IMG/VR virus record: IMGVR_UViG_3300045988_141143
Length of the DNA stretch: 64,000 nt
From: a virus
Direction: 5' to 3' (one strand)
Shown here: in pieces, positions 1 through 64,000 of the stretch
How the letters are laid out: each line of letters opens with the position of its first letter
How positions within the stretch are numbered: the stretch's first letter is position 1
Made by a program: the position numbers and the translations under genes
Notes under the pieces: model-generated
Seen by the model: the letters and a program-made list of their open reading frames with translations, nothing else
The model's database searches: none
Told to the model about the DNA's origin: nothing

Positions 1-70
1 ACTAAGCATATACTATATACTTTTAATTTTTTATATACTTTTGCAATACAAAATACTAATATTATACGTT

Positions 71-361
71 ATGAATAGGATAAAGCAAATACTAAAAGAA
101 CGCAATATTACGCAAAAGGAGTTCGCCGCCCTGCTTGGTATCTCTCCAGTCGGTTTATACCAGCAAATTAAAAAGCCATCTTATCCCACGTTAGAAAAGT
201 GGGCGGCCGTGCTTAATATTCCGATGTGGCAACTTTTCGCCAGCCCTGAAGAGGTTGCAGCCAACACGCAGCAGGAGGGGCAAGGCGTGCGCCTTGTGTG
301 TCCTCATTGCGGAAAACCTTTGCACATTGATTTAGCCAAGAGCGAAGTGTACCAAAATTAA
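71..361 (+). CDS. XRE-family HTH transcriptional regulator with C-terminal CxxC zinc-ribbon
   Basis: HTH 'ITQKEFAALLGISPVGLYQQIKK'; C-terminal 'CPHCG'. The ORF table starts at 41; the ATG at 71 (MNRIKQ) is more plausible. Paralog of 367..711 and 2194..2487. Confidence 0.6.
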   Translation: MNRIKQILKERNITQKEFAALLGISPVGLYQQIKKPSYPTLEKWAAVLNIPMWQLFASPEEVAANTQQEGQGVRLVCPHCGKPLHIDLAKSEVYQN

Positions 362-366
362 AAAAG

Positions 367-711
367 ATGAAATCATACATTAAAGATATACTAACCGAAA
401 AGGGCATTACACAAAAAGAACTCGCCCAGCGCCTCGACGTTAGACAAGCGACGATTTCCGCCGTAATCTCGCGGCCATCGTTTCCAACCTTGGAGCGCAT
501 CGCCGCCGCCTTGGATGTAGAGCCGTGGCAGCTCCTCGCCCCTCCTGCAGTTGTGGAGGAGGTGAAGCAAGCCAGGGCGCAGCGCGAAAGCGGTGTAGGT
601 GGTGCCCTGGTTGGTGTCGTGCGTGTCGGCGGTGAGATCTACACAGCCGACACCGTGCAACAGCTCCGCGCCATCGTGGAGAGGCTGGAGAGAGAAGAAG
701 CAAAGAAGTAA
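367..711 (+). CDS. XRE-family HTH transcriptional regulator (paralog 2)
   Basis: HTH 'ITQKELAQRLDVRQATISAVISRPSFPTLERIAAAL' parallels ORF 71..361. GC-rich 3' half. Confidence 0.6.
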   Translation: MKSYIKDILTEKGITQKELAQRLDVRQATISAVISRPSFPTLERIAAALDVEPWQLLAPPAVVEEVKQARAQRESGVGGALVGVVRVGGEIYTADTVQQLRAIVERLEREEAKK

Positions 712-724
712 AAAACAAAAAAAA

Positions 725-752
725 TCCCGACAGGGTGCAAACCTTGTCGGGA
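725..752. terminator. Bidirectional rho-independent terminator hairpin
   Basis: 11-bp stem tcccgacaggg/ccttgtcggga (one G.U) with a 6-nt loop. A-run upstream and T-run on the opposite strand. Sits between convergent genes 367..711(+) and 797..1204(-). Confidence 0.5.
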
Positions 753-796
753 AAACTTCGGCTAATTTCCTAAGCTGTCAAACAAATAAAACTAAC

Positions 797-1204
797 CTAA
801 AGTATAACGGCCGCCGCCAACTCACGGGCAAAACGGTGCAAAGCGTTTATAATTTTCTCTTTCTGTGCCTGTCGCGGTTTCTTGCGTCCGTGCATATAGG
901 CCCATAGTTGTTTTTGATTTATCCCCGTGATACGCTCCATACCTGCAAGAGATATAAAACTACCGTAATAATACAAAAAGCTTTCGGTATCATACCGCCA
1001 TATAATTGTATATTCGCCAGCCTTCAGAGGTTCGGGCCAGTCCTCGCGCGGCATGTTCTTTTTTATTAACTCGATAGCTCGCACGGTGTCGGCCTTGCAT
1101 GCTTCCACGGTGTCACCAGCCGCCCAAATTCCGGGGCAATTCTCAGAGCATGCGCCGAAACTGTCGGCACTTGCAGAAATAAGCATTATAATTTCGTTTG
1201 CCAT
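797..1204 (-). CDS. hicB: HicB-family antitoxin
   Basis: N-terminal HicB-like segment ('YTIIWRYDTESFLYYYG') and C-terminal DNA-binding tail ('QKQLWAYMHGRKKP...'). Lies immediately downstream of a hicA-like gene. Confidence 0.5.
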   Translation of the reverse strand: MANEIIMLISASADSFGACSENCPGIWAAGDTVEACKADTVRAIELIKKNMPREDWPEPLKAGEYTIIWRYDTESFLYYYGSFISLAGMERITGINQKQLWAYMHGRKKPRQAQKEKIINALHRFARELAAAVIL

Positions 1205-1233
1205 ATCCTTATATATATTATTTCGTTTGTTAT

Positions 1234-1267
1234 GAAAGAGGAAAGGGGCGCGCCCCTTTCCTCTTTC
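1234..1267. promoter_or_regulatory. 34-nt perfect palindrome between hicA and hicB
   Basis: gaaagaggaaaggggcgcgcccctttcctctttc is its own reverse complement. It lies between the hicA stop (1273) and the hicB start (1204). Confidence 0.6.
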
Positions 1268-1272
1268 TTCTG

Positions 1273-1451
1273 CTAAATTCCAATCGCTCGCGCTATGCTC
1301 CGCCGTAACGGCTCGGGCACCTCCTTTGCCCCATGAAAGGGGACAGGGGCGAGAGCTTTCCGCCCTTGGTGTAAAAGTAGTGCGAGCCTTCGGCGTGGTC
1401 GAACTTCCAGCCCTTGGCCTTGATTCTTCGGTGAAATTCTGTGTACTTCAT
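1273..1451 (-). pseudogene. hicA: HicA-family toxin interrupted by a 1-nt frameshift
   Basis: N-terminus 'MKYTEFHRRIKAKGWKFDHAEGSHYFYTKG' matches HicA. The conserved C-terminus 'GRKALAPVPFHGAKEVPEPLRRSIARAIGI*' is in the +1 frame, starting at AAGGGCGGAAAG (~1355). Frame 0 gives a non-homologous tail that stops at 1293. Confidence 0.6.
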
Positions 1452-1569
1452 TGCTTTATATGTTTTATTTGTTTGACGTTGCAAAGGTAGTAAAATTTCT
1501 ACCTTTTACCAAATATTTTTGCAATTATTTTTGCTTTCGTCATTATTTTTTTCTTTTCACCTTATTATA

Positions 1570-1800
1570 TAGGCGCACGGCTGCACCTCTGCGCCATCGT
1601 CGAGAGGCTGGAGCAGGGCAGCACACCACCACCGCGGACTACTTCGCCACCGTTCAGGCATCCACAGCAGCCACCGACGAGCAACAGCACACACGACCGC
1701 CACACCCTCGCCCCGTCTGGTATGCCTCACGCCCTGAGCTGCGCACCCTCTCCCCATCCAGGGCGCACCCTCTACCGCCTGAGTGCGTCCGCATATATGA
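1570..1800. other. GC-rich remnant containing a 22/23-nt copy of the 3' end of regulator gene 367..711
   Basis: 1591-1613 'gcgccatcgtcgagaggctggag' versus 668-690 'gcgccatcgtggagaggctggag'. About 65% GC island in an AT-rich non-coding stretch. It translates to '..RLHLCAIVERLE..' without a proper start. Confidence 0.3.
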
Positions 1801-2193
1801 TAAGTTTTAGCTAAATCGGGTGCACGCAAGGCTCTCCAGTGCGGCGGCGCTCTCGCCTGTGAATCGAAGTTGCAAGGGAAGTTTGCAGGATGCGATTGCT
1901 CTAATTATCAATTATTTAGGTGTTCCTCTTGGGATGGCTTTTACAGGAGTGATTTTTAGTTAAGACATTGATTATTAACTATTTATAGGGGTAAAATAAT
2001 AATTCAGATACAACAAAAAAAATAGATAATATGCCTCTATTTTTACAAAAAAATACAAAAGAAAACTCTGCGAACAGATAAAACTATACTCTTTTGAACA
2101 GAAATAAACGTATATAATAATTATTTTTCAGAAAAACTTGCAAAATACAAATATATGTATTAACTTTGCAGCCAAAACAATACTAATATAAAC

Positions 2194-2487
2194 ATGAGAA
2201 CGAAAATAGACATTCGTCGCGCCATAAAAGAGCGCGGTTACACCATTACGTCTTTCTGTCAGAAGTTCGACCTAAAGACGCAGAACATCATTCAGAATTA
2301 CATCAAAGGCAACCCTACAATAAAACGTTTGGAAGACCTTTGCGAGAAACTGGATTGCGACATCACTGATTTGTTCTATCCAATAGGCGATTCGAGCGAT
2401 GCACAGTCTACTATCAACACCACCGCTTTATGTCCTCATTGTGGTGCAAAGGTTCGGGTCGGTGTGGTGCTCCTGCCCGAAGAATAA
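2194..2487 (+). CDS. XRE-family HTH regulator with C-terminal zinc-ribbon (paralog 3)
   Basis: HTH-like 'YTITSFCQKFDLKTQNIIQNYIKG'; C-terminal 'CPHCGAKV' as in ORF 71..361. Confidence 0.55.
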   Translation: MRTKIDIRRAIKERGYTITSFCQKFDLKTQNIIQNYIKGNPTIKRLEDLCEKLDCDITDLFYPIGDSSDAQSTINTTALCPHCGAKVRVGVVLLPEE

Positions 2488-2557
2488 GAAAATCCCACGG
2501 CAAGTCTTTTTGTGCATGCCGTGGGAAATGTTAAGGCTTTTGTGTGCAAGCCAGCCT

Positions 2558-3001
2558 TTAAGACTCCAGCTCGCCGCCAGGTTTCTGACCGCCGCCTTCA
2601 GTGGTGGAGCCGCCGGGCTTCACGCCACCCGTGAGGTCGTTGCCGGCAAGGATGACCTTGAGGTCATCGGTGACGAGGGAGCGCATGTAGCTGTAGGGGT
2701 TGCCGATTTTGTGCTGCGCCTTGTAGGCCTTCATCACGGCGAGGTAAGCCTCCGTGCCCTTGGCCGACGTAGCCGACGGGCGGTTCTGCTTCCACCAAGA
2801 GGAGGCGAACTGCGATTTCTTCGTAAACGAAGATTTCACCGTCTGCTGTTTCTCACTGTTCGGCTGCACGCATCCGTGATAGCCAGCCGAATACATCTTA
2901 CCCGTGCGTTTGTTGACACCAATATAAGTAGTGTCCTTTTTGCACAGTTTGCCACTAATGGAACTAACCAAGTGGCTTGGAACAATCTTTGCCATACGCA
3001 A
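2558..3001 (-). CDS. Hypothetical protein with a Gly-rich C-terminal tail shared with the HU-like protein at 24288..24839
   Basis: C-terminus 'GGSTTEGGGQKPGGELES' versus 'GGGEQKPGGNPPEIES' of ORF 24288..24839. The overlapping plus-strand ORF 2399..3004 has antisense-like composition. Confidence 0.4.
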   Translation of the reverse strand: MRMAKIVPSHLVSSISGKLCKKDTTYIGVNKRTGKMYSAGYHGCVQPNSEKQQTVKSSFTKKSQFASSWWKQNRPSATSAKGTEAYLAVMKAYKAQHKIGNPYSYMRSLVTDDLKVILAGNDLTGGVKPGGSTTEGGGQKPGGELES

Positions 3002-3173
3002 TAAATTTTTCCGTGAAACATTGTCCCTAAAAAGGGGCGTTAATACACTCAGAGCAAGTCTACTGAAAGTCTACTGAAAGTTCACTGACGTTGCTCATAG
3101 TGTAAAGGTACGAAAAACGTGCGTGAAACATCGGACATAAAAAATAATTACTAACTAAAATAACAGATTTATT

Positions 3174-3758
3174 ATGAAGAAAATTTTCAGTTTTTTGCTC
3201 ATGTTAGCCATGATGCTTGCCATGGGCGCGAGTGTAGCGAGCTGTAGCAGTAGCAGTGACGATGAAGGTGGAGAAAAAAATCCTCCAGAAGAAGAGTATG
3301 TCGCAAAAGAAAGCAAGTTTTGCGATGCCTTGAGAAAATTCAAGGTATCAGGGTTTGACTACCATCAATACCAATATGTCAGTAAATTCTCGCTGCATAG
3401 CGAGGCTCGCAGTGGAATAGATGCCACCGACCGATGGGAGATTGGAATGTATATAGCAAACGACCCAGGTCTGGATAAGTGGGACGGCACATACCAGTTA
3501 GACCAACTTTGGGGTACGCTCTACGGCTTTGAAAATGGGTACGAGGTGACAAAGGCATATTTAGGTACGGAAGATACTCTCCCAGTGAAAGGAGCATGGA
3601 TAAAATTCACCTACTTGCACAAAAACGACAAATACGGCAACAAGATATACACCATAGAGCTGCATATCGACGAAATGAAGGAGAAAAACGGCGACTACGC
3701 ACGCGACATCAACATCACATATACTGGTTCGATTAGTGGCGGCATGATAGAATATTAA
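3174..3758 (+). CDS. Lipoprotein (signal peptide + lipobox)
   Basis: N-terminus 'MKKIFSFLLMLAMMLAMGASVASC' followed by a Ser/Asp/Glu-rich linker. Confidence 0.55.
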   Translation: MKKIFSFLLMLAMMLAMGASVASCSSSSDDEGGEKNPPEEEYVAKESKFCDALRKFKVSGFDYHQYQYVSKFSLHSEARSGIDATDRWEIGMYIANDPGLDKWDGTYQLDQLWGTLYGFENGYEVTKAYLGTEDTLPVKGAWIKFTYLHKNDKYGNKIYTIELHIDEMKEKNGDYARDINITYTGSISGGMIEY

Positions 3759-3994
3759 AGATATATGGGTGAAAGTTTGCATGTTTCGCAAACTTTGCTT
3801 ACCTTTGCAGTGCTATAATGTGACTCGAAGTTTCAAATAGAGAGTCATAATCTAAAATTAAAAGTATGGATCCCTGCTATTCGTGAGAATGGCAGGGATT
3901 GTTATATGTTTTTTCTTGAAACGACCAAATTTTTTCGTTTCCAATTATTTCCTAAGAAATAAAAGGAAATAAATGGAAACGAGTTCTGCCCCAA

Positions 3995-4276
3995 TCAACA
4001 GAGCACGACAATATGATTCATCTTCAAGATATAAGCAAAGATGAAATAGTTGATGATGCTTCCCAGGATGATGACGAGGGTGTATCGCACAATATCCTCC
4101 CACTCGAACTTTGCCAAATGATAGTGTTTGTATTGATATACCTCTCTACATATCATTACAGGCAAAGCAAGCGGACCTACAAATATACTGACAAACAGCC
4201 AACAGGCGAGACCGATGAGGTCGCGCTTGTTGAGGGTGATGAGGTTTCGGAGAAATGTCTTCATACGCAGAGCCAA
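3995..4276 (-). CDS. Small membrane protein
   Basis: Two hydrophobic helices. Overlaps the end of the upstream membrane-protein ORF and may be one gene split by a frame change. Confidence 0.3.
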   Translation of the reverse strand: MALRMKTFLRNLITLNKRDLIGLACWLFVSIFVGPLALPVMICREVYQYKHYHLAKFEWEDIVRYTLVIILGSIINYFIFAYILKMNHIVVLC

Positions 4277-4788
4277 TAGGTGAAATATACGTCAATGAAG
4301 CCCGCCATCTCTGCCCAATACCAGGGTTTGTAGAATGATGCCCTGCGGTCGAAGATGTAGAGGCAGAGAAGGTACTCTGCCAGTACGATGAGTGTCATCA
4401 TCCAGCATACGGACAGACTCCAACCTACACATCCTATGGCGGCTACGATGGCTCCTCCCTTATGGACAGGGTAGGCGTCGGCATCGAGATAGTTGGGTGC
4501 CGCACCGACAAAGAGCAGTCCTGCGCAACCTATGAAGGCGAGGCACTGAATGCCCTTGCCCGTGTCGAGCATACATATCATCATGGCGATGGCTGTGAAG
4601 AACATGATAAAGGTGAAGAGAAGTCCATAGTTGTGCTTCGTCTTGTTGCCTATCACCTCGCTGCCCGTGCAGTTTTGCAACTGATAGTAAATGTCGCTTA
4701 TCATGTCGGGTGCTCCGAAGCGCATAAACGACAGAAGAAGGAATCCTCCAAGCAGGAGGAATGAGATAATACTTAATATACACATCAT
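4261..4788 (-). CDS. Multi-pass membrane protein
   Basis: Four to five hydrophobic segments. No recognisable catalytic motif. Confidence 0.45.
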   Translation of the reverse strand: MMCILSIISFLLLGGFLLLSFMRFGAPDMISDIYYQLQNCTGSEVIGNKTKHNYGLLFTFIMFFTAIAMMICMLDTGKGIQCLAFIGCAGLLFVGAAPNYLDADAYPVHKGGAIVAAIGCVGWSLSVCWMMTLIVLAEYLLCLYIFDRRASFYKPWYWAEMAGFIDVYFTYWLCV

Positions 4789-4880
4789 AATCTTTTTATA
4801 TTAATGGGTTTTGGGAATACTGACCATTTTCGTGAGGTCACGAATATGGTTATCATTTTCCCGGCATCAGGAAAATGATA

Positions 4881-5399
4881 TTATACACTCATCTCAAGCA
4901 TCTTCGGGTAGCCTGCCTTGTAGTCGTAGGCTTCCACCTCCTCGATGGTCGTCAGCTGACTGACTGCTTGCTTATGGCTCGCCGTAACGTTAAAACACTC
5001 GTAAGCATAGTTTTCGATGCTTCGCATGAGTACTTCGGCTTGCGCACATGGCATAGTAAAAGATACACCTTTTAGCCATATAGCGATATTTTCCTCGCCA
5101 AGCGCAAACTTGTCAGCAATATTCTGTCGTAAGTCCATGCGCTTTTCGACGTTAGGAGAATTAGTGTCATCCTTGTTCCATGAAATAAGCATACCGTTTA
5201 AAATAAAGCCGTTTACCTTGTCTGAGGTGTCGTAGGCTGTTATCTCTTCCTCCTTCTTTGAGATGGCATAAGCCAATTCTGCCGCCTTTACTCTTTCATC
5301 GAATTTAGCGTAAGCAGCCTTCACCTCGTCCTCATCGAATAGCGATGTCGGGATGCTACATTCATAACACCGATAAGCTCCTATCTCGCTATCCAACAC
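4881..5399 (-). CDS. Tail-fibre assembly/chaperone-like protein (paralog A)
   Basis: C-terminal ~60 aa ('ENYAYECFNVTASHKQAVSQLTTIEEVEAYDYKAGYPKML') is homologous to the C-terminus of ORF 5974..6519. Lies downstream of the tail-fibre gene. Confidence 0.4.
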   Translation of the reverse strand: MLDSEIGAYRCYECSIPTSLFDEDEVKAAYAKFDERVKAAELAYAISKKEEEITAYDTSDKVNGFILNGMLISWNKDDTNSPNVEKRMDLRQNIADKFALGEENIAIWLKGVSFTMPCAQAEVLMRSIENYAYECFNVTASHKQAVSQLTTIEEVEAYDYKAGYPKMLEMSV

Positions 5400-5559
5400 C
5401 TCGCCAAGATGGTAGATGGTGATTGTTTCACTCTTGTCTGAACTACCGATTTCATATTTTTTTTAAAACTGGTCAGCAGGAATAATCGTACTGACAAACG
5501 AAATTGTTTTTTTCATAATTTTACCTTTCTTTTAAAGTTACTTTTTATTCTACTCTCTC

Positions 5560-5961
5560 TCAAAGAGGCAAATAGGTCAGCAAGCGTAGACAGGCAGAAA
5601 ACGAGTAGGCGACGGGCTTTCTGTTGGTGCCAATCTGATACGCGCAGTAAACAACAAACGTGGCACTACCCTGCGTTGAAGTCCATCTAATGGTTTTCTT
5701 AACGAAAGTTTCATAGGCTGTGGCAGTGCTTGCATCAAACAATTCCGTCAGAATTTCCTTGATAGTCTCAAGGTTAGCTACATGTACTAATTCCTGTCCT
5801 ATCGACATAATGAAACCACGCTGTTCTTCACCACCTAACGTAAGAATTGTGTTATATGCGTAGTCAAAGGCTGGCAAGGGGAAAGCCTGCGCTTGTCCCT
5901 CCACCATCTTCATCACTGGTATTCGCAGCGTGAAGTCGTTACCTTTAACGATTTTCTTCAT
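5560..5961 (-). CDS. Hypothetical protein
   Basis: Intact ORF between the two chaperone-like paralogs. Coding-like composition. Confidence 0.4.
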   Translation of the reverse strand: MKKIVKGNDFTLRIPVMKMVEGQAQAFPLPAFDYAYNTILTLGGEEQRGFIMSIGQELVHVANLETIKEILTELFDASTATAYETFVKKTIRWTSTQGSATFVVYCAYQIGTNRKPVAYSFSACLRLLTYLPL

Positions 5962-5973
5962 ATAGCTATAAAA

Positions 5974-6519
5974 TTAAATTGTTAGTCGTACTTTTTCGGG
6001 ATAACCTGCCGTAATATCATAAGCTATCAATGAGTCTATCGTCTGTAACTCCGCAACCTTATCAAGATGGGTCTGCGTAACATTGTAGCAGTCTTTGGCG
6101 TAGACCTCTATCTTGCTGATAAGGTCTTGAGCTGTGTCAATAGGCAGGGTATAACACTCACCGTCGAGCCACAGGGTCGTTTCCGTTCTCCCCATTCGTC
6201 TCAGTCGCTCGTTGCCCTGATACACTCTGTCTCTTGTCTCGAAGTCGAGCCAGTGAGCCTCGTCGTTGAGATAAAACGTATTCACCTCTGCGCTCTTATC
6301 GTACTCCGTTATCTGCTCGATGCACTTGATTCTCAGAGCCTCTGTCAGCTGTTCTTCTGTGGGCACCTCATCGGTATTCATACCGAGCAGCACGCAGTCA
6401 TACAGATACTCACCGTCTTCAGTCTTGCGTTCGTTCACAGCAAGACGCACCTCATTATTTTTCCATGTCGCAACCTTCGTTTCCAAAGGCGTAGCATACA
6501 ATTCCTTATATGTTATCAT
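5974..6519 (-). CDS. Tail-fibre assembly/chaperone-like protein (paralog B)
   Basis: 'EVYAKDCYNVTQTHLDKVAELQTIDSLIAYDITAGYPEKV' parallels paralog A. Starts 7 nt after the tail-fibre stop. Confidence 0.4.
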   Translation of the reverse strand: MITYKELYATPLETKVATWKNNEVRLAVNERKTEDGEYLYDCVLLGMNTDEVPTEEQLTEALRIKCIEQITEYDKSAEVNTFYLNDEAHWLDFETRDRVYQGNERLRRMGRTETTLWLDGECYTLPIDTAQDLISKIEVYAKDCYNVTQTHLDKVAELQTIDSLIAYDITAGYPEKVRLTI

Positions 6520-6525
6520 ATTCGT

Positions 6526-9168
6526 TTAGTAATTATTGTTGCTCATTATTCCTACGTCAAGATTACCGAAAGTGGTTTCTGTCTGTATCGAATAGATTCT
6601 TCCATACCCTGCGAGTGTCATGTACTTAGCGCCGAAGGTGGCTATCTGTACATAGAAGGATGGCCTTGTCACGCTCTGCCCCTTCTTGATGGCAGGCACC
6701 AGCTTTGTGTTGTCGTAGGCCGTGGCATCCCCAGTAAGGAACACGCCATCCGCAAGATTTGTCAGCGCACCATTCTTCACCATTGTGCGGCTCGTAAAAG
6801 TCCTTCCGTCGGCTGCACTCGCAAGGTCGTAAGTACCCAATCCGTTTGCCGAGTCGGCTACTATCTTTCCGTTCACTCTTGGCGCTGAGTAACGATACAG
6901 GGTTGTCGTTTTGCCCGTCGCACCCTTAACGAAAAGAATGTAGTTGTTATCCTTCGTTGCCGTGTACCACGACTTGGTGGTATCAACCCACGGTAGGTCT
7001 ACATTCTCTCCGAGCGGAGTCGTCAGTCCTGCGTCCTCTGCTTTGATATATTGCGCAGAAGTTATCTTCGCGTCGGTCTTGCTTAGCGAGGCGATACCAG
7101 CAGGGCCGAGGTCATAGAGAAAGTTTCCGTTGTCGTCGTAGTACGACAGCACGGCCTGTCCCGAACTGTTCAGACCGAAGCGGATGTTTGCAGTTCCTGC
7201 CTTGCCGTAGATATTGATAAGGCCATCGGCTATCCTTACCATCTGTCCGTTGTGTCCTTGGGATGTAAGCATCTGCGCCAGTATCAGAGCCGCATTGATG
7301 GCTCCGTCTTTAAAGAGAGCGGCTGTCGTTGTCTGACCGGTAGAGAGCGTGTTCTCCACCTTGATTTTCTCGCCATACAGAGTTACTCCTCTCGACGTAA
7401 TCTCAAGTCCTGCCGCCTTTGCTGTGGCTCTGTCGATGAGGTCGGTCTTCCGTTCTGTATAATCAGTAAGTTGTGCGCCTTCCTCCAGTTTCGGCTTTGT
7501 CACCCAAGCCTCAGTATCGCCTGGAACACGTATCAGCACCTTGTCTGGGATTACCTCTGCTCCCTCGCCAGTATAGTCCTCTATTCGCCAATGCACCCAG
7601 TACCGCTTATAGGTCGAGGTGAGTGCGAGCTGTGCGTATCCGTCAGCCCAGCCGTCCGTATATTCGTTTCCTTCGCAGGTTTCTGTATATACATTTGCAT
7701 GAACGCTGTCTCCATAGAGAAAGACGTTGATGTTTCCGCTGCCCTTGGCAACGAAGGAGAACACATAGTCCTGATTCTTTACTATTCTCGCCTGCCCAGA
7801 AAGGGTAGCTGTTGTTGGAAATTTATATTGCAAGACTTCTGTGTACTGAGACTCTGCCGAGTTGTTTTTGTTGTACAATATACCGTAGCAGCCTTCGTAT
7901 TTTCCAAACATAATCAGTCCACTGGCAAGCTGGAGATTGCTTTTGTCAGACGATCTGGTCAGTGTCATCGTGTCCTCCATAAGGTTTCCTCCCACATAGT
8001 CGTAGTCCGTTTCCGCAGGAGTCCAGCCTGTGTACTCGCTTCCTTCTTCAAGCATTGGCATACATATCCATCCGTTGCCCGAGGCAGTATAACCAAAGGT
8101 TCCGTCCACGGTTATGCCATTGTAGACAAAGATATTCACCTCGATAAACTCTGCGTTGCTCGTATTGAAGGTGTAGTTCACCTGCCTCCACTGATTCACC
8201 TCGTTCTCCTTTGTCAGCCCGTACATGTTACCCGAGGTGGCAGTAATTCTGTCCCCTCTATCGCCATTCAGCGCAGCCATTTTGAACACCTCCGATATAA
8301 CCTGTAAGTCCTTCGTGTCGCACTTTATCCATGCCGAGAAAGTGTAGTCTGTATTCTTCTTCACAGCGATGCCGTTGACGGCCTGTCCCCAGAAAAGACC
8401 CTTGTACTGAGGCGTTCCGTTACCCGTCACCGAGAAGCGGATGGCATTATGGCCGTTTACGCCCTGTGTTATCGTAGGCTGGAAGATGCCGTTCATATAA
8501 TATATATCACCCTTCCTCGTCAGTGACGTATCTCGCAGTAGGTTATGCCGTCCTTGCTGGCTCTGAGTCACACTGAGAGTAATCTCCTTTGCTGTCTGCT
8601 TGATAGTAGATGTGTAGGCTTTGAGAACGGTAGGATTGCTTCCTTTGAGGTCGTTCTCCAATGCCTTAAATTGCGACTGATACTGCTTTGCCGTAGCCTT
8701 TACACTACCCATATACTTCGACACGTTCACCGAGAATGGAACTTGCGCAAAATAGAGAACACCAGTGTAAACAAATTGTGCGACCGCATAGCCTGATGTT
8801 GCAGAAACCTGTCCTTGATTTACCCCGTCAACAATTACATCGTTCTTTGCAATATTACTGCCTGATACAGATACTTCGATATATCCATCCTTCTGTGTTG
8901 CACTACATTTGCAATTTACACACAAATCATCCCTTGAGTTAATATTGCTGCATTCATTAGAGATATTCAGGTTACCCTTCATTATCTTTACCTTCGCAAC
9001 CTTTGATATGCTAACAGGTACAATTCCACTATCATCTGTGTCAAAAACGAGCGGAGCGTCTTCGACAATAATAGAAACGGCATCCTTGCCAGGCTTGCCT
9101 TGCGGGCCTGGCGCACCATCCTTTATCGCCGCTATCGTTATCTGGCCCCTCGCCAATAATACTGCCAT
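6526..9168 (-). CDS. Tail fibre / receptor-binding protein (880 aa)
   Basis: N-terminus 'MAVLLARGQITIAAIKDGAPGPQGKPGKDA' carries a collagen-like GxxGxxG segment and an anchor motif shared with ORF 9214..10257. Long Ser/Thr/Asn/Gly-rich beta-rich body. Confidence 0.6.
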   Translation of the reverse strand: MAVLLARGQITIAAIKDGAPGPQGKPGKDAVSIIVEDAPLVFDTDDSGIVPVSISKVAKVKIMKGNLNISNECSNINSRDDLCVNCKCSATQKDGYIEVSVSGSNIAKNDVIVDGVNQGQVSATSGYAVAQFVYTGVLYFAQVPFSVNVSKYMGSVKATAKQYQSQFKALENDLKGSNPTVLKAYTSTIKQTAKEITLSVTQSQQGRHNLLRDTSLTRKGDIYYMNGIFQPTITQGVNGHNAIRFSVTGNGTPQYKGLFWGQAVNGIAVKKNTDYTFSAWIKCDTKDLQVISEVFKMAALNGDRGDRITATSGNMYGLTKENEVNQWRQVNYTFNTSNAEFIEVNIFVYNGITVDGTFGYTASGNGWICMPMLEEGSEYTGWTPAETDYDYVGGNLMEDTMTLTRSSDKSNLQLASGLIMFGKYEGCYGILYNKNNSAESQYTEVLQYKFPTTATLSGQARIVKNQDYVFSFVAKGSGNINVFLYGDSVHANVYTETCEGNEYTDGWADGYAQLALTSTYKRYWVHWRIEDYTGEGAEVIPDKVLIRVPGDTEAWVTKPKLEEGAQLTDYTERKTDLIDRATAKAAGLEITSRGVTLYGEKIKVENTLSTGQTTTAALFKDGAINAALILAQMLTSQGHNGQMVRIADGLINIYGKAGTANIRFGLNSSGQAVLSYYDDNGNFLYDLGPAGIASLSKTDAKITSAQYIKAEDAGLTTPLGENVDLPWVDTTKSWYTATKDNNYILFVKGATGKTTTLYRYSAPRVNGKIVADSANGLGTYDLASAADGRTFTSRTMVKNGALTNLADGVFLTGDATAYDNTKLVPAIKKGQSVTRPSFYVQIATFGAKYMTLAGYGRIYSIQTETTFGNLDVGIMSNNNY

Positions 9169-9213
9169 ACTCTTTCATTTTTTTTATTAATAAAAAATAA
9201 GGGTGAGGTGCCC

Positions 9214-10257
9214 TTATTTAGACACCTCACAAGTAAACGTGCCTCTCACTGCCACGTCAGCGTTGGACACCGTGACGTAAGGCTTGCTCGAAGCATTCAC
9301 CGCACTTGATGTACCGTTCCAGTTCGTGGCTACACCGCTGGCATTGTACTTCGTCCATTTGTAGATGTAGTTCGAGGCATGGTTGCTGTCTGCCTTCACC
9401 GCTGCACCATCCTCCACTACCTTGCCGTCTTTCCAGAGTCGGGCGTAAAGCTCCGTCGACTGCGAACCGTTCACTATCTTGTCGCCGGTCAGCGAATACA
9501 CCTCCACCACGTACGGGTCGCTCGCATCGAAGAACGTGATGATAGCGCTGGCCGTATCAGCACCGTCCTTCACCGTACAGCGGAAAGTCTGGAAGTTAAG
9601 CACGTCATTGGCGCTCACGTTCAGAGTGCTCACGCCGCCCGAAGTGCTCACGTTGCCCGAAGCCACGGCGTCCCATGTTCCTGCACTGATATTCAGCACC
9701 TCCCAAGTCATTGATGTCATGGTGGTGTCCTGCACGTTGCCACGGAAGAACTTGGCTATAGCACGCAGCTTATTGCTGTTGTTGGTCGAGTCGAACGTGT
9801 TGCCGTCGGGAGTCTCAATCTGCACCGTCTGAAGCGCACCGCCACTCTTAGCCAGCGAAATGGTCTTGTAGCCGATACACGTTGTCGTAGCCTTAGTTTC
9901 GGGGTCAGTATATTTGCACGACCACTCGATGTTCTTCACGCTGCCGTTCTTGTCGATGTTGCTGGCGAGGTTAAGCTGATACGACTTGCCGCTCACAGGA
10001 GTGGCAGCCACACCATCCAACTTCCACGACCATCCCGTACAAGCCGAGGTCGGAGCCTGGTCTGTAGCACTGCCCGTCACATATACACGGGCTGTTATCA
10101 CGTTTGGTTCACTCGACGAGTAGTTCGGAGTGTACACACCCGTGTCGGGGGTGTAAATCTGAGTCTCGCCCTTAGAGCATTGTGTAAAACACTGAACGGC
10201 CTTGCCGTCATTGAGGTCAACGATAGTAATCTGACCATTAGCTAATACTTTTGCCAT
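9214..10257 (-). CDS. Second tail fibre-like protein (347 aa) sharing the N-terminal anchor motif
   Basis: 'MAKVLANGQITIVDLNDGKA' versus 'MAVLLARGQITIAAIKDGAP' of the 880-aa fibre. Beta-rich, Ig-like composition. Confidence 0.5.
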   Translation of the reverse strand: MAKVLANGQITIVDLNDGKAVQCFTQCSKGETQIYTPDTGVYTPNYSSSEPNVITARVYVTGSATDQAPTSACTGWSWKLDGVAATPVSGKSYQLNLASNIDKNGSVKNIEWSCKYTDPETKATTTCIGYKTISLAKSGGALQTVQIETPDGNTFDSTNNSNKLRAIAKFFRGNVQDTTMTSMTWEVLNISAGTWDAVASGNVSTSGGVSTLNVSANDVLNFQTFRCTVKDGADTASAIITFFDASDPYVVEVYSLTGDKIVNGSQSTELYARLWKDGKVVEDGAAVKADSNHASNYIYKWTKYNASGVATNWNGTSSAVNASSKPYVTVSNADVAVRGTFTCEVSK

Positions 10258-10281
10258 AATCGTTTGTTTGTTTTAATATTA

Positions 10282-12597
10282 TTATATGTTACTATTAATA
10301 GTCTTTGTATCTGATACGCACACACTACATCCGAATTGTGCCTGTCTGTCTACGTCGTCACGTGTTATAAGACAGTTCCGGCCAATCCCCTCATGCAGCT
10401 TATTCCATACAGCATCATCTTCGGCATCAGCCGATTGTCGCCACCACGACCATGAGCTGTTGCCCACGGTGTCGCTTATGTCCTCGCCATTGCGTAGCAG
10501 CGTTGCCTTCAGCGTCATTTCGCCCGAACCGTTAATCATCACCGTGCCCGTATCGCTCGTTATCATTATCTGATAAGCCACGCCGTCCTCGCCCTTGTCT
10601 CCCTTCTCGCCTTTGCTTCCAGATAGAACTTTTTTCCATTGTGTCGAGCCGTCAGAAGGCTCACCTGTTACGTCCTCCTCTGAATTGGCAACACACACCC
10701 AAACGGCATTATTGTGATTTACTTGGTCGTTCTTATGATAGGTATTTCCTTCTACCCAGTCACCTCTATAATTGATGATATTAATAGTACTGCCGTCATC
10801 CGAAATCAATTCAAAGTGTGAGGAATTGATTTTCGTTCCACCCTTCGGTGAAGTCTCGAATACCGACAGAGATACTTCTTTGTTCTCGCCATTTACGCTT
10901 TTTGTGATAGTATGCTTGTACTCAGAGATATTAGCATAGCAAGCGATACGAGGAGCATAGTCGCCAGTTGTCTCAAGGATAATCACGTTCTGCCTGTCCG
11001 TCTTGTCGTACTCAAGATTGCCATTACGATGTCTGTTGCCGTCCAGCACGATTGTGTCGCCCTCAGCAGGGTCTCCCTTTATCTCAACAGGCGCATTCTT
11101 CTCTGTATATCCGTCTAAGCCTTCGGAATGCTTGCCAACGACAATCCAAGCAAACGCCTGACCATCGTACAATTCCACCTGTTCTTCTCTCGTCTGCTCC
11201 TTACCAGCTTCGTCAAGATAAGTCTCCGTTTTAGTGCCGTATATCTTCTCATTTTGCGTAGATACGCCACCATCAGGAATAGTACGCCAGTAACTCTTAT
11301 TACTTGTATCACTATATGCTCCACCAGCCACAATCTCGCCAATAGTCTGACAGCGCACTTGGTCGCCCTCCTGCCAGTAGTTCATCGTGGCAGTAGTTCC
11401 GTTGTCAGCTAAGAGATAGCATTTCCAGCCAGCGCATTCTGCATCATCCGCAGTTGTTTCTACCCAAGATATAACACCGTCAGCAGATACCGATTCCTTG
11501 ACAGGCACAACTTTGATAAGCTTGCTACCAGCTCCAGATAAATAGATGTTGCCTCCCGAATAAGACAGCTTGCGTACATCTAATTCGTGGAATATCGCCT
11601 TGCCCCAGATGGTGAGGTTCGTAACGAAGGCGTGATATTTTCCGTTATCCTTCTTAACAGCGAAACCCTGCTCTGCTTCGTTGTCGTAGTCGATGGACTG
11701 TAACGACTCAAAGATGGCACGTCCTGCCTCGTCTATCAACGCTCCTCCCTTACCAAAGTAAGCACCTCTGTTCAGCTTTACTAAAGCCTCGCTCACCAGT
11801 CCTTTGATAAAGGTAATCATGCCGTTTACCGTGTCATCATTCTCTTTGGATAAGAAATGGCGTACACCAAACTGCCCAAGGAACTCAGGAGTAACCACTT
11901 TGTTGGCTGACGTATCATCGGTGTTTTCTGTCGCTACGCCAACGATTTTATGTCCATTCAAGAAAAGGGTGGCGATAGTGGCTGTCGCTGCCTTGAGCGT
12001 AGTAAATGCTGCCACAGAGATGGTCTTCAGGAACTTGATGGTGTCGTGTACTGACTCATATCTCCACCACTGACCCTCGCCGCCGGAAGCTATCGCTTCG
12101 TCGGTGGCAAGAGAACCGTATTCCACAGTGAGAGTCCACTCACGATACTTTTCTATGATGTCCTGATCGTTCTCATCCTTACCTACATTTTTGGTCAGGA
12201 CCTCAGAGATTTCTCCTTGCAGATACACATAGTAATAGTCCTCGTTGCCCACCTGCTTGTCCGGAGATGCAATAGACTTACCGTAGATGTCAATGCGCTC
12301 GCTGGGGAATACCACCATTGCCGTACCGTTGACGCCATTGCTGACGCGCGGAATGGCTACGTAAACATACTTAGCCTTTGCATCAGGAAAGAGAGAGGGA
12401 TAAGCCACTAACGGCCAACGCTGATAGTTGTGCCCGGCATCGTAGCCCAGACCCTCAATGTCCTGCATATAGCATAGAATAGAAGCACCACTCGCCACGC
12501 TACACTGGATGTAGTTAGGCTCACCCATTGCGTTGAGTTGGATATAGAGCGCACTGCTCGAAATCCAATAATTCGTAATTTTGACTTCTGTTACCAT
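10282..12597 (-). CDS. Large tail/baseplate structural protein (771 aa)
   Basis: Position directly upstream of the fibres. No enzymatic motifs; Asp/Gly/Thr-rich. Confidence 0.4.
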   Translation of the reverse strand: MVTEVKITNYWISSSALYIQLNAMGEPNYIQCSVASGASILCYMQDIEGLGYDAGHNYQRWPLVAYPSLFPDAKAKYVYVAIPRVSNGVNGTAMVVFPSERIDIYGKSIASPDKQVGNEDYYYVYLQGEISEVLTKNVGKDENDQDIIEKYREWTLTVEYGSLATDEAIASGGEGQWWRYESVHDTIKFLKTISVAAFTTLKAATATIATLFLNGHKIVGVATENTDDTSANKVVTPEFLGQFGVRHFLSKENDDTVNGMITFIKGLVSEALVKLNRGAYFGKGGALIDEAGRAIFESLQSIDYDNEAEQGFAVKKDNGKYHAFVTNLTIWGKAIFHELDVRKLSYSGGNIYLSGAGSKLIKVVPVKESVSADGVISWVETTADDAECAGWKCYLLADNGTTATMNYWQEGDQVRCQTIGEIVAGGAYSDTSNKSYWRTIPDGGVSTQNEKIYGTKTETYLDEAGKEQTREEQVELYDGQAFAWIVVGKHSEGLDGYTEKNAPVEIKGDPAEGDTIVLDGNRHRNGNLEYDKTDRQNVIILETTGDYAPRIACYANISEYKHTITKSVNGENKEVSLSVFETSPKGGTKINSSHFELISDDGSTINIINYRGDWVEGNTYHKNDQVNHNNAVWVCVANSEEDVTGEPSDGSTQWKKVLSGSKGEKGDKGEDGVAYQIMITSDTGTVMINGSGEMTLKATLLRNGEDISDTVGNSSWSWWRQSADAEDDAVWNKLHEGIGRNCLITRDDVDRQAQFGCSVCVSDTKTINSNI

Positions 12598-12763
12598 GAT
12601 GATTTTTGATTATTTATTTTTAGATGTAGCAAAGTTACCGAAAACACTTTTCTTGATAGGGACAAAGCATGACGGGAGGGTGACACTTAGATACAAAAAA
12701 ACGAAGGACACAGCCCTAAAGCCGATGTCCTTTGCCAAACAAACTAAGAAAAAAAGTATTCTA

Positions 12764-13816
12764 TCAGAGTAGAAGTGAACCATTAATATCGATCACTACT
12801 TTAAACGACAAAGCATACATATTGGTGTTAGTGTCATCCTGGATAGTGGTCTCGTCTTCCAAAGTGATGGTGCATGGAATCCAAATGCCGTGCGATAGAA
12901 TCCATGCGTGTTCGCTCATGGCAAACTCGTGCAGATACCAGTCGAGCCAATTCTCGTCGAGTGGGTCAGTAGTGAGATTCCAAGTTTCTTGATCATTCTG
13001 TTTCTTGACCGACGCACGAGAGAAGGAGTTGAACGTCTCCTGCTTTGCCACAATATACGATTCTGTTGTAAGCGCCATCTTACGGCTGTTGGCTTTCGGC
13101 AGACTGACACTCTCAAGTACACCAAACAGATTGATGAAGCGTATGGTGTAACGGTTGCTCGCCTCTGTAGCAGGAAGCGCATAGAGTTGGTGAGTACCGA
13201 TGGTCTGTAGTCCTTCCTGCGTAATCTCCTTAGAGACAGACGTGGGAGGAACCAGGGTCGGACTGTTACTGAGCAGTTGTTCTGTCTCGTATGATGGAGT
13301 ATAAATAAAGGTGTCACCCACAACGACGGGTTGCGGCAATGTGTTCGGCTTTCGGGTAAACGAAACGACTCCCTTGCTGAGTCCAGACAGAAGGCGCACC
13401 ATATCAGAGAAAGCACCCGCTATGCTGCGAAGGTTCGTATTGCCGGTTTCGTCGGGGTTTTGAGGATAAAACACCTCGCCTACATTGGTATGTATCTCAC
13501 CATTGCTATCCATATATTCATCGTAGGCATGGACGTACCAGCTCACGAAAGGATAGGTTGTCGGCTCGGGAGTATATTCGTAGGAGTCGAGTGCCGCACG
13601 GAGAGCTGACGATACATCAAGCGATACATCAGTGCCCTCTTTGGTGACAGGCTCATTGAGTTGTATGACATCATAGCTGCCGTCATTGTCGAACATGACC
13701 TCTACGACGACACGATGAAAAGAAGGTGTATTATCTGGAACTGACGGCGAGATGGTAAAAGTAACCGGGTTGCCAGCAAGGATTGAACCAGATGTAAGTA
13801 AAATATTCTTTGCCAT
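12764..13816 (-). CDS. Hypothetical structural protein (350 aa)
   Basis: Intact ORF inside the structural operon, immediately downstream of the ACP gene. Confidence 0.4.
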   Translation of the reverse strand: MAKNILLTSGSILAGNPVTFTISPSVPDNTPSFHRVVVEVMFDNDGSYDVIQLNEPVTKEGTDVSLDVSSALRAALDSYEYTPEPTTYPFVSWYVHAYDEYMDSNGEIHTNVGEVFYPQNPDETGNTNLRSIAGAFSDMVRLLSGLSKGVVSFTRKPNTLPQPVVVGDTFIYTPSYETEQLLSNSPTLVPPTSVSKEITQEGLQTIGTHQLYALPATEASNRYTIRFINLFGVLESVSLPKANSRKMALTTESYIVAKQETFNSFSRASVKKQNDQETWNLTTDPLDENWLDWYLHEFAMSEHAWILSHGIWIPCTITLEDETTIQDDTNTNMYALSFKVVIDINGSLLL

Positions 13817-13879
13817 ATCTATAGATAAAACAGGAGATGAATGTATGTGCTGAGATTTTTCTTTTGGCTGCGAAAGTCG

Positions 13880-14128
13880 CTAAGACATTTTCTTCTCTAC
13901 GATAGCTGTCACATCAGACACAAGCTGTAAGTCTTTTGCCTCTTCTGGCGAAATCTTGATATGGAACATGGTTTCGGTCTGAAGAACGAGGTCGAGAAAG
14001 TCAATAGACTCAAGAGCAAGATCATCACGCAGGTTAGCGCTGTCGGTCACTTCTGCTGTCGATGCCCAAGGTGTGCGCAGGCCTTCAACGATATTGAACA
14101 CCCGCTGACGTATATCTTCTTTGTTCAT
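13880..14128 (-). CDS. Acyl carrier protein
   Basis: 82 aa, acidic. 'DDLALESIDFLDLV' matches the phosphopantetheine-attachment region (DSL to ESI). Start overlaps the KAS stop (ATGA). Confidence 0.6.
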   Translation of the reverse strand: MNKEDIRQRVFNIVEGLRTPWASTAEVTDSANLRDDLALESIDFLDLVLQTETMFHIKISPEEAKDLQLVSDVTAIVEKKMS

Positions 14129-15339
14129 GATGGTTGATATTTAGAGATGATGAATGATGAGTTGGTGCCTCCGAAGCCAAAGGCATTGCAGAGGATATGG
14201 TGTGCTGAGTACTCGCGTGACTGCATGACGAGATTGAGTTTGGGAAAAGCATTCTCGGCTGTGGTAGCCGCACCGAAGACAGTGTCTGTGTTGAGCATCA
14301 TGGATGCTTGAACGGCCTGCGATACACCAGCCATCCAGCACTCGTGCCCCGTCATGCCCTTGGTGGCTACGATATAAGGGCTCTCGGGGAATACCTTTCC
14401 GATGGCTTCTGCCTCTGCAGCATCGCCCAGCTCTGTACCTGTGGCATGGGCAAGGAGTACATCTATCATTCCTGCATCGAGTCCTGCCGATTCTATGGCC
14501 TTAATCATTGCCACTTCTTCCTGATAAGCATCCGGGGTACAGATGTTGGTGCCGTTGGTGGAGAAGCCGCAGCCGGAAAGTTCTGCCACGGGCGAGACTT
14601 CATAATCCTCGAAACGCAAGCTGTCGGAAGGCTCAAGAATGACACAGGCTGCACCACCCGAAGGAGCAAGACCATTGCGGCCTTTGCCGAAGGGCTGCAC
14701 CTTGTCGGGCGAGAAAACGCCCATGGCATCAAACGACAGCATGGAGAAGGGACCTGTCTCCTGTGCGCCAACGACAATCACCATGTCGGTTTGGCGCGTA
14801 TCAAGAAGCATCTTGGCAAGACCGATGGCATGACCTCCTCCGGCACAAGCCCCGCTGACGGTAAGCGAAAGTCCTTTCAGTCCGTAGATAGAGGCGAGAC
14901 TCATGCTGACGGTGGAATTGAGTGTACGGAACACTGCGCCTGCCCCTAAACGTCGGGTGTCGCGCTGTGTAATGGCAGTTGTCATTGCCTGATAGTTGTC
15001 TCCAGCCGTAGTGTCGTTGCTGACGATGACCGATACATTGTGAGACTGCAAGAACTCGGGAAGAATATTGGCTTCCATCAGAGCCTCGTTGACGGCAGAT
15101 AAGGAATATAGGGTCGGTTCGGAAAGACATTGCCGTTGAGCCCTGGTGAGTTCGGATAGCTTCCAAGGGTTCGGGTCATTTATCTTTCCGCACAGGTCGG
15201 ACTGATAACCTTTCTCGCTACGTGCGGGGTCGTGGTGAAGACCGCACTCTCCATACGCCAGCTTCTGTGCGACGGAAAAGGTATCGTTGCCAAGACAGGA
15301 AACGATACCTGTGCCTGTGATTAATATTTTTCTATCCAT
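14125..15339 (-). CDS. Beta-ketoacyl-ACP synthase (KAS I/II, FabF/FabB-like)
   Basis: Active-site Cys in 'VSGACAGGGHAIG'. His motifs 'LAHATGTELGD' and 'KGMTGHECWMAG'. C-terminal 'FGFGGTNSSFII'. Confidence 0.75.
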   Translation of the reverse strand: MDRKILITGTGIVSCLGNDTFSVAQKLAYGECGLHHDPARSEKGYQSDLCGKINDPNPWKLSELTRAQRQCLSEPTLYSLSAVNEALMEANILPEFLQSHNVSVIVSNDTTAGDNYQAMTTAITQRDTRRLGAGAVFRTLNSTVSMSLASIYGLKGLSLTVSGACAGGGHAIGLAKMLLDTRQTDMVIVVGAQETGPFSMLSFDAMGVFSPDKVQPFGKGRNGLAPSGGAACVILEPSDSLRFEDYEVSPVAELSGCGFSTNGTNICTPDAYQEEVAMIKAIESAGLDAGMIDVLLAHATGTELGDAAEAEAIGKVFPESPYIVATKGMTGHECWMAGVSQAVQASMMLNTDTVFGAATTAENAFPKLNLVMQSREYSAHHILCNAFGFGGTNSSFIISKYQPS

Positions 15340-15368
15340 GATTATGTTTGTTTGATTAAAGAATACTC

Positions 15369-18182
15369 TTACAAAGCATAGACGGTCAGTTCCACCTCTC
15401 CAATGCCTTCCTTAGCCGTGATAGTTGTATTCACCTTGTCGATAAGACATTTCACACCTCCGATGTTCCACCACGTCTTCCAATGGTTAGGTATGTCGGC
15501 TATCTGTGCGACAGAAGCCGAACAGCGGATGATGTACTTCTTGCGGTTAAGCAGAAAATAGGCGTAGGGCAAAATGAAGGTATCAAAAAGACCGCGTGAG
15601 CGTATCTTGGTTATCACGTTGCCTTTGGCATCCACCTCGTCGGGGTCGCAGAGAGAAACATCCTTGTATTCCGGCTTACTGAGCCATGACGGCTCTTTGA
15701 AAGCGCGTATCTTGAGCGAGAAGCGTTCACCTTTGCCTCTGCCTTCCTGCACACCATTGTAGTCGAATACATTGCCCATCATGTCAAGAGAGTCGCAAGC
15801 AAGAGCATACTCGCCTGCTGCCGTGCGCCACTTGGAAGTACCGAAGTGGTCATAGTTATAGTCATAGGGCTCTGTGGTTGCATTCGTACCGCCGCCTCGC
15901 ATCATGGCCAAGGCAAATCCCCATCGTGAATCGTCTTGAAGAGGCGAGTTGCCGTCTTCGGTGTTTGACGGGTCGTAACTCTCGACGAGTTTCAATGACT
16001 GCTGCATATAGAAGTCGCAGAAAGGCGAGGAGATGGTCTGGTTGATGATTTGCTCGACAAACTCATGTTCCATTTCCTCGTCGACATAGGCGCAGAGGAT
16101 GGGCTGTCCTTCCTTGATAACGACACCATAGGTTGTTGTCTTTGAATCATCATAGTACTTTGCCGTATGAGAGCCGTAAGCAGCCTCTATCTCCTTGAAA
16201 TAGTTGACATCGTTGAACGGCACGGGAGTGAAGTCGATGGTGATGTCGTGGATGAAGTCTTCATTCTCCTCGCTGCAATCACCATACTCCACACCCTTGT
16301 ACTGGCCTACCTCGAAAAGTACAGGTTTGAGGTCGGCTGTAGTAGTGGCGTCGCCATTCACCTTCACGCGATAGGCATTGCCCGTCTTGCGGTCGATGTA
16401 GCATCTTTTATCTCCAGAACTTAAATTATGAAAGAAGTCAACGTAATCTCGATCGTAAACCGTTTCGTTGTCTCCACTTCCCGGTTCGGGATAGTCGATA
16501 TAGTCGTAATCGGTGGCATAGCCCATATTTTTATTCTTGCGGCTGTCCTTGACGTTCTGCTGCTGATCCTTGGCATCGCTCTCTTCGGAGTATCGCATAC
16601 GTACACCCGTTATCTTCTCGCTGACGGGAATGATAGAATGAATGTCTGCGCGGAACGTGCGTGCTGGCTGTCCACTCTCGCGAAGCACGTCACGGATGAG
16701 GTAGGCCGTGACTTTCTTTTGCTCATAGTCGTAGGAGAACTTGATGCCGAAGGCGCTTTCCAAGGATGAGATAATCGTGCTGACACTCTCATCGGGGAAG
16801 TTGTCGCTGTTGGCCACCATATAGAGCACGTTGGCCTGCACGTTGAACTTAGAGATTTGCGCCTCGATGCTGATACCAGTCACCTTGCCGCCCTCTTTTG
16901 TCGTCTCTCCCACCTGTATGTGTTCGGAAGTCCCTTCGTTAGTGGTGAGGGTGAGCTCGTTGACCGTCTTGTCCTCTGCCTTTACGATGTTGATTTTTCC
17001 ACCACAACCGCGCGACTCCAACCAGGAGTTGATATGATCTTGCTTCTTGAAATATCCTTCCTTAATCTCGCCTTCCTTCTTTTTCTTGGCGATGACTTCG
17101 GGGTCGTCCTTCTTGTAGTATGTTCCGTGATGTGGATGCTCTTTGGTATCGTAGGCGCAAACGGTGGTGAAGAAACAGAGGTGCTTCATATCCTCTATCT
17201 GCATCAGTGCCGACTTGTCGAAGGTGACACCCAAGTGAGCAAACAGGCAGTCGAGAAAATAGAGTACATAGAAACAAATGCCCGACTGCGGACGGCGTGC
17301 GTCCAACACCCAATAGGGATAAAGATCTTCGTTAGTCCACTTGCAATCCTTTGTGCTGATAATGTCGCTCGATGTGGTGCCATCGTCTGCCAGTCCGTGG
17401 TGCTTGTAGCAGATACGGGCATTGCAATAGGCTGCGGGACGGCCTGCGCCATCAGTCTCGCCATAGGCTGCCGATGTGTTGATATAGTCGCCATTCTTGG
17501 CGATGGCGGGCTCGTTGACTGAATTTCCGTTGGGGTAGGATCGTGACGACTTTCTCTTGGCATCGGCCTTCATGTGTAAAGGATAAAGGATATTGGTGGT
17601 GTACTCCTGGCACGATGCAGGATAGGAGAAGCCAAGAGCCTGCGGTTCGAGCACTTTACTTACACTTACGTGCTCAGCATGAATGGTTCGGGTGACAGTC
17701 TCGTCATCCTTATGCTTTCCTCCCTCCACAAATACACTGACATTTACAACAGGGTCGCTCTCGATGTCTACCATTACATTGCCTATCTTCTCGCCGATGA
17801 TCAGTTCATCCTTGATGGGGATGTCACGACAGTTGAGCGATCCGATGAGGTCGCTGAAACTCTGTCTGCCTGCATTAATACTCATAGAGAGCGAGTCTTT
17901 TATCTCTTCAGCATCCTGCATGACGAGCGTACCGTTGCGGAAGGGCAGTCCGTCGGCATGAATGCGCGTAGGCAAATGCTCCATGTTGACAGCACGAAAC
18001 GATGCCCGCACGTCATCGATGTTCTTTACCAGCCATCGGTTGCCGTCGAGCGGAATGGAAAACGGATAGGCGAACATCTCGTTATCATTGAACACAGGGT
18101 TTTGGTCCTCTATGTCGATAGAGAAATCATCGGGCAGCGACACAGGGCGGTCGTTGATAAGTATGGTGAGATGTGAGTTCAT
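15369..18182 (-). CDS. Large virion/baseplate protein (937 aa)
   Basis: Intact 2.8-kb ORF upstream of KAS. No recognised motif. Coupled (ATGA overlap) to ORF 18179..18847. Confidence 0.4.
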   Translation of the reverse strand: MNSHLTILINDRPVSLPDDFSIDIEDQNPVFNDNEMFAYPFSIPLDGNRWLVKNIDDVRASFRAVNMEHLPTRIHADGLPFRNGTLVMQDAEEIKDSLSMSINAGRQSFSDLIGSLNCRDIPIKDELIIGEKIGNVMVDIESDPVVNVSVFVEGGKHKDDETVTRTIHAEHVSVSKVLEPQALGFSYPASCQEYTTNILYPLHMKADAKRKSSRSYPNGNSVNEPAIAKNGDYINTSAAYGETDGAGRPAAYCNARICYKHHGLADDGTTSSDIISTKDCKWTNEDLYPYWVLDARRPQSGICFYVLYFLDCLFAHLGVTFDKSALMQIEDMKHLCFFTTVCAYDTKEHPHHGTYYKKDDPEVIAKKKKEGEIKEGYFKKQDHINSWLESRGCGGKINIVKAEDKTVNELTLTTNEGTSEHIQVGETTKEGGKVTGISIEAQISKFNVQANVLYMVANSDNFPDESVSTIISSLESAFGIKFSYDYEQKKVTAYLIRDVLRESGQPARTFRADIHSIIPVSEKITGVRMRYSEESDAKDQQQNVKDSRKNKNMGYATDYDYIDYPEPGSGDNETVYDRDYVDFFHNLSSGDKRCYIDRKTGNAYRVKVNGDATTTADLKPVLFEVGQYKGVEYGDCSEENEDFIHDITIDFTPVPFNDVNYFKEIEAAYGSHTAKYYDDSKTTTYGVVIKEGQPILCAYVDEEMEHEFVEQIINQTISSPFCDFYMQQSLKLVESYDPSNTEDGNSPLQDDSRWGFALAMMRGGGTNATTEPYDYNYDHFGTSKWRTAAGEYALACDSLDMMGNVFDYNGVQEGRGKGERFSLKIRAFKEPSWLSKPEYKDVSLCDPDEVDAKGNVITKIRSRGLFDTFILPYAYFLLNRKKYIIRCSASVAQIADIPNHWKTWWNIGGVKCLIDKVNTTITAKEGIGEVELTVYAL

Positions 18183-18847
18183 TGTTTCTTGATATTTACT
18201 TGAGCGTTGTCGTATATAGAGATAAACTGACGGGTGAAGGAGTTGACGACGGCATTACCGAAAGCGTAGACAGCTCTGTGGCCATGGTCGGTGAGTGTGC
18301 CTGCCGTGATGTTGACCACCGACATGTCATAACACTCGGCAGAGGCATTGGTGGTCAGTCGGGACTGGTTGCGTGCCACGGCGTGACCTTCCTTGACGGT
18401 GGCCCGTGAGAAGTCGCGCAACTCTACATGGCAGTCGGGATTCATAACCAGGGCAGAGGCGATGTTGTGCAGCACGACACGGGCGTTGCCCAGGATATAG
18501 GCCGTGTGGGCATGATAGAGGTGGATGGTCTCTGTGCTGTCGCCGATGAGCACATTGCCCGTAGGCGAGTCCTCGTTGTAGAAGATGCCGGCAGCATTTA
18601 TCTCACTCTTATAGTCAGGATAGAAGTCCCGAAAAGCTGCCATGACCTGCTGTGGCACCTCGGTTATCATGCCGTGCCAATACTTGTGCCAGGCCGCGCA
18701 CATCTGCTGTATGCTCTCCGTGCCACGGAAGGCGAGTTGCGACTCCTGGCAGTTGCCGCTCTGGGCAAGAATGGCGATACACAATGCCTTAAACTTTTCG
18801 GACTTCTCCATATTCTGACTCTTCTCTATTATCGAATTTCCAGTCAT
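18179..18847 (-). CDS. Hypothetical phage protein (222 aa)
   Basis: Intact ORF. Its stop overlaps the 937-aa gene start. Confidence 0.4.
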   Translation of the reverse strand: MTGNSIIEKSQNMEKSEKFKALCIAILAQSGNCQESQLAFRGTESIQQMCAAWHKYWHGMITEVPQQVMAAFRDFYPDYKSEINAAGIFYNEDSPTGNVLIGDSTETIHLYHAHTAYILGNARVVLHNIASALVMNPDCHVELRDFSRATVKEGHAVARNQSRLTTNASAECYDMSVVNITAGTLTDHGHRAVYAFGNAVVNSFTRQFISIYDNAQVNIKKQ

Positions 18848-18884
18848 TTCTGACTAAAATAAGCACTAAACACAAAACGACATC

Positions 18885-19961
18885 TTAGACTCCCGCTTCG
18901 GCGATGGTCTTTGTAAGGATGGCCTCGTAGCCAGTGAGTTCGTCTTCGGTTACGATGTCGGCATACTCCTGGCGCAAACGGTCGATACGCTCCTTCAGTC
19001 CCTTAACCCTTGCCTTGGTACTTGGCTTGTCCTTGCGGATAATATACTTGATGATGGCATCAGCTTCGGCCTTGTGCTTGGCTGCCTTGTCGCGTGCGGC
19101 TTTCACCTCGGGGCGGTCGGCTGCGATTTTCTCTGCTATGCTGACAGCAAAGCGAGGATCACGCTCTTGGGCTTTCTCATAGAAGGGCTTGAGCTGAGTA
19201 CGCAGTTCCTGTGGCGACAAACTGAAAGTCTTTTCCACATAAGAGATAAATTCAGGATCGCCGTTGCGCTGATTCAATCGGAGATAGACTTCACCCATTT
19301 CACGGTCCACTGCCATGTAGATGTCGGGCAGGATGTGGCTCTCTATCTCTGTCGCACGGGTGGCGAGCAGCGCTATCTCGGCTTCAGTGTAGAGGATGCC
19401 CTTGTTCTGCTGTTGCGATTTCTCGTTGGCTTCTGCCATTGTCTTGGCTTGCTCGGCCTTGCTCGCCATTTCGTTGCGGAGGTCGCGCACGGTATTGACG
19501 CGCTGTTGAAGGGCGGGACTGAGGAAGGGACGTATCTGTGCGAGGTTGGGCATGGTGGCGGCGATGCTCTCGCCGTTGGGGTTGGCCACGATGCCGCCAT
19601 AGGTGAGTAGCTGTACGGCTACGTTGGGCTTCACCTCGGGGAAGAGCGACTGGCGGGCTTCGTCGAGGGCTTTCTGCTTCTGCTGTTCGTTGTATCGTGC
19701 CTGTTCCTCCTTGGTGGGTCTGCCCACGTGGCGCTTGGCTTCGGCAGCCTCGGGGATGGGGATAATCTGCAGGCTGGTGATCAACTGACGCACACGGCGG
19801 TGGTAGTCGCGAAAACGATGCGAGTCGCGCACGAAAGCCTGTGCGCTGGGCACGCTTTCGAGCAGTGTCAGTCCCTGCTCGAAGGCTTCTTTCTGTTCGG
19901 CAGTCAGCATTCGGGTGTTGAGTGCCGGCGTGAGTATCTGAATGATTTGCTCTTTGTTCAT
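18885..19961 (-). CDS. Hypothetical phage protein (358 aa)
   Basis: Intact ORF; helical, Lys/Glu-rich. Confidence 0.4.
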   Translation of the reverse strand: MNKEQIIQILTPALNTRMLTAEQKEAFEQGLTLLESVPSAQAFVRDSHRFRDYHRRVRQLITSLQIIPIPEAAEAKRHVGRPTKEEQARYNEQQKQKALDEARQSLFPEVKPNVAVQLLTYGGIVANPNGESIAATMPNLAQIRPFLSPALQQRVNTVRDLRNEMASKAEQAKTMAEANEKSQQQNKGILYTEAEIALLATRATEIESHILPDIYMAVDREMGEVYLRLNQRNGDPEFISYVEKTFSLSPQELRTQLKPFYEKAQERDPRFAVSIAEKIAADRPEVKAARDKAAKHKAEADAIIKYIIRKDKPSTKARVKGLKERIDRLRQEYADIVTEDELTGYEAILTKTIAEAGV

Positions 19962-19991
19962 ATTGTTGTGTCTTTTATTGTTGTCGGGGTT

Positions 19992-21101
19992 TTAGAACAT
20001 GAGTGGTGTGACGAATATCTTGCCGCCCTCCTGGTTATTCTCGTAGCTGCCGGATTTGTCTGCAGCGGATGATGAGGAAGCGGAGGACGTGGTGGAAGTG
20101 GAGGAGGAAGCGTTGCCTGCGGCGGCTTCCTGAGCCTGCTTCTCGTCCTTGAGGAGGCGATAGACGGAATCGCGGAGCGAGATGGACTCGTTGTGCGCCA
20201 GCAGACGGGTAGCCTTGTCGAAGGCGATGACGGTGGTTCGCTCCACGAGGTAGGCGGTCATCAGTCGGCGCACCTTGCGGAGGAGTTTGTCGCGGTCGTC
20301 AGCGTGCTGAAGACGGTCGATGAGCTCGTCGCCGAATACGTCGGCTATGTATTCGTCCTGCACGTAGCGGAGGTCGGGCAGCAAACGGATGAACTTGTCG
20401 CGGTTGTCGTAAATGTCGAGGTACTGCTGAAGGATGCTGCACGTAGGGATGAGGAGGTCGTGGTGCAGGTAGTAGTACTTACTCTCCTGCCACAACAGCA
20501 CTATTTCCTCGATAGCTGCGAGGCGCTCGGTACTTTCGTCCTGTGGTATGTCGGATTTTCCGTCGTCAGGTACTTCTGTACTTTCGCCCTTTGGTACTTC
20601 GGTACTTGCGCTGCCGTCTTTCGGGGCGGCTGTTTCGGCTGGCGTGTTGATGCTGACTGCCCAGTTTTCGAGAAGTATGAGGAGGTTGTTGAGTGACACC
20701 ATGGCCTCCTTTTTATATCCCGCAACTCCCTTGTCGAGGAGTTTCTCTGTAGCGGGGTCGTAGTCGGTAGAGGAGGCGATGTTGACGCCTGCGCCGTTAA
20801 CCGAAAGGATTTGCTGGTAGGCGTATCGCGCCATGGCATCGTTGACCACCATACGCTGTGCGAGGACGAGGAGGACGCTCCATGGCTTCATGACATAGGT
20901 GCCGTCGGTCATCTGCTGATAGAAGCCGTCGCCGCCCAGGGTGGTATAGTATTCGCAAAGCCGTGTGTAGAGCGGCTTGCCCAATTTGTCCTGCAGGAAG
21001 TCCTTCTCGCTGTTGTCGAGCACGCCCTGCAGGTTGGCTATCTCGTCCACGGCATTGCTGGGCAGGATAAGCCGAAGTTCTTGATTGGTGGAAAGTATCA
21101 T
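19992..21101 (-). CDS. Hypothetical phage protein (369 aa) with acidic internal repeat
   Basis: 'STEVPKGESTEVPDDGKSD', encoded by a tandem ~24-nt DNA repeat near 20548-20600. Confidence 0.4.
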   Translation of the reverse strand: MILSTNQELRLILPSNAVDEIANLQGVLDNSEKDFLQDKLGKPLYTRLCEYYTTLGGDGFYQQMTDGTYVMKPWSVLLVLAQRMVVNDAMARYAYQQILSVNGAGVNIASSTDYDPATEKLLDKGVAGYKKEAMVSLNNLLILLENWAVSINTPAETAAPKDGSASTEVPKGESTEVPDDGKSDIPQDESTERLAAIEEIVLLWQESKYYYLHHDLLIPTCSILQQYLDIYDNRDKFIRLLPDLRYVQDEYIADVFGDELIDRLQHADDRDKLLRKVRRLMTAYLVERTTVIAFDKATRLLAHNESISLRDSVYRLLKDEKQAQEAAAGNASSSTSTTSSASSSSAADKSGSYENNQEGGKIFVTPLMF

Positions 21102-21173
21102 GATGTGTTGTGCTGTTATGTGCTGAGTGAAAAAAATGTTGTTGTCGGGACGGAAGTCAGGGAGGGGGGAGGG

Positions 21174-22967
21174 TTACTCCTGTTCCTGCTTCTTGACGCC
21201 TGTCTTCGAGTTGTCGAGGGTGGTGAGCACCTCACGGTCTATCTGCCATTCGAGGTGTGTGTCCCATTCATTGACATCGTCGATTACCTCCAAGGCGCGG
21301 AGCATGAGCTGCTGCAATGGGGCAAACTGTATCTGCTTGACGAGGAAACGCTCACGGAGGTCGGTGCCGCCCGATGAGGTTGCGTCGCCAGGGGTGTTGC
21401 CGATGAGCTTGGAGTCGAGACCCATGGCGAAGAAGATGATGCTCGTAATCTCCTGCAGCTCGGTCTTCTCGGCTTGCGCTTGCGAGTTGGCCTTGCTCTC
21501 TATCTCCACAATCTCCCATGCCTTGTGCTCCTTGCCGTCGGCGCCGGTGAACACGGCAGAGATGAGCGCCTGACCTGCATTGTCGGGATTGGAGAGCCAC
21601 GTGTTGATGTCGCTGAACACTTCCTGCTGAAGCTGCGCCATGGTCTTGGTCTTCTTGTCGCCCTGCTGGGTGTAGAGGTTCTTGAGATATTCCTGGTGAA
21701 TGTAGATGACGCGACCGATGATGTTGGAGTTGCGCTTACGGGTGAGTCGGTCGTCGACAATGGTGAAGGCATACTCGTAGATGCTTCCGGCAAAGATGGA
21801 ATGCCAGAGGGCATCGGCATAGTAGGGACCGCCATAGTCGCGTGGCGACATGATGAAGCGGGTGGGGCGGTCCTTGCGGCTTACCCGCTGCTGACGGGCA
21901 CGGCGCACGGCTGCCTGGAGGTCTTTCACTGCCGACACGGTGGGAAGATAGGGCACGGCGGCGATGCTCTTGTCGAGGTCGGCGAACTGGGCGGTGCGGT
22001 CTTGCGTGGGGTCGAGCCACTGGTTCGACACGTAGGCATAATTGATGCGATAGTTGGTGTCCTGTCGCTCCAGTCGGGTGGTGAAGATGCTGCGGTGTTT
22101 CAGTCCTACGACCTTGGGGGTCCACTGGCTGGTGGGTACCGGCTTGCCATCGTCGGAGAGTTGCCGCTGGTTGAGTTGCAGCTCGACGAAGCACTGCGAC
22201 ATGAGCGACATGTCGCCCGCCATGTTGAGGAAGGTCTGCATCAGGTCGTTGTCCTTCATGAATTTCTGCACCTCGCGGTTGGTCTGTTCCCACTTGGCGA
22301 GGGCATCCTTCAGTGCTTTCATCTCATCGCTGTCCTTTGGCTGGCCTTCGGTCTGCTGACTGACGGAATGCAGAGGGTCGTCGGGGTCGCCGCTGACGCC
22401 GTTCTGTTGTTGTGCCTGACGTTCTGCTGCCTCCTGTGCCTTGAGGTCGGCTATCTGTCCGCGGAGCAGTGTGCCAGCCGATGCGTAGGGGATGTATTTC
22501 TCGGTGATGTTGCCGCCTACGTACTGGGTGTAGTGGTATTTGGGCGAGGGTCCGTGGCCTACGAGTATCTTCTTGATGAAGTCGACGCCGGCAGCGGTGA
22601 AGGGCGACATCCGTGAGAGAATCCAGACGAGGTTGGGCAGTCGGTTGCCCACGCCCCATTCCATGTAGCCCAGTCCGGGTGTTCCCACGCCGTTGGGCTT
22701 GGCCTTGTTCTCGCCGCCGCTGGAGGCGAAGATGGTGGAAATCTGTCGTCGTGCTCCCGATGAGGTAGTCGAGCTGCCCTGCGCTGTCATGCCGGCTGTC
22801 TCGAAGAGCATGGAGCGGACGTAATCGTTCCATGAGAAGACTTGTGCGCCGCTGTTGGGATTGATGAAAGCAGAGGGCGACACGGCCACATATCCATCGC
22901 GCTTCAGCTCCTCACTACGATCTTGGAACTGCTGTAAGTTGGTAACTCTGTTCTTGTTGCGTGACAT
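21174..22967 (-). CDS. Large hypothetical structural protein (597 aa)
   Basis: Intact ORF preceded by a duplicated promoter element. No motif identified. Confidence 0.35.
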   Translation of the reverse strand: MSRNKNRVTNLQQFQDRSEELKRDGYVAVSPSAFINPNSGAQVFSWNDYVRSMLFETAGMTAQGSSTTSSGARRQISTIFASSGGENKAKPNGVGTPGLGYMEWGVGNRLPNLVWILSRMSPFTAAGVDFIKKILVGHGPSPKYHYTQYVGGNITEKYIPYASAGTLLRGQIADLKAQEAAERQAQQQNGVSGDPDDPLHSVSQQTEGQPKDSDEMKALKDALAKWEQTNREVQKFMKDNDLMQTFLNMAGDMSLMSQCFVELQLNQRQLSDDGKPVPTSQWTPKVVGLKHRSIFTTRLERQDTNYRINYAYVSNQWLDPTQDRTAQFADLDKSIAAVPYLPTVSAVKDLQAAVRRARQQRVSRKDRPTRFIMSPRDYGGPYYADALWHSIFAGSIYEYAFTIVDDRLTRKRNSNIIGRVIYIHQEYLKNLYTQQGDKKTKTMAQLQQEVFSDINTWLSNPDNAGQALISAVFTGADGKEHKAWEIVEIESKANSQAQAEKTELQEITSIIFFAMGLDSKLIGNTPGDATSSGGTDLRERFLVKQIQFAPLQQLMLRALEVIDDVNEWDTHLEWQIDREVLTTLDNSKTGVKKQEQE

Positions 22968-23007
22968 ATTCTGTTATCCTGTTTTTAGGGGTTGATGTAT
23001 GTTGTTG

Positions 23008-23085
23008 TTGCTTTTTTCGACTACAAATGTACTAAGAATTGTCTTAGTGGTACGGACATGAGTCAGAACTGCGAGAGCTGCACGG
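23008..23085. repeat. Copy A of a ~75-nt duplicated element (Bacteroides -7 box + relic of an MTase 3' end)
   Basis: 'ttgcttttttcgactacaaatgta' is identical at 23008-23031 and 24969-24992. Downstream ~45 nt are about 80% identical. Minus-strand reading gives TACATTTG (TAnnTTTG). Confidence 0.55.
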
Positions 23086-23326
23086 TGCGGTTGCCTCATT
23101 CGGCGCACCGCGTATGAGCGAAAAAACTGCGGTCCCGTCGGTTCTCCCTTCCCTTTTCCGTCCACTTCATAGAATTGGAAAGTTCGAGAGTGTTGGTAGT
23201 CTTCGGGAATGAAGCCGTGCGAGCCGCAGTTAATCTAACAATATGTTTCACGTTTTTGCATTATGGCCTATATTATGTTGTTGTCGGGGTGTTGTGTTGC
23301 GTCCGCCTACATATCGTAGTCGTACA

Positions 23327-24145
23327 TTATCGTTTGATATTCCACATGTGCTCTGCCGGACCAACGAGCACGTCGATGTTTGCGCCCTGCTTCAGGGCCA
23401 CCGTCTCCACCCATTTAAGTTGAATAAACTGCTGTGGGTTAAGATTCATCTCGTTCATATACGCCTTGTCTGCCACAGCCTTTTGGCGTTCAGCCTTCTC
23501 GCGTGCCAACTGCACCTCATATTCACGTTCCTGCGTCTGCTTGGCCTGTACCATCTTTGCCGTGCGGTTCATTTCGGCAAGCTGTTCCTTGTTTGGGGTT
23601 GCCTTGCCGATGATAACGTCCTTGATGATGACGGGCATCGGCTTGTGCTTTGAGAGGGCAGCCACGTAATCCTGCATCTGCTTCAGAATCTTCTTGTCGA
23701 TGGTGCTCAATACCTGTCGGTTAGACATCAAATCGAATGGACTGTACTGCGAGATATGGTCTCTGATAAGATTGCAGAAATAGTTGTAGAGGTTGGTGTC
23801 AAACCAGTCGCGTCCATAGTTCTGCAACAGTATGGGAGACTTGCCTTGCTCCACCTGAGTGACTATGACAGAATGGAAGTCGAGTGGCGTGTTATCGTCG
23901 GAGAAGATGTCGTCAAGAACAACCTCGTGGCGTACAGGCACAATCTTGAATGTTTCAGAATGAGTACTCAGGGCACACCATGTCAAGCCACTCTGAACTG
24001 GGTCGTTGTCAACACCTCCGTGTCCGAAGAACCATGGTTTCTTTACCAACACGGTTTCCTCGTCAGCATCGGGCGACACAAAACAGCACGAGGATAACAT
24101 CACTACTGCGATAAGCGCAAAAAGAATTGAAAATAATTTTTTCAT
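23327..24145 (-). CDS. SPFH/band-7-like lipoprotein
   Basis: Signal peptide plus lipobox 'MKKLFSILFALIAVVMLSSC' (start chosen at 24145). C-terminal 'QLAREKAERQKAVADKAYMNEMNL' resembles SPFH/prohibitin repeats. Confidence 0.45.
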   Translation of the reverse strand: MKKLFSILFALIAVVMLSSCCFVSPDADEETVLVKKPWFFGHGGVDNDPVQSGLTWCALSTHSETFKIVPVRHEVVLDDIFSDDNTPLDFHSVIVTQVEQGKSPILLQNYGRDWFDTNLYNYFCNLIRDHISQYSPFDLMSNRQVLSTIDKKILKQMQDYVAALSKHKPMPVIIKDVIIGKATPNKEQLAEMNRTAKMVQAKQTQEREYEVQLAREKAERQKAVADKAYMNEMNLNPQQFIQLKWVETVALKQGANIDVLVGPAEHMWNIKR

Positions 24146-24287
24146 AATTGTTTTTTGTTTATATTGATTCATTAAAATCCTTATATATGACAATCGTACA
24201 TTGTCAATAGAGTGTCTGTAGGTATTCCAGTTCTTTCCAATTCTTTCAAAACTGGAAAGAACGGGAATGGCTATACACCCGCTGCCT

Positions 24288-24839
24288 TTACGACTCAATC
24301 TCGGGAGGGTTGCCACCAGGTTTCTGCTCGCCGCCTCCAGTGGTGCCGGAATCGCCCGTGCCGGGAGTTGCTGGAGCATCCGTTGCAGCATCGCCCACTC
24401 GCTTGAACGAGCCGTGCTGTGCGAAGGCGGCGGTGAACTTCTTGGAGAAGTCGATGGCTACGCCTGCGGTGAGGTCCTTTGTGGTGAGGTCGGCGGCGGT
24501 AATCTCTCGGTTCACGTCAACGTCCTCGCCTGCTGCCTTACGTGCTTCGAGCTTCGCCTTGAGCTGGCTCTGAGTGAGCGAACCGCTGACGGTAGGACGT
24601 ACCGTCATGCCCTCGGCAGACACCTGTACCTTGGTGCCCAGTGCCAACAGAAGCGGCAGCTTTTTCTCCAACTGCGTCATCACGGCCATTACGTCCGCTG
24701 CGCCTACTGTAGAGTCCTGCGCCATGTAGTCGCAAAATTCAGGGAATGACATCTGCTGCAAGTCAACGATCTGTGCGCTTGCAACCTTTTCTTTCGTGAA
24801 ATTATTCACACGAACTGCAATTCTTGTTTTGATTGCCAT
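24288..24839 (-). CDS. HU-family (Bacteroidales HU-like) DNA-binding protein
   Basis: 'MAIKTRIAVRVNNFT...VDLQQMSFPEFCDYMAQDSTVGAADVMAVMTQLEKKL' plus Gly-rich tail 'GGGEQKPGG'. Confidence 0.55.
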   Translation of the reverse strand: MAIKTRIAVRVNNFTKEKVASAQIVDLQQMSFPEFCDYMAQDSTVGAADVMAVMTQLEKKLPLLLALGTKVQVSAEGMTVRPTVSGSLTQSQLKAKLEARKAAGEDVDVNREITAADLTTKDLTAGVAIDFSKKFTAAFAQHGSFKRVGDAATDAPATPGTGDSGTTGGGEQKPGGNPPEIES

Positions 24840-24910
24840 AGGTTATTTTTTGTTTGGGCGTTAATACTTCCCTCTCTGTTTTTACCCGATTCCACAAAGA
24901 GGTTTTTTGC

Positions 24911-24967
24911 AATGTGCCGACACTTTTTATCGAATGTGCCGACACTTTTTGTCAAATGTGCCGACAC
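24911..24967. promoter_or_regulatory. Three direct repeats of AATGTGCCGACAC at exact 22-nt spacing (operator-like)
   Basis: Copies at 24911, 24933 and 24955. The core GTGCCGACAC is an imperfect palindrome. Lies between the -7 box (24985-24992) and the HU start (24839). Confidence 0.55.
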
Positions 24968-25045
24968 ATTGCTTTTTTCGACTACAAATGTAGGGAGAAA
25001 ATTTTGAGCGGTGCGGACATAAATTCAGAACAGCGTGAGCTGTGC
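24968..25045. repeat. Copy B of the ~75-nt duplicated element (overlaps the MTase 3' end)
   Basis: See copy A. This copy contains the real stop region of MTase 25025..25795. Confidence 0.55.
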
Positions 25046-25795
25046 TTGCTCCAACTTGATGCGCTTGCAAGCCTTGTCGTAATACTCCTTGTTGAGCTCA
25101 AAGCCGATGAAGTTGCGCTTCTCTTTTATACAAGCAATGGCGGTGGTGCCGCTGCCCATGCAGTTGTCTAATATGGTGTCGCCCTCGTTGGAGTAAGTAC
25201 GGATGAGGTACTGGATGAGAGCGACAGGCTTTTGAGTGGGGTGGAAGCTGTTGTGAATATCCCTCTGAAATAAGACAATATCGGTTGGATATTTTTCGTC
25301 GGTTATCATATCCTTCACTTTGCCATAATTTCCGTAACATCTGTTGGTTTGCTCTTTCTCTTGCTTTCCTCTGCTGTGATTGCGTTCATGTGGAAGACAT
25401 TTGCGCATTTGTGGATGATAGGTTGGCTGTCCGTCGTAGAAAACGGAAATCATCTCCGTTTGCTTTAGAGGCATCTTCTTTGTGTTCAAAAAGCCAGTTG
25501 TACGGCATTTATCCCACGTGATATTATAGCGCCACATCTTTTCATTGCTCATCATCAGTTTTGCCGTGAACATACCCTGTCCGAACAATATTATAGCCGC
25601 ATTGGGCTTACTGATACGAAGATATTGCTTCCATAAAGAATCAAGTGGAATAATACTATCCCATCCTCCTCCTTCGCTCTGCTTATTGAGGACACCATAC
25701 GGCAAATCGCACACAATGCAATCCACGCTTCCGTCTGGAATCCTTTTCATTCCTTCGAGGCAGTCTTCATTATATATTTTGTTCAGTTCTATCAT
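25025..25795 (-). CDS. DNA methyltransferase, beta-class N6-adenine/N4-cytosine type
   Basis: Motif IV 'CDLPYG' is N-terminal to the AdoMet motif 'DNCMGSGTTAIAC'. 'HPTQKPVAL' block present. Confidence 0.7.
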   Translation of the reverse strand: MIELNKIYNEDCLEGMKRIPDGSVDCIVCDLPYGVLNKQSEGGGWDSIIPLDSLWKQYLRISKPNAAIILFGQGMFTAKLMMSNEKMWRYNITWDKCRTTGFLNTKKMPLKQTEMISVFYDGQPTYHPQMRKCLPHERNHSRGKQEKEQTNRCYGNYGKVKDMITDEKYPTDIVLFQRDIHNSFHPTQKPVALIQYLIRTYSNEGDTILDNCMGSGTTAIACIKEKRNFIGFELNKEYYDKACKRIKLEQAQLTLF

Positions 25796-25802
25796 TGTCT
25801 TT

Positions 25803-26837
25803 TTACTTTTTCCTTATCTTTTCCATTTCCTCATTCTCCACCGTCAGGCGTTCCAGGTGCTCCAGCACGAGGGAATAGCTTTGGTTGTTCACCTGGTCCT
25901 CCGTCAGTCCGGCATACTTCTGCATGGTGGCGGTGGTGGCAGTGTAAATCTCCAAGGGCGTGGTGGGCTTCTGCGACTTGAGGGGCTGCACCTTGAACAC
26001 ATGACGATAACGATGAGCGAGGGTGTGCATCACGCCCGTCCACCAAAAGAGTATCACCTGCCATGCCGTTTCGGGAAAATCGCGGAAATAGGACTGGTTC
26101 GTCTCCCACTGGTTCAACTCGTAGTGGAAGTCGTGCTTCACCATGCCCGTGTTACTGTCCACATAGTCGGTCGTGCCGTTGAAGATGGTGGCGAGAAACA
26201 TCGTCCGGGCAGAACTCACGTTCTCCATCTGCCGCTGCATCTGCTCGTCGGTGAAAGTGCCGCGCTGCTGCATCTTCAAGAGGCTGTTGCTAAGTCGGGT
26301 GTAGGTCTGCATCATGTCGGAGGCGAAGCGATACTGCGCCCACGAGAATCCGTCGAGGTCGTTGGCAGGACCGCTGAACACCTTCTTGCGTCGCCACCAC
26401 GCGCGGCGTCGCCGGATGACAGGGTAGGGAAAACGGGTGAGGAAAGCACCGTTCTCGTTATCAAGCCAGTCGAGCAAGCCTGCTCCCTGAGCGATATACT
26501 CTGCCGACTTTCGGGCGTCGGTCTTTGCCTTGGGCGTCAGCCAATAGTTGATTTGCCACAGATACAGCGGAAAGGTGCCGCTGTCCTCGTCGTCCTGCAT
26601 ACGGCAGAGGTAATACTGCTCGCTGAGGTCGAGGCGAGTGTCGGGCGCTGCCACTATCTCCAAGCCCGACAGGGCAAAGAAGATCGCCACCTTCACATTG
26701 CGCATGTCGAAGGGGTGGTATCTGTCCTGCCGTTCCACCTGCTCACGTATCACGTCGGCTATCAGCTCCAACTGTTTCGTAGAGCAGAGGTTCCAGTGGC
26801 GGGGAAGATGTAAGTCTATTTTTTTTGGATTGTTCAT
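25803..26837 (-). CDS. Hypothetical phage protein (344 aa)
   Basis: Intact ORF. Arg/Trp-rich segment 'RRRRAWWRRKK'. Confidence 0.4.
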   Translation of the reverse strand: MNNPKKIDLHLPRHWNLCSTKQLELIADVIREQVERQDRYHPFDMRNVKVAIFFALSGLEIVAAPDTRLDLSEQYYLCRMQDDEDSGTFPLYLWQINYWLTPKAKTDARKSAEYIAQGAGLLDWLDNENGAFLTRFPYPVIRRRRAWWRRKKVFSGPANDLDGFSWAQYRFASDMMQTYTRLSNSLLKMQQRGTFTDEQMQRQMENVSSARTMFLATIFNGTTDYVDSNTGMVKHDFHYELNQWETNQSYFRDFPETAWQVILFWWTGVMHTLAHRYRHVFKVQPLKSQKPTTPLEIYTATTATMQKYAGLTEDQVNNQSYSLVLEHLERLTVENEEMEKIRKK

Positions 26838-26993
26838 TTTTACAGAATCCTAAGTTTTTATCCCAAAAATGCCAAAATTGGATTATTTTAGTCCAGAAAA
26901 ATCCAAAAATGGACGAATTTAATCCCAAAAATCCAAAAGCTGGACCAGATTTATCCAGAAAAATCCAAAAATGGATGGGAAAGTTATCAAAAA

Positions 26994-27548
26994 CTACCAG
27001 GTGATTTCCATTCCTCGGTTGTCGACGAGCGAGCCGTATCGGATGCCGTCGAGTCGACGAAGCCATCCGTCGAGGAACCGCCTCTGCGAAGGTTTGCTCT
27101 TCACCAACCGCTCATAGTACAACTTGCGGCGAGCCTTGAGGCGCGAGAAGAAAGTTTCGGGGTTCTGTCGGTTCAGGGCGGCGAGGGTGTTCTTGCCCAT
27201 GATGCCGTCGGCTTTCACACCCAGTAAGGCTTGGGTGAGGGTGACGGCAGGCGTACCGCTGATCCACAGCCAGTCCACAAGTAGGTTGGCGATGCTCTGG
27301 TCTTTGATTTCATCGGCACGGCATCGGCGCCAGTAGCATCGGCGCAGGATTTCCGTAGCATCAGTATCTGAGATAAGTCGGAGGTCGCGCACGTCTATCC
27401 GTCCGTCGCCGTTCTTGTCGTACCCCTGCTGCCGCCATGTGCCGATGGTCACGCCCTTGTTTGTAGCACCGCCACGGTCTTTCGGGTCGTTCACGAAACC
27501 GCCCTCAAACGAGAGAATGAATTTAGCTAAAGGTTCAATCTTTACCAT
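26994..27548 (-). CDS. Endolysin: GH108-type lysozyme with C-terminal peptidoglycan-binding domain
   Basis: 'SFEGGFVNDPKDRGGATNKGVTIGTW' (GH108 signature). The C-terminal half resembles PG_binding_3. Confidence 0.7.
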   Translation of the reverse strand: MVKIEPLAKFILSFEGGFVNDPKDRGGATNKGVTIGTWRQQGYDKNGDGRIDVRDLRLISDTDATEILRRCYWRRCRADEIKDQSIANLLVDWLWISGTPAVTLTQALLGVKADGIMGKNTLAALNRQNPETFFSRLKARRKLYYERLVKSKPSQRRFLDGWLRRLDGIRYGSLVDNRGMEITW

Positions 27549-27847
27549 AGTTTATCGTTTTCTTGTTCTGTTATGTATAAATGTAGGGCAAAGATACAAA
27601 AAAGTCATCCATCGTGCGGGACAAAAATATCCCAGATACTTTGCATGGCAGACTGCGCACCGTGGTCGGCGCAGCCGGAAAACAATGGAAGCCGCAATGC
27701 TGCACTCTTCGTGGAGCAAAGCGGCTTCTGAAACGAAATATTATCCTGAAAAGGAAAGATTACCATTTTGCTGACGCCAGCAAAATGATATTCGGCTCTT
27801 TTTACCTTTTTACTTTTTTGTCTTAGAAATCAGCAAGAAAGCTCTTT

Positions 27848-28375
27848 TTACCTTTTTACCTTTTTACTTTTCAAACATGGCCTCATGTATTCCCATATTT
27901 TCGTACAGTCGAGTACATCTGTGTCCTTCCAGTCGGCATCACAGAAGTAGAACAAGTATGCGGCCTTGATAATCTCCTCTTCGCTCATCTCGGCGCAGAG
28001 GTCAGCATACATGGCATTGAAGGCTACATACTTGTCCCAACAATTCACCTTGCTTGGGAAGTCGAAGTCCTTGGTGGCTTGCTCAATCTCCGATTTAGTC
28101 CAGTGAGCGCCCCTGCCCATAGGCACACCCTCATCGTCCAACTTGCTGTAGAGAAGTCGGTCGACATCATGATGGGCAAACATCTCGCTGTAGTGGCGGT
28201 CGTAGAGCACGGCATGCTGGTGACGGATAATCTTCCAGTAAAGTTCAGGATTCTCATTCTCCACCTTCATCAGGTCGCACGACAACTGCTCCAAGGCAGC
28301 ATTGAGTTTTTTGTCTGTCATCTGTCCGTCAACACGGGCCTGGTTGATTAATTGATTGTACTTCATGATTTTCAT
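27848..28375 (-). CDS. Hypothetical phage protein (175 aa)
   Basis: Intact ORF upstream of the lysin; soluble. Confidence 0.4.
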   Translation of the reverse strand: MKIMKYNQLINQARVDGQMTDKKLNAALEQLSCDLMKVENENPELYWKIIRHQHAVLYDRHYSEMFAHHDVDRLLYSKLDDEGVPMGRGAHWTKSEIEQATKDFDFPSKVNCWDKYVAFNAMYADLCAEMSEEEIIKAAYLFYFCDADWKDTDVLDCTKIWEYMRPCLKSKKVKR

Positions 28376-28522
28376 TTATTTTTTTAAGAATTAATGGTCT
28401 AACAATTGGGGCAAGCGCCACGGAAATGTGGAATGACGGGAAGCGCCGTCGCCTGTCCCGAATCGGGAAGAAAGAAAGAAACTTGCTCTAACTTTCTTTC
28501 TTTCTTATTTTCTCTTAGGTCA

Positions 28523-28852
28523 TCACTCGATGGTTCTGTCAGAGCCTCGGGCATGACCTTCACTTTCTTTTCTTTCATAATCGTATAGTCTTGTGAATAA
28601 TCTCTGCAGCCAAAGCAGCAAAAGCAAAAGCCAGTTGGAACAATAAGCTGCAAGAATGGACAACAGCGCAGCCCCGACGGGAGGACAACGCATACAAACA
28701 AGTACGGCAAGCACGCTCCAGAACGTAAGGCACTGAGGGCATGATGCTACCTTGTTCAACACCTGGGCTACGGCTTCAGCCAATCCCAGATGCTGAATGA
28801 GCGTCGCGGCCGTCAGGACTGCGAGGGTTACTAACAGGTACTCCGTCATCAT
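28523..28852 (-). CDS. Small membrane protein, holin-like candidate
   Basis: 109 aa with 2-3 predicted transmembrane helices, in the lysis neighbourhood. Confidence 0.35.
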   Translation of the reverse strand: MMTEYLLVTLAVLTAATLIQHLGLAEAVAQVLNKVASCPQCLTFWSVLAVLVCMRCPPVGAALLSILAAYCSNWLLLLLLWLQRLFTRLYDYERKESEGHARGSDRTIE

Positions 28853-28861
28853 CGTCAGAGT

Positions 28862-29293
28862 TTAAGCGGTCGCTGTGATGGTGAGGGTGAGAGGCGCATC
28901 GCACACAAAGGTCTTACTGCAGCTGCAACAAGCCACACGGGCTATGCCGTTCTGAATCGCACCTACCGAAGCAGACACGGCTGTAATTGCTGTAGCACTG
29001 AACACGGGAATGGTGAAGTCCTGACTCACCACCTGGGAGCGGGTGCAGCACGTGCCGCAGTTGCAGGGCACGTAGTTGATGACACCCTCGGCGTGCATCA
29101 CCACGAGATACTGCGAAGTGCCTACCTTGACAATATTCTTCACCGAAAACTGGGGCACGAACACGGGTGTCTCGTCCACACAGGCAGGTGTGCAGAGCTG
29201 CTGCGTGATGTTCACATCATAATAAGGGGCAGTGGCTGTCGCACCTACTGCCAGAGTAGCCGTAATGACGGCTGGAATGGTTCTTTTGTTCAT
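28862..29293 (-). CDS. Secreted cysteine-rich protein (143 aa)
   Basis: Signal peptide 'MNKRTIPAVITATLAVGATATA' (start taken at the internal ATG at 29293). About 12 Cys, including 'CNCGTCC' and 'ACCSCS'. Confidence 0.4.
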   Translation of the reverse strand: MNKRTIPAVITATLAVGATATAPYYDVNITQQLCTPACVDETPVFVPQFSVKNIVKVGTSQYLVVMHAEGVINYVPCNCGTCCTRSQVVSQDFTIPVFSATAITAVSASVGAIQNGIARVACCSCSKTFVCDAPLTLTITATA

Positions 29294-29401
29294 AATCTTT
29301 TTCTTTTTTAATAAAGCGACGAAACTTGCCGCCGCATTCTTTTTAATTGATAAATAGTGCAGGACGTATCTCCTACTGTCAGAGAAAAGGCGAGGCACAC
29401 G

Positions 29402-29824
29402 TTAATGTTTCACCTGATAGCCTGTCGATGACTCCACAGGGAGGTTCTTCTGCAGAAGGTCTGCCAGCTCGTCGAGGTCATCCTCGTCGAAGGTGATCAT
29501 GCCCTCAAGGATAGAGAGCGACCCCTTGAAGCGCAACTGGTCCACCACGTCGTGAGCCATCTGCGGAATGCTCTCGTCGGGAATGTTACCGAAGTACTTG
29601 CATAGCATCGGCGTGACGAGCGCATTCACTATGGGCTGAATCATGGGTTCCATGTCGGCCTGCAGCGAGTAGTTGCCGCTCACCAGTCCCATGCTGCCGA
29701 TGGTGGCTTGCAACGACTGGAGCATGGGCAGACGCATCAGGTTGCTGGCAGCAATCTGCGAAATGGCTGGCCGTGCCCACTCGGACACGACCGCCGCCAA
29801 AATCTGAGAATTGGTGTAATCCAT
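29402..29824 (-). CDS. Hypothetical phage protein (140 aa)
   Basis: Intact ORF, acidic. Confidence 0.4.
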   Translation of the reverse strand: MDYTNSQILAAVVSEWARPAISQIAASNLMRLPMLQSLQATIGSMGLVSGNYSLQADMEPMIQPIVNALVTPMLCKYFGNIPDESIPQMAHDVVDQLRFKGSLSILEGMITFDEDDLDELADLLQKNLPVESSTGYQVKH

Positions 29825-29836
29825 ATCTCACGCCGA

Positions 29837-30355
29837 TTACTGGTTACAGCCACAACCACAACCGCAGCCGGTCTGGCATACGTTGGAGGAAGGGATAAAC
29901 ACCTTGGTGACACTCGCAAGAGATGCCACCTGCGACTTCAGCACGTCGATGTTGGCATTGGCAGCAGCATTGTATGCCACCTGCTGTGCGTTGATCGCCT
30001 GCTGTGCGTCCTTGTTGGCATCCACCTTGTCTTCCACACGGCGCAACTTCGTGTCGAGATACTGGGTTACCTCCACCAACTTCTTGTCGGTGTAGTTCTC
30101 GCTCTTCTGGATGGCGAGCTCAGTCTTGAGTGTAGAGTTCTCCTGAATGAGGTTGGTCTCACTCTTGGTGACAAAACGTGCATCGGGGTCGGAAGGGTTG
30201 GCAGTAGCCGGACCGCCGTTTCTCGTCATGCCCAACAGCGAAGCGCCACCGCCCAAAAGGCTGGTAGCCAATCCCGCAATACCAAGGCCAAGGGCTGTGT
30301 TACCTAAGCCTTTGCTGGCAACATCATAGTTGCCGTCATTAGTTTTTACTTGCAT
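29837..30355 (-). CDS. Spanin-like protein: glycine-zipper TM helix, coiled coil and C-terminal CGCGCGC
   Basis: 'LGNTALGLGIAGLATSLLGGGASLLG' (glycine zipper). Heptad-rich middle. C-terminus 'CQTGCGCGCGCNQ'. Confidence 0.35.
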   Translation of the reverse strand: MQVKTNDGNYDVASKGLGNTALGLGIAGLATSLLGGGASLLGMTRNGGPATANPSDPDARFVTKSETNLIQENSTLKTELAIQKSENYTDKKLVEVTQYLDTKLRRVEDKVDANKDAQQAINAQQVAYNAAANANIDVLKSQVASLASVTKVFIPSSNVCQTGCGCGCGCNQ

Positions 30356-30530
30356 AATGATTGATATTTAAAAAAATTCTTCCAATATCGGAATCATCTG
30401 CAAAAGTAAAGGGAAACAGACAAAAAGAAAAGGGAAGTTTATGAAGTATTCTTACAGGAAAACCACGAAACAGAAATGCTTATGAAAACATAAACAGGCA
30501 CTATATATAAAGGTATAATAAGAATATCTT

Positions 30531-31439
30531 TTATCGCATGGCTTCCTCAAGAGTTCTAATATAAGGTATGGCTTCGTTGCGCACAATGTCGAGAAAAAGT
30601 TGTGCTGACCGCTTCATCGGCACGTCCTTCATCCAGTGGGCATTGCTCATCAGGTCGTGCTCAAGCCCAGCGATGGGACGGACGGTAAGGGTGGGGTGAC
30701 TCTTCAGATAAAGTTTAGGCATGAAAGTAACACAATGGGTTTCTTCCACGATGGCAAGGTCTTCGTTGGGGTCGCTCACAATACATTTTACATTCAGTTT
30801 CATCAAGTCGTATCTCAGATATTGCTGGAAGGTATTGAACACCCTTTCGCCTACATCGGGCATAATCACGTTGTGCCTTAACAAATCCTCGTATGACACC
30901 TTTTCCAGTCGGGCCAAAGGATGGGTGTCCCGCATCATCGCATAGATACGGAAAGGAATACAGGGTTCTGACTTGATACCCTCATTCTTGTAGGCAGAGT
31001 TCAGAGTGAAGGCGAGGTCAATGGAGTGGCTTCTCAACAGGTGGTTCAAGTTCGCTGCCTTGGCAAACTCGGCGTTGATTCTCACATTCGGGTATCGCTC
31101 CATGAAGATAAGTGCAGCCATCCGAATGTAAGGTGCGATAAAAGAGCCTACACCTATCCTCAGCTCGCCCACAAGGCAGTTGTTGAGCGCATTGATTTGC
31201 TCCTTGCAGTCATCCGTCTGCTTCAGTATCTCCTTGGCGCGAGGCAAAAGCGCCTCGCCGCTCTCGGTGAGCATGATGCTGTGCGAGGTGCGGATAAGCA
31301 GCTTGCACCTCAGTTCATCCTCAAGAGCCTTGATGTGCTGACTGATGGCGGACTGAGTGACACAACAGCGCGTGGCTGCAATGCTGAAAGATAAAGTTTC
31401 AGCGACATATACAAATGAGCGCAAATGACGAAGTTCCAT
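30531..31439 (-). CDS. LysR-family transcriptional regulator
   Basis: N-terminal wHTH 'MELRHLRSFVYVAETLSFSIAATRCCVTQSAISQHIKALEDEL' followed by a substrate-binding-like domain. AT-rich flanks. Confidence 0.75.
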   Translation of the reverse strand: MELRHLRSFVYVAETLSFSIAATRCCVTQSAISQHIKALEDELRCKLLIRTSHSIMLTESGEALLPRAKEILKQTDDCKEQINALNNCLVGELRIGVGSFIAPYIRMAALIFMERYPNVRINAEFAKAANLNHLLRSHSIDLAFTLNSAYKNEGIKSEPCIPFRIYAMMRDTHPLARLEKVSYEDLLRHNVIMPDVGERVFNTFQQYLRYDLMKLNVKCIVSDPNEDLAIVEETHCVTFMPKLYLKSHPTLTVRPIAGLEHDLMSNAHWMKDVPMKRSAQLFLDIVRNEAIPYIRTLEEAMR

Positions 31440-31812
31440 AATAGTTAAATGTTAATAGACCAATAATAAATTCATGCCGCAAATTTACACAAAATATTTA
31501 AAGATAACAGAAACCTCGCATTAAAATTGCTAATATTATAATAACAAAAAACCCGGTATCATAGACTTATTAGCCAAGATACCGAGTCTTTGAAAGTATA
31601 AATTTTAAAATCGTAAATGTTATGCCTTACAATTTAGAGCGATCAATCATCATCAATCAATGTACTGGCGGTGCTTGTCGGAGTTGTACTTGCGTCTGTC
31701 GGCTTCACACTTGCAGAGCTCGTCCTTCCCGCAGTCGCTCTCGCAGCCGCTTTCTTTGCTGCTGATGTTCCTGGGTCGGCGGAATCAGTCTCGCCCTTAT
31801 CAGTTCCGCCCG

Positions 31813-32379
31813 TTATCCCCCCACTGCCTTGGAAGCAAGGAGTGAATCCCATCCTTCCGTTGCAGGATCGGTCACGTAGAGGTTAGGATAAAGCACACCG
31901 GACAATTTTGCCTCGTAGGTGGTTTTACGCTCGTCGCCGATTTTTGCGCCAGTGTCCGTTTTAATTCCACCATTGTCGAACTTCACCTTGATGTTAGGAT
32001 CGTACATGATCTGCGTCTTGTCGTTTCCCTTACCTGTTACAATGATGAAAATATCCAGGTTGTTGGCGGCGCGGGCAAGCTTGCCGGCGACCTCGTTCAC
32101 AGCGGCGACAGCAAAGTTAGAGGTGATCTCGAAGCCACCTTTATAACCAGCCGAAGAACCCTGAATCTGCTGTGTGTCATCGCTGGCTTCAACCTTGTAA
32201 AGTCCCTTACCGCTCTTGAAGGTAGGAGTAGAATAAGTGCTGCCGGTGAGAGTCAGTGGCGCAGCCAAATCACTCTTCAGACCGATATACACATTATTGC
32301 CCATACCTGCGATATTCTCCAAGCACTCGTTTTCGTTCAGTACATCCACGAGCTCAGGACATGTTGCTTTTTCTGCCAT
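31813..32379 (-). CDS. Hypothetical structural protein downstream of the capsid gene (188 aa)
   Basis: Position only. Beta-rich, Gly/Thr-rich. Confidence 0.4.
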   Translation of the reverse strand: MAEKATCPELVDVLNENECLENIAGMGNNVYIGLKSDLAAPLTLTGSTYSTPTFKSGKGLYKVEASDDTQQIQGSSAGYKGGFEITSNFAVAAVNEVAGKLARAANNLDIFIIVTGKGNDKTQIMYDPNIKVKFDNGGIKTDTGAKIGDERKTTYEAKLSGVLYPNLYVTDPATEGWDSLLASKAVGG

Positions 32380-32490
32380 AGTCGTATCTTGTTTTAATGG
32401 TTTAATAAGAAAAGGCGGCGACCGACATTTTCCGTCAGGTCAGCCGACCGCCGCCCGTGAATTTATTATTATGAGCAGTCGTGCCGATGA

Positions 32491-33777
32491 TTACTCACTT
32501 GCCTTGAAGAAGGCAGTAAGACCCATACTCATACCAGTAGCGGTGATGGTGATGGACTTCTCCTTGCTGCCGTTGCTCCAATGTGAGAACTTATCCTTTG
32601 TACCGTCCTTTGCCTCAAGAGTCAGGATCTGGTTAGGAGTGGTTTCTACGGCCTTGTCGTATTTAGTACCGTTGACGGTTACTGAAGCGTCGGTAATCTC
32701 CTTGCCTTCAGTTTCTGCGATAGTCACTACAAGGTTAGAGTTGGTATAGTCGCCAGATACGAAGTCAGTGCAGCGCAGCTCACCATCCGTAACAGCCAAA
32801 GCCCATGAGAATGGATTTTCGATACCGTAGCCCTGAATACTCTGACACTGGAACTGCAGGTCACGTGTATCGTTGTCAGAGCCGAGGCGTACATCGACGA
32901 AAGTCTGATTACCCTCTGAATCAACAGCGAACACGAGGTTGCCGGCAACAGAGAAGATGATGCGGTCGCCTTCACCCATACCGTCTACAGGAGCGATAGT
33001 TACCTTTGGCAACTCAGGAATCTTGTAGTTACCGTCTGCTACTACGTCGAGCTTGTGAGTACCGTATGACTGGAGAGCATAAGCATCAGAGATATTGATA
33101 GCAGTCTCTGTAGTCATGTAAGCGAAAATCTGCTGACGACGAAGACGTGGATCAAGCTTCATGTAAGCTTCACGGAAGTTCTTGTAAGCAGAACTATCTG
33201 TGGAAGACGTAGGAGCTGAGATGGCTTCACAATGAATGAGGTTATGGTTAGCCTCACTGATCAAGCCGTCCTCGATGTCATGGTTGATACAGGTAATCCA
33301 GCCATCAGCCAAGCCCATAGCCTTCTCCTCTTCGGTAGCGCCCTCGTGATCGTTGTCGATGTCACCCCACCAGGCGTTATTGTAGATGTCATCTGCATGG
33401 GTTTTGATTACGGCCTCTACAGCAACAGTAGAAAGAGGATAAGCACCCTGCGCGTCTGTACCATGGATTGTCTCGCAATATCTGTCGATATTATCAGAAC
33501 CATGGAACCAAGCGAGCTTGGCAGTAAGTACGCGCTCTTTCAGGAAGCCCACCTCGCTGTTCATCTTAGGATTGACATCCTTTCGGCGAGTGGTGCCACC
33601 TTTACGCAAGAAGATGTTAGTTGTACGCTGATACTGGATGCCACTGATAACTTTTACTCCAAGACGCTGCATATCTTCAGGAGCTGCATACTGTGGTCCC
33701 ATCACGACGCTTTTAAAAACTTGGTTAGCTACCTGCTGAAGGACATCAATACCAATAAAGTTTTTAGGTGTATTCAT
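32491..33777 (-). CDS. Major capsid protein candidate (428 aa)
   Basis: Immediately downstream of the S49 protease/scaffold gene. Size and composition fit HK97-like MCPs. No diagnostic motif visible by eye. Confidence 0.45.
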   Translation of the reverse strand: MNTPKNFIGIDVLQQVANQVFKSVVMGPQYAAPEDMQRLGVKVISGIQYQRTTNIFLRKGGTTRRKDVNPKMNSEVGFLKERVLTAKLAWFHGSDNIDRYCETIHGTDAQGAYPLSTVAVEAVIKTHADDIYNNAWWGDIDNDHEGATEEEKAMGLADGWITCINHDIEDGLISEANHNLIHCEAISAPTSSTDSSAYKNFREAYMKLDPRLRRQQIFAYMTTETAINISDAYALQSYGTHKLDVVADGNYKIPELPKVTIAPVDGMGEGDRIIFSVAGNLVFAVDSEGNQTFVDVRLGSDNDTRDLQFQCQSIQGYGIENPFSWALAVTDGELRCTDFVSGDYTNSNLVVTIAETEGKEITDASVTVNGTKYDKAVETTPNQILTLEAKDGTKDKFSHWSNGSKEKSITITATGMSMGLTAFFKASE

Positions 33778-33830
33778 AATACTTTACTTTTTAAAAATGT
33801 GAATGAAAGTTTGAAAAAATAGAAATGATG

Positions 33831-35552
33831 TTAGAGAAGACCATTATCACGTTTATACTTCTCGATAGCCTTCTTTGAGCCAACAGGATCTGAAGGGTTC
33901 CAAGTGGGGTAGGCTGTATGAGGTTCGGTTACCTGTGCGCCTTCTCCGTTGTTACCTGGTGCAGTTCCTGCCGCAGGTTCCTTGCCAGCCTCTTCGGTAA
34001 GGGCGGCTATCTGGGCGTCCTTGTCGGCAATGGTCTGCTCGGCTGTAGCGAGCGATTCCTTTGCGCCTTTCAGTTCCTCTTCGACCTTGGCTTTGTCGGT
34101 TGTCAGGGCAGCTATCTCCTCATCCTTCTTGGTTGTCAGGGCAGCTATCTCCTCGTCCTTCTTGGCAGTAAGAGTTGTCAGTTCCTCGTTCTTCTTGGCG
34201 AGAGTTGCAGCCGTTTCATCAGAAAGAGTCTTAGCTGCATCGTGTTCTTTCTGAAGAGCATCAAACTTAGCCTGAAGGTCGGCGAGCTTTTGCTCTGCTG
34301 TAGTGGCTTTCTGCTTGGCATCGGCCACAGCCTGCTCGTTGGTGTTCAACTTGGTTTCGAGAGAGTCGAGCAATGGAGCATTCATGAATGTGCCTTCTGC
34401 ATTGACTTCAATCTCGCCTTCCTTGATACCACAAGCAGCGCTAATCAATGGGTAATTTTTCATATCAATATGAGTTTGGTTAAAATTGTTGTTGTTATCC
34501 TTTTTTGAAGATGGAGCGGTTGTTGGCTCTTGTGCTGAACTGGCTACTGTAGCTGAGGTAGAGGCGTTCTTAGGCTCTTTTTCTGTGCCTTCGGTATCAG
34601 TACCTTGGTCATCAGTGGTGATTTCTCTCTCGATAGGCTTTGCTGTACCATTGTAGAGATCGAAGCAGCGGTGGATGCAGTCAAGGAAAGTAGATTGACC
34701 ATCCACCAAAATGCCCTTTGCCTCTTCGGCTGTGAATATCTTTCCATGGAGATGCTCCTTTTTAGCTTTCGGGCAAGCCTTCTTTACATCTCTGCGGAAC
34801 TCGACGCCCAGTTCAGCCAACTCTGCCACGAACTTCTTCGTATTGCCGTCGTTGGCAATATCACGGAACTCGCGATTCTTGTCATAAGACTCCGGATCGT
34901 AAATCTCGTGATAAGTCTTGTTGGTGAACTTGTTGGTACTGCCGTCGGCCTCAGTATAAAAAGCACCCATCACACCGATGCAGCCTACACCGTCCTTCGG
35001 GTGCATGTAATATCGCTCATCGCAGAGAGAGGCGAGATACATACCGGCAGAATAGCAGTCGCCATCGATAAAACACAGAACTGGCTGGCCAAGTGAACGT
35101 GCGTAATTGATGGCCTGTTCATAATCATTCTTAGCCCATGCTGTACCGCCAGGTGTGTCAATAATAAAGATATGACCACGACACAAAGGATGATTGGCTG
35201 CATTAATCATTATGTTACGATGATCGACGGAACCATACGAGCAACCGCCGCCATTGCGGGTGATAGGACCATCAACTGTAAGGACAGAGACAAAAGGAAA
35301 ATTTTGTGCATCATCATCTTTGAGAGCCCACTGACTTCTCACCTGATTACCATCCTCTGAGATCTGATATTCCTCGGGATAGTAGACGCATCCGTTCTCG
35401 TCTATAGCAGTGACAAAACCGCAAGTCTTCTGAGGCTTCTCGAAAGCAGCATGAGTGTTCAGGTTCTGCTCTAAGGCCTTACGTATTCCGTGTACGAACT
35501 CGGGGTTGATCATCCACTCCTTGTTGGTCATAATTTCAAAAAGACCTTTCAT
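33831..35552 (-). CDS. Prohead protease (S49/SppA family) fused to a coiled-coil scaffolding domain
   Basis: 'TVDGPITRNGG', 'IDTPGGTA' and 'GDCYSAGMYLASLCDERY' (S49 Ser region). C-terminal 200 aa form an Ala/Glu/Lys coiled coil with a tandem 11-aa repeat. Confidence 0.65.
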   Translation of the reverse strand: MKGLFEIMTNKEWMINPEFVHGIRKALEQNLNTHAAFEKPQKTCGFVTAIDENGCVYYPEEYQISEDGNQVRSQWALKDDDAQNFPFVSVLTVDGPITRNGGGCSYGSVDHRNIMINAANHPLCRGHIFIIDTPGGTAWAKNDYEQAINYARSLGQPVLCFIDGDCYSAGMYLASLCDERYYMHPKDGVGCIGVMGAFYTEADGSTNKFTNKTYHEIYDPESYDKNREFRDIANDGNTKKFVAELAELGVEFRRDVKKACPKAKKEHLHGKIFTAEEAKGILVDGQSTFLDCIHRCFDLYNGTAKPIEREITTDDQGTDTEGTEKEPKNASTSATVASSAQEPTTAPSSKKDNNNNFNQTHIDMKNYPLISAACGIKEGEIEVNAEGTFMNAPLLDSLETKLNTNEQAVADAKQKATTAEQKLADLQAKFDALQKEHDAAKTLSDETAATLAKKNEELTTLTAKKDEEIAALTTKKDEEIAALTTDKAKVEEELKGAKESLATAEQTIADKDAQIAALTEEAGKEPAAGTAPGNNGEGAQVTEPHTAYPTWNPSDPVGSKKAIEKYKRDNGLL

Positions 35553-35757
35553 ACGGGTTTAAAAATTAAGATTGTGAATGTAAGTTATCCTGTAAACAAT
35601 TCTTTTTACCAAAGAATGTACTATGTCAAATGTTTCTGTTTGCAAAGGTAATAGATTGAAGGTAGGCAAAAAGGACAAAAAAACGCCGCTATCCTCACGG
35701 ACAACGACGTTGACAACTAAATACTATTTCTGATATTTAACGAATATATTATAAAAT

Positions 35758-36246
35758 TTATTCCAACTGAATAGGAATAAAATCGGACATTGCTTTACAA
35801 GTGGCTGTTATGGTTCTCGACTCCGAACTGTTTGTAGCAGTCGAAGATGTGGCAAGTCGGAAAGTATGAGCAAGCGTATAACAGAGCCAAAACGATTCGT
35901 CTCGCCTACGAAGTACTATATAATAGTCCTTACCCTTCATTAGTTTAGACGCTTCGCATACAAGATTACCACCAGTCAACACATTTACACTCACCTCAAA
36001 GGTATAAACAGTTCCGTTTCCACCTTGCGATGGAGTTTCTTTTGCTGTAATGCTGCTTGCCAATACCGTATGTTCTCCTTCAGACATGGCGATATGCAGC
36101 GCTGGCTCGGAAAAATTGCAGTTGTTTATCTGCATAATCTGAGCGACAAATGGCGGAACAGGGATAGAGGAATGTTCCACATCATGAAAGTAAACGTCGG
36201 TTACGCCATCGAGAAACGTCTCCCTACAATTATCTGGTACAAACAT
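35758..36246 (-). CDS. Hypothetical phage protein (162 aa)
   Basis: Intact ORF upstream of the protease. Confidence 0.35.
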   Translation of the reverse strand: MFVPDNCRETFLDGVTDVYFHDVEHSSIPVPPFVAQIMQINNCNFSEPALHIAMSEGEHTVLASSITAKETPSQGGNGTVYTFEVSVNVLTGGNLVCEASKLMKGKDYYIVLRRRDESFWLCYTLAHTFRLATSSTATNSSESRTITATCKAMSDFIPIQLE

Positions 36247-36318
36247 ATATATCGAATATTATAATTAAACTTTTAACTTATTTTACTTTTCTTATTAACA
36301 CATTTTTAAAGGCGGTAT

Positions 36319-37050
36319 TTATAGCCATTGTATCTCGTCAATGTGCATACAGCTTTCTTTTGCGTCGCCATACTGCATATCGAAACACGAAAACGACTTA
36401 TAATTGGCGTGTTCGGTACTCAACCAGCGGTTGACGATGCGGCGAAGATTATCCTTTTCTTCGGTTGTCGGTTCTATGCCATATCTCATTAAGTATCGCT
36501 CCAGCGCAGCAGCCCTGGAACGAGCTATCAGACGGCCTTTTGACGTGCAATAATCGAAAGTAGAAAGCGACCACTCCACAATGCTTCGCTTGAAGTCATT
36601 GTTTATGGATGTAAGCAGGCGACGCACACCATGGGTATCAATCGTCCAGGAAGGAGTAACCGACTTGACTACATCTACCATCTCCACCTCATTCGGAAGT
36701 TTAATGCAAAGATAATCTTCATTGTTGGTTTTAGCGTAATCAAGTTTACCGTTCAAGTATTGAACTTCGCCATAAGAAAGATATTGGTGAACATCTCTCT
36801 TGATGACAATACTTCCACCTAAAGGATGTCTGCCTTGCATCATGTTTCGCCACTGCTGTTGCGAAAAACAAGTCATATTGATTTGCTTACAATTAGCCAC
36901 AGCCGGGGTCAGTGAATTGCGCAGAATGAAATGCTCCGGCATATAACTGTTAAAGACCAGAGGATCACACTCGGACAATACGTGGTTAGGGTCTCGATTC
37001 CTGATAAACTGGCACCGACTCAACGGAAGCCGAAGATAGATATTTGGCAT
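36319..37050 (-). CDS. Hypothetical phage protein (243 aa)
   Basis: Intact ORF. Confidence 0.4.
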   Translation of the reverse strand: MPNIYLRLPLSRCQFIRNRDPNHVLSECDPLVFNSYMPEHFILRNSLTPAVANCKQINMTCFSQQQWRNMMQGRHPLGGSIVIKRDVHQYLSYGEVQYLNGKLDYAKTNNEDYLCIKLPNEVEMVDVVKSVTPSWTIDTHGVRRLLTSINNDFKRSIVEWSLSTFDYCTSKGRLIARSRAAALERYLMRYGIEPTTEEKDNLRRIVNRWLSTEHANYKSFSCFDMQYGDAKESCMHIDEIQWL

Positions 37051-37099
37051 CTTAAAAAATGTTTACTTTTTACATTCAGATTGGCAAGAGGGTCTTTTT

Positions 37100-38077
37100 T
37101 TACCTTTTTACTTTTTTACCTTTACTTCTATGGTAGTACAACAGGATAATATCTGTTACTCTAAAGCAATAGTTGGCTGGATCTTTATCCGCTGTGACAG
37201 TACATCCCGCCTCTTTCATCACCTTGTCGAGCCTTTCTGTCTGACTGGGCGATAAAACTTTGACGAGCGATAAAGCATCTATATACGTTCCTCCACTTTC
37301 CGTATGCTTGATAAATTCCTTATCAAAATGGGTTTCATTGTAAAAAAACAGGTTAATGGCTTCTACCATCTGCTCTGCAGTATAAACTGGCAACATGGGT
37401 GTCAGTTTACGAAGCTTCTTGCTGTAGGTAGTCAAACGTTTGCTGAGGTAATCGTCGATACTGTCAGAATATTCAAAATACAGCTGTGCTTTAGGAGTGT
37501 TGTCATCCTTACCAATAACAGACTGATAAAAGCCACGAAGTTGCTGTATCATTTTGATAACACCGTCGAACTGATGGAACTCAGTAGTATTGCCGAAGAC
37601 TGCATACATATTCGACCTGACATCCTTCACGACGCATTCCAGCATGTCGGAAAGAAACGCTACCTTATCAAGGTTGAGTGACAATGTATCTACCTTCTCT
37701 TGCATACCATCCTGAGAATAATCTACAAAATATCTCAGTAGAGTACCGAAGGAGAAAAAGTCGAAGGTAACGTTGGAACGAACATTCGCCAACACAACGG
37801 AGGAATACATCGTATAAGCCAGCTCTAAATCGCGCTTCTGTATCTGCTTCACCAGATTTTGAATTTCCGATGAACCTTGCTTCAACCGACTTGCCACCTT
37901 CGCGAGGTTGTTGCGTCTCGTCATCAACTCATTAAAGTCAGGATCACGAAAGAGTAGGTCAAGCGACTCGGTATATTTCTCCAAAGGTACGTCTTTGAAG
38001 TTAATGGAATAAATGGTAGGCTGCGCATAGATGGCATCTATGCGCTTTGCCTCTTGTTGCTTTTTGCTTTTGCCCAT
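37100..38077 (-). CDS. Hypothetical phage protein (325 aa)
   Basis: Intact ORF. Confidence 0.4.
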   Translation of the reverse strand: MGKSKKQQEAKRIDAIYAQPTIYSINFKDVPLEKYTESLDLLFRDPDFNELMTRRNNLAKVASRLKQGSSEIQNLVKQIQKRDLELAYTMYSSVVLANVRSNVTFDFFSFGTLLRYFVDYSQDGMQEKVDTLSLNLDKVAFLSDMLECVVKDVRSNMYAVFGNTTEFHQFDGVIKMIQQLRGFYQSVIGKDDNTPKAQLYFEYSDSIDDYLSKRLTTYSKKLRKLTPMLPVYTAEQMVEAINLFFYNETHFDKEFIKHTESGGTYIDALSLVKVLSPSQTERLDKVMKEAGCTVTADKDPANYCFRVTDIILLYYHRSKGKKVKR

Positions 38078-38156
38078 ATTAAAATCTACTATTTATCATA
38101 ACGTCCATTAATGACCAAACGGAAAACGCATCTTTAGCCATGATTATCAAATACGA

Positions 38157-38546
38157 TTATCTCTCGTCACCATCGCCGGCAATGACATTTCGCTGCTTGC
38201 GAGAGGCAAGTTTAGCCAGGTTTTCCTCAGCCACTTCTTCGAGCGTAACACCCATCACTTTTGCCAGTCCTGCTGTCTGCCAAAGAATGTCGCCGATTTT
38301 AGAAAGCATCAGATGGCGTTCCTCGTCACTGACGTTCCACACCTGTGTATGCAGGATCTTGCCTTCCTCGTCGCGCTGGGTAGTGGTGATATGCAGCTTG
38401 CCTTTGCGCATGTGCTTACCGGCTTTGCTTGCAAACTCACCAACCTCGCCAACGAGATTGGCAAGCATATAGAAGAGGTTGTCACTCTCAGGAAGACAAG
38501 TACTCATTGCCTTGTCCTGATATTCGTTTAATGTTAAATTTGCCAT
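38157..38546 (-). CDS. MazG-like nucleoside-triphosphate pyrophosphohydrolase
   Basis: 'LTLNEYQDKAMSTCLP...LANLVGEVGEFASKAGKHMR' (EEVGE-type MazG motif). Start taken at the internal ATG at 38546. Confidence 0.55.
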   Translation of the reverse strand: MANLTLNEYQDKAMSTCLPESDNLFYMLANLVGEVGEFASKAGKHMRKGKLHITTTQRDEEGKILHTQVWNVSDEERHLMLSKIGDILWQTAGLAKVMGVTLEEVAEENLAKLASRKQRNVIAGDGDER

Positions 38547-38571
38547 GATATATATATGTTTATATTGATGA

Positions 38572-39468
38572 TTATATGTCAAACTCATCACAATACTGGC
38601 GCATACGCTCGATGATGATGTTGCGTATCTTCTCACCAATAATCTTGGCATTGGGATGCGGTGTGCCCGTCTTGCCATGATAGCGAAGGTCGAGAATATG
38701 GCTCCAGTCGGAAAGCGTATAGGTATATGCCACAACGGTATAGGTATCGAGAGGCAGAACACCTCGTGCGTCCTGCGGCTTCAAGCCGGACTTCAGAAGT
38801 CGGTTGTAGCCCCACTCGCATACTCGGCATACAAGGCCATAGACCATGCGCTGCCAACGACTGCCTTCTACGTGCCAATGCGGACGTGCTATCTGTACGC
38901 CTCCCTTCTTCTCTAAATAGCAATAGCGTGTGCTCTGTTCGGCGATGCTGTTGGGCGACGTGCGGTTGAGCTCACGCGAGGTACTTATCTGCGTGGTTAC
39001 TACCAGCGTCATGCGGATAATAGAGAATGCCTCCTCGCACTCGTACTTCAGTGCCTTCTCGATAAACTCGTCTTCGCTGACACCATACTGACTAAGCGTA
39101 TTCATTATGTCCTCGTGCTCAAGCGCAAACTGAGTATTGGTACTGAACCATACCTTATGATTCTTGGTGGCATAGTTGATGTAAGGCGATGCCTCCAGAT
39201 ATGCCCAGATGTGGTTAGGAAGACCCCTTTCGTTGGGCATAAAGAAATAGACTGTGCCGTGGCGAAACATCGAGCGATGTCCGCTTTCCCAGAAGCCTTT
39301 GCAGCGTTCCTCGTCACGCTTCTGGATGAAAGTTTTCTCTTCCTCTTCGGTCATTCCTTCTTCGGGCTGCTTGCCCTTTGCCTTGTAGCATATTCTGCCC
39401 ACTCTTGCTATATGTTGTGCAAGAGTAGTCTGCTGCCACCATTCTACTTGTGGTTCGATGAATTTCAT
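38572..39468 (-). CDS. thyX: FAD-dependent thymidylate synthase ThyX-like
   Basis: 'TSRELNRTSPNSIAEQSTRY' resembles the ThyX RHR...S.RY signature. C-terminal 'ARGVLPLDTYT...LDLRYH' block. Confidence 0.5.
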   Translation of the reverse strand: MKFIEPQVEWWQQTTLAQHIARVGRICYKAKGKQPEEGMTEEEEKTFIQKRDEERCKGFWESGHRSMFRHGTVYFFMPNERGLPNHIWAYLEASPYINYATKNHKVWFSTNTQFALEHEDIMNTLSQYGVSEDEFIEKALKYECEEAFSIIRMTLVVTTQISTSRELNRTSPNSIAEQSTRYCYLEKKGGVQIARPHWHVEGSRWQRMVYGLVCRVCEWGYNRLLKSGLKPQDARGVLPLDTYTVVAYTYTLSDWSHILDLRYHGKTGTPHPNAKIIGEKIRNIIIERMRQYCDEFDI

Positions 39469-39509
39469 TATGGATGAATTTTAATTTGTTATTAAAAGAT
39501 AGTGCATTC

Positions 39510-40016
39510 TCATATTTTCCGAAGTTTACTCAATACTCGTCGCTGCACCTTGTCACACAGACTTTCGAGCGAGCCGTTATTGAAGATTACTGCATCGTAG
39601 AAGAACAAGGACAGAAGATTGCGCTGTTGGTCGCGGTCTAAGCGTTCCTGCGACACCCCTCGGCGCAGTCGAGTTGCTTCCCATGCCGTCACACAAATCT
39701 TGAATAGCTCGATGTCGGGGAATTTCTCGCACAAGGCTTTCAGTCCGTCCTCGTCAATGACGTAAATAGCCTTGTCCGTCACCTGGTCGATGGTGGTCCA
39801 ATACTCATAGCCGCCATACTGGGTGTATGCCAACATCTTGTCGTGCGGTACGTCGCACTTCTCTACAAAATAATGCTGCCAACCGTCAATTTCGCCTTCA
39901 CGCTTCGGACGAGTGGTATAAGAACATATCACTTTATAGCCGCCCATGTCGGACAGCATCTGAGCCACAGTGTCCTTTCCTGCACCACTCGGACCAGTAA
40001 TTGTTATCAGTTTCAT
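39510..40016 (-). CDS. Guanylate-kinase-like dNMP kinase
   Basis: P-loop 'ITGPSGAGKDT'. 'TTRPKREGEIDGWQHYFV' matches the Gmk 'TTRPPRPGEVDGVDYHFV' block. Confidence 0.6.
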   Translation of the reverse strand: MKLITITGPSGAGKDTVAQMLSDMGGYKVICSYTTRPKREGEIDGWQHYFVEKCDVPHDKMLAYTQYGGYEYWTTIDQVTDKAIYVIDEDGLKALCEKFPDIELFKICVTAWEATRLRRGVSQERLDRDQQRNLLSLFFYDAVIFNNGSLESLCDKVQRRVLSKLRKI

Positions 40017-40194
40017 ATATTTTTTGTTTGAATTTTAACATTTGAGCAATCAGTAAACAATCAGTAAACAATCAGTAGACATGAAGTAAATACGCATAGG
40101 CTTCACTCTTTGCGAAAATCGGGGCTTTTTTTGCCGTTTTTCGAGTTTTTGATTTAACACTTGTGAAAAAGTGTTTTTATGTGATTACGACCCT

Positions 40195-41280
40195 TTAGCC
40201 ATAGATTTCCTGCATATCCTCCCTCGAAAGTGTTACCTTGGCTCTTTTGCAAAACATGAAAAAAGTATTTGCTCTTACTCTTTCGTATTTTCCGAATGAC
40301 TTCCAAGGAGCCACAAAGTCTGATTCACGGTGTCCGTGGTTGGCATCAAAGGGACGGAAACGAGAAACTCGCTTCCACATATCATAGCCTTCATTCGGAT
40401 CGATACTGTATAAAGACATTCCGCATTTAACCCAGTCATCATAGTTTTCCATAATGTCAACAGCATTCTGCTCTACCTTACGTACAAGGACACGCGCTTT
40501 GCGCAAGATGATGTCGGGTGTATCATTTTCCCAATCACCAGTATAACCCGACCTCTGACCTGACGACGTATTTTCGTAATGCGTAGCAACTTTAGTTACA
40601 GGAATTAGCGATGGCAACACAGCCATATCTTCCAGTCCCTTATACGGCACCACATTTTCATTGATATATATATGTTCGGGATCGTCCCAGGAGGCGAAGC
40701 GCACACGACCGATGTTGCTGCAAGCCTTGTCGAGCATGATGCCGATAGCGGCATATTCTTTGAGCAGAGCTTTGAACTGGTCTTTGTGTCTTTCGGGATA
40801 GGCCAGACGAACCAGACCGAAATAACCAGTACCAGAGCAAGACCGCATCATTAATCCTATCTCAGGACGAAAACGGGCAAGCTTAAATATACTTTCAAAA
40901 TCAGTTATCTGAAGATTGTCCTGCAGATCAATGTCGATGGCGAGCCAGCCCGTGTGCTGTTTCAGGTGGCTCTCTCGTCGGCTCACCATGACACGCTGCC
41001 CTGGATGCGTCAGACTGTCATCTTCATAGAGAGCGAACAAGCCGCTAAGAGTGGCACCAGGTAACATCTTCTTGGTATTGATGTACTCAGGCATTTTCTT
41101 TGCCTTGCTGCCAAATTCCTGACGCATAGCACGAAGACGCTGCACATACGGCTTCCATCTATCCGTAAGACAGAACTCGCGGATGGTCATCTGCTGAATG
41201 CACTCACCCGTCTCGCGGTCTACGAAACGGCCATAAGCATCTTGGGCAGACTCATAAATAGAGCAAACTTCGTCAAACAT
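40195..41280 (-). CDS. Prim-Pol (AEP-superfamily) primase-like replication protein with PriCT-like C-terminus
   Basis: AEP motif I 'LAIDIDL', motif II-like 'SCSGTGYFGLV', 'RVRFAS'. C-terminal 'YDDWVKCGMSLYS'. Confidence 0.5.
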   Translation of the reverse strand: MFDEVCSIYESAQDAYGRFVDRETGECIQQMTIREFCLTDRWKPYVQRLRAMRQEFGSKAKKMPEYINTKKMLPGATLSGLFALYEDDSLTHPGQRVMVSRRESHLKQHTGWLAIDIDLQDNLQITDFESIFKLARFRPEIGLMMRSCSGTGYFGLVRLAYPERHKDQFKALLKEYAAIGIMLDKACSNIGRVRFASWDDPEHIYINENVVPYKGLEDMAVLPSLIPVTKVATHYENTSSGQRSGYTGDWENDTPDIILRKARVLVRKVEQNAVDIMENYDDWVKCGMSLYSIDPNEGYDMWKRVSRFRPFDANHGHRESDFVAPWKSFGKYERVRANTFFMFCKRAKVTLSREDMQEIYG

Positions 41281-42199
41281 ATCTTAGTTATTATACTTAA
41301 TACTTTCACTGCAAAATTAAGAAATAAAACCTAAATAACAAAATATCTGGGGTATTTTCTTGTGTATTTAAGATATATTAAAAGAAATTTAATCGAAATA
41401 TCCCAGTTGTTTCACGTAATGATAGGTATTTTTGAGTGATGAGAAGGAGCATAAAATAAAATGAGACCAAAAAGAAGACTCTGGTCTCATTTCTGTATCA
41501 AAAAGTCCCATTTTTCAAAAATGAACCAAAAAGCAAAAGTCCACTCATCCTATTTTTCTCCTTTTTAGTCCCATGATTGTCTCACGATTATCACCCTGTT
41601 GCCCACTTATTTCTTGCTGTTACTTGCTTACTAATTAGCTTTTTATATTATTTTGGTCTCAAAATGATTATTTTTTTTATAAACTAATATGCGCATAAGA
41701 AATAAAATATTTATCTAAAAGATATAAAATACAGCAAAATTGGCTCAAATCCATCTTATACTTTGCTCCATTTCAATCTTGTAAGTAACTTATTGTCTGA
41801 TGTTTACGGCAAAGCCGTTAATGCTACTAACTTCTAAATTGAGGTTAGGGGCTTTTGATTTTAGGAGAATAAAAAAATTACCCAAAATTCTGATATAGTA
41901 TGCTTAGGATTCATGAAAAATGCGACCAAAACCCTGAAATGAGACCAAAAATGCGAATAAAGTCCCAATAAATGAGACTGTTACACCACTACTCTACCCT
42001 GTCACATTCATATTTGCGAAATGCGACCAGATTATTCGGATTCCATATTGACTATCGTTTTATAGCCGTTCACACCTCACAGCGAAAGAGAAAAACACTG
42101 CGTTTCACAACGAAAAAAGACCACCACGTTTCACAACGGAGCGGTCTCATCAGAAAATACTAACTAATAAATAAGATAAAGAAAATAAAATTCGTAAAC
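41281..42199. repeat. 0.9-kb AT-rich non-coding region with iteron-like repeats (candidate replication origin)
   Basis: At least 8 copies of AATG(A/C)GACCA(A)AA in both orientations (41458, 41482 inverted, 41518, 41651 reverse, 41915, 41937, 41969, 42017). 'AAGTCCCA' occurs 3 times. Inverted repeat AAATGAGACCA-N13-TGGTCTCATTT at 41458-41492. Confidence 0.45.
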
Positions 42200-45100
42200 T
42201 TAGCCCTTGCCTTTCATAAACTGGTTGGCTTTTGTCATGCTGTCATAAAGATTACCACGGCCATACATGTCTATCTTTGCGTAGATAGGTTCATTCAGTC
42301 GGTCGAGGAGGGTCTTGACGGCTTGCATGAGAGCGGCTTGGCTGGCTGTGTTGTTAGCGATTACATTGTTGGCCGCTGGTGCGCCCAACAGAAGATTACC
42401 ATTTTCTGCTGTAAAGCCCGCTGCTGCGTCCCCCATTGCGCTCGCAAGCTCGCCGACATTACCATTGTCAAATGCGCGTCTTGCTGCACGTCTGCCTGAA
42501 TAGTTGCTGTCGTAGTTGACGAGAGCCTTGAGGAGTGCCGGATTGTTCATCATCATGGCGTGTGTCGTCTCACGACCGATTACTATCTCGGGTCCATTCT
42601 CTGCTACAAGAGAAGGCTGGCCATTGATGGTAGTAGCCCTTGGAGTAGTTATCATTTGCACGCCAGTTTTTTGCCTGCCGTCATCCTCTGTTGCCCAATA
42701 AATATCACCATTGTCGGCTACAAATGGCTTCAGGTCTTGCACGTTACCGCTGTCATACGTAAGCATACCTGAAACGAGCTTCGTGTTTTTAGATACAGAA
42801 GAAGATTTCTTACTGCTGCTGCTGAAAGCCGAATTAAGTGCCCACTGAAGCAAGCCCATCAGAGTAGCCATCACTCCTGCTGCAGCAATAGGACCAGCAA
42901 TAGGACCTAAGAACTCAAAACACTTCGCCATTGCTCCCGCGATAGAGAATGTCACCTCTTGGTCGGTGCGGGCCGCGTCCGAGTTTGCCACATCCTGATT
43001 GTTCTGTTCTTTAGCTGCAAGATTGGTGGTCATAGCCGTCTGGGTCATATCAAGAATGGCATTCTGCGCTATCTCCGTACTCTTACTTTGCTCTTTATTG
43101 CCGGCATCGGTGATGTCAGTTATATTCTTGACACCTTGATGGGTTTCTTTCTCTCTATCCTTAGCTCCCTTTTTAACCTCTTTGCTGAGTTCTTTTTGAT
43201 GCTTCCTTTCTTTCTTGAGCTGCTTGGCTTTTTCCTTGTCGTCTCCAGTTTTCTTTGAAGAACCGCCAAGAGTGAAATTGGTATTCATCAAGTCACCCAC
43301 AAGGCTGCCTCCGATACCGGCTACGGCATCGGACAGAGTAGTACCACCTGTAATAGCACCAGCAACGGCTGTTCCCGCTTGAGAGGCTGTATCAATACCG
43401 TAAGTCTCCTTGTTATAATCATGGATAGTACCGTTTGGATGACGTTTCTTCCATGCAGCAGGAGGCTCAGTATTTGCAAGATTGTTGCCGTTGGCATCAA
43501 TATACTGACCTCCTACGACACGTACCCACATCGGGTTTTCAGCCGTGCCCAGGTTACGCCAATCCATATCAATGGTAGTAGCATTAGCATTAGCATTGGC
43601 TCTCGCTGCATCAATGCCAGGCTGTGCGTTTTTCTTGCCTTGTTTCGCTCCGGCATCATTGATGGCTTTCCACATTTGGGTGTTCACGTCATTTAGCGCC
43701 ATATTAGCCCACGACTCAATCATAGACTTCAGGGCATTCTTGATGCTCTCCTGTGCGCTTGATACGTCAGACTCCATCATGGCGAAAGCCTTGCCTACCT
43801 CTGCACCGAAGGTTTCAATAGGCTGTACGAGCTGCTGCATCTGCGAAAGGCGGTTCTTCATCGCCGTCGCCATTTGGTTGGCATAAGCAAGTTCGGCCTC
43901 CTGGCGAGCCTTATCCGCCTCGTCTACCAACTGCTTGTTACGAGAGTTCTTCAGACAGAAGGCATAGTAATCTTCTGCCAGCTGCATCTTCAGCTTCAGT
44001 AGTTCTACCTCTGGGTCAGCGGTAAGGTCGGCAAGACCGAGGTTGGAAAGAAGGTTGGTCCGCTTGCCGAAGAGAGAACTTTCCTGCTGCATCTTGCGCA
44101 GCTTTGCCTGCTGATCGAGATTGCGTTTGTTGTTTTTCCAAAGAAAATCAGAAATCTTCTTGGCTTCATCGTATTCTTTTTTCTGTGCAGCTGTATATTC
44201 ATCAACATATTGGATAAGCTTGTGATAGAATAGCTTTACATTCTGCTCAGTCTCGCCCATCAACGCAAGAAAGACAGAAGGCATCTGCATATAGTCTTTT
44301 CCAAATAAGAACTGAAGCAGCTTCTGCTTCTCCCCGTTTGTCTCAAAAAGTGCCGCCATTTGTGTGCGAGCCTTTTCCAAAACTTTTATAACATCAGCCC
44401 TATCTTTATTTAGCGTTTCAAGCGAAACGTCTGCAAAACGAGAATTTATTAATCCCAAGAAAGAATTTTGTTGAACTATGCCTGTGTAATCATGTTCAAG
44501 TAGCTCCTTCCGACGTTGCTCTATGCGTTTTTGAATCACATTGCTTGAATCGTTCTCTTTTGATGAAGCATTCAGCCACATTCGGTCAAGATAAGCACGG
44601 TCGCGTTCATCTGATTTATATCCGACAACTTGCCCTTTCTTAATTTTAGGCATTTGCTTTAATAAATCAGAACGAAGTTGTGCTACATTAGTATTCAATA
44701 TGGCATCCTCAAGCATACGAGACTGAGATTGTCCAAACTCATCGTCTTTTTCCTTGCGATATTTGTCTATTGATTTTTTAAATTTATCCCAAGTTTTATT
44801 TCCAAAGACAATAGACTGCTGCGCAGCTGCAAGGGCAGCATCCATTTGTATTTGAATGTCATTAACTGCCTGTTCTTGTAATTCTTTCTCTACACCCTTC
44901 TTTGAAAGATCCTCAACAGTAGCTGTCATTTGGCGCTTATAGAAATTCTTTATCTTCGTAATAAACTCAGATATGTTGTTGCGAGCATCATCTTCAGGAG
45001 TAGTTGTGTTACCTCCACCACCGTTGCCGCCATAAACTTTTTGACCTACAGCCATTCCATCTCCTACATCAAGTTTAGCCCCAAACTTTTTCCGTAAGGC

Positions 45101-48100
45101 TTCTTCTTGTGCGTTTATTTCATCCAGTCTTGACTGAGCCTTATCTCGCTCGCGTTTCGCAGCCGCACGTTGTCCTGCCTGTCCGATTGCACCCTGTGCC
45201 TGCCCTGGCATCATAGCACCACCAGAGGTCTGAATATATCTTCCATTAGGAGCGTTCACGTGTGTATTTGCATACGCATCTTCTTTTTTCTGCAAATCAA
45301 GAATAGCATCCACTTTCTCACGACCCAATTCTGCCAACTTAGAACGAGCGCCCTCAAGTTCGTAGTAATCTTGTAGACGTTGAAAGTTTTTCTCCCATGC
45401 CTTAGTGTTTTCCTTAACAACACCCGTCTCTGTGTTAATTTTAGCGTTGAGGTTAGGAATAGCGCCATTCAATTTATTCATAGCTTCGAGGCGAAGATTC
45501 ATTGACGCAGAAGTATCGTGCATAACATTATGCAGACGCTTCAACGATTCTTGTTCCTCCATAGCCTTACGCTTACCTTCTTCTTGTACTTCGTTAAGCA
45601 CGCGCTGTCCTGCGGATAAACCGTTCAAAGAGGAAGAATATTCGGCAAGTTTTACGACCAATATACCCAATAATCCAATTAATCCTCCCATAATACCCGC
45701 CTGCTTGGCAAACGACAAGCCATTAAATGCAGCTTTAGTTTTGGCAACAACAGCCCCCAGAGACAACATACCTCCCTCTAATCCCTGAACATAAGTAAGC
45801 AGTTTTGCAAAGCCACCCGCTAATCCTGCCATACTAATCATGGTGATCAACGTAGGAAGTATGCTCAGTAGCATCTTTATAGAGGCAAAGAGCAGCGCTA
45901 ACGCTACACGAACCTCTGTCATAAAACTCATACTGGTTGTAAGTTCCTTTACAACTTCAAACCAAGCTTTTGCTATATCACGAATAGGTCCCGAAGCCGC
46001 ACTTGAAGAAACAAACTGTTTTTCAAGAAGGTTGTTAGCCCTCTCCATATACGCGGCTGCAGTTTCCTGCTGCATATTATACTCAACCGTAACAGCAGAA
46101 CCTTCATTAAAAGCTTTATTAGACTCCTTTACCGCTTTAGTAAGCATACCATTCTTGGCAGCCATTGTTACCATAGTTTTTACCAAACGAGCGCCATCTG
46201 AGCCTAAGTCCTTAAATAAGCCATCAAGAGCAAAAAGGTTTTTAGTTTCGCCCATTCTGCGGAAAATGGTTAAGATTGCATCCATACCTCTTCCACTCTC
46301 GATCATCTTCTTCAAAGAACCAGAAGCTATACCGAGTGATTTTTCAATAGGGCTTGTACCTTTACGAAGCTCTACAACCAACTTTCCAAAAGCTGTTGCT
46401 GCAACTTCTGGCTCAAGGGCCATTGAGTCAACAGCCGCACCAAGAGCCAAAATATCTGGGGTTGTTAAAGCCGCCTGTTCGCCCAATGCAAGCATACGAT
46501 TAGAGAAATCCACAATCTTTCCGCTTGTCGCTGTAGATGTAGATGCCAGTCGGAAAATCGCAGAGCCTGTTTTCAGCATAGCCTGCTCCACTCCATATTT
46601 ATCCGCAAGACCCATCACCTCAGTAATCTTAGCAAGAGCCGTCAACGCTTCATCGCCCAAATCCTCTTTCAATGCGACGTTCACCTGGTCTGCGGCACGG
46701 ACGAAGCCAGCTAAATTTTGAGTTGTAACACCAAGTTTAGCTCCCGCATAGGCCAAGTTGTTCAGTTCTTCTATGCTTGTACGGGTATCGATTTTAGCAA
46801 GTTCCTTTGATAAATTTGCTACTTCGTCAGTTGTAGATAAAGCGACCTTACGAATATTAGTAAGCTGTTCGCTATACTTCATATTAAGACGAAACAAATC
46901 CATAAAGTACGTTTTAAGCTGATTGAACATCGCAAACAATCCGACATAAGCCGTGAGGTTCTTCAGTGCTGTCTGCCATGCGCTGCCATGCTTGTTGGCC
47001 GCACCCGTCGCCTCGTCGATGTTCTTCTTCAGCTCCTTCATCGACTTCTGCTTGTCGGCAAACTCCTTACTCTTGGTATTGATTTGGTTCAGTTCCTCTT
47101 CGAGTTGCTTGTAGGCACGGCGCAGTTCGTCGAGGGAGGCCTTACCCTGCTTGCTACGGGCGAGAATGTCGTTAAGGGCACTCTGCGACATACGGGTCCC
47201 CTTGAGGGTCTGTTCGAGCATGGAGTATTGGCGACGGAGGTCGGCCACATACTTGCTGCCAGCAGGGAGTTGCTGAATCTTCTGCTGTATCACTTCCATC
47301 GTGCGCTTGATGTCTTCGCCCGAAGCCTTGTTAGGTTCAGCCAATACCTGCTTCATCTGCTTCCAGCTCATTGATGCTTTCTGAGTCTTACCCGACACAG
47401 CCTCCAGCCGCTTCTCTATCTCCTGGAGCTCGCTGTTGTATTTTGCAATATCAGCCGAATTGCCTGTAGGTGTGTTGTCGCGAGCCTCAGTAAGCGTAGA
47501 CTTGGCTCGGCGCAAATCAGATGCTGAAGCGTTTTGACTGGTTACAGTCTGATGTGCCTCTGCCACGCCCATTTTGCCCTTGCGTCTGTCCTCCTCGGCT
47601 TCAAGTTGCTTCAATGTGGCGAGATTCTGCTGATAGGACGCATCCGATTTTTGCAGCGAACCTACGAGGTCACGCTGTTGTTTGATGGCCTTGTCGAGCC
47701 ATTGATCGGATTGGTTCTTTACATTATTCAAGCCATCGGCTATCTTGACATACTGACCTTCAATAAGGCGCATTTGATCGCCCACTTGCTTCATCTCGCT
47801 TCGTATCTGCTCTGCCTTCTTCAGGTCGGCATCCGAGCCGGTGAGCTTAGCAAGAGCCGACTTGCCCGAACCCATAGCACGACGCAGGTCACGAAGCTTA
47901 GTGTTGGTGAGGTCTTGCACCACCTCGCTCAATCGCTTCGTGTCCTCGATATTGTCACGCTGCACTTGCGACAACGCCTTCAATGTGCTCTCTGCCCTCT
48001 TACACTCAGCAGTGTTAGCCTGTCCTGCGGCAGTCATCTTCTGGATGTCGGCAGTATATTTCTGCACAAGATTGTCAATCTCTTCCAACACCTTCTTGGC

Positions 48101-48151
48101 TGTAGAGGCATTGGCCGTGATTACTACTTTTGCTAATTTTTGTGTTGCCAT
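42200..48151 (-). CDS. Tail tape measure protein (1983 aa)
   Basis: Long coiled coils. Core 'TSIEELNNLAYAGAKLGVTTQNLAGFVRAADQVNVALKEDLGDEALTALAKITEVMGL' resembles the TP901-type TMP domain. Hydrophobic segments and Gly-rich C-terminus. Confidence 0.65.
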   Translation of the reverse strand: MATQKLAKVVITANASTAKKVLEEIDNLVQKYTADIQKMTAAGQANTAECKRAESTLKALSQVQRDNIEDTKRLSEVVQDLTNTKLRDLRRAMGSGKSALAKLTGSDADLKKAEQIRSEMKQVGDQMRLIEGQYVKIADGLNNVKNQSDQWLDKAIKQQRDLVGSLQKSDASYQQNLATLKQLEAEEDRRKGKMGVAEAHQTVTSQNASASDLRRAKSTLTEARDNTPTGNSADIAKYNSELQEIEKRLEAVSGKTQKASMSWKQMKQVLAEPNKASGEDIKRTMEVIQQKIQQLPAGSKYVADLRRQYSMLEQTLKGTRMSQSALNDILARSKQGKASLDELRRAYKQLEEELNQINTKSKEFADKQKSMKELKKNIDEATGAANKHGSAWQTALKNLTAYVGLFAMFNQLKTYFMDLFRLNMKYSEQLTNIRKVALSTTDEVANLSKELAKIDTRTSIEELNNLAYAGAKLGVTTQNLAGFVRAADQVNVALKEDLGDEALTALAKITEVMGLADKYGVEQAMLKTGSAIFRLASTSTATSGKIVDFSNRMLALGEQAALTTPDILALGAAVDSMALEPEVAATAFGKLVVELRKGTSPIEKSLGIASGSLKKMIESGRGMDAILTIFRRMGETKNLFALDGLFKDLGSDGARLVKTMVTMAAKNGMLTKAVKESNKAFNEGSAVTVEYNMQQETAAAYMERANNLLEKQFVSSSAASGPIRDIAKAWFEVVKELTTSMSFMTEVRVALALLFASIKMLLSILPTLITMISMAGLAGGFAKLLTYVQGLEGGMLSLGAVVAKTKAAFNGLSFAKQAGIMGGLIGLLGILVVKLAEYSSSLNGLSAGQRVLNEVQEEGKRKAMEEQESLKRLHNVMHDTSASMNLRLEAMNKLNGAIPNLNAKINTETGVVKENTKAWEKNFQRLQDYYELEGARSKLAELGREKVDAILDLQKKEDAYANTHVNAPNGRYIQTSGGAMMPGQAQGAIGQAGQRAAAKRERDKAQSRLDEINAQEEALRKKFGAKLDVGDGMAVGQKVYGGNGGGGNTTTPEDDARNNISEFITKIKNFYKRQMTATVEDLSKKGVEKELQEQAVNDIQIQMDAALAAAQQSIVFGNKTWDKFKKSIDKYRKEKDDEFGQSQSRMLEDAILNTNVAQLRSDLLKQMPKIKKGQVVGYKSDERDRAYLDRMWLNASSKENDSSNVIQKRIEQRRKELLEHDYTGIVQQNSFLGLINSRFADVSLETLNKDRADVIKVLEKARTQMAALFETNGEKQKLLQFLFGKDYMQMPSVFLALMGETEQNVKLFYHKLIQYVDEYTAAQKKEYDEAKKISDFLWKNNKRNLDQQAKLRKMQQESSLFGKRTNLLSNLGLADLTADPEVELLKLKMQLAEDYYAFCLKNSRNKQLVDEADKARQEAELAYANQMATAMKNRLSQMQQLVQPIETFGAEVGKAFAMMESDVSSAQESIKNALKSMIESWANMALNDVNTQMWKAINDAGAKQGKKNAQPGIDAARANANANATTIDMDWRNLGTAENPMWVRVVGGQYIDANGNNLANTEPPAAWKKRHPNGTIHDYNKETYGIDTASQAGTAVAGAITGGTTLSDAVAGIGGSLVGDLMNTNFTLGGSSKKTGDDKEKAKQLKKERKHQKELSKEVKKGAKDREKETHQGVKNITDITDAGNKEQSKSTEIAQNAILDMTQTAMTTNLAAKEQNNQDVANSDAARTDQEVTFSIAGAMAKCFEFLGPIAGPIAAAGVMATLMGLLQWALNSAFSSSSKKSSSVSKNTKLVSGMLTYDSGNVQDLKPFVADNGDIYWATEDDGRQKTGVQMITTPRATTINGQPSLVAENGPEIVIGRETTHAMMMNNPALLKALVNYDSNYSGRRAARRAFDNGNVGELASAMGDAAAGFTAENGNLLLGAPAANNVIANNTASQAALMQAVKTLLDRLNEPIYAKIDMYGRGNLYDSMTKANQFMKGKG

Positions 48152-48171
48152 TGTTTTCTGTTTTTGTGTTG

Positions 48172-48699
48172 TTAGAGAGTGATATGGATGTCATAATCCT
48201 CGAAAGCCTTAATTATCTGTGCTTCGCCCTGGAATCCGTAGAAATCTACGAGATATTTTTGCATACGCGTTTGCAGGTGTCGAAGCTCCATCATAATGGC
48301 AGGACGCTGAGAGCGACCCGCTCCGTAGCGTTTCCAAGAACGGACATAGCGGCGAGAATAGTTGGCCTTTCGTGCGCTATCCACATCGTTGTACTTAGTA
48401 CCGAGACCTACACCCATATCCACAAAGCGCATATAGTCGTTGTAGGTAAATTCGTAGGTCCAGCCTTCGGGAGTATCGTTCACAATCCTGCCTTGGAAAG
48501 AGTTTACGCCCACTCCCTCGGCGTGCCATTGTCCGCGTGCTCCACGGGCATCGTTTATAGCCCGAAAGCCGCTGTAAATCTCCTTCGGGAAGATGCACTG
48601 CGTCTCGGTGTTTATCTTGAGCTGACGCAATACGTCGCCAAGATACCATCGTGCGGTGTCCTTGAAATCAAAGGCCGGGGCTTGTATTGGTTTTGGCAT
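48172..48699 (-). CDS. Hypothetical protein in the tail-assembly-chaperone position
   Basis: Immediately upstream of the TMP start. No motif. Confidence 0.3.
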   Translation of the reverse strand: MPKPIQAPAFDFKDTARWYLGDVLRQLKINTETQCIFPKEIYSGFRAINDARGARGQWHAEGVGVNSFQGRIVNDTPEGWTYEFTYNDYMRFVDMGVGLGTKYNDVDSARKANYSRRYVRSWKRYGAGRSQRPAIMMELRHLQTRMQKYLVDFYGFQGEAQIIKAFEDYDIHITL

Positions 48700-48705
48700 G
48701 ATGTT

Positions 48706-49311
48706 TTACTTTTTTTTATCATCCGAGTTTTCATCTTTCGGCACGATATACTTTCCGTTGCTGCCACACGCGAAGTTGTATAGCGGTTGCAGGCTCTTCC
48801 AGTCCATGCCCACCACGAGCCATTGTCCGGCATAGATGTCGCCCACCATGCCGAAGGAGATGGAGCTGGTGTCGATGCTTTGCAACTCTGCCATCATTAC
48901 GGCATCATCGGCGAAGCTGCGCTTTGTGACGGGACAGCGGCCTGTGCGCTTCACCTCGATAAGCCAGGCTATGAGGTCCTTGCAGTAGTCGGTGAGGTCG
49001 TTGGCCGTGCGTTCTATCTTGTTGCCGTCGTAACGGCCAAGGGTCTGCGGCGTGTCCTTCACCTTAGCGAGAAACCACACCTGGTGAGAGACCGATGCCT
49101 TCTTTGCGTCAACGAGTTCGCCGGTGGTGAGTACGCTGTATAGCATACACGGTGAGTGAACGACGTTGGCGTTTCGGGAGAAAATGTTCTCAAGGTCGAT
49201 GTAGCGGATGCGGAAGAAGCTCTGGTCTTCGAGGCGCTTGCTCTCGGGGTTGTGAGACAGGGGCTTGTAGATGGAAGCCCAATGCTCAAGAATGTTGCTT
49301 ATTGTTGCCAT
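48706..49311 (-). CDS. Hypothetical protein in the tail-tube position
   Basis: Position two genes upstream of the TMP. 201 aa. Confidence 0.3.
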   Translation of the reverse strand: MATISNILEHWASIYKPLSHNPESKRLEDQSFFRIRYIDLENIFSRNANVVHSPCMLYSVLTTGELVDAKKASVSHQVWFLAKVKDTPQTLGRYDGNKIERTANDLTDYCKDLIAWLIEVKRTGRCPVTKRSFADDAVMMAELQSIDTSSISFGMVGDIYAGQWLVVGMDWKSLQPLYNFACGSNGKYIVPKDENSDDKKK

Positions 49312-49367
49312 ACTCTTTTCACTTTATTAGGGTTGCCGGGCGGCGAACCGCCCATGCTGCTATATGA

Positions 49368-49898
49368 CTATTCGGGGTCGGGGGATTTTTCTTTATTCAT
49401 CTCCTCATCATCCCGCATGAGTTCCTTCAACTTGATATTGAAATGTCGCTCGGTCTTGTCGGCTACTATCTTCTGCATCACTCTCGCCCATCCTGCTCCG
49501 TTGCAGGTGCTTTCGTTCTCAAGGATGCTGACGAACTGGACTCCGCAGTAAAGGGCGGCGAGATAGTTGGCGAGGTGGAGCGGATTCATATAGTCGAGTA
49601 CGATGGTGTCGATGGCGGTGGCGAGGAAAATGGCGAGGATGAGGACGGAGAAGTCCTGCACCATCTTGGTCATCTTCTTGGATTTCAGTTTGCCGTCCAT
49701 CTGGCATTTGGGGTTCTTCTTGATGGCCTCACGATACCGGCTGTAGATACGGCGGTTGAGCCGCCATGCCGTGTAGCAATCCAGTAGAAGGGCGAAGAAG
49801 CATACACCGATGTAGTTGAGTGAGGGTTCGATGTAGCACCACAGCAGACCTATTGCGGCTGCTATGAATCGGGTAATGTTGGGTAAGATCGTTTGCAT
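49368..49898 (-). CDS. Holin (phage holin 4_1/LL-H-like family)
   Basis: 3-4 TM helices. 'YLAALYCGVQFVSILENES' resembles the conserved '...EGLSILENA' holin block. Confidence 0.5.
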   Translation of the reverse strand: MQTILPNITRFIAAAIGLLWCYIEPSLNYIGVCFFALLLDCYTAWRLNRRIYSRYREAIKKNPKCQMDGKLKSKKMTKMVQDFSVLILAIFLATAIDTIVLDYMNPLHLANYLAALYCGVQFVSILENESTCNGAGWARVMQKIVADKTERHFNIKLKELMRDDEEMNKEKSPDPE

Positions 49899-50096
49899 TG
49901 TTGTGTTTGATTTTTAATGTGTGAAGTAAATGTGAAGTGTTATCCTGTTTTGATTAAGATACGATGCAAAGGTAACGAAAGGCGAAAAAACGGGTGGGAC
50001 ATATTATTTCGCCATGGGGACGGGCAGCGAGGCTTGTCCCAATCGTTTTGGGACGATTTCGTAACTTTGCCGACGTAACAAACAACATAAACAAAG

Positions 50097-50900
50097 ATGA
50101 GTCAGATAACACAAGGCACATTGGCACGCATCGACAAATGGTTGGCGCAAGGCATCAGTATCGAGACGATGTTCCCGAACCTGGAGCAGCGCTATCGTAT
50201 GCAACTCTGTGCGGAATATTACAAGAGGTGGGTGCAGAACAAGGACATTGACCCTCGTACCACCTGTCGCAACATTGCCAGACGCGACTACGAGTTGTTT
50301 ATCAACCAGGCCGCGCAGGGCAACAAGGAGGCTGTGGCGATGATTCAGGCGCTGGGCATCACGGTGGATGACGAGGGCAATGTGAGAAATCGCACCATCA
50401 CGGAACTCAACAACGACGTGGCGGTGTGCAATCACATCATCCGCTTCTTCACCACCGACGAGAGTCCGCGCCACAAAGCCATGTACCTCAATTCGGCAGA
50501 ATGGTTGATACGCACGGGCAAGCAGCAGAACAACGACCGTGCCGTGGATAAGGGTATGCAGGCCTTGGCCAACATATACAGCAACTTCATCGAGGAGAAG
50601 GACGCTACGGACGAGATGCCGGACATGAGCCGCATTGCCATCACGCAGGACGTGAGCATCGTGAAGCGCGACCGCATCAACTACACCGAGGAGGAGAAGC
50701 TTCGTCTGGCCCGCAAGTATGGTCTTACGGCAAAGGATATGCGGGATATAGCCGAAGAGGAATCCCTGCAGGCTGTAGGCAAAGAGAATGAGCCCGACTA
50801 CTTCGAGTACATGGAGAAGAAAGACGAGGAGGAGGACGTGATTAGACACGGGTACATGAAAGAAAGCGAAATGACGGATTCCGAAACGACGGATGAGTGA
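50097..50900 (+). CDS. Hypothetical early protein (267 aa) with acidic C-terminus
   Basis: Coding-like composition. The opposite-strand ORF 50004..51011 is Leu/His-rich antisense-like. Confidence 0.4.
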   Translation: MSQITQGTLARIDKWLAQGISIETMFPNLEQRYRMQLCAEYYKRWVQNKDIDPRTTCRNIARRDYELFINQAAQGNKEAVAMIQALGITVDDEGNVRNRTITELNNDVAVCNHIIRFFTTDESPRHKAMYLNSAEWLIRTGKQQNNDRAVDKGMQALANIYSNFIEEKDATDEMPDMSRIAITQDVSIVKRDRINYTEEEKLRLARKYGLTAKDMRDIAEEESLQAVGKENEPDYFEYMEKKDEEEDVIRHGYMKESEMTDSETTDE

Positions 50901-50978
50901 AAACGAAACAGAAGTATCTGTTTGATGCAAACATAAGTATCTGTTTGATATAAACAATGGGCATCGTTTGAAAAACAA

Positions 50979-51080
50979 CTTGCCGACACTTTTCATCGAA
51001 TGTGCCGACACATTAAAACGAAGGTGTTAGCACTTTTTGCCAAAAGTGTTAGCACATTTTACCAAAAGTGTTAGCACATC
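50979..51080. promoter_or_regulatory. Five operator-like sites at strict 22-nt spacing (two GCCGACAC-type, three GTGTTAGCAC-type)
   Basis: 'gccgacac' at 50982 and 51004; 'gtgttagcac' at 51024, 51046 and 51068. Same motif family and orientation as the 24911-24967 array. Confidence 0.55.
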
Positions 51081-51193
51081 AAAAAAACGGAGGTTCAGTT
51101 GATTTCATCAAAAGAGTCGGCTGATTTCGCCAAAAGAGTCGAACCTCGGCAAATATATAGTGCATAAATGCGCTATAAAAACACTATAAAAAT

Positions 51194-52044
51194 ATGTTAA
51201 ACGAACAACTGCAGAAAAAGGTAAAACAGTCGATAAAACTCCTGCAGAGTGTGCAGAAGCGATACGACGGCGAGATAGAGATAGCCTACTCGGGCGGTAA
51301 GGACTCCGACGTGATCCTTCAGCTGGCGAAAGAGGCAGGCATCAAGTATCGGGCCATATACAAGAATACGACCATCGACCCGCCAGGCACGTTGGGGCAC
51401 GTCAGAGAAATGGGAGTGGAGATACTGCGGGCCAAGACATCCTTCTTTCATCTCGTGGCACAGAAAGGATTTCCATCTCGCTTTACTCGTTTCTGTTGTG
51501 AAGAACTGAAGGAATACAAGGTGCTCAACAAAAGTATTATCGGCGTGCGCAAGGCTGAGAGCCGGAAACGAAACGAAAGATACAACGAGCCGACAGAGTG
51601 CCGATACTTCGGAAAGAAGAAAGAGGAAAATCACGTAGAACAGATTTATCCTATTCTGGAATGGACCGATGAGGACGTGCGTGACTTCATCATAGACAGA
51701 AAGTTGAAACTCGCACCCATTTATTACAATTCGGGGGGCAAATCGACGTGTCGAAACGTCTTGGCTGTATGTGCTGTCCTCTTGCCTCAAGGCGCAAGCG
51801 CATTATCGAGTTTCAGAAATATCCCAAGATAGCAAAGGCTTATCTCCGTGCGGGGCAACGATTTATGGAAACGCATCCTGACAGCAAGGCGTGCCAGAGG
51901 TACGACAATGTTTACGAATGGTTCGTTCGCGACGTATTTTACAGCTCCAATGCAGATTGGAGCAAGGTAAGCACAGGGCTGTTCGGTAAGCCGGACTTCA
52001 AGAAATTCTTGGAGGACAAGTTCGGTATTGACTTGACATTATAA
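51194..52044 (+). CDS. PAPS-reductase-family (PP-loop) protein split by a 1-nt frameshift in a G6 tract
   Basis: 'IAYSGGKDSDVIL' PP-loop, 'RFCCEELK', 'IIGVRKAESRKRNE'. Conserved C-terminal 'RLGCMCCPL' continues in frame +2 after GGGGGG at 51733-51738. Reported ORFs 51194..51832 and 51748..52044. Confidence 0.55.
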
Positions 52045-52065
52045 ACAACACAAAACAATAACGAT

Positions 52066-52395
52066 ATGGCAAAGATTATTTATTTCGGGACAGAAGGCAA
52101 CGGGCGAGCAGGACACTACCCTATGGGTATCGACAAATACCTTACCCTCGAAGAATGCAAAATATGGACTGAATGTGACAACGAGACGTGGATCAATAAC
52201 ATCTACAAGAATCCCGGTCGTCACTTGATAAAACATCACGGTGTTGTATATACCAACTATGCCGTGCCGTTCTCCGTAGATGATGAAAGGGGTGGGTCGC
52301 ATACTGAAGTATTTTGGGAAGGAATACACTCCGAGGAGGAAATGATAGAGCTTATTAAAAGCAACACTTTCTTGAAAAAACAATTCAAAATGTAA
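52066..52395 (+). CDS. Hypothetical protein (109 aa)
   Basis: Intact ORF with coding composition. Confidence 0.4.
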   Translation: MAKIIYFGTEGNGRAGHYPMGIDKYLTLEECKIWTECDNETWINNIYKNPGRHLIKHHGVVYTNYAVPFSVDDERGGSHTEVFWEGIHSEEEMIELIKSNTFLKKQFKM

Positions 52396-52401
52396 GCGAC
52401 A

Positions 52402-52683
52402 ATGATAACAATAAAAATCAAAACATGGAAGGACTGGAAGAAGGACTTCATCGATTGGGTAAAGGAGCCGCGGCGCAAGACGTGCAAGGAGTATGTGGAC
52501 TATATGGAGGCTTTACAAAAAAATACTCTCTACCAAATAATAGAGGACACTTGTGATAAATACAACAATATGCGTGAGGATCAAATCAAAGACATCACAG
52601 AAGCAGTAGAAAAATGCGTGGCTGCTTGTGCTGAAGAAGCTCGCAAGTTAATCGATGAAAGTCAGCCCGTAAAATTCTTCTAA
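52402..52683 (+). CDS. Hypothetical protein (93 aa)
   Basis: Intact ORF. Confidence 0.35.
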   Translation: MITIKIKTWKDWKKDFIDWVKEPRRKTCKEYVDYMEALQKNTLYQIIEDTCDKYNNMREDQIKDITEAVEKCVAACAEEARKLIDESQPVKFF

Positions 52684-52724
52684 GACTGGAACTTTCATTA
52701 TAAGCAACAAAAACTCTACACAAC

Positions 52725-53333
52725 ATGAATAACAACATAAAAAGAAAGGACTGGGTAGGCGGCTCGGCTGCTGTATTCAAGACGTTGGGCGCGAGCAACC
52801 ATACGAATGCGGATAGACAGCGTGAGGATTACTATGCCACTGAGCCGAAGGCTACGGAATGGCTGTGCAAGCTGGAGAGGTTTGAGGGCAGGATTCTTGA
52901 GCCTTCGTGTGGCGAGGGCCACATGAGTAGAGTATTGGAGGCAGCAGGGTATGAGGTGGTGAGCCGCGATCTTGTGGATAGAGGGTACGGCGAAGTTGCC
53001 GACTTTCTCTCTATTGACAATATGGAGTGGGATGGCAATATCGTGACTAATCCACCCTACAAATACGCACAGGAATTTGTGGAGAAGGCTCTAAGCATCA
53101 TTCCCGAAGGAAAGAAGGTGGCGATGTTTCTAAAGCTGACTTTCCTCGAAGGCAAGGGTCGACGCGCTCTCTTCCGTTCTACTCCCCCCATTCGTGTTTG
53201 GGTAAGTTCATCACGACTGAAATGCGCCATGAATGGCGACTTCGAGGCTTACGGCAGCAGCGCCGCGGCTTACGCATGGTTCGTGTGGGAGAAAGGATAT
53301 AAAGGCGAGACAACTGTAAAATGGTTTAACTGA
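52725..53333 (+). CDS. Small N6-adenine DNA methyltransferase (phage Dam-like)
   Basis: AdoMet motif 'ILEPSCGEGHM' followed by 'IVTNPPYKYAQEF' (NPPY). Confidence 0.6.
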   Translation: MNNNIKRKDWVGGSAAVFKTLGASNHTNADRQREDYYATEPKATEWLCKLERFEGRILEPSCGEGHMSRVLEAAGYEVVSRDLVDRGYGEVADFLSIDNMEWDGNIVTNPPYKYAQEFVEKALSIIPEGKKVAMFLKLTFLEGKGRRALFRSTPPIRVWVSSSRLKCAMNGDFEAYGSSAAAYAWFVWEKGYKGETTVKWFN

Positions 53334-53372
53334 CGGAAAATAGAACAACTAACAACAACACAAAAACAACAC

Positions 53373-53603
53373 ATGAGTAACAACCGACACAAATACTTCA
53401 ACAAGGTACCGCCGTTCAAGCCGGACCCTGAACACTACACTCGCAAGCAACACTCTTGGAAAGCGAAGGAGGCCTACGAGACGGAAGATGATGCTTGGGA
53501 ATATCTCAATCAGAACCCGAAGCTGCGGGCGCAGGGCATGACGGCGTACCGATGCAGGACGTGCAACAAATGGCACATAGGACATAAGACGCACAGCGAA
53601 TAA
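53373..53603 (+). CDS. Small zinc-ribbon protein
   Basis: 'YRCRTCNKWHIGH', 76 aa, directly upstream of TerL. Confidence 0.4.
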   Translation: MSNNRHKYFNKVPPFKPDPEHYTRKQHSWKAKEAYETEDDAWEYLNQNPKLRAQGMTAYRCRTCNKWHIGHKTHSE

Positions 53604-53632
53604 GCTACACAACACAAAATCAGGATAACACA

Positions 53633-55627
53633 ATGCAGCAAGCACACAACATATACTTAACCAAATTCCAGCAGCAGTCACTATACATGGGAGCCAAGGA
53701 TGAGCGAGTGATTGCTGCCCGCCGTGTGGGTAAGACCGACGGACTTGTGGCTCCTTACGTCTGGACGGCAAGCAACTCCATGCCTGGTATGCTCGGCGCA
53801 TGGGTGGCTGTGTCACGTCAGCAGGGCTTCGGCAAGACCATACCGAGTACGATGGCGGCCATGGAACGTATGTTCGGATTTACGCAGGGCATTCACTTCG
53901 GTTGGGGTCGCCCACCGAAGCACGCTCGCGAGAGTATCTTCAAGCCTAAGAACTACGACAACTACATTTGGTTGGCCAATGGTGCGGGATGGGTTCTTAT
54001 CTCCCTCTCGCAGACCGCCTCTGCCAACTCCTACACGTTCTCTGCGATGGTGGGCGACGAGGCGAGATTCTTTCCCTATAAGAAAGTGACCGACGAGCTG
54101 ATGCCGGCGCTTTCAGGACAGACGCACCCCTTGGGCGACATCAACTTCTCTGACCACAACCCGATGTATAAAAGTACGCGCTTTCTCTCGGATGCCTCGC
54201 TCACAGCCAAAGGTTCGTGGTTGGAGAAGGAGGAGGAGAAGTTGGATATGACGGTGGAGACGGGTCCATTCAAGGGCAAGACCTACCGATGGGTACAGGA
54301 GCAGCTGGAGGATTATGCCGACAAGGTGATACGCTACAACGACCTGTTGTATAACGCCAAGAAGACCGGTCACGGGGTGCATGTGGTGCCGAAGGAACTG
54401 CGCACGATGATACGCGCCGTGGCGCTGAAGATGATGAAACATGAGGGGCAGTTCCGCATCATGCCCAACCATGGCCAACACGTCACGAAGGGCATGGTGG
54501 AGATGGCTGTCAACTACAAACTCATTCCGCAGGAGGATGCCGAACTGATTTACGATTACGAATACCTTATCACGCCGGAAGAGGATTTCGAGATGCAGAT
54601 GTTTCTGCGGTCGAAGAAATTCTCTGAAAACTATCTGCGTGAGCTGCGCCGTGTGGCTTTCTGCGTGCGCCGTGCGTCATCGCTCGACAATGTGGATATT
54701 CTGGGTGAAGACTATATTCGCCAGATGAAACGAGATTTGCCTCCGATGACCTTCGCTATTTCAATCCTCAACATCAAAGTAAAGAAGTCAAACGACGGAT
54801 TTTACTCCAACCTCGACATCGATCATGTTCACGGATATATCCCCGACGAGATAGACCCCTTATCGTCTGCCAAATTTTCCACGCAAAAGGTATCGGGCAT
54901 CATCGGTGGCAAGAAAGTCACGAGCGAGAGTTATCAGCCCGACTTCAAGGAGTTGGGCGAGCGCAACGACTCGCGCCAGGACTCCGACTGCATCAACTCC
55001 CTTCCTTTATATATAGCCCTCGATTACAATGCCAATATCAATACGTTGGTGGTCGGGCAGATGTACGAGCGCGACGGCATGGAATGTCTGAACGTCATCA
55101 AGAGTTTCTATGTAAAGAACGAGCGCAAGTTGCGTGAAGTGATAGCCGATTTTTCCGACTATTACGCACCGAAGCGAGCCATCAACCGTGACGTGACGTA
55201 TTTCTATGATGCTACGGCAAAGCAGGGAGCATCCTATGCTTCGTCGGACGAGCGATTCTATATGACCGTGATTGCTGAATTGGAGAAGCACGGCTGGAAC
55301 GTGACGGCCATTGATATGGGCGCACCAGAGAAGCACGAGGTGAAGCACAAGATTATCAACGACGGACTGGCTCACCTCTCCTACCCTGCCATCCGCATTA
55401 ACCAGGTGAACAATCCCGACCTTATCATCGCCATGCAGCTGTGTGAGGTGCAGATTTCGTACAAGGGATTCCACAAAGACAAGAGTCAGGAGAAGAAGCC
55501 CGAAAGCGAGGACACGCTGCCCCTGCAGCAACGTACCGACTTCACGGATGCCTTCGATACGCTGTACTTAGGTTGCAAGTTCTTCCGTGTCGGTGGCGGT
55601 TGGTTTGTGCTGCCGAGTGGAAGATAG
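53633..55627 (+). CDS. terL: Terminase large subunit
   Basis: Walker A 'AARRVGKTDG'. Walker B 'AMVGDEARF'. C-terminal nuclease-like acidic residues. 664 aa. Confidence 0.7.
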   Translation: MQQAHNIYLTKFQQQSLYMGAKDERVIAARRVGKTDGLVAPYVWTASNSMPGMLGAWVAVSRQQGFGKTIPSTMAAMERMFGFTQGIHFGWGRPPKHARESIFKPKNYDNYIWLANGAGWVLISLSQTASANSYTFSAMVGDEARFFPYKKVTDELMPALSGQTHPLGDINFSDHNPMYKSTRFLSDASLTAKGSWLEKEEEKLDMTVETGPFKGKTYRWVQEQLEDYADKVIRYNDLLYNAKKTGHGVHVVPKELRTMIRAVALKMMKHEGQFRIMPNHGQHVTKGMVEMAVNYKLIPQEDAELIYDYEYLITPEEDFEMQMFLRSKKFSENYLRELRRVAFCVRRASSLDNVDILGEDYIRQMKRDLPPMTFAISILNIKVKKSNDGFYSNLDIDHVHGYIPDEIDPLSSAKFSTQKVSGIIGGKKVTSESYQPDFKELGERNDSRQDSDCINSLPLYIALDYNANINTLVVGQMYERDGMECLNVIKSFYVKNERKLREVIADFSDYYAPKRAINRDVTYFYDATAKQGASYASSDERFYMTVIAELEKHGWNVTAIDMGAPEKHEVKHKIINDGLAHLSYPAIRINQVNNPDLIIAMQLCEVQISYKGFHKDKSQEKKPESEDTLPLQQRTDFTDAFDTLYLGCKFFRVGGGWFVLPSGR

Positions 55628-55663
55628 GGGATTTTTTGAGTTTTGATATTAGAATAGAAAGGC

Positions 55664-55701
55664 GAAGGGCAGACGTTATCACAACGGCTGCCCTTCTTTT
55701 T
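55664..55701. terminator. Bidirectional rho-independent terminator between convergent terL and the minus-strand block
   Basis: 9-bp stem gaagggcag/ctgcccttc with a 15-nt loop, followed by ttttt. A T-run sits on the opposite side as well. Confidence 0.6.
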
Positions 55702-55750
55702 GTAAAATAATGAATAAATGTGCAATCTTTTGATATGATATGATTAGATA

Positions 55751-56395
55751 TTACTTATTTCTTTGTTTACCATGACGATATTTGTGCGTCTTAAAAAGAG
55801 GACGAGTAAGTCTTGCGGAGACTGAGTAATAAGACGGAGTATTGAATACCTCTGCTTTAAATCTTACCGTATAGCCCACCTTCTTTATATAACCGTTGAT
55901 GTGCTTCACATCCTCCATCGTGAGGGTAGCCATTTTGTATGTCTCCCGTAGACGCAAAGACGCATGCCTGCCAATAAGATTACAGAAACCCATCGAATAG
56001 TCACTATATGGTATCGACAAAGTATCGTCTGCCACATAGAGAGTATCAATGTTATTCGACTCGTGTACCAAAAAAGCGTAACACATGACCGTCTTCCCTT
56101 TCTCACAGGGACTTTTCAAAATGGCAATAATATACGTCCCAGGATGTTCGGAATCTAAAAACTTGTAATATATGCCGTTAGCAGCATCATAACGGTCGCG
56201 ATCTCCGAGGGCAGCACTCCCCATACTAAACTCTATATGCTTGTTCCTCTCAACACCACTGCCCTTTGCGGACAACTGACTTATGCGCTGTTCCAGCTCT
56301 TTAATGCTCTTAGCGTGCTCGTCGAGCGTATCTATTACAGACCCCATATTGTCCATCAATGCCTGCAATAGTTTTTCTTTTAATTGTTTACACAT
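55751..56395 (-). CDS. Hypothetical phage protein (214 aa)
   Basis: Intact ORF. Confidence 0.4.
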   Translation of the reverse strand: MCKQLKEKLLQALMDNMGSVIDTLDEHAKSIKELEQRISQLSAKGSGVERNKHIEFSMGSAALGDRDRYDAANGIYYKFLDSEHPGTYIIAILKSPCEKGKTVMCYAFLVHESNNIDTLYVADDTLSIPYSDYSMGFCNLIGRHASLRLRETYKMATLTMEDVKHINGYIKKVGYTVRFKAEVFNTPSYYSVSARLTRPLFKTHKYRHGKQRNK

Positions 56396-56470
56396 GTCTT
56401 TTATGTTTAAAATTCACTCTTTTTCTTCCTTCAGCATTACAAATTGCTTTGTGGGTGGGGATGGTTATCA

Positions 56471-57142
56471 TTACAAGAACACTGGCAGTCTGCGCCACAC
56501 GCCTCCGTTCGGCTGAAACTCCTCATGCCATTCCCGATATTCCACTTCAAACTTTGCACCATAATAAGCCAAACCTTTGAGAGGTAGGCTCTTGATATAT
56601 TTCTCCTGCTCCTCACGAGTCATAAAGTCGTTAGGCATGAGAATGATGCGATTGCTACGGACATGAATAAAGAACTCTATCGCAAAATTACTATTCGTCA
56701 GCATTCTCTTAATCGCGTCATAGTCCCACTTGCCTTTAGGCGAAAAGTTTATGCCATCCACATAAGGGTAAAAACGTTCGGGAAAGTTGTTTATATCCAC
56801 GTTGGCAAACATCCATCTACCAGAAGTGTAGATATAGAGCTGCTTGATGTTAGGATAATCATGGCGCAGGTGTGAGCATATATCTATGATACCAGTCACA
56901 TAGAATGGGTCTCCACCAGTAAGCATAACAGTATGTGCTGCCTTCAACTCCTCTACAGTTGCCACAGGCACCGTATCGAGGTCGTACTGCTTGTTGCAGT
57001 ACACGGGACAGGAGTTAGTACATGTACGGTTAATAATCAAGTGTATGGCTTCCTTATCGGAGCCCGGCTCGTCAGCATATTTACGTTTTGTTTCCATTAA
57101 CTTTTTCATATCTATATGTATTAGTTTTATTACTTCTAACAA
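56471..57142 (-). CDS. Radical-SAM-like 4Fe-4S protein of the NrdG/QueE activase type (atypical CxxxCxxxC)
   Basis: 'LIINRTCTNSCPVYCNKQ' versus the NrdG 'SGCVHECPGCYNKST' block. 'VMLTGGDPF' versus the 'SLSGGDPL' SAM-binding block. Confidence 0.45.
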   Translation of the reverse strand: MLEVIKLIHIDMKKLMETKRKYADEPGSDKEAIHLIINRTCTNSCPVYCNKQYDLDTVPVATVEELKAAHTVMLTGGDPFYVTGIIDICSHLRHDYPNIKQLYIYTSGRWMFANVDINNFPERFYPYVDGINFSPKGKWDYDAIKRMLTNSNFAIEFFIHVRSNRIILMPNDFMTREEQEKYIKSLPLKGLAYYGAKFEVEYREWHEEFQPNGGVWRRLPVFL

Positions 57143-57259
57143 TATATAAGGCTTTTGCCCTTACAGGGCGCATTACCAATTGCCATTACACCCAGTGCGA
57201 TGCCCTGGGCTAAGAGCTTCTGCCCCCTTCAGGGCGTGCTGATTATATGACCTTTGCCT

Positions 57260-58291
57260 TCAGGGTGTGGTGACTCTGGAGCTGCCCGATGGGTTGTCAG
57301 ATACTTCTTGGCTCTTCTGCTGTTCCTTTACCGCACTGGACGCAGGCTTCTCATAAATATCGAACTTGCGTGTGGTTGGACACCAACTGATTCCGGCGGC
57401 GTGCAGCGCATTGTCTATTGTGATTTCAGTCGCAAGATCGGCTGGAATGATAGACAGAGGAACGCCACCTTGATAGAGGTGGTCGAGATAGATACACGGT
57501 CCAAAGTATATGCCGTTATTAAAACCAATAAAGGTCATGCTGTAATCTAAACCCCTAATGTCTTTGTTTTTCTTTACCATGGAATGCAGGTGGATGGTTC
57601 TGCTCTCCACATCGTAGCAGTTGAAGATAGCTGCATAAGAAGCCAGTCCGCAGCCAGGCCTTGCGTAGGTAAGCTCTACGTACTGACCAGTCTTGAATGC
57701 CGGAAGGAGCTTATAACCTTTACGACTGGAGAAAAGACGACCCGTAAACTTTTCTATTTTACGGTAAAGCTCTCGGGTGTCTTCTTCGTTGAGCTTGCTG
57801 TAGCTATTGACGGAAATCTTACACTTTTCGCCATCCGAGGTCTTGGGGCATTCCTCTATACTCTGAATTTCTGAATATCTGTCCTCAAATACTTCCACCA
57901 GCGGAGTAAAGGTGTTATAATCATCATTGTTTACCTTATCGACAATAAAGAATGGGCCGTCGTATTCGTAAGGACGTCTCACTACCGTGCCCTTGCGCCA
58001 TGTAAGCACGTCCCATTTCGCTTTACTTGGATTGGGATGTATCACGCAGTCGGAACCTAAAAGGTCTGAGATTTCGATGTTTCCTACCTTGAGTTTCAGA
58101 CAGCCCTCCTTATTGAACGTAAGGTAGGCGGTCTTTGGGTCGGCTTTTTTATCGGCGATGGCACAGAAAATCTCGTCATCCGTCACGTCTATCAACGTCA
58201 TCCAACCGCACAGGTCGCACCACACTTGCATTCCTACCCTGCCGTATTGAAACAGAACCTCCTTCACGTTCTCTAAATTTCTCTGGCTCAT
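57260..58291 (-). CDS. Hypothetical phage protein (343 aa)
   Basis: Start taken at the internal ATG at 58291 (MSQRNLENV). Confidence 0.4.
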   Translation of the reverse strand: MSQRNLENVKEVLFQYGRVGMQVWCDLCGWMTLIDVTDDEIFCAIADKKADPKTAYLTFNKEGCLKLKVGNIEISDLLGSDCVIHPNPSKAKWDVLTWRKGTVVRRPYEYDGPFFIVDKVNNDDYNTFTPLVEVFEDRYSEIQSIEECPKTSDGEKCKISVNSYSKLNEEDTRELYRKIEKFTGRLFSSRKGYKLLPAFKTGQYVELTYARPGCGLASYAAIFNCYDVESRTIHLHSMVKKNKDIRGLDYSMTFIGFNNGIYFGPCIYLDHLYQGGVPLSIIPADLATEITIDNALHAAGISWCPTTRKFDIYEKPASSAVKEQQKSQEVSDNPSGSSRVTTP

Positions 58292-58409
58292 AATATATAC
58301 ATTTAATAAATTGATTAAACATGCTGTTCTCTTTACTGGTCGCTGTCCGAACATCAACGCCAATCCACGAGCCGCTACATGGCGTTCATCTCATCCCACT
58401 TCTTCTTCA

Positions 58410-59048
58410 TCACTCATCGGCGGGAAAGCTGATCTTTGCATCTGCCAGTCTTTTCTTGCAGATCACACCAAGGCCTTCAATGACACCCAAACATGAGCTA
58501 CAATCCAAACAGTAAGCATAGCCAATCATGGCGCTAACGGTATTGTATGGGCATTTCTCCCCCTTTATCGCATAAAGGTGTTTGTCCTCCATAAAGGCGT
58601 GGATTTCTTTTTTTAACCCATTCAGTATTTTGTTCTCTCTTTCCAGCTCGTCGCAATGGTCGCGCATCTGCTGCATCTCAACAAGCGACTGCCTTGACTC
58701 GCGCTCCTCCTTACTGCCCAACTGGTGAGCGACATCGTTGTAATCATCCGTGAGCTTATGCACAAGCTGCTCAAGTTCTCCGTTCTTTCTTTCCAGCTCA
58801 TCACAATGGTCGCGCATCTTCATCATCTCGCCAAGCGTCTGCTTGGAAGAGTTTTCATCCTTGCGTGCCTCCAGTCCATGCTGTTGGCGCACGGCATCGT
58901 TGTAATCGTCCATGAGCTGATGCACACGTTGCGTCATCTCAATGTTCTCTGCCTTCAAGTCGGCTACGATATAGGAAAGAGCCAACATACGTTTGTTTTC
59001 TTCTGTTGTCATTGTTTCTTGGGTTTTATGTTTGTTATTCATATTCAT
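58410..59048 (-). CDS. Coiled-coil protein with ~49-aa tandem repeat and C-terminal Cys-rich zinc-finger-like tail
   Basis: 'QLMDDYNDAVRQQHG...MRDHCDELERKNGELEQL' repeated as 'KLTDDYNDVAHQLG...MRDHCDELERENKIL'. C-terminus 'CPYNTVSAMIGYAYCLDCSSC'. Confidence 0.4.
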   Translation of the reverse strand: MNMNNKHKTQETMTTEENKRMLALSYIVADLKAENIEMTQRVHQLMDDYNDAVRQQHGLEARKDENSSKQTLGEMMKMRDHCDELERKNGELEQLVHKLTDDYNDVAHQLGSKEERESRQSLVEMQQMRDHCDELERENKILNGLKKEIHAFMEDKHLYAIKGEKCPYNTVSAMIGYAYCLDCSSCLGVIEGLGVICKKRLADAKISFPADE

Positions 59049-59206
59049 ATACTATATGCGATGTGGTATTGCCCAGTCCGTCGCGAGGGTCGGTAATACC
59101 TATCCCGACCATTGTCGTCACGGCATTGGCTATCTGCTTGCGCGGTCGACTCTTTACGAGGCCCTTGCCGTCCTTGCCGCTGCGTACCCAACCGATGTAA
59201 TACTTG

Positions 59207-60019
59207 TCAATCATCGGTCTGTGGTATGGTCAGATACATTCGTTCATTAGCCTTGCACGACTCCCCTTGCATTCTACCTGCCTCTAACCCTGCTTTCTTT
59301 AGAGCTTCGTCACGCTCATGCTCCAGTTTTATGCAATATTCAGTCAGGCGATTATATTCTTTCTGCAAGGCGTTGAAATCCTCGCGCAGTTGCTCGGGAG
59401 TGTGAGTTTCTGAATCTAATGGCACAAGACGCTGCTTTCTCTTGTCCCATATTTTCCCGATTCTCTCCACGGCATTGTTGAGAAGTTTTTCTTCCGTAGG
59501 CGTGGCGTATCTCAGTTCGATGCTTACTTCTTCTGCGCATGTACCGAGAAGATCAAGATGGACGTTAGGAGTAAGTTCGTCGCTGTTTTTGCACAAGCAG
59601 GCGTATGTTCTTATCTTGGGATAAGAATCTATAAAATCCACTTCATTGAAAATCACAATGTAGGTCAGGATGTTGCCATCTTTATTTTTAATATCCATTG
59701 CCACGATGTCGCCGGGCTGGAAGTTGAGCACATTCCAATGCCGGTAAAGATGCGAGAGAAACAGCATACACTCTCCTTTTTCAAAGTTCGCTAAACGCCC
59801 ATTGCAACGAAAAAGAATGTAGTGTGCTTCATCCTCGTCAGGAATGGAGGGACCCACCAAAATACCCGAAGCGTTTGTTTCTTTCACATTCAGATAGCCA
59901 AACAAAGGTGAGTAAAGCGTGTCACCTTCAGTCAAGCCGTAGAGGAAGGCTGCCATTTTTTCAATCTCGAATAATTTAGCTTTTATCTCAGGGATGCTTC
60001 TTGTTGCTTTTTGTTTCAT
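59207..60019 (-). CDS. Hypothetical phage protein (270 aa)
   Basis: Intact ORF preceded by the conserved ~40-nt upstream element. Confidence 0.4.
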   Translation of the reverse strand: MKQKATRSIPEIKAKLFEIEKMAAFLYGLTEGDTLYSPLFGYLNVKETNASGILVGPSIPDEDEAHYILFRCNGRLANFEKGECMLFLSHLYRHWNVLNFQPGDIVAMDIKNKDGNILTYIVIFNEVDFIDSYPKIRTYACLCKNSDELTPNVHLDLLGTCAEEVSIELRYATPTEEKLLNNAVERIGKIWDKRKQRLVPLDSETHTPEQLREDFNALQKEYNRLTEYCIKLEHERDEALKKAGLEAGRMQGESCKANERMYLTIPQTDD

Positions 60020-60060
60020 AATGTCTCTATTTTAAATTATCACTCATATTCTATCTTGTG
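60017..60060. promoter_or_regulatory. Conserved ~40-nt upstream/junction element (copy 1)
   Basis: Minus-strand 'aagatagaatatgagtgataatttaaaatagagacattATG' versus copy 2 'ttgatagaatatgagtaacaatttaaaatagagaattATG'. Confidence 0.5.
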
Positions 60061-60072
60061 ATGTTATTCATA

Positions 60073-60363
60073 TTACCCTTTTTCTACTAATTCCCAGGTC
60101 TTTTCATCGTGAGAGGAATAGACGGTATAGGTAAGTTCACAACAGTTCTTGGCTGTCCTCACTTCATGCAACATTTCTCTCGTATAGAAGCAACGCTCCA
60201 TAAGGTACGCCAATGCCTTAAACTGGTCTTGAGTAAGAAAGACCTCCTGCTCGCCGCAAGTGATACCAACATTATCAGTAATGGTAGAATAGAAGAGCTT
60301 TACGTCCTCTTCCTTCCCTGTGTCCTCGTTCTTTACGATTATCTTTTCTGTATTGAAACTCAT
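60073..60363 (-). CDS. Hypothetical protein (96 aa)
   Basis: Intact ORF. Confidence 0.35.
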   Translation of the reverse strand: MSFNTEKIIVKNEDTGKEEDVKLFYSTITDNVGITCGEQEVFLTQDQFKALAYLMERCFYTREMLHEVRTAKNCCELTYTVYSSHDEKTWELVEKG

Positions 60364-60503
60364 AATTTATTTCTCCTTTTATAATTCAACAAACACGCAA
60401 ATTCCACCACTTGCAGCGATCAGTGCGTTTACAAGCTTACTCCCATCCTCGCCATTCGAGCCGATGGCTAACGGGATGCACGGAAATGTAGATGTGGGTC
60501 ATG

Positions 60504-60965
60504 TTACTCTTGAAGATACTCGCCGTATAGTTTCCACTCCTTATCATGGATGTTGCCGACAACCTCAAAGCTCTTCATCTTCTCTTGCAAGAGATCATCT
60601 GGGATGCCGTCTTCAAGACCACCTACGTCAGAGTAGGGATTTTTTACCGTAACGATACCAAAGCAAGCTTTCTTCTCACAATAATACACTACGGCATAGT
60701 AGTCGTCGCAAGTATTGTATTCGATTCTGCTATACGGATATTCGTTCGATCGCAATACGTCGCCTTCATAAATCTCCTTGCCGTTCTTGTCGGTGAAGCC
60801 AGTGAACTGGCATACAGTAGAGGGGTCAACAGCAAACGTAAAAACAGGCCGTCCATCACTGACTGGATTATTTTTTACGAGAGTCTGGTCACCCACATGG
60901 GACAAATCGCCGTAATTCCACTTCCCGTCCTCTATACTCTTAGCCTTAAACTTAATTGTTCTCAT
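60504..60965 (-). CDS. YopX-family phage protein
   Basis: 'MRTIKFKAKSIEDGKW', 'GFTDKNGKEIYEGDVL', 'EVVGNIHDKEW' match the YopX consensus blocks. Confidence 0.65.
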   Translation of the reverse strand: MRTIKFKAKSIEDGKWNYGDLSHVGDQTLVKNNPVSDGRPVFTFAVDPSTVCQFTGFTDKNGKEIYEGDVLRSNEYPYSRIEYNTCDDYYAVVYYCEKKACFGIVTVKNPYSDVGGLEDGIPDDLLQEKMKSFEVVGNIHDKEWKLYGEYLQE

Positions 60966-61006
60966 AATTCTCTATTTTAAATTGTTACTCATATTCTATC
61001 AATACA
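60963..61006. promoter_or_regulatory. Conserved ~40-nt upstream/junction element (copy 2)
   Basis: See copy 1. Includes the ...LIEYE* stop of a 19-aa mini-ORF and the YopX ATG. Confidence 0.5.
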
Positions 61007-61125
61007 ATGGTGTGCTGTCCGTGCTCGTCGTAGAGTCCTGCCATCCGTCGTAGCGGGCGGACAATGCCGTGGAATACCCCCGACGAGGGCAAAGCTGGGA
61101 TGTGCGTAACACGAAAGGAATTTGG

Positions 61126-61296
61126 TTACACATAATCGGGATTGAAAAATATGCCATTTACACCTTCAATATCGATGGTGTTTCTGTTACAGTCAAAATC
61201 AGCATCACAAAACTCGTCGCCATTGACTGTTACTTCCAATTCGCCATGTTCTTTACGCAAAAGTTCAAGGCGGTTTATAAGTTCGCTTATATTCAT
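61126..61296 (-). CDS. Small ORF (56 aa), translationally coupled to an upstream TRD-like mini-ORF
   Basis: 'MNISELINRLELLRKEHGELEVTVNGDEFCDADFDCNRNTIDIEGVNGIFFNPDYV'. Below the ORF-table cutoff; coding-like composition. Confidence 0.25.
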   Translation of the reverse strand: MNISELINRLELLRKEHGELEVTVNGDEFCDADFDCNRNTIDIEGVNGIFFNPDYV

Positions 61297-61306
61297 ATTA
61301 TTTTCT

Positions 61307-62100
61307 TTACAAATATTCTATCAATGCCATATTATCCTTGCCTACTGACGTAAGGGTGTTGGTTGTACTTCCCCCGTTTATCTCCATTCGCTGACAGAAG
61401 CGTCCGTTGGAGGGATGCTTGCGGTCGGACGGATTGTCGGGGTCACGGCCTCGGAAGGCTGCTATGCGAAAGTGTAGCATAGGAGGTTGTCTTTTGTTAC
61501 TGTTGTTATCGAATTGCTCCACGCCCACGGACTTGGGCGGTGATACTTGTCGCTGTATTTGCACCCTCCCCGGTCGCCATGTTCACGACGGAAGGTTTTG
61601 GCTTCCTCGGTGCGGTAGTGGACGAGGACGGAACGATTAATCATACTCTATCAATATTTTCGGTTTATCCACGTCGTGACCTTTACCTCCCCCGGCTATG
61701 CACAAGGCTATGCCGCGCGGCGACACGATGATGCCGTTCTGCGAGGGGCTGTAGGAGCCGAGGATGATGGGGCGAGGGTTGTTATTCATATATTACAATT
61801 ACGCCAGTGGCTTTGAAATTTGCTCCTTGGGTTGAAACGTCAAGAACATCGTATGCACCCTTCTTGAAATAATTGGCTTTGATAGTGCGTGATGTGCCAT
61901 CGGATTCGGTGTTGAAAGGGAATGTCATAATTCTACTGCTACAAAGAACACGTCGCTGCAATCGGTGCGCGACATGATAGTTACTGCTATACCGTGAAAT
62001 GCTCCGTTGAAGCGTTCTGCGCTGAACATCGAGGCAGGGCAGGTGAGCAAACTACCCCCCAATCATATCAGCTATGATACGGATTACACGGTCGGGTGGA
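61307..62100 (-). pseudogene. Array of out-of-frame C5-methyltransferase target-recognition-domain (TRD)-like fragments/mini-ORFs
   Basis: 'FRGRDPDNPSDRKHPSNGRFCQRMEINGGSTTNTLTSVGKDNMALIEYL', 'RREHGDRGGCKYSDKYHRPSPWAWSNSITTVTKDNLL', 'SPRGIALCIAGGGKGHDVDKPKILIEYD' and 'ESDGTSRTIKANYFKKGAY...GVIVIYE' sit in different frames separated by stops. Each resembles the conserved TRD blocks of multispecific m5C-MTases. Confidence 0.4.
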
Positions 62101-62103
62101 TTA

Positions 62104-63306
62104 TCAGTTCTCATTCTTCCTCTCCATATTCTCCTTGAACATTTCTCCGAAACCATCCCAATAATGAGCGTCCATCCATTCGGGCGAGGATAAAAACTGC
62201 TCATACATCATTGTCGCAGGTATCGTCCGTAGGTATTTCTCGCAAGCCTTAACGTCTTTGTCCCACAAATCCATCCGCTCCATTTCTATCTGAAAATACG
62301 TCTTGAGGAACATTGCCGCCTCATGTGTCGGTGGCAGGTCGAATTGAAGGAATAAGGCATTGTCGGAGTCGTTTGCCTTGAGGAACTTGCTCACGGCATC
62401 GTCCTTGAGGAAATAGCGGTCAGACACTTCCTCTTCGAGCACGTCTTCCAATCGGGTAAGCAGCTCGAAAGGTTCTGGGAACTGATAGTCGAATGCCACG
62501 TCTCGGCGCATGGAGAGGCAGAACACACGGTCGCGGTTTTGTGGCACACCGTAGTTCTTGGCGTTGAGTCGCGTCCAACGGCTCACATAGCCGAGCGACG
62601 AGAGTTTGTCGAGCCACTTCTGAAAGTCTGGCAAGAACTTCTGGCTTACCAGTGCCGCCACGTTCTCCTGCAAGAGATACTTCGGGCGAAGCACCTCCAC
62701 AGCATCCGCCACACGCCAAAGCAGTGCGCTTCGGGTGTCGCTGCCCTCCTGCAAGCCCATTTGCTTGCCCGCCTGACTGATGTCCTGGCAAGGCGAGGAA
62801 TAGGTGAAGAGGTCTACTTCGCGGCCTTCGAGCGAGCTTTCCACCTCGTGCCAGTCAATCTTGGTGATGTCGCCCAGGGCGCAGTCGGCAAACTGAGGGA
62901 AGACGAGGTTGTGCATCTGACAGGCGTATTTGTCGATGTCGCTCCATCCTATACATGTCCATCGGAAGTCGGGATGCCACTCGCGGAGCACATCGGCTGC
63001 CATAAGCTGCGAGTCGTAGCCGAAGAACGTGGTAAGGAATATCTTCTCCTCGTTCTTGTTGGCTGCGGTGGGCGGCAGGGCGGGTAATGTGTCTTCGAGG
63101 TCGTCGAAGAGCGAGAGTTGCTTTTGCTTACGAGGTTTGGGCGTAGGATAGAAAAGTTGCTCGTAGATGTGGGCCAACACGTCCACCACGATGCTGTTTC
63201 CGGCTTGCTTGTACTGCTGTGAGGCAGATATAGCCATGTCTTCGGGCTTGCCCTTGCCTTTCCAGTCGGGCAGACGTTCGGCTGCTTGAGCATTGCTGCT
63301 CTGCAT
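62104..63306 (-). CDS. C5-cytosine DNA methyltransferase core with non-canonical (circularly permuted) motif order
   Basis: Motif X 'QYKQAGNSIVVDVL' lies near the N-terminus. Then 'GWSDIDKYACQMHNLVFPQ...GDITKI' (II/III), 'SSPCQDIS' (IV), 'LLQENV' (VI), 'QNRDRVF' (VIII) and a TRD-start-like 'LEDVLEEEVSDRYFLKDDAVSKFLK'. Motif I is not clearly recognisable. The ORF table lists 62104..63348 from a GTG. Confidence 0.55.
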   Translation of the reverse strand: MQSSNAQAAERLPDWKGKGKPEDMAISASQQYKQAGNSIVVDVLAHIYEQLFYPTPKPRKQKQLSLFDDLEDTLPALPPTAANKNEEKIFLTTFFGYDSQLMAADVLREWHPDFRWTCIGWSDIDKYACQMHNLVFPQFADCALGDITKIDWHEVESSLEGREVDLFTYSSPCQDISQAGKQMGLQEGSDTRSALLWRVADAVEVLRPKYLLQENVAALVSQKFLPDFQKWLDKLSSLGYVSRWTRLNAKNYGVPQNRDRVFCLSMRRDVAFDYQFPEPFELLTRLEDVLEEEVSDRYFLKDDAVSKFLKANDSDNALFLQFDLPPTHEAAMFLKTYFQIEMERMDLWDKDVKACEKYLRTIPATMMYEQFLSSPEWMDAHYWDGFGEMFKENMERKNEN

Positions 63307-63314
63307 CGTGCCGA

Positions 63315-63419
63315 TTACATTGTCACGAACGCCATCAGACGAAAACACTCCTTGGGTGTGAGCTTGCGGATGGCATAGCTCTTGATGGTGCGGTCGGTGA
63401 AATTGAGTTTTGTAATCAT
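63315..63419 (-). CDS. 34-aa mini-ORF carrying a C5-MTase motif-IX-like peptide, out of frame with the MTase core
   Basis: 'MITKLNFTDRTIKSYAIRKLTPKECFRLMAFVTM*'. 'RKLTPKECFRLM(G)F' is the motif-IX consensus. The core continues in the +1 frame a few nt downstream. Confidence 0.4.
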   Translation of the reverse strand: MITKLNFTDRTIKSYAIRKLTPKECFRLMAFVTM

Positions 63420-63436
63420 ATTGTTGCTGTTATTAT

Positions 63437-63584
63437 TCGTATTCTATTAAAATTCCTGGAGCATGATTATCTGCCTTGACGCATCTATTTATTCCTTCTA
63501 ACGGAGGTCTTTTATAGTCAGGCGAAACATTCCAATAAATGCTCGATATTGCATGAGCGTGATAGTCTATTGTGATGTTATTCA
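63437..63584 (-). CDS. 49-aa mini-ORF ending in ...ILIEYE, translationally coupled
   Basis: 'MNNITIDYHAHAISSIYWNVSPDYKRPPLEGINRCVKADNHAPGILIEYE*'. Its start overlaps the stop of the upstream mini-ORF within 'GAATATGAATAA'. Confidence 0.3.
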
Positions 63585-63709
63585 TATTCTTCAATCAAAA
63601 ATACATTTTGCTGCCACGAGTTGATTGTTACGGTCGGGCAAACGTCTGTACCTAATCGACCTCCATCGTTATTGCCACGAGGATATTGGTAGAAGTCAAG
63701 ATTAATCAT
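63578..63709 (-). CDS. 43-aa mini-ORF with C5-MTase 'TLTA-block'-like sequence
   Basis: 'MINLDFYQYPRGNNDGGRLGTDVCPTVTINSWQQNVFLIEEYE*' resembles '..G.SPTLTA....G..LI.E' preceding motif IX in m5C-MTases. Confidence 0.35.
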   Translation of the reverse strand: MINLDFYQYPRGNNDGGRLGTDVCPTVTINSWQQNVFLIEEYE

Positions 63710-63718
63710 ATTCTTCAA

Positions 63719-63976
63719 TCAAAAGAACGCTTCAGATTGCAAGTCGCCAATATAACAATAACGCTGCACTTCGTATTCGCTGATAAACATTCGCCAATTC
63801 TGTTCGTCATGATCGAAATGTTCATGTACGAAGCATGTACCACCGAGTCGCCAACAGAGAAGCGATCCTATGCAATGCGGTTGTTCTCTGGCTGGATGCC
63901 ATAACTGAACGATATTACGATATTCGGCTCTTTTATCCGTTTCTACATCGTCAGACAAGGAATCCTTAAAGCTCAC
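63719..63976 (-). CDS. Hypothetical protein (85 aa)
   Basis: Intact ORF. Its stop lies 7 nt before the next mini-ORF start. Confidence 0.3.
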   Translation of the reverse strand: MSFKDSLSDDVETDKRAEYRNIVQLWHPAREQPHCIGSLLCWRLGGTCFVHEHFDHDEQNWRMFISEYEVQRYCYIGDLQSEAFF

Positions 63977-64000
63977 GCCTTTTTTATCGGAATCGACAAA

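Follow-up and report, generated by a model that had tools for sequence, protein, structure and literature searches.

What role do rows of short dyad-symmetric sites play when they lie past the promoter of a phage gene rather than over it, and recur at a second, distant locus of the same genome? The question was raised by the leader of an HU-like gene in the viral record IMGVR_UViG_3300045988_141143, of which one stretch of 64,000 nucleotides (hereafter the window) was analyzed in whole. The arrays have a common anatomy and helical phasing, are confined to two loci of the window, exchange their site types among related phages, and share types between the two loci. From these comparisons they form a family-wide modular system, in which phased dyad arrays swap types like cassettes and are matched between distant loci.

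A phased array of dyads in the leader of HU1

Three operator-like sites had been placed by a preliminary description between the -7 box and the start codon of the HU-like gene, and this placement held: the sites occupy 24911-24970, with TACATTTG upstream at 24992-24985. The features of this locus (locus 1) are as follows.

24288..24839, minus strand: HU1, a gene of the HU-HIG family (Pfam PF18291, with 34.7 bits where the cut-off is 26.2), which comes first after the array
24911..24970, minus strand: B-type array of three dyad sites of 16-18 bp, in the leader of the HU1 operon
24985..24992, minus strand: -7 box of the HU1 promoter, TACATTTG, of the Bacteroidetes type; the array begins 14 nt downstream
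25014..25020, minus strand: ATGTCCG box, ~21 nt upstream of the HU1 -7 box, an element shared by the promoter class of this phage

HU1 also matched TIGR01201, at a score below the cut-off. Read along the minus strand, the ATGTCCG box (25020) is followed by the -7 box, 14 nt, the three sites, a 71-nt leader, and the ATG of HU1, and the locus is flanked by HU1 and a DNA methyltransferase gene (25025-25795, minus strand). Copies of ATGTCCG were found at 25020, 23059, and 3138, all on the minus strand, and the box is kept in relatives. The same -7 box, together with TAGTCGAAAAAAGCAA at 23031 (minus strand), was found upstream of the portal gene. This portal promoter (23059/23031) equals the HU1 promoter down to TACATTTGTAGTCGAAAAAAGCAA, where the leader follows directly and no array is present. 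Since the same promoter occurs without an array at the portal gene, the array is an add-on control module.

On the plus strand, the three sites read AATGTGCCGACACTTT, AATGTGCCGACACTTT, and AATGTGCCGACACATT, with starts 22 bp apart; they had first been noted as three copies of AATGTGCCGACAC(T/A)TT. On the sense (minus) strand of HU1 they read AAAAGTGTCGGCACATT, with a center-to-center distance of 22 bp, and Tandem Repeats Finder reported a period of 22 with 2.6 copies, 94% matches, and a score of 100. Each site is composed of two inverted 7-nt half-sites (e.g., AAAWGTG) around a 4-bp center, and a spacer of 4-5 bp separates neighboring sites. The dyad extends to 16-18 bp (AAAWGTG-N4-CACWTTT), and the B core (GTGYCGRCAC) and the C core (GTGYTARCAC) differ solely in the central CG or TA. 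A single grammar is common to every unit, where the first arm starts with A's and the inverted arm ends with T's. With the arms inverted, a further dyad is formed where neighboring units meet, and half-sites therefore follow one another at 11-bp intervals, with their orientation alternating and on one face of the helix. The sites are dyad-symmetric, helically phased, and located past the -7 box of a promoter, as had been described from the initial reading of the sequence.

A scan of the window for the motif, which had been proposed as a check, found it confined to two loci. The pattern AAWGTG-N4-CACWTT, with at most one mismatch, had seven matches where 0.94 were expected, all of them in locus 1 or locus 2, and none of 100 shuffles reached seven. 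Similarly, GCCGACAC had nine occurrences in the window against 1.45 expected, a count reached by none of 100 shuffles. No array site was found outside the two loci within the 64-kb window, and the sites always occurred in rows. The arrays are real and lie far above chance.

An eleven-unit row at a second locus

The second array was located between p267, a conserved gene of 267 amino acids, and a PAPS-reductase-like gene.

50097..50900, plus strand: p267, with its own promoter TAACTTTG at 50062
50906..50946, plus strand: two A-type units (AAACAGA-AGTA-TCTGTTT) with a 23-bp step
50952..50969, plus strand: a single E-type unit (AAACAATGGGCATCGTTT), which has 3-4 copies in the HU3 leader of relatives
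50976..51015, plus strand: two B-type units
51020..51081, plus strand: three C-type units (AAAGTGTTAGCACATT)
51088..51105, plus strand: a decayed G-type unit (GGTTCAGTTG, compared with intact GGTTCGAACC) in a phased slot between C and D
51110..51149, plus strand: two D-type units (AAAAGAGTCGGCTGATTT, AAAAGAGTCGAACC); D also fills the HU1 leader of contig L012
51194..51832, plus strand: PAPS-reductase-like gene, the first gene after locus 2

Locus 2 is composed of eleven phased units of five or six types, with A in slots 1-2, E in slot 3, B in slots 4-5, C in slots 6-8, the decayed G in slot 9, and D in slots 10-11. The unit centers span 50914.5-51140.5, with successive steps of 23, 23, 24, 22, 22, 22, 22, 24, 22, and 22 bp. 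Only five sites had been recognized previously, and these are the B and C cores (TTGCCGACAC at 50980, GTGCCGACAC at 51002, and GTGTTAGCAC at 51024, 51046, and 51068). Their 22-bp spacing was confirmed, and the register is unbroken across the change from the B to the C core. The first of the five begins with TTG, not with the GTG that had been assigned to it, and the row proved incomplete as described, with the A, E, G, and D units missed. The B and C units have opposite relative orientations. In contig L024, the slot of the decayed G unit holds an intact G array of three copies. The arrays are more than operators in the 5' untranslated region of an HU gene, as locus 2 is an operon-internal hub of several site types.

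The row begins 5 nt past the stop codon of p267 and ends 45 nt before the PAPS-reductase-like gene, and the 45-bp stretch directly after it is AT-rich. From the PAPS-reductase-like gene, a same-strand block continues via genes for methyltransferases as far as the large terminase gene (53633-55627), and locus 2 belongs to this block, at a distance of 2.4 kb upstream of the terminase gene. For p267, no match was found in Pfam, PHROG, NCBIfam, or PDB, every one of its homologues is at least 73% identical, and its AlphaFold model had a pLDDT of 52, which is unusable for fold comparison. No tRNA genes were found. A possible minus-strand -7 box (TATATTTG at 51157) reads into locus 2, and by-eye comparison found it not conserved in L024 or L002.

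Exchange of site types among related phages

The phage, at ~100 kb, is Prevotella-associated, comes from the gut, and falls in an uncultured group of ~98-105 kb. The group is abundant in human-gut metagenomes, with ~150 IMG/VR contigs of 50-110 kb; a relative of p267 was found in ~146 IMG/VR contigs and a relative of the portal gene in ~139. It was also found in gut assemblies of the ENA, including one scaffold of 102,463 bp with a locus 2 identical to that of the window. The annotated phage collection contained no similar phage and gave no megablast match, and no relevant paper on such arrays was found in the Bacteroides and Prevotella phage literature.

Across ~100 related contigs, the position and phasing of the arrays were kept while the core was swapped among at least 12 types. 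The arrays occur in HU-like gene leaders and in the stretches that follow the 267-aa gene and the portal gene. In HU1 leaders the types were B, C, G, D, and H, with the E type in HU3 leaders, and the A, Y, F, J, K, and L types elsewhere. In the leaders of HU1 homologues, the core was exchanged within a retained setting of promoter, 22-bp step, and downstream leader, as listed below; preservation of the step in relatives was among the checks proposed for the preliminary description.

L007, L008: B, three copies
L009: a B variant
L010, L016, L017, L140, L255: C, two to three copies
L011, L013: G (GGTTCGAACC), three copies
L012: D, three copies
L014, L015: H (GGGGATAGCCCC), one to three copies

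Thus the two flavors that had been distinguished, B and C, do behave as separate, exchangeable specificities, as C stands alone in the leaders of L010, L016, L017, and L140; in other contigs the leader is filled by the G, D, H, and E types. HU3, a different HU-like gene, was found in two close relatives (portal 97-98% identical), where it has its own promoter and three to four E units.

The composition of locus 2 also varied among clades. The closest relatives kept the order A-E-B-C-D with copy numbers of one to four, and other clades combined A, B, C, and G, or had A', three copies of GGTTTCGCCCGAAA, three of B, and three of GGGCTAGCCC (F), or had the GATTGCGTTCGCCGTCC type (J). Many relatives had no arrays at locus 2. 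Arrays after the portal gene were found in other relatives, and they included three copies of TTTCGCGCGAAA (K), three copies of AAGTGATGCGCATCACTT (L), four copies of E, and further types. The array slots were kept even across phages with proteins only ~75% identical. The site types act as exchangeable cassettes, recombining among relatives.

The type of the adjacent methyltransferase showed no association with the array type: N6/N4 methyltransferases were found beside B, C, and E, and C5 methyltransferases beside the B variant, G, D, and H. Several other repeats and matches were discarded. The 21-bp "arrays" near 5.0-5.8 kb of the portal loci are coding repeats of seven amino acids inside the portal gene, single B-core matches in L098, L183, L186, and L193 are chance matches in coding DNA, and L003 and L004, retrieved by the B-array pattern scan, are unrelated GC-rich DNA.

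Matching site types at the leader and at locus 2

In all three genomes for which both loci were readable, the leader type recurred at locus 2 of the same genome, and these are independent cases. With spacers included, the identity between leader and locus 2 was 36/44 for B in the window, 31/40 for E in contig 151591, and 36/40 for J in contig 092584. The B stretch at 50976..51015 of the window and the segment 24914-24945 are identical at 30 of 32 positions, again including the spacer and on the same genome strand. Locus 2 contained two B units and one E unit in the B-leader genomes, and two E units and one B unit in the E-leader genome. The sample is small, yet this pattern argues that the leader locus and locus 2 may work together. 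As the spacers are also common to both loci, a recent copying event, and not selection for a factor common to them, could account for the sharing.

Alternatively, the arrays could be functionless tandem duplications, propagated through non-coding DNA by slippage and ectopic recombination. Spacers are indeed copied together with cores, and the copy number shifts quickly, from one to four, among near-identical relatives. Such an origin would leave unexplained why at least 12 unrelated cores share the dyad, the A/T flanks, and the 22-bp step, why the same genomic slots are occupied at ~75% protein identity, why the A-E-B-C-D order is conserved, and why leader types are matched with those of locus 2; we consider it very improbable.

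Duplex DNA sites or RNA stems

Sites were never found over the -33 and -7 elements. As judged from gene order and the -7 boxes, every array seen lies in transcribed DNA, either past a -7 box or inside an operon. An RNA-level role predicts this placement as well, and the placement therefore counts against reading the arrays as operators. At the RNA level, the units would form leader or intercistronic hairpins acting on stability, processing, or translation, or locus 2 would produce an antisense RNA against the leader of the same type. For the latter, the locus 2 copy was found in direct genome orientation relative to the leader array in all three genomes, and because a direct repeat is transcribed from opposite strands in the two operons, their transcripts have 32-40 nt of complementarity (30/32, 31/40, and 36/40), spacers included. 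For the former, the HU1 leader RNA was predicted to fold at -40.4 kcal/mol (z = -5.3), with unit 1 paired to unit 3; the fold energy is uninformative, however, because any row of palindromes folds well.

Other properties of the sites do not behave as expected of stems. Changes in one arm were usually without compensation in the other, and the arm mismatches (25 G:U-compatible in the sense strand, 31 in the antisense strand, and 141 other) had no sense-strand G:U bias. Variants of the forms TTG...CAC and GTG...AAC persist among the sites, and C/F hybrids, in which one half-site is of type C and the other of type F (GTGTTAGCCC), were found in three genomes, with two to four repeats. The asymmetric B center, which would form the loop of a hairpin, flips at the same position between close relatives, from GTGCCGACAC in the window to GTGTCGGCAC in the 99%-identical L018. 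The 11/22-nt phasing across unrelated cores would be left without a reason, and an Rfam gathering search of the whole window returned 0 matches. The flipped centers, hybrid half-sites, uncompensated arms, and phasing across types favor duplex DNA sites for symmetric proteins over RNA stems, and we regard an RNA-level element as unlikely.

Candidate binding proteins

The binder had been suggested to be one of three XRE paralogs encoded at 71-2487, with the B and C flavors possibly discriminating two of them. No array was found beside the XRE genes, which lie 22-50 kb from the arrays, and two of the three are contradicted by co-variation. Contig 156455, whose HU1 leader has the same three B sites, lacks XRE1. 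The recognition helix of XRE2 reads RQATISAV in the window and SRPSVSAT in 156455, and both genomes have B leaders. A correspondence of XRE2 alleles with C or C/F-hybrid sites was also considered; the RQAT allele accompanies three C sites in the window and the SRPS allele two C/F sites and one C site in contig 151591, and the prediction failed on contig 141376, where the RQAT allele accompanies four C/F sites and one C site. XRE1 and XRE2 were rejected as the binders on these grounds. The result for the remaining paralog was ambiguous.

2194..2487, plus strand: XRE3, the sole XRE paralog of the three not contradicted by co-variation

XRE3 is 96-97% identical between B-leader and E-leader genomes, and it may be considered a weak candidate for the protein binding B sites. 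The gene in the XRE3 slot showed no correlation with the repeat type of the HU2 leader. The XRE cluster as a whole varies strongly: relatives have extra paralogs, and XRE2 combines a conserved C-terminal domain with a hypervariable recognition helix; the promoters of XRE1 and XRE3 share a different motif, AATACTAATAT.

Besides the three XREs, the DNA-binding families in the window included a HicB antitoxin and a LysR-type regulator (30531-31439), and family searches found no further HTH or RHH protein in the window. A further ~28-38 kb of the genome falls beyond the window, and the sampled part of this (64-74 kb) contained small genes without family matches and no arrays. In two unrelated small contigs, L251 and L252, three GGTGTTAGCACC sites with 22-bp spacing were found directly upstream of a 57-aa gene with weak similarity to ribbon-helix-helix proteins (RHH_5, E = 0.001, below the cut-off). 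From this precedent, a row of this kind can serve a putative small RHH-type repressor as its operator; the window contains no homologue of the 57-aa gene.

The HU-family proteins themselves might bind the arrays. They would autoregulate through the curved, palindromic, and A/T-tract-flanked arrays of their own leaders and bend DNA at locus 2, near the packaging genes. All HU-like genes of the group have leader repeats, which is a striking link; these are the 22-bp arrays for HU1, the E arrays for HU3, and, for HU2-like genes, 11-bp direct repeats of hypervariable sequence (20/20 relatives inspected). The half parS site GTTTCACG of the HU2 leaders was not enriched in the window (four occurrences against 2.1 expected). 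The A- and T-tracts of the arrays recur every ~11 bp, and the promoter, the array, and the 5' end of HU1 are exchanged together, where residues 5-19 of HU1 vary with the array type. HU1 nevertheless failed as the determinant of specificity, as the protein is 97% identical between B-leader and C-leader genomes, no difference exists in its central region among the B, C, G, and D types, and almost the same N-terminus goes with G and D leaders. The C arrays persist in L016, L017, and L140 despite truncation or deletion of HU1, and arrays also precede non-HU genes, e.g., after the portal gene and in L169. A published analysis of HU-HIG proteins argues that a role as sequence-specific factors is unlikely (PMC5499826). 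Recognition of the arrays by HU proteins is likewise judged distinctly unlikely here.

Comparison with known operator arrays

We know of no described phage system that stacks five to six operator specificities in a phased row matched to remote leaders. The tripartite operators of lambdoid phages (OR1-3 and OL1-3 of lambda, 434, and P22) resemble the arrays in their dyads of 14-18 bp, rows of three, and short A/T-rich spacers at about two helical turns, in the occurrence of one specificity at two distant loci, and in specificities that differ among mosaic relatives. Unlike lambdoid operators, the sites lie past the -7 box or within operons and not over the promoter, no repressor gene adjoins the arrays, XRE1 and XRE2 show no co-variation with them, one locus stacks five to six specificities, and there is no sign of integration.

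Arrays bound by ribbon-helix-helix proteins include the operators of Arc/Mnt and CopG, the parC sites bound by ParR in R1 and pSK41, and the omega heptads. Such proteins coat 40-100 bp cooperatively, often between a promoter and its gene. The arrays of this study are similar in having sub-sites ~10-11 bp apart on one face and 20-22-bp units with internal dyads, and they differ in combining several types per row and in the absence of an RHH gene or partition NTPase from the window.

In Cluster A mycobacteriophages, the repressor sites known as stoperators halt elongation within transcribed intergenic DNA, and they are single, asymmetric, orientation-dependent sites of 13 bp, found in 20-30 places and bound by monomers (PMC9283540, PMC6550527). 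The arrays share with them the placement in transcribed DNA and the divergence of site sequences among related phages. In contrast, the sites of the arrays are dyads, insensitive to orientation, and set in phased rows at few loci. In function the arrays would resemble lambdoid operators, stoperators, or RHH-bound arrays; each of these classes has defining features that the arrays lack, and they are a member of none of them.

Proposed mechanism and its implications

The arrays point to an exchangeable regulatory code read by putative DNA-binding proteins. With a probability of roughly one half, we propose that they are cooperative operator or roadblock arrays in transcribed DNA for cognate dimeric proteins of this kind, where the protein binding, the repression, and the cooperativity are inferred. 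Dimers of a cognate sequence-specific phage protein would bind each site type cooperatively. A row of two to four sites would then be coated over ~45-90 bp, and promoter escape or elongation would be blocked in a stoperator-like manner. Operons carrying the same site type would be tied together, and at the locus 2 hub, where several types stand in one phased row, several regulators would gate the packaging operon. Counting against this reading, eleven phased units of five to six types would be unusual for independent regulators.

An extension of the proposal would treat the types as an "address code", in which each leader carries one site type and the hub collects a short row of every type used in that genome, in a single register, thereby coupling the loci. 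The coupling could be provided by shared DNA-bridging factors or by a hub transcript antisense to the matching leaders, and cassette swaps could rewire regulation or define incompatibility groups among co-circulating gut phages. We consider this extension doubtful.

The arrays offer a testable handle, as one promoter class occurs with and without an array, and they also provide hybrid half-sites, matched pairs of loci, and at least 12 naturally swapped site types. Should the binders be found, the arrays would supply Bacteroidota, for which regulatory parts are scarce, with a natural library of orthogonal pairs of operator and protein, and they would give a view of specificity evolving half-site by half-site. 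Should there be no binder, the antisense reading would represent a novel phage mechanism for the coupling of two operons.

Iterons, centromeres, and the replication origin

Iterons and centromeres of the ParR/ParG type characteristically have tandem 22-bp repeats along one face of the helix, and this resemblance raises the alternative of a cis-acting maintenance site. Locus 2 would then be a set of origin iterons, a partition centromere, or a pac region, and the copy in the HU leader would serve autoregulation or pairing. Iterons, as in P1 incC/incA, R6K, and the lambda origin, are usually asymmetric and located beside or inside the initiator gene. The arrays are similar to them in the ~22-bp tandem repeats, the presence at two loci, the position of repeats between promoter and gene, which in iterons provides autoregulation, and the specificity that co-varies among relatives; they differ in their dyad symmetry and in having no initiator gene alongside.

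The AT-rich stretch of 45 bp after locus 2 and the position of this locus in the strand block of the large terminase gene would suit such a function. In addition, Prevotella-labelled genome bins hold the group as free phage-sized contigs without integration, and an extrachromosomal lifestyle is possible. Against a maintenance site, no Rep, ParA, ParM, or TubZ gene was found near either locus, and none of the ParA, ParM, and TubZ families was found in 54 plus 30 proteins of the window. The neighbors of the arrays were HU, methyltransferase, 267-aa, and PAPS reductase genes, and no initiator gene adjoined them. Many relatives have no locus 2 or have arrays elsewhere, e.g., after the portal gene, so that locus 2 is dispensable in them, and five to six types in one row misfit a single initiator, centromere protein, or small terminase. 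We regard a maintenance site as quite improbable.

A replication origin at the arrays was rejected, as the GC skew showed no switch at either locus and followed gene strand only, and the replication gene is not at the arrays. A separate AT-rich, repeat-bearing region of 900 bp accompanies the primase-like gene (40195-41280), and this region (41281-42199), located next to the gene, is the better origin candidate.

Repeat arrays in other leaders

The arrays preceding HU1, the HU-HIG family gene, are not the only leader repeats of the window, as repeats were also identified upstream of two further genes:

2558-3001, minus strand, HU2-like gene, with its leader at 3056-3088
25803-26837, minus strand, gene of 344 codons
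26856-26975, in the leader of this 344-aa gene, a TCCAWYTTTGGA palindrome in each of four units of about 31 bp

The HU2-like gene product has no Pfam match and shares a glycine-rich C-terminal tail with HU1. Its leader contains three 11-bp direct repeats (CAGTAGACTTT) in the window and three to eight in all 20 relatives (L207-L226, around 6840-6950), and the repeat sequence differs among these relatives, including CGTAGTACTTT, CGTAAGACTCT, CCGTAAGACCA, CGTGAAATAT, and others. The sequence ATGTTTCACG was found again in the HU2-like promoter and close to the start codon. The units at 26856-26975 are a third kind of phased leader repeat array.

An array with the core and spacing of the C-type sites (core GTGYTARCAC) was also found in an unrelated element. 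Three GGTGTTAGCACC sites spaced by 22 bp lie directly upstream of a gene of 57 codons, whose product has weak similarity to RHH_5, in L251 (2430-2530) and L252, contigs of 9.8 and 4.7 kb that are unrelated to the window; L251 additionally encodes Rep-like and Zot-like genes.

A phage promoter class

A phage promoter class composed of ATGTCCG (or ATGTCCC), about 21 nt, and then TAnnTTTG precedes the holin-side operon and three single genes, namely HU1, the HU2-like gene, and the portal gene:

25014-25020, minus strand, ATGTCCG box
23053-23059, minus strand, ATGTCCG box
3132-3138, minus strand, ATGTCCG box
about 49990-50005, similar ATGTCCC, preceding the -7 box at 49974

In this class, the upstream box takes the place of the -33 TTTG that is usual in Bacteroidetes, and a phage activator or sigma factor may recognise it.

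XRE genes and the left end of the window

Among XRE2 (367-711), one of the three XRE-HTH paralogs of the window, and its homologues in L208-L234, the C-terminal two-thirds were nearly invariant and the helix-turn-helix was hypervariable, with at least seven recognition-helix alleles (RQATISAV, SRPSVSAT, TQQNISAT, TQSNISAT, SQASVSAS, QRATVSAT, and TQATVSAT). This pattern of variation looks like specificity switching. Within the XRE2 coding sequence (623-653), two 8-mers, GTGTCGGC and GCCGACAC, are also found in inverted orientation with 15 bp between them. These match 8 of the 10 bases of the B-type core (GTGYCGRCAC) and lack the A/T flanks, and the likeness may be due to chance.

Between the XRE genes lies a toxin-antitoxin pair, and a different HicAB-like pair occupies the same place in relatives:

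797-1484, minus strand, HicA/HicB-like toxin-antitoxin pair

Two independent assemblies, L201 and L202, stop 67-79 nt upstream of XRE1, as does the window (1-70), so that this point may mark either the end of the genome or the boundary of a repeat. In the related contigs 156455 and 151591, XRE1 is absent and the sequence runs on into other genes.

A candidate replication origin and variable genes

A non-coding region was identified upstream of a primase-like gene:

41281-42199, non-coding AT-rich region of 900 bp, 39% G+C
40195-41280, primase-like gene with a BT4734-like N-terminal domain and PriCT_2

In this region, which is a plausible replication origin, GAGACCAAAAA and GCGACCAAAA boxes recur, and AAATGAGACCA...TGGTCTCATTT forms an inverted repeat.

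The PAPS-reductase-like gene (51194-52044) seems to be split in the window into two overlapping frames of 212 and 98 aa. It is similarly split in scaffold L203, and is single, with 281-283 aa, in the relatives L204 and L205. Portal genes of many relatives (L016, L017, and L153-L182, at about 5000-5090 or 5730-5820) include a coding repeat of 21 bp that varies in sequence and specifies two to four copies of a 7-aa unit, for example QSDNQLS; the portal gene of the window has no such repeat.

Host-like genes were also present within the phage:

13880-14128, acyl-carrier-protein-like gene
30531-31439, LysR-type regulator
38572-39468, ThyX-like gene
39510-40016, guanylate kinase

Additionally, the scanned set included a beta-ketoacyl synthase match, for which the open reading frames at 14125-15339 (404 aa) and 32491-33777 (428 aa) are size-compatible candidates.

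Follow-up and report, generated by a model that had tools for sequence, protein, structure and literature searches.

A predicted thymidylate-supply gene module with an exchangeable pyrophosphatase slot in a probable Prevotella phage

Three adjacent viral genes, encoding a MazG-type pyrophosphohydrolase, a protein resembling flavin-dependent thymidylate synthase (Thy1, or ThyX) and a guanylate-kinase-fold (GK-fold) kinase, likely form a canonical module for thymidylate supply and uracil exclusion, probably co-transcribed with a primase-related gene. The genes lie within a 64,000-nt stretch of viral DNA (the window) that probably derives from a gut phage whose host is Prevotella. In the proposed pathway, the pyrophosphatase would convert a pyrimidine dNTP (dUTP most probably, perhaps dCTP) into its monophosphate, a step that would fall to a MazG-type enzyme here and to a trimeric dUTPase encoded in the same slot of sister genomes; the long-form Thy1 would methylate dUMP to dTMP; the GK-fold kinase would phosphorylate dTMP, and possibly other dNMPs, to the diphosphate; and the host NDP kinase would complete dTTP. 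We infer every substrate and product in this pathway from family memberships, conserved residues, gene order and the alternation of enzymes in one slot, which are themselves observed. As a dTTP supply, the module is ordinary phage biology and leaves the understanding of phage nucleotide metabolism unaltered.

The earlier note described three adjacent genes for MazG, a ThyX-like protein and a kinase; all three are indeed open reading frames on the minus strand, with outer coordinates of 38157 and 40016. The features of the locus are:

38157..38546, minus strand: MazG-type all-alpha NTP pyrophosphohydrolase, 129 aa, ATG at 38546, in an accessory slot
38572..39468, minus strand: Thy1/ThyX-like long-form protein, a putative flavin-dependent thymidylate synthase, 298 aa
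39510..40016, minus strand: guanylate-kinase-fold NMP kinase with a remodelled base pocket, a putative dTMP or dNMP kinase, 168 aa
40195..41280, minus strand: primase-related protein, the upstream neighbour, with Pfam BT4734-like_N and PriCT_2 domains and a phrog_15962 match
41312..41319, minus strand: Bacteroidota-type -7 promoter-like motif TAATTTTG, a pattern match only
41458..41493, minus strand: terminator-like hairpin with a 15-bp stem and a T-run, from a consensus scan

Within the trio, the intergenic gaps are 25 and 41 nt, a terminator scan of the region detected no terminator-like site between the genes, and the gene order is kept in more than 80 related phage contigs. A 201-aa ORF with a GTG start was ruled out as the true MazG gene because it overlaps the Thy1 gene by about 190 nt and because related contigs call a protein of 129 aa. 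The primase-related gene is probably the first gene of a transcription unit shared with the trio, and in many lineages Thy1, or the kinase followed by Thy1, comes immediately after it. The promoter-like motif TAATTTTG ends about 31 nt 5′ of the primase-like ATG, with TTTG elements farther upstream; it is weak evidence for a promoter, since 29 such matches are found on the same strand across the 64-kb window. The hairpin lies between the tape-measure unit and a unit that starts at the primase-like gene and ends with MazG, in a region where terminator-like sites are no more numerous than the shuffled expectation. Overall, sigma-70 promoter and terminator scans showed no excess over shuffled expectation, and the operon structure is thus deduced from gene spacing alone. 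A DNA search of GenBank phages with the 6-kb region returned only a 142-nt match, located in the Thy1 gene of the crAss-like phage cr11_1; the GenBank phage collection searched contains no close cultured relative of the region.

The identities proposed for the three genes are borne out by Pfam and PHROG family matches that are strong and far above chance. In particular, MazG matches PF03819 (1.1e-7, 32.5 bits versus a cut-off of 22) and phrog_229 (2.6e-24), Thy1 matches the Thy1 family PF02511 (5.9e-20, 72.3 bits versus a cut-off of 24.8) and phrog_85 (2e-19), and the kinase matches Guanylate_kin, PF00625 (3.1e-12, 47 bits versus 25.2) and phrog_1815 (2.5e-29). At the equivalog level, Thy1 falls below the trusted cut-off of TIGR02170 (47.4 versus 87.9 bits), and the kinase falls below that of the guanylate kinase model TIGR03263 (54.9 versus 160.45 bits).

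The AF2 model of Thy1 (pLDDT 93.2) has the ThyX fold; every top Foldseek PDB match listed is T. maritima FDTS or PolB (E of about 2e-8, target-normalised TM of about 0.54). Residues were mapped onto a T. maritima ThyX reference sequence, checked against PDB 1kq4, in an alignment of 134 sequences made up of the window protein and 133 cluster representatives. Nine dUMP-contacting or catalytic residues (H53, R74, R78, E86, S88, R90, Y91, R147 and R174 in T. maritima numbering) all occur in the window protein and show little or no variation across the alignment; for H53 and E86, this role is one that we take them to have. The roles of the arginines, S88 and Y91 follow the published description (PMC6514825). 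The minimal claim of the earlier note, that the phage has an autonomous supply of dTMP, holds as a prediction. The window protein shares its fold and the nine residues with the canonical enzyme (T. maritima TM0449, PDB 1o26; TIGR02170); in contrast, the two are only about 24% identical, and the window protein carries the changes H79T, R80S, Q75E, E58R and S30C, contains an insertion of about 75 aa after the H53 segment, and scores below the equivalog cut-off. The ThyX signature R-H-R...E-x-S-x-R-Y is incomplete, reading R169-T-S...E177-Q-S-T-R-Y182 in the window protein, where the first R and the E-x-S-x-R-Y are retained and T and S stand in place of H79 and R80; the clade consensus for the RHR motif is R-[V/T/K]-S.

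In canonical ThyX, hydrogen bonds link the RHR motif to the phosphates and ribityl of FAD (PMC6514825). With H79 and R80 lost from this FAD-contacting motif, a clade of R-x-S enzymes that no longer binds FAD, acting instead as a non-catalytic dUMP-binding protein or with another cofactor such as FMN, can be envisaged, and we consider it very unlikely. Differences at two other flavin-site positions agree with such a loss: R165 varies and H178 is replaced by T or K, both being positions that presumably contact the flavin (T. maritima ThyX numbering). However, all nucleotide-site and catalytic residues of Thy1 are under strong purifying selection across thousands of sequences, which argues for an active enzyme, and the arginine that contacts the isoalloxazine ring, the first of the motif, never varies. 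Moreover, the loss of H79 and R80 covaries perfectly with the E58R change, where E58 occurs with HR in 9 of 9 sequences and R58 occurs with x-S in about 120 (the E58 and R80 positions are R69 and S171 in window numbering). This covariation suggests that a positive charge was retained and that, in the changed RHR motif, the arginine moved and the cofactor site was not lost.

By its sequence, the window Thy1 is a member of the long-form phage clade that contains crAssphage gp28 and the cr11_1 Thy1, sharing the insertion of about 75 aa, the R-x-S motif with an arginine at the E58 position, and an occurrence on phage-sized contigs. The protein does not cluster with canonical short ThyX; its clade is that of the crAssphage Thy1. 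All 39 matches to the clade in a species-genome collection lie on contigs of at most 130 kb, mostly in MAG bins of Prevotella and other gut taxa; the GenBank phage matches listed for Thy1 are nearly all Crassvirales, apart from a small number of large Bacteroides phages and unclassified records of gut phages. Three cultured crAss-like isolates have Thy1 proteins (crAss001 gp54, DAC15 gp68 and crAssBcn9 gp59) that resemble the window protein in the long-form insertion and in having E at Q75; they differ in keeping RHR and E58, the canonical flavin-site pattern, so that none of the three has the R-x-S form, and they are 26-30% identical to it. The literature searched contains no assayed enzyme of the R-x-S clade and no description of an R-x-S ThyX variant or of RHR loss with a covarying E58R. 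We see only a slight chance that the R-x-S subclade, including this phage and crAssphage gp28, has a remodelled flavin site with non-ThyX chemistry and that the adjacent kinases, GK-fold or DNMK, serve its product; such chemistry might involve, for example, another form of the flavin or a product other than dTMP. If this were so, modified pyrimidines would be present in the DNA of phages that are among the most abundant in the human gut. The crAssphage 'Thy1', which is also found in thousands of gut phage contigs, is without two residues of the RHR motif, making it a clean target for ThyX enzymology.

Directly downstream of Thy1, the pyrophosphatase slot is variable. Across 89 close loci, MazG is full-length in 50 and truncated in 4, a trimeric dUTPase takes the slot in 16, and MazG is absent in the rest, relatives with a 95-96% identical Thy1 among them; altogether, 39 of the 89 have no full-length MazG. 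In a set of 145 non-identical loci, the slot holds MazG in 62, dUTPase in 13 and neither in 70, counts that are not independent events because many of these loci are closely related. The dUTPase in the slot was confirmed by Pfam PF00692. The two enzymes never occur together (0 of 145 loci, across the fetched flanks), and in 52 of the 145 loci neither is present anywhere in the fetched flanks, so that the pyrophosphatase would often have to come from the host or from a gene at another site. A second deep lineage shows the same alternation, with MazG in locus L131 and others and dUTPase in L152. Such alternation might be no more than the sign of an accessory-gene hot spot; as a functional exchange, it provides a testable assignment as a dUTPase or dCTPase analogue for the common and poorly understood family of phage MazG proteins.

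The predicted structure of MazG is consistent with a pyrimidine dNTPase. The nearest solved folds to its AF2 model (pLDDT 79) are iMazG, DCTPP1/RS21-C6, YpjD and DR2231, with weak Foldseek E-values of 1.5e-3 or worse; a sequence search against the PDB found nothing significant, and this placement by fold comparison does not by itself fix the substrate. According to PDB entry titles, DCTPP1 is a dCTPase and DR2231 was determined with bound dUMPNPP. The single-domain all-alpha fold is what the phage protein has in common with these small MazG-type pyrimidine dNTPases (DCTPP1/RS21-C6, the integron iMazG and the DR2231 dUTPase), its closest structural matches; in contrast, the identities are 16-23%, the Foldseek E is only about 1e-3, and the phage MazG has a lysine in place of the glutamate of the ExxD motif. 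In particular, the first metal-binding motif, ExxE, is present (E34-V-G-E37), whereas the second is altered to K83-I-G-D86 (E83K). The position is glutamate in 35 of 37 distinct full-length MazG proteins from related loci and in at least 105 of 120 close cluster representatives, none of which has lysine. Judging from these residues, the E83K change may weaken the MazG step in this particular genome.

The kinase adjoins Thy1 in 87 of the 89 close loci and carries the motifs GPSGAGKD and SYTTRPKREGE. Its P-loop and the residues S34, R38, R41, E44 and Y78 (yeast numbering), which we take to be the GMP-phosphate ligands of guanylate kinase, are kept in 66 of 66 family members. Four changes are equally invariant in these 66 proteins (E69A, Y50H, G79W and D98V), and they fall at what are presumably the guanine-reading positions of guanylate kinase (Glu69, Tyr50, Asp98 and position 79); D100 is retained. 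The yeast and E. coli guanylate kinases served as references for this comparison, and the S. aureus sequence (2j41), which is also the best PDB sequence match of the kinase (1.2e-12), agrees with both. The usual phage dNMP kinase would be replaced here by a GK-fold kinase with an altered base pocket; to our knowledge, there is no characterised precedent for a guanylate-kinase fold that acts on dTMP. In crAss-like phages, an unrelated dNMP kinase holds the position of the GK-fold kinase, and the kinase is missing beside Thy1 in other lineages.

These observations bear on whether the genes are three independent auxiliary neighbours with no shared pathway, namely a MazG that manipulates host physiology by hydrolysing (p)ppGpp or purine dNTPs, a true guanylate kinase, and a Thy1 that makes dTMP, which we judge unlikely. 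(p)ppGpp has been proposed as a substrate of phage MazG proteins, which are also reported to prefer dGTP and dCTP; both would suit such neighbours, as would the variability of the MazG slot, common for accessory genes, and the fact that the best matches of the kinase are all guanylate kinases. However, at least two deep lineages place either MazG or dUTPase, and never both, directly after Thy1, and the kinase beside Thy1 comes from one of two unrelated families, GK-fold or DNMK, depending on the phage group. Moreover, the presumed guanine-reading glutamate is alanine in each of the 66 proteins, and the window kinase scores far below the guanylate kinase cut-off.

The earlier note had also compared the trio to the genes of phages that replace a canonical base, where a divergent Thy1 would make a C5-modified pyrimidine other than dTMP, a dedicated kinase would phosphorylate it, and MazG would purge the canonical dNTP, yielding a non-canonical base in the DNA. 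We regard base replacement as highly improbable here, and the comparison loses its footing where MazG is not obligatory and carries E83K and where the Thy1 belongs to the crAssphage clade. Several features do point towards it: Thy1 is non-canonical in its altered RHR motif, its insertion and its sub-equivalog score; the base pocket of the kinase is remodelled; and DCTPP1-type relatives of MazG have been crystallised with 5-methyl-dCMP and dm5CTP. The 5-hydroxy-dCMP synthases also offer a recent precedent, as thymidylate-synthase-superfamily enzymes that have a cognate dNMP kinase as partner, but these belong to the ThyA family (PMC13326640). Likewise, published work places the phage hydroxymethylase and hydroxylase among the classical (ThyA) thymidylate synthases (PMC8989533, PMC13326640), and the suggestion that the ThyX family includes phage pyrimidine hydroxymethylases found no support in the literature searched. 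In base-replacement precursor systems (T4 hmC, SPO1 hmU and S-2L Z-genome types), the dNTPase that clears the competing canonical nucleotide would be a constant and intact component; here, MazG is missing from near-identical relatives, is interchangeable with an ordinary dUTPase, and is mutated in the window copy. Further, the uracil-contacting R174 and the other catalytic residues of Thy1 are unaltered, the loss of H79 and R80 is apparently compensated by E58R, and the kinase is not found beside Thy1 in other lineages. In the sparse Pfam annotation of the window and the 10 kb beyond its right end, there is no sign of a glycosyltransferase, a 5-hmdU DNA kinase or any further hypermodification gene, nor does an aGPT-Pplase or a dedicated polymerase appear in the Pfam and PHROG annotation of the same region, where most genes are unannotated; PurZ-like and other base-replacement genes are likewise absent from the Pfam annotation, in which most of the window proteins submitted have no family match. 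Finally, the phage encodes a C5-cytosine DNA methylase; if phage DNA is its substrate, that DNA would contain ordinary cytosine.

A dTTP supply retains the three-step logic of the T4 precursor pathway, in which a dNTP pyrophosphatase (gp56 dCTPase/dUTPase) is followed by a C5-modifying synthase (gp42 or td) and a dNMP kinase (gp1). The T4 enzymes come from other families (Dut-like gp56, ThyA-family synthases and DNMK), and the T4 pyrophosphatase is needed for cytosine exclusion, whereas the one here is dispensable and interchangeable with a plain dUTPase.

By analogy, the trio is most likely of the same kind as the dTTP module of crAss-like phages. The published list of genes conserved in these phages includes Thy1, dUTPase and dNK, and the crAssphage Thy1, with a dNMP kinase and a dUTPase, belongs to an ordinary dTTP pathway (PMC7886860). 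In members of the crAssphage clade, a DNMK-type dNMP kinase is encoded one or two genes away from Thy1 and a dUTPase a few kb away; for example, crAssphage (Carjivirus communis) gp26-gp28 comprise a dNMP kinase, a zinc-finger protein and a Thy1 annotated as a flavin-dependent thymidylate synthase, with the dUTPase gp34 nearby. Both crAssphage and this phage are gut phages of Bacteroidota, about 90-100 kb in size, with a nucleotide kinase just upstream of Thy1, and the nearby crAssphage dUTPase parallels the predicted dUTP-hydrolysing function close to Thy1 here. The gp28 protein is about 37% identical to the window Thy1 and has R-V-S with R at the E58 position. This phage is no obvious member of the Crassvirales, having no DNA-level similarity and a tape-measure gene of 1983 aa. 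In contrast to crAssphage, its kinase is GK-fold rather than DNMK (PF21448), its pyrophosphatase is MazG-type rather than trimeric Dut, and its module follows a primase-related gene, with the tape-measure gene upstream and probable head genes downstream.

ORF calling in the window places a MazG-type gene, a Thy1/ThyX-like gene and a guanylate-kinase-fold gene in close succession on the minus strand, and Pfam and PHROG matches confirm all three where the earlier note had put them. Together with the primase-related gene upstream of the kinase, the features are:

38157-38546, minus strand, MazG-type pyrophosphohydrolase, 129 aa (PF03819, 32.5 bits, cut-off 22; phrog_229, 2.6e-24)
38572-39468, minus strand, Thy1/ThyX-like protein, 298 aa (PF02511, 72.3 bits, cut-off 24.8)
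39510-40016, minus strand, guanylate-kinase-fold kinase, 168 aa (PF00625, 47 bits, cut-off 25.2; phrog_1815, 2.5e-29)
40195-41280, minus strand, primase-related gene (BT4734-like_N and PriCT_2 domains)

A 201-aa, GTG-started ORF for MazG was rejected, since it overlaps Thy1 and 129 aa are called in related contigs. The trio is real yet ordinary, being another phage nucleotide-metabolism module of known type, and it is probably a canonical dTTP-supply module. In such a pathway, MazG would convert a pyrimidine dNTP, most likely dUTP, to dUMP (as Dut would in sister genomes), Thy1 would methylate dUMP to dTMP, the kinase would phosphorylate dTMP, and the host would finish dTTP.

An indexed search gives 4129 relatives of Thy1, and an exhaustive one 2682 clusters at 50% identity. 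It matches solved ThyX structures weakly by sequence (best E-value 1e-4) and falls under the thyX equivalog cut-off (47.4 versus 87.9 bits); its AF2 model is of high confidence (pLDDT 93.2, pTM 0.90), and the top matches listed for it are all ThyX/FDTS or the ThyX-like methylase PolB. We aligned the window protein with 133 cluster representatives and T. maritima ThyX, whose reference sequence is identical to PDB 1kq4 and whose numbering is used here. In this alignment, the dUMP-contacting or catalytic residues H53, R74, R78, E86, S88, R90, Y91, R147 and R174 are invariant or nearly so, while Q75 is changed to E, S30 is changed to C, and ~75 aa are inserted after the H53 segment. In canonical enzymes, the RHR motif makes hydrogen bonds to the phosphates and ribityl of FAD (PMC6514825); it has become R-T-S in the window protein and R-[V/T/K]-S clade-wide. 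Because the loss of H79 and R80 covaries perfectly with position 58 (E58 with H-R in 9/9 sequences; R58 with x-S in ~120), the phosphate-binding arginine appears to have been relocated rather than the cofactor site lost, and a missing or altered flavin is considered very unlikely.

GenBank phage matches to Thy1 comprise 74 records, almost only Crassvirales, the remainder being a few large Bacteroides phages and unclassified gut phage records. In particular, crAssphage gp28 and cr11_1 are Thy1 proteins of the R-V-S type, and the cultured crAss001, DAC15 and crAssBcn9 have the long-form architecture of the window protein but retain RHR and E58. In crAssphage, a DNMK-type dNMP kinase lies two genes upstream of Thy1 and a dUTPase ~2.5 kb away; the conserved gene set listed for crAss-like phages includes Thy1, dUTPase and dNMP kinase, with Thy1 and dUTPase regarded as ancestral in that group (PMC7886860). 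Through this relation, the window Thy1 belongs to an already annotated clade, with a putative activity. The R-x-S/E58R variant of the ThyX motif, common to the window and crAssphage, deserves bench work, as do the MazG/dUTPase alternation and the non-guanylate GK-fold kinase described below.

The comparison that tells most concerns the slot downstream of Thy1. In the window's lineage, represented by 89 loci, gene order is constant: tape-measure gene, primase-like gene, kinase, Thy1, then a variable slot and three conserved genes without assigned function. Of the 89 slots, 50 hold a full-length MazG, 4 a truncated one, 16 a 148-aa trimeric dUTPase (PF00692, 37.4 bits) and 19 neither enzyme (17 almost gapless, 2 with another insert). 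Even at 95-96% Thy1 identity to the window, some relatives have neither enzyme. Further sampling, of other deep lineages, found several with primase-like gene, Thy1 and MazG without a kinase, and one with primase-like gene, Thy1 and dUTPase. Among 145 non-identical loci, MazG directly follows Thy1 in 62 and dUTPase in 13, and the two never occur together anywhere in the flanks fetched. Such counts cover many related genomes and do not stand for independent events, but the alternation is seen repeatedly across lineages. Further, the Glu of the ExxD metal motif is substituted by K in the window MazG. This position is E in 35 of 37 distinct full-length MazG proteins from related loci; among 120 close cluster representatives, at least 105 have E and none has K. 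Its model (pLDDT 79) has iMazG, DCTPP1/RS21-C6, YpjD and DR2231 as nearest folds, with weak E-values, and no trimeric dUTPase was found in the window. Overall, the slot alternation, the E-to-K change, the fold neighbours and the missing window dUTPase argue for MazG as a dispensable functional analogue of dUTPase, providing dUMP to Thy1 and keeping uracil from DNA, and not as an obligatory purger of a canonical dNTP.

The kinase adjoins Thy1 in 87 of the 89 loci. Its best matches are guanylate kinases, but at 54.9 bits it lies far under the equivalog cut-off of 160. It retains the P-loop and S34, R38, R41, E44 and Y78, which we take to be the GMP-phosphate ligands of yeast guanylate kinase, and carries E69A, Y50H, G79W and D98V, fixed in 66/66 family members, at what are presumably the guanine-reading sites of the yeast enzyme. 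In crAss-like contigs, another kinase family, DNMK (PF21448), takes the same place by Thy1. That two unrelated kinases adjoin the same synthase suggests one shared role, most simply a putative conversion of dTMP to dTDP.

The earlier note had raised the idea of a base-replacement module, in which a synthase for a C5-modified pyrimidine, a cognate kinase and a purging pyrophosphatase act together. This reading is weakened and now highly improbable, because the pyrophosphatase is dispensable and exchangeable with dUTPase, the uracil-site and catalytic residues of Thy1 are unaltered, the RHR change is apparently offset by E58R, other lineages have no kinase beside Thy1, the sparse annotation at hand contains no recognisable hypermodification genes, and the phage encodes a C5-cytosine methylase. 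The literature searched gave no support for the note's remark that the ThyX family includes phage hydroxymethylases; published work assigns phage dUMP hydroxymethylase and 5-hydroxy-dCMP synthase to the ThyA family, the classical thymidylate synthases (PMC8989533, PMC13326640). Another reading, in which the three genes are unrelated accessory genes, is unlikely.

A 91-kb IMG/VR contig (UViG_3300045988_134987) is almost identical to the window, with a 99% identical Thy1 by tblastn; a DNA search of GenBank phages found no close relative. In a species-genome collection, the nearest Thy1 relatives lie on contigs mostly binned with Prevotella or Prevotellaceae, and more distant ones in bins assigned to Bacilli, Clostridia and further gut taxa. 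None of the 39 matches there is on a contig above 130 kb, and many of the contigs are of 90-107 kb. These bins and contig sizes make Prevotella the probable host and suggest that the Thy1 clade is confined to phages. One of the 39 is a 90-kb contig in the isolate assembly Prevotella sp. MGM1; this Contig204 (90,283 bp) has, immediately downstream of a primase-like gene, a Thy1 with ~40% identity to that of the window. It may represent a carried phage or one of plasmid-like form, and could serve as an experimental handle.

The trio is flanked by a 1983-aa tape-measure gene (assigned from PF10145 in relatives) and by three conserved genes annotated without function, followed by probable head genes. 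The genes of 162, 243 and 325 aa at 35758-38077 have no family match and always lie downstream of the Thy1 module, the 243-aa and 162-aa genes even in lineages whose Thy1 is only ~40% identical. A pattern scan found no terminator-like site within the trio cluster and terminator-like hairpins downstream of the tape-measure gene, and a Bacteroidota-type TAATTTTG motif matched upstream of the primase-like gene. As such pattern matches are weak evidence, it is from spacing that we infer a common transcript for the primase-like gene, kinase, Thy1 and MazG. In the ~920-nt AT-rich gap between the tape-measure and primase-like genes, AAATG(A/C)GACCAAA occurs at least five times, with copies running both ways (41457-42031), and one pair makes up a hairpin (41458-41493); beside a primase-related gene, these copies may be an origin or iteron set. 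Three tandem 11-nt units (TTTACTGATTG on the minus strand; 40047-40079) precede the kinase start codon by 30-60 nt and may either bind a protein or have arisen by simple slippage.

Elsewhere in the window, a PAPS-reductase-like protein (51194-51832; PF01507, phrog_424), a weak methyltransferase-like ORF (52725-53333) and the C5-cytosine DNA methylase (62104-63348; PF00145, 157 bits) possibly serve DNA modification or anti-restriction, separate from the trio. A full-length LysR-family regulator (30531-31439; HTH_1 and LysR_substrate) lies amid probable virion and lysis genes and is kept in a related 103-kb contig. A beta-ketoacyl synthase (13880-15339; PF00109 and PF02801) adjoins an acyl carrier protein (PF00550), and its start resembles an ACP and ketoacyl-synthase-like pair at 3451-4934 of L096, the locus on the distantly related 90-kb MGM1 contig.

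Follow-up and report, generated by a model that had tools for sequence, protein, structure and literature searches.

Genomic Setting and Relatives

The locus considered here lies in a 64-kb window, by which we mean the whole stretch of viral DNA that was analyzed. Between approximately 4 and 51 kb of this window, every gene is on the minus strand, and along the direction of transcription the tape-measure gene (42200..48151, minus strand; 1983 aa, PF10145 with E = 6.6e-14) is followed by a gap (41281-42199), the Prim-Pol gene (40195..41280, minus strand; 361 aa), the genes for guanylate kinase and ThyX, and the head genes. The Prim-Pol protein carries an AEP-type BT4734-like N-terminal domain and a PriCT-2 domain (Pfam matches PF08800, E = 3e-7, and PF08707, E = 7e-6), and its PHROG assignment is DNA primase. 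The Pfam matches agree with the preliminary description of this DNA, which had placed the gap between a Prim-Pol and a tape-measure gene. Its account of the gap as AT-rich and as the longest non-coding stretch of the window likewise stands: no other ORF-free stretch of the 64 kb reaches its 919 nt, the next-longest measuring 463-539 nt (ORF cut-offs of 65 or 80 aa), and the GC content of 41-42 kb is 0.35 vs. ~0.47. The large terminase gene lies on the other strand at 53.6-55.6 kb, 12 kb from the gap.

The phage is uncultured and comes from the gut, has a genome of ~95 kb, and its host is likely a Prevotella. True copies of the core element described below occur in genome bins mostly on contigs assigned to Prevotella (5 of 26 matches in a scan of genome-bin contigs with the core pattern were true elements, the remainder being mostly chance matches). 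A megablast search of cultured phages returned no match, and the relatives of the Prim-Pol protein in cultured phages (Cellulophaga and Nonlabens phages) are at most 30% identical. The families 'Flandersviridae', 'Quimbyviridae', and 'Gratiaviridae' were considered as a home for the phage and rejected because they carry DnaG/DnaB-type replication modules.

Relatives were collected by searching IMG/VR with Prim-Pol. The search yielded 79 loci (57-100% identity), situated on contigs 50-106 kb in length, and nearly all of these loci have a gap of 750-1000 nt at the same place. A scan with the core pattern found at least 119 contigs with a true element, syntenic and present as a single copy per contig. 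In more than 100 related phage contigs the module always directly follows the tape-measure gene, and its parts come in the order terminator, array I, invariant core with two hairpins, AT-rich stretch, and opposed array II. In every relative, the element is bounded upstream by the tape-measure stop codon. Offsets are given from an anchor, the invariant loop GTAGCAT of the core (window 41827); where tblastn matched the tape-measure protein in the related loci, its C-terminus lies 240-490 nt before this anchor, and Prim-Pol starts 470-630 nt past it in 68 related loci and ~4.1 kb past it in 6. The phage family is strongly mosaic.

Repeat Family and Site Arrays

Two repeat motifs had been distinguished in the gap. 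Both belong to a single family, TG-N-GAC-Y flanked by A/T tracts, which may also be written (A)ATG-N-GAC-Y and includes TGAGACC, TGCGACC, and TGGGACT. The repeats first noticed are real, but the count of at least eight was too high: AATG(A/C)GACCA occurs in 5 exact copies, all in 41460-42029 and none elsewhere in the 64 kb, and the others are degenerate (AATGAACCA at 41520, TTTGAGACCA at 41652-61 on the minus strand, AATGAGACTG at 41970, and GATGAGACCG at 42143-49 on the minus strand). A perfect inverted pair exists as well, with arms at 41459-41469 and 41482-41492; the arms start at 41459 and enclose a spacer of 12 nt, instead of the 13 nt given before. The three reported copies of AAGTCCCA reduce to two exact ones (41503 and 41960), since the supposed third reads TAGTCCCA, and two copies, taken by themselves, are at chance level for the window (expectation 1.85).

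The family as a whole is far from randomly placed. TGNGACY is found 11 times in the 919-nt gap (12 per kb) vs. 24 times in the other 63 kb (0.38 per kb), a density ~30-fold higher in the gap. The entire window contains 35 occurrences where shuffled sequence gives an expectation of 57.5 +/- 7.2; with 11 of the 35 in the gap, the motif is thus concentrated there and avoided elsewhere, being depleted ~2-fold outside the gap.

The element comprises ~12 sites with a pentanucleotide core over ~560 bp, arranged as two arrays that enclose a central region of ~260 bp. Array I (41921..42028, plus strand) has 5-6 sites, namely TGCGACC at 42022-28, TGAGACT at 41973-79, TGAGACC at 41940-46, and TGCGACC at 41921-27, all on the plus strand, together with TGGGACT at 41961-67 and a weak GTGAC at 42001-05 on the minus strand. 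Array II (41462..41661, minus strand) has 7-8 sites in the orientation opposite to array I: TGAGACC at 41655-61, a weak GTGAGAC at 41577-83, TGGGACT at 41567-73, TGGACT at 41538-43, TGGGACT at 41504-10, and TGAGACC at 41483-89 on the minus strand, and TGAGACC at 41462-68 and a degenerate TGAACCA at 41521-27 on the plus strand. The perfect palindrome 41459-41492 consists of the last two good sites of array II. The two sites of array I closest to the center face outward, as do the center-nearest sites on both sides. The polarity of the arrays is opposed, with the center-nearest sites of array I on the plus strand of the window and those of array II on the minus strand; this holds in all four site classes introduced below. 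Neighboring sites are mostly spaced by 20-21 or 30-33 nt, approximately whole helical turns, with a few spacings of 10-12 nt in array I.

The positions and orientations of the sites are conserved across lineages (>100 phages), while their sequence is lineage-specific, with at least four classes of the 5-nt core: GNGAC (class B), to which the window and at least ~50 other contigs belong, TGGAC (class A), TGCAC, and CCCAC. Array I sites lie at offsets of approximately -187, -177, -129/-118, and -99, of which -187, -177, -118, and -99 are filled in 29-42 of 42 class-B elements. Array II sites lie at +167, +234, +255, +285, +318, and +339 in forward and +360 in reverse orientation; these offsets are filled in 23-38 of the 42 class-B elements, and in the other classes they are occupied by TGGAC, TGCAC, or CCCAC. 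That all copies change together at fixed positions is the pattern expected for the sites of one sequence-specific protein. Absence or lack of conservation of the repeats in close relatives had been named beforehand as a finding that would speak against an origin. What is found is conservation of position combined with lineage-specific sequence, which is the behavior of initiator/iteron pairs.

The Invariant Core and the AT-Rich Stretch

Between the arrays lies a core of ~60 nt that is nearly invariant among relatives (41802..41859, minus strand). It is composed of a C/A-rich tract, TCAAAAGCCCCTAACC, and two hairpins: H1 (41817-41831, minus strand; GTTA-GTAGCAT-TAAC), with a 4-bp stem and an invariant loop, and H2 (41806-41818, minus strand; ACGGC-TTT-GCCGT), with a stem of 3-5 bp, which shares 2 nt with H1. 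In an alignment of 56 distinct sequences, 98% of the cells of the two stems are paired, and 36 cells show double changes vs. 4.5 in shuffles, while slid controls reach at most 52% pairing. Six stem variants occur for each hairpin. Wobble pairs favor the gene-sense strand by 8 vs. 2, which is a weak hint. Stems as short as these imply that the hairpins function as single-stranded DNA or as RNA.

The strong covariation, the strand preference of the wobble pairs, and a near-consensus -7 box that lies ~50 nt upstream in many relatives could mean that the core is the gene of a small non-coding RNA, either a phage sRNA or a primer/activator transcript, with the hairpins as RNA structure. We consider this unlikely, as the putative gene has neither a conserved -33 box nor a clear terminator, matches no Rfam family at gathering score, and leaves the site arrays unexplained; RNAalifold on 275 nt predicts a single 5-bp hairpin only. 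Searches for tRNA, tmRNA, and Rfam families found nothing, and a large structured RNA was rejected on the grounds that only two hairpins of 4-5 bp covary and RNAalifold finds but one 5-bp hairpin. A role of the core as a transcript or as single-stranded hairpins is at the same time compatible with an origin.

On the array II side of the core, a stretch with 82-84% AT (41631..41745) is a candidate DNA-unwinding element; it is AT-rich in all aligned relatives. No other 100 bp of the 64 kb are as unstable as 41631-41730, which have a nearest-neighbor dG of -103 kcal/mol (mean -139, sd 9.6 kcal/mol).

Co-variation of the Sites With a Helicase

The closest relative of the window, contig _151591, carries a replication module ~37 kb from the gap (helicase gene at 9.1-12.7 kb, gap at ~48.6-49.5 kb of that contig) that encodes a 1226-aa protein and a DNA polymerase III beta clamp. 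The 1226-aa protein has the Walker A motif ASGGSGKS, the Walker B motif HWED, and the superfamily 3 (SF3) motif C VITSNS. Pfam gives only a weak match to DUF5906, and a profile search against PDB sequences gave no match. An AlphaFold model of the last 446 residues reached a pLDDT of 85.3 with a 38-sequence alignment (33 from the single sequence) and matches the D5 and SaPI PriRep SF3 helicases, the structure of SaPI5 PriRep being among the two best fold matches; other fold matches are NrS-1, ASFV C962R, papillomavirus E1, and large T. Clusters of this helicase contain hundreds to thousands of member sequences, and the phage family is abundant.

Both the helicase gene and the element are present in 57 genomes, which served as the sample for co-variation. 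Wherever the helicase has 75% identity or more to the window type (40 genomes), the sites are GNGAC without exception, and identity to the window type is 74.5% in CCCAC genomes, 68-73% in TGGAC genomes, and 68% in TGCAC genomes. The difference in overall helicase identity is modest (79% within a class vs. 68-75% between classes). In residues 1061-1170 (~110 aa), lineages cluster by site class even when they do not in the remainder of the protein. For instance, the two TGCAC lineages are 94% identical in residues 1061-1170 vs. 68% in residues 1-800, a part of the protein in which one of the TGCAC lineages is closest to TGGAC genomes. Likewise, the window type and a class-B sublineage with 76% identity to it (B4) share 83% of residues in 1061-1170 vs. 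66% in 801-1060. Class-specific residues form clusters at 1091-1104 and 1131-1165, which in the model correspond to a short helix and a long beta-hairpin, and TGGAC and TGCAC helicases differ by E/S/K vs. Q/R/C at positions 1091/1094/1135. Judged by the order of its secondary-structure elements, as opposed to a domain-level fold match, the C-terminal domain may be a winged helix.

Other genes behave differently from the helicase. The Prim-Pol of the window is closest to that of TGGAC (class-A) genomes (75% identity) and only 64% identical to that of a GNGAC (class-B) locus (L025), and 1 of 361 Prim-Pol columns separates class B from class A, in a gappy stretch. Site class is not tracked by guanylate kinase, ThyX, or the tape-measure protein (neighbors within +/-6 kb), by the C5 methylase, or by the neighbors of the helicase gene (131-aa, 202-aa, and clamp ORFs). 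Judged by these sequence comparisons, site class appears to follow the ~110-aa C-terminal domain of the helicase, not Prim-Pol or any of the eight other genes tested, in about 4-5 independent events (approximately one for class B, two for TGCAC, and one for CCCAC). We infer that this domain binds the arrays.

The preliminary description had assigned the reading of the iterons to Prim-Pol as initiator. This part is given up, as Prim-Pol shows no covariation with site class and is separated from the element by a cassette in nine relatives. An origin in the style of pRN1 ORF904 or ColE2 Rep, with Prim-Pol as initiator, was rejected because the specificity of the repeats is not mirrored in the sequence of the primase. 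Prim-Pol is retained as a conserved neighbor of the element and possibly as a primase that acts there.

The same co-variation bears on two further functions that repeat-rich DNA of this kind could have. One is to mark where the genome is packaged or ends (as pac, cos, or the border of a terminal repeat), in which case the repeats would be sites of the terminase small subunit. The gap is non-coding and rich in repeats, and 6 of the 79 related contigs end inside it where ~1-2 would do so by chance. These ends come from fragments and are scattered (98-949 nt before Prim-Pol); lying at differing positions in a variable AT-rich region, they are taken as assembly breaks and not as termini. Since the large terminase gene is distant and on the other strand, and since a packaging function leaves the co-variation with the helicase without a reason, we regard this as very unlikely. 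The other is a plasmid-like partition centromere of an episomal phage, for which two arrays of short repeats around a conserved central region, as in R1 parC, would be a precedent. It is very unlikely, given that the co-variation is with a helicase and that neither the surroundings of the element nor the annotated portion of the genome revealed a ParA/ParM- or ParB/ParR-like gene.

Flanking Signals and Cassette Genomes

The gap begins and ends with transcription signals. The tape-measure operon ends in an intrinsic terminator (42113..42148, minus strand; GAGACCGCTCCG...CGTGGTGGTC followed by T6), identified by a terminator scan, with a second, weaker terminator at 42091-42112; in the alignment of relatives the pairing of the terminator hairpin is maintained by compensatory changes. 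Primary-sigma promoters of Bacteroidota combine a -33 TTTG with a -7 TAnnTTTG, the two being separated by 19-21 nt. The promoter of Prim-Pol (41312..41342, minus strand; TTTG-N19-TAATTTTG) has this form, TTTG-N19-TAnnTTTG, ends 31 nt before the ATG, and contains the sole TAnnTTTG conserved in all relatives. A search for further Bacteroidota promoters inside the element found just partial -7 boxes, none of them conserved. The terminator and the Prim-Pol promoter are ordinary flanking signals and lie outside the origin.

With a terminator and a promoter as its borders, and with a palindromic pair of sites ~140 nt upstream of the promoter, the gap could be a transcriptional control region between two transcription units, in which the repeats are operators of a phage repressor or activator in charge of the operon of Prim-Pol and nucleotide metabolism; lineage-specific operators likewise co-evolve with their regulators. 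In nine relatives, however, the element and Prim-Pol are separated by a 3.6-kb cassette whose genes are on the opposite strand. In these genomes the full element remains beside the tape-measure stop codon, flanked by two convergent gene ends, while Prim-Pol retains its own region of ~270 nt with a -7 box. Since the element is intact there, it does not serve the downstream gene and is not simply the promoter region of Prim-Pol. The element thus stays at the tape-measure end when the convergent cassette splits off Prim-Pol with its promoter, ~12 sites over 560 bp around an invariant hairpin core are not the layout of an operator, and the site class tracks the helicase domain and no small DNA-binding protein tested, all of which makes regulation by operators quite unlikely. 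In three loci (L021, L022, and L054) the long tape-measure ORF had seemed to be missing, and stop-codon recoding was considered as the cause; it was rejected, the 3.6-kb cassette being inserted instead.

A Candidate Replication Origin

The architecture of the element, its conservation, its co-variation with the helicase, and the fold of the latter are computed results, and together the elements of the gap form a plan like that of the origins of Staphylococcus pathogenicity islands (SaPIs), compared below. The gap is therefore read as the replication origin of the phage, of the type that is read by an SF3 helicase-initiator, a reading to which we assign a probability of roughly 0.68. The four other functions discussed above are less able than an origin to explain the co-variation with the helicase, the cassette genomes, or both. 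The preliminary description had also arrived at a replication origin, and that proposal is supported by the conservation, the candidate unwinding region, and the co-variation with the helicase, with the exception of its mechanism, in which Prim-Pol was the reader.

Cumulative GC skew had been suggested as a check, and it shows no inflection at 41-42 kb; the minimum is at ~48-49 kb, near the switch of gene strand at ~51 kb. Because the direction of transcription dominates the skew here, this is weak evidence against an origin. DnaA boxes, sought by eye, reach 6-of-9 matches at best.

For binding, melting, and priming, we infer the following course. The C-terminal domain of the helicase would bind the sites, and helicase oligomers, assembled in opposite orientation on the two arrays, would melt the AT-rich stretch. 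Once exposed, the single strand could fold into the conserved hairpins, and the first primers may be supplied by the neighboring Prim-Pol or by the N-terminal 800 aa of the helicase protein itself, a part with no assigned function, while the phage-encoded beta clamp would recruit a polymerase. The conserved hairpins may be the place where Prim-Pol primes, much as RepB' does on ssiA/ssiB of RSF1010. The role of the hairpins and that of Prim-Pol are conjecture.

A more specific version of this origin would have two readers, with the helicase reading the arrays and the catalytic half of Prim-Pol reading the central double hairpin. As parts of this joint scheme, the C-terminal domain of the helicase would be swappable, its at least four specificity classes resembling incompatibility groups, and the hairpins, with the loop GTAGCAT and the C-rich tract, would be a single-strand initiation signal. 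We put the two-reader version forward tentatively and regard it as doubtful. If true, it would combine an origin of SaPI/SV40 type with hairpin priming of RSF1010 type and would give an abundant group of uncultured Prevotella phages its first defined origin. The catalytic half of Prim-Pol is described as equally conserved as the central hairpin.

Comparison With Known Origins

Among the closest counterparts of the element is the SaPI origin. SaPI origins contain 6-12 penta- or hexanucleotide iterons, which an AT-rich center divides into two halves of opposite orientation; a self-loading SF3 Rep reads them through its C-terminal winged helix, and a primase gene adjoins the origin (PMC9371898). 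The phage element is similar in the number of its sites, in their nearly even split around an AT-rich center (5-6 + 7-8), in its opposed arrays, in a putative initiator of SF3-helicase type whose C-terminal domain would be the reader, and in the primase gene beside the origin. It differs in that the SaPI origin lies directly downstream of rep, whereas the helicase gene of the phage is ~37 kb away and Prim-Pol is the adjacent gene; in its extent of ~560 bp with an invariant central double hairpin; in the lack of detectable sequence similarity (no PDB sequence match); and in its setting, here a Bacteroidota host and a ~95-kb phage as the replicon. The element would thus work like a SaPI origin, yet it is not classed as a member because adjacency to rep fails. 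A proposed initiator gene at ~37 kb from its sites is unlike SaPIs and most iteron replicons.

In the origins of SV40 and papillomaviruses, pentanucleotide sites of opposed orientation (GAGGC in SV40) stand next to a palindrome and an AT-rich tract and are read by an SF3 double hexamer. Both E1 and large T also appear among the fold matches of the phage helicase. In contrast to the phage element, these origins belong to eukaryotic viruses and measure ~64-100 bp with 4 sites, and their initiators carry the origin-binding domain on the N-terminal side of the helicase, whereas in the phage it is the C-terminal domain that would read the sites.

The oriV of plasmid RSF1010 has iterons, an AT-rich region, and the hairpins ssiA and ssiB as single-strand initiation signals for RepB', an AEP-like primase with a helix-bundle domain (PMC8567376). 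Its combination of an iteron array, an AT-rich region, and conserved hairpins resembles that of the phage and may serve as a model for the proposed step that involves the hairpins and Prim-Pol. Its 20-bp iterons are read by a separate protein, RepC, and its two 40-nt hairpins are on opposite strands; the phage has one pair of 4-5-bp hairpins instead. In more classical iteron origins (lambda ori with O, Rep_3 and RepA_N plasmids, and RepA of the Vibrio PLE), initiator sites likewise lie beside an AT-rich unwinding region, and the pairs of sites and initiators are lineage-specific (PMC7145576). Unlike the phage sites, their iterons are direct repeats of 17-22 bp in one array, and their initiator is a dedicated non-helicase protein whose gene is usually found within or beside the origin.

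Compared with the SaPI/SV40-type plan, what is new in the phage is the addition of an invariant hairpin core, the distance of the putative initiator gene, and the occurrence in an abundant and unstudied family of phages. To our knowledge, no replication origin has yet been defined for phages of gut Bacteroidota. If the origin reading holds, the helicase-initiator style of SaPIs and eukaryotic viruses is also used by large tailed phages, with the initiator gene at a remote position. The core together with the site class offers a marker for sorting mosaic genomes and for predicting the compatibility of phages in co-infection, and a possible use lies in replicons for Prevotella, which is genetically hard to manipulate. 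The analysis further provides a concrete candidate pairing between a ~110-aa helicase domain and a 5-nt site, for which nature supplies specificity variants: the TGGAC and TGCAC sites differ by one base, and the corresponding helicases by about three residues.

Putative replication-associated sequences and genes

Outside the gap at 41281-42199, the ORF-free region between the tape-measure and Prim-Pol genes that holds the candidate replication origin, the repeated site TGNGACY occurs 24 times, compared to approximately 57 copies expected for the whole window. This roughly twofold depletion is consistent with selection against stray sites for the predicted initiator. The palindromic site pair within the gap (41459-41492, minus strand) has a run rich in T directly after it and was scored as a hairpin resembling an intrinsic terminator. 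It could have a second role as a terminator for transcription from either side. The proposed initiator, a 1226-aa SF3 helicase, is encoded on the closest relative of the window, contig IMGVR_UViG_3300045988_151591 (locus L162, 955-4635, equivalent to locus L203, 3001-6678). The helicase family is abundant, with clusters of 633, 2415, and 936 members, yet public sources give it no name. The N-terminal region of the helicase, approximately 800 aa long, contains a CFCPFC zinc motif and has no match among Pfam families or PDB sequences.

Variation and mosaicism around the origin-like element

Nine related loci (L007, L016, L017, L021, L022, L047, L054, L055, and L062) have five to six genes on the opposite strand inserted between the origin-like element and the Prim-Pol gene. 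They form a 3.6-kb cassette, at roughly positions 2300-5800 of each locus, and the cassette gene nearest to Prim-Pol encodes a glycine-rich product of 168-179 aa. Six of the 79 related contigs (L002, L012, L015, L033, L039, and L042) end inside the gap, at differing positions. The likely cause is that the assembly broke off in this variable, AT-rich region. The phage family is extremely mosaic: the Prim-Pol of the window is 100% identical to that of contig _134987 (L001/L097), while its C5 methylase shares 83% identity with _134987 and 99% with _151591 (L004/L080), and no single IMG/VR contig matches the window along its full extent.

Suggested host and accessory genes

True copies of the core element are present in contigs binned to Prevotella genomes (L430, L436, and L447), one of which, at 94.5 kb, has the size of a phage genome, as well as in the bin contigs L433 and L445. 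These occurrences point to Prevotella as the genus of the host, but evidence from binning is weak. Three DNA methyltransferases, of the N6/N4 (25025-25795, minus strand), PHROG-799 (52725-53333, plus strand), and C5 (62104-63348, minus strand) types, are encoded in the window together with a PAPS-reductase-like gene (51194-51832, plus strand) and an SPFH/Band-7 protein (23327-24391, minus strand), which suggests a heavy investment of the phage in DNA modification. An unusual auxiliary metabolic gene, encoding a beta-ketoacyl synthase (14125-15339, minus strand; PF00109 and PF02801), is surrounded by phage structural genes.

Follow-up and report, generated by a model that had tools for sequence, protein, structure and literature searches.

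The open reading frame (ORF) at 56471-57142 on the minus strand of the window, a 64,000-nucleotide stretch of the virus record IMGVR_UViG_3300045988_141143, encodes an ordinary member of an already catalogued, uncharacterised phage radical-SAM family. Based on profile matching, we assign the protein to PHROG 31524, a group of minimal radical-SAM-fold proteins. Its Cx3Cx3C cluster motif is a private one-base mutation, Cys37Tyr, and not a new metal-binding motif. We hold the family identity and this reading of the mutation with high confidence. When a nucleotide-type substrate is added to them, our confidence in the blended whole is evenly balanced.

Gene, fold, and family

The ORF is a real and conserved gene. 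Counted from the TTG at 57142 (minus strand), the start of the longest ORF, it comprises 223 codons. Since the starts of the homologues align with the ATG at 57109 (MKKLMETKRKY...) or four codons downstream, the protein is most likely 212 aa, encoded by 56471..57109 (minus strand) with the stop codon at 56471-56473. The strings INRTCTNSCPVYCNKQ, CTNSCPVYC, VMLTGGDPF, and TGGDPF are all present in the translation of the ORF. The cysteine and VMLTGGDPF strings quoted in the original prediction were, thus, placed correctly, and the gene that carries them is conserved in 102 homologous clusters (E≤1e-3, set of 5.8 billion proteins). An exhaustive HMM search retrieved 883 representative clusters at E≤1e-3. 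The dN/dS of the gene was 0.2-0.3, indicating purifying selection.

The window protein alone did not reach any curated HMM threshold. It scored 12.6 bits against PF04055 (E=0.15), below the gathering cut-off of 29.5, and 13.8 bits against the NrdG model TIGR02491 (E=0.041), the cut-off of which is 126.1; the NrdG profile phrog_626 gave E=0.0098. The only significant profile match was to phrog_31524 (E=2.2e-5; database label "unknown function"), with residues 33-208 aligned to profile positions 5-172 of 190. However, PF04055 matched 61 of 93 distant full-length family members (best E-value, 1.1e-9), and Fer4_12 (PF13353) matched 52 of the 93 at E≤0.01. The Fer4_12 and Radical_SAM profiles, which had been proposed as a check of the assignment, therefore fell short for the single protein and succeeded for its distant relatives. 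An AlphaFold2 model built from 39 homologues (pLDDT 89, pTM 0.86) displayed a predicted partial (beta/alpha) TIM-barrel of the radical-SAM type, and Foldseek comparisons with the PDB and with viral models were consistent with this fold. Because the window protein lies below the PF04055 threshold, its homology rests on the transitive matches and the fold; judged from both, we regard the radical-SAM homology as secure.

Two further motifs were located using the alignments. T64-G-G-D-P-F69 (56903..56920, minus strand) is the putative 'GGE'-type SAM-binding motif after beta-2, as indicated by the family alignments and hhalign. TGGDPF is invariant or near-invariant in family alignments A1-A4 and was matched by hhalign to the GGEP motif of MoaA, NrdG, and QueE. 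The second, P200-N-G-G-V-W-R-R-L-P-V-F-L212 (56474..56512, minus strand), is a family-specific C-terminal motif in which R206 and R207 are invariant. NrdG has no counterpart of this motif.

The family members are about 178-212 aa and share the hallmark HLxVTxxC-x3-C-x2-C-C-N, TGG[ED]P, YxYTSG, DGIxxxPK, and SNR, followed by a C-terminal FxPxxxxxRR. To date, they have been found only in phage genomes and gut or rumen metagenome contigs. Among 185,579 species genomes, the family occurred only on gut or rumen MAG contigs (Prevotella, Bacteroidales, and Bacilli), many of which are about 90-130 kb and, thus, phage-sized. A tblastn search of GenBank phages identified full-length relatives at about 27% identity: Bacteroides phage crAss001 Gp56 (YP_009910796.1, 180 aa), some 25 PhiCrAssBcn isolates, Kehishuvirus, IAS virus, LoVEphage, and Phocaeicola phage PV4-TP1 gp63. 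PHROG 31524 matched crAss001 Gp56 at 1e-18 and the homologues P0104 and P0107 at 2e-10 and 5.6e-9, respectively. The N-terminal fusions of the longer homologues are short extensions to which no annotation could be given, and some are zinc-ribbon-like.

crAss001 Gp56 and its relatives in LoVEphage, PV4-TP1 (gp63), and IAS virus share Cx3Cx2CCN, TGGEP, the C-terminal RR, and their size with the window family. Similar to the window gene, they stand alone amid early or DNA-metabolism genes of Bacteroidales phages. Unlike crAss001 Gp56, the window copy carries Tyr instead of the third Cys, and its N-terminus is extended by 18 residues, as is typical of the clade of the window. Moreover, the window phage does not belong to the crassviruses: a giant tape-measure-like gene is present, and its TerL is only 31% identical to that of any GenBank phage. 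We found nothing relevant in the literature on the function of crAss001 gp56 or on anti-defence by phage radical-SAM proteins.

The Cys37Tyr change and loss of cluster cysteines

The cluster motif of the window protein, C30-T-N-S-C34-P-V-Y37-C38 (56996..57022, minus strand), corresponds to the family consensus C-x3-C-x2-C-C-N. Its spacing, C30-x3-C34-x3-C38, exceeds the canonical one by one residue between the second and third Cys. The window copy departs from the consensus through one G>A change (TGC>TAC, Cys37Tyr), which affects the canonical third ligand: the codon at 56999..57001 (minus strand) is TAC for Tyr37, where the 93%-identical homologue P0001 has TGC. The two genes differ by 15 non-synonymous codons, including Cys37Tyr, and 17 synonymous codons, and a rough estimate from these counts gave an omega of ~0.26. 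C-x3-C-x2-C-C-N was present in 76 of the 102 close clusters and in nearly all distant representatives. In the 93-member distant alignment, the three canonical Cys were invariant and the fourth was at least 90% conserved. In contrast, C-x3-C-x2-Y-C occurred in the window protein alone among sequences in the searched collections. A degenerate DNA pattern for C-P-x-Y-C-N-K-Q-Y-D did not reveal a second C37Y instance in IMG/VR or the JGI metagenome contigs.

The apparent Cx3Cx3C arises because Cys37 became Tyr while the conserved extra Cys38 remained beside it. Since C37Y is private and the family spacing is canonical, we interpret Cx3Cx3C as a point mutation without the status of a family trait. 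The TAC at 57000, the G>A position, may also stem from a sequencing error. The atypical motif in the original prediction is, therefore, real with respect to the extra residue of this copy, but does not extend to the family, which has canonical Cx3Cx2C(C).

Cluster motifs with other spacings are found elsewhere, such as Cx2Cx4C in ThiC, Cx5Cx2C in HmdB, and Cx14Cx2C in B. multivorans QueE. Since these proteins ligate the SAM-binding cluster, Cx3Cx3C is possible in principle. However, the odd spacing of ThiC, HmdB, and B. multivorans QueE is a conserved family trait, whereas the window copy is a singleton in a canonical family. An aromatic position usually directly precedes the third cluster ligand in radical-SAM motifs. 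In the window copy, the adjacent conserved Cys38 may act as the third ligand, with Tyr37 in the aromatic position before it. Alternatively, the loss of Cys37 may impair activity.

The C30/C34/C37 triad was missing in 20 of 69 full-length clusters covering the window clade and outgroups. Residues 30, 34, 37, and 38 were R-C-C-C in 5 clusters, R-F-C-C in 10, R-R-C-C in 4, C-N-P-C in 1, and C-C-Y-C in 1, which is the window protein; the fourth Cys alone was lost (C-C-C-Y) in 3 further clusters. By parsimony on a tree built with the motif masked, about 6 changes were required, with at least 3 clearly separate lineages. The triad-broken variants are full length and located on 80-100 kb contigs, and their clusters comprise as many as 194 sequences. 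They retain all 40 hallmark positions checked, and TGG[DE]PF was present in 20 of 20. Their dN/dS was 0.28-0.50, compared with about 0.20 for intact pairs. P0245 is a distant Cys-less member, and L031 and P0067 are frameshifted copies. In the lineage with Arg at residue 30, a variable-segment haplotype carries an extra Cys94 or Cys98-x3-Cys102 just after the putative SAM-contacting beta-3 'YTSG'. This haplotype was also found with an intact triad (P0030, P0036, and P0052), which weakens the case for compensation by Cys98/Cys102.

These variants raise the question of whether the clade consists of pseudoenzymes, in which the fold would bind SAM, a host protein, or a nucleic acid, acting for instance as a decoy or an inhibitor, and Cys loss would be tolerated. 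Between three and six inferred losses in abundant, full-length variants that keep their hallmarks and remain constrained are in line with this explanation, as are the distant Cys-less P0245 and the tandem paralogues and accessory recombining block described below. However, the invariance of the canonical Cys in the 93 distant representatives indicates that the ancestral function needs the cluster. Furthermore, the dN/dS of Cys-less variants exceeds that of intact pairs and frameshifted copies occur, so that slow decay also fits. If the cluster is required for SAM binding, one would not expect the SAM motif to have been kept. We consider a clade of pseudoenzymes to be unlikely. The triad-broken lineages may reflect slow decay, a cluster-independent role, or rewired ligation. 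Since 20 of 69 clusters lack the triad and yet are conserved, radical chemistry may be dispensable in this clade. That the radical-SAM fold is changing its cofactor ligation or function there is conceivable, although we give it a rather low probability.

Relation to characterised radical-SAM enzymes

We compared the family with curated radical-SAM families, none of which fitted it among the NCBIfam models applied to the 93 distant members. HxsC models matched 80 of these members, MoaA 61, and NrdG/NrdG2 27-28; all of the matches were far under the cut-off and confined to the N-terminal ~90 residues. In hhalign comparisons, the family aligned best with E. coli MoaA (97%, 1e-10, 108 columns), followed by NrdG (94.6%, 6.5e-8, 72 columns), QueE (63%, 7.1e-5, 16 columns), and PflA (33%, 4.5e-4, 70 columns) of E. 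coli. Similarly, E. coli MoaA matched dozens of family genes at about 1e-6 by tblastn, whereas E. coli NrdG, PflA, and QueE gave nothing below 0.01 against the family genes. The nearest solved structures by sequence profile were MoaA, viperin-like enzymes, QueE, and AbmM, and the MoaA/viperin-type PDB HMM matches included 1TV7 (6.7e-6) and 9DFN (1.6e-5).

The family shares the beta-1 'hLxVT..C', GGEP, TTNG-like 'YTSG', and 'GI.VS' beta-4 with the MoaA and viperin cores. However, MoaA is 329 aa and the window protein 212 aa, and the alignment covers a generic N-terminal core and stops at beta-4. The window protein lacks the C-terminal half, auxiliary cluster, and nucleotide-binding residues of MoaA and viperin, and a family member reached 25.9 bits against MoaA TIGR02666, the cut-off of which is 284. 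The beta-1 HLxVTxxC of the MoaA/SPASM type and the ranking of MoaA first mean that the description 'NrdG/QueE-like' is only generically true: the alignment with NrdG and QueE that had been reported reflects the generic radical-SAM core, but MoaA aligns better and the NrdG and QueE cut-offs were missed.

The protein may instead be an activase of a host glycyl-radical enzyme, namely, the class III RNR NrdD or pyruvate formate-lyase, that increases dNTP supply or fermentation during infection. This would be an NrdG-like job performed by a protein that is not an NrdG orthologue. NrdG and PflA (COG0602) share with the family a small size, GG[DE]P, an anaerobic setting, and C-x3-C-x2-C-x-N with its following Asn, the activase pattern of PROSITE PS01087. 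The weak NrdG matches (TIGR02491 and phrog_626 for the window protein, 27 of the 93 members, and the hhalign result) point in the same direction. One member was named 'organic radical activating enzyme' by JGI, every source was an anaerobic gut or rumen sample, and the orphan status of the gene demands a partner supplied by the host.

However, the similarity with NrdG/PflA spans 72 columns, and where activases have an N-terminal G-x-G-x-R...F-x-x-G element, the family has the MoaA/SPASM-like HLxVT. The best TIGR02491 E-value among the 93 members, 1.3e-6, was still short of the cut-off. NrdG membership itself was rejected because the scores were about a tenth of the curated cut-off and the profile-profile ranking favoured MoaA over both NrdG and PflA. 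Moreover, the conserved C-terminal extension is missing from NrdG, and crAss001 has its own RNR of the class I/II type (PF02867) and no glycyl-radical enzyme was found in it. We doubt that the family activates a host enzyme, and assign this role a low probability.

GenBank labels crAss001 Gp56 as a 'His-Xaa-Ser system radical SAM maturase HxsC-like protein'. The best family member reached 31 bits against HxsC TIGR03977, for which the cut-off is 267.9, over model positions 28-117 of 292. Genuine HxsC carries an additional cluster at C342/C345 and requires HxsA, HxsB, and HxsD (PMC13128918). The HxsC label was rejected because the family protein is too short for a second cluster and HxsA, HxsB, and HxsD partners are not encoded. 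HXS systems are 99.7% Pseudomonadota (PMC13128918), and this near-confinement makes a link with HXS unfit for Bacteroidales phages. The idea of an anti-HXS decoy, derived from the 'HxsC-like' label, was ruled out for the same reason.

The same restriction argues against the broader proposal of a protein or peptide maturase, an EpeE- or HxsC-like epimerase or crosslinker acting on a virion or early protein of the phage or the host. In addition, these proteins of only 180-212 aa have no SPASM/twitch domain or RiPP-recognition element, a neighbouring peptide or protein gene conserved across the clades was not found, and there is no crAss_PVA homologue beside the window gene. A maturase is, therefore, improbable.

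Partner genes, genomic context, and proposed substrate

The gene is a true stand-alone gene. E. coli NrdD, QueC, QueD, FolE, Tgt, and QueE gave no tblastn match below 0.01, either in the window or in the related loci, which number about 120 and total 1.08 Mb. As the original prediction had stated, NrdD, QueC, QueD, and FolE were absent from the window. Scans against Pfam or PHROGs detected no RNR or glycyl-radical enzyme among the window ORFs of at least 570 aa, excepting an ORF of 1983 aa that is tape-measure-like based on PhageMin_Tail matches of its homologues in relatives.

The remainder of the genome, ~36 kb outside the window, was rebuilt from the relative IMGVR_UViG_3300045988_151591 (100,631 bp), with the search covering all but 780 bp (99,852-100,631). 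This relative is 91-98% identical to the window in DNA sequence over the aligned blocks and 99% identical in the two proteins tested, and the window corresponds to about 26.5-90.3 kb of it. Its ~36 kb encodes a ParA-like ATPase, a weak Rep-like protein, a pol III beta clamp, an exonuclease, an NAD-dependent ligase, an LPD29 protein, and a 1226-aa protein with a weak DUF5906 match. tblastn and Pfam identified no NrdD or 7-deazaguanine genes in this region, and the proposed look at the rest of the genome for nrdD, queCDE, folE, and dpdA was likewise negative in the ~36 kb of the relative. Since only replication and partition genes were found there, we dismissed the possibility that a partner is encoded outside the window. 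The annotation of crAss001, read outside 50-60.9 kb (RNA-polymerase genes), also contained no NrdD or 7-deazaguanine genes, and a tblastn search of crAss001 for NrdD was likewise negative. A QueE role in a phage 7-deazaguanine DNA-modification pathway, the modified-base option raised initially, is effectively refuted, since the window protein has no QueE model match, only 3 of the 93 members have one, the hhalign alignment spans a mere 16 columns, and QueC, QueD, FolE, and Tgt/DpdA were not found in the window, the related loci, the remainder of the near-identical genome, or crAss001.

The co-directional downstream gene (55751..56395, minus strand; 214 aa) has no family match. Its synteny does not reach beyond the closest relatives, so that it does not qualify as a conserved partner. 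The co-directional upstream gene (57260..58363, minus strand; 367 aa) also has no family match and is syntenic only within the clade. The 150-nt leader preceding the gene contains three CCCTG(N)AAGG repeats (57159..57265, minus strand), which are absent elsewhere in the window and kept in the closest relatives. The leader had no Rfam match to a riboswitch or known RNA, and its folding energy was not unusual (z = -0.86). In the window clade, the gene is second to last in a long run of co-directional genes that are small, of early type (YopX and HNH), and for the most part without annotation; the run points toward a TerL of opposite orientation, and a PAPS-reductase-like gene and DNA methyltransferases are located within a few kb. 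The gene block is 91% identical to IMGVR_UViG_3300045988_151591 and its flanks are 97-98% identical, which indicates an exchangeable accessory region. Some phages carry tandem paralogues (two copies), and one close relative has a frameshifted copy.

In crAss001, the gene order is phosphoribosyltransferase, zinc ribbon, portal-vertex auxiliary protein, Gp56, HicA-like, and ThyX. Gp56 lies within a replication/nucleotide-metabolism module with PNK, DNA polymerase, dUTPase, and RNR upstream. The gene is located between GyrA and an NAD-dependent ligase in three distant phages, and adjoins DNA methyltransferases or RecT/exonuclease genes in others. A recurrent upstream neighbour was taken by eye for ThyX; this was rejected because it has neither BLAST similarity to crAss001 ThyX nor a Pfam match, and it corresponds to phrog_6721 (database label, unknown function). 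All-against-all ORF clustering of 90 loci revealed no neighbour family common to all three clades. Therefore, guilt by association is weak.

Family members would use a bound [4Fe-4S] cluster and SAM to produce a 5'-deoxyadenosyl radical. Since no phage-encoded partner is conserved, the substrate would be one that every host or phage supplies. By analogy with radical-SAM structures in general, the very small partial barrel suggests a macromolecular substrate or an active site completed by dimerization. We tentatively propose that the substrate is a nucleotide or nucleic acid during phage DNA metabolism, and rate this as possible, at less than an even chance, because of the profile affinities with MoaA, viperin, QueE, and AbmM, the location among DNA-metabolism genes, and a set of conserved basic residues (K125, R154, R192, R206, and R207).

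The window copy, as a singleton Cys>Tyr variant, adds little alone, and it cautions that an oddity in the motif of a single sequence is not a new motif. The labels NrdG, QueE, and HxsC do not suit this family, and 'HxsC-like' in GenBank is a mis-annotation. Phages of the human gut and the rumen, the model crassvirus crAss001 among them, commonly carry this family, and its members are among the smallest radical-SAM-fold proteins. Since B. intestinalis and crAss001, a cultured and genetically approachable pair, carry a member, the function is testable. The clade-wide loss of Cys under retained constraint represents a natural experiment on the need for the cluster. If the ligands of the clade have been rewired or the protein has become a cluster-free binder or inhibitor of a host target, these phages would provide a natural series in which a radical-SAM enzyme was re-ligated or turned into a pseudoenzyme.

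Leader and sequence exchange at the radical-SAM locus

The 150-nt leader 5' of the radical-SAM gene carries three copies of the repeat CCCTG(N)AAGG (57159-57265, minus strand), which occurs nowhere else in the 64-kb window. These repeats are kept in the closest relatives (phage loci L001, L002, L012, L013, L016, L017, and L089). In L001 and L002, a perfect hairpin (CCCAGGGC...GCCCTGGG) lies between the repeats, and the leader of the window has the same hairpin with a mismatch in one arm (GCACTGGG). A search of the repeat-bearing leader against Rfam did not yield a match, and its folding energy was not out of the ordinary.

The block from TerL to the early genes that includes the radical-SAM gene (53347-60965) was 91-95% identical between the window and a near-identical IMG/VR genome (L247, IMGVR_UViG_3300045988_151591), whereas the flanks of this block were 97-98% identical. 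Between these genomes, the radical-SAM proteins shared only 83% identity. These comparisons are evidence of mosaic exchange at the locus.

Members of the radical-SAM family in other phages

The product of crAss001 gp56 (6989-7531 of its locus, L133) is annotated in GenBank as "His-Xaa-Ser system radical SAM maturase HxsC-like protein". The "HxsC-like" name of Gp56 and its relatives is based on a sub-threshold N-terminal match and is probably misleading. Two phage contigs of approximately 110 kb (L048 and L049) encode tandem paralogues of the family at 1484-2119 and 2995-3612, separated by approximately 900 bp. The copy in the related phage locus L031 is frameshifted, and the C-terminal half of the protein cluster P0067 can no longer be aligned to the family.

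Neighboring genes

The window encodes a PAPS-reductase-like protein (51194-51832, plus strand; PF01507, 6.3e-12) of 212 aa, whereas its counterparts in relatives are 229-283 aa long. The terminase/radical-SAM region is flanked by two DNA methyltransferases (52725-53333, plus strand; 62104-63348, minus strand). In the Phocaeicola phage PV4-TP1, a PAPS-reductase gene lies 5 kb from the radical-SAM-family member. The phage L005 encodes a distant member of this family, and its surroundings fit an accessory or counter-defence neighborhood because a Tad2-like (anti-Thoeris) gene (L005, 7586-7903) and a Dam-type methyltransferase are present 2-3 kb upstream.

Beta-ketoacyl synthase and possible plasmid-like persistence

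A 404-aa ORF (14125-15339, minus strand) showed strong matches to the N-terminal (7.7e-26) and C-terminal (5.8e-20) domains of beta-ketoacyl synthase. Phages do not usually encode condensing enzymes of the KS type, and the neighbors of this ORF are large, CBM-containing phage genes that are structural in appearance.

The part of the L247 genome beyond the window encodes a ParA/MinD-type ATPase (918-1790; AAA_31, 1.4e-34) and, close to it, a protein that matches Rep3_N weakly (2613-4172), with a pol III beta clamp alongside. This gene combination suggests that the phage, of approximately 100 kb, may persist as a plasmid-like episome, namely, as a phage-plasmid.
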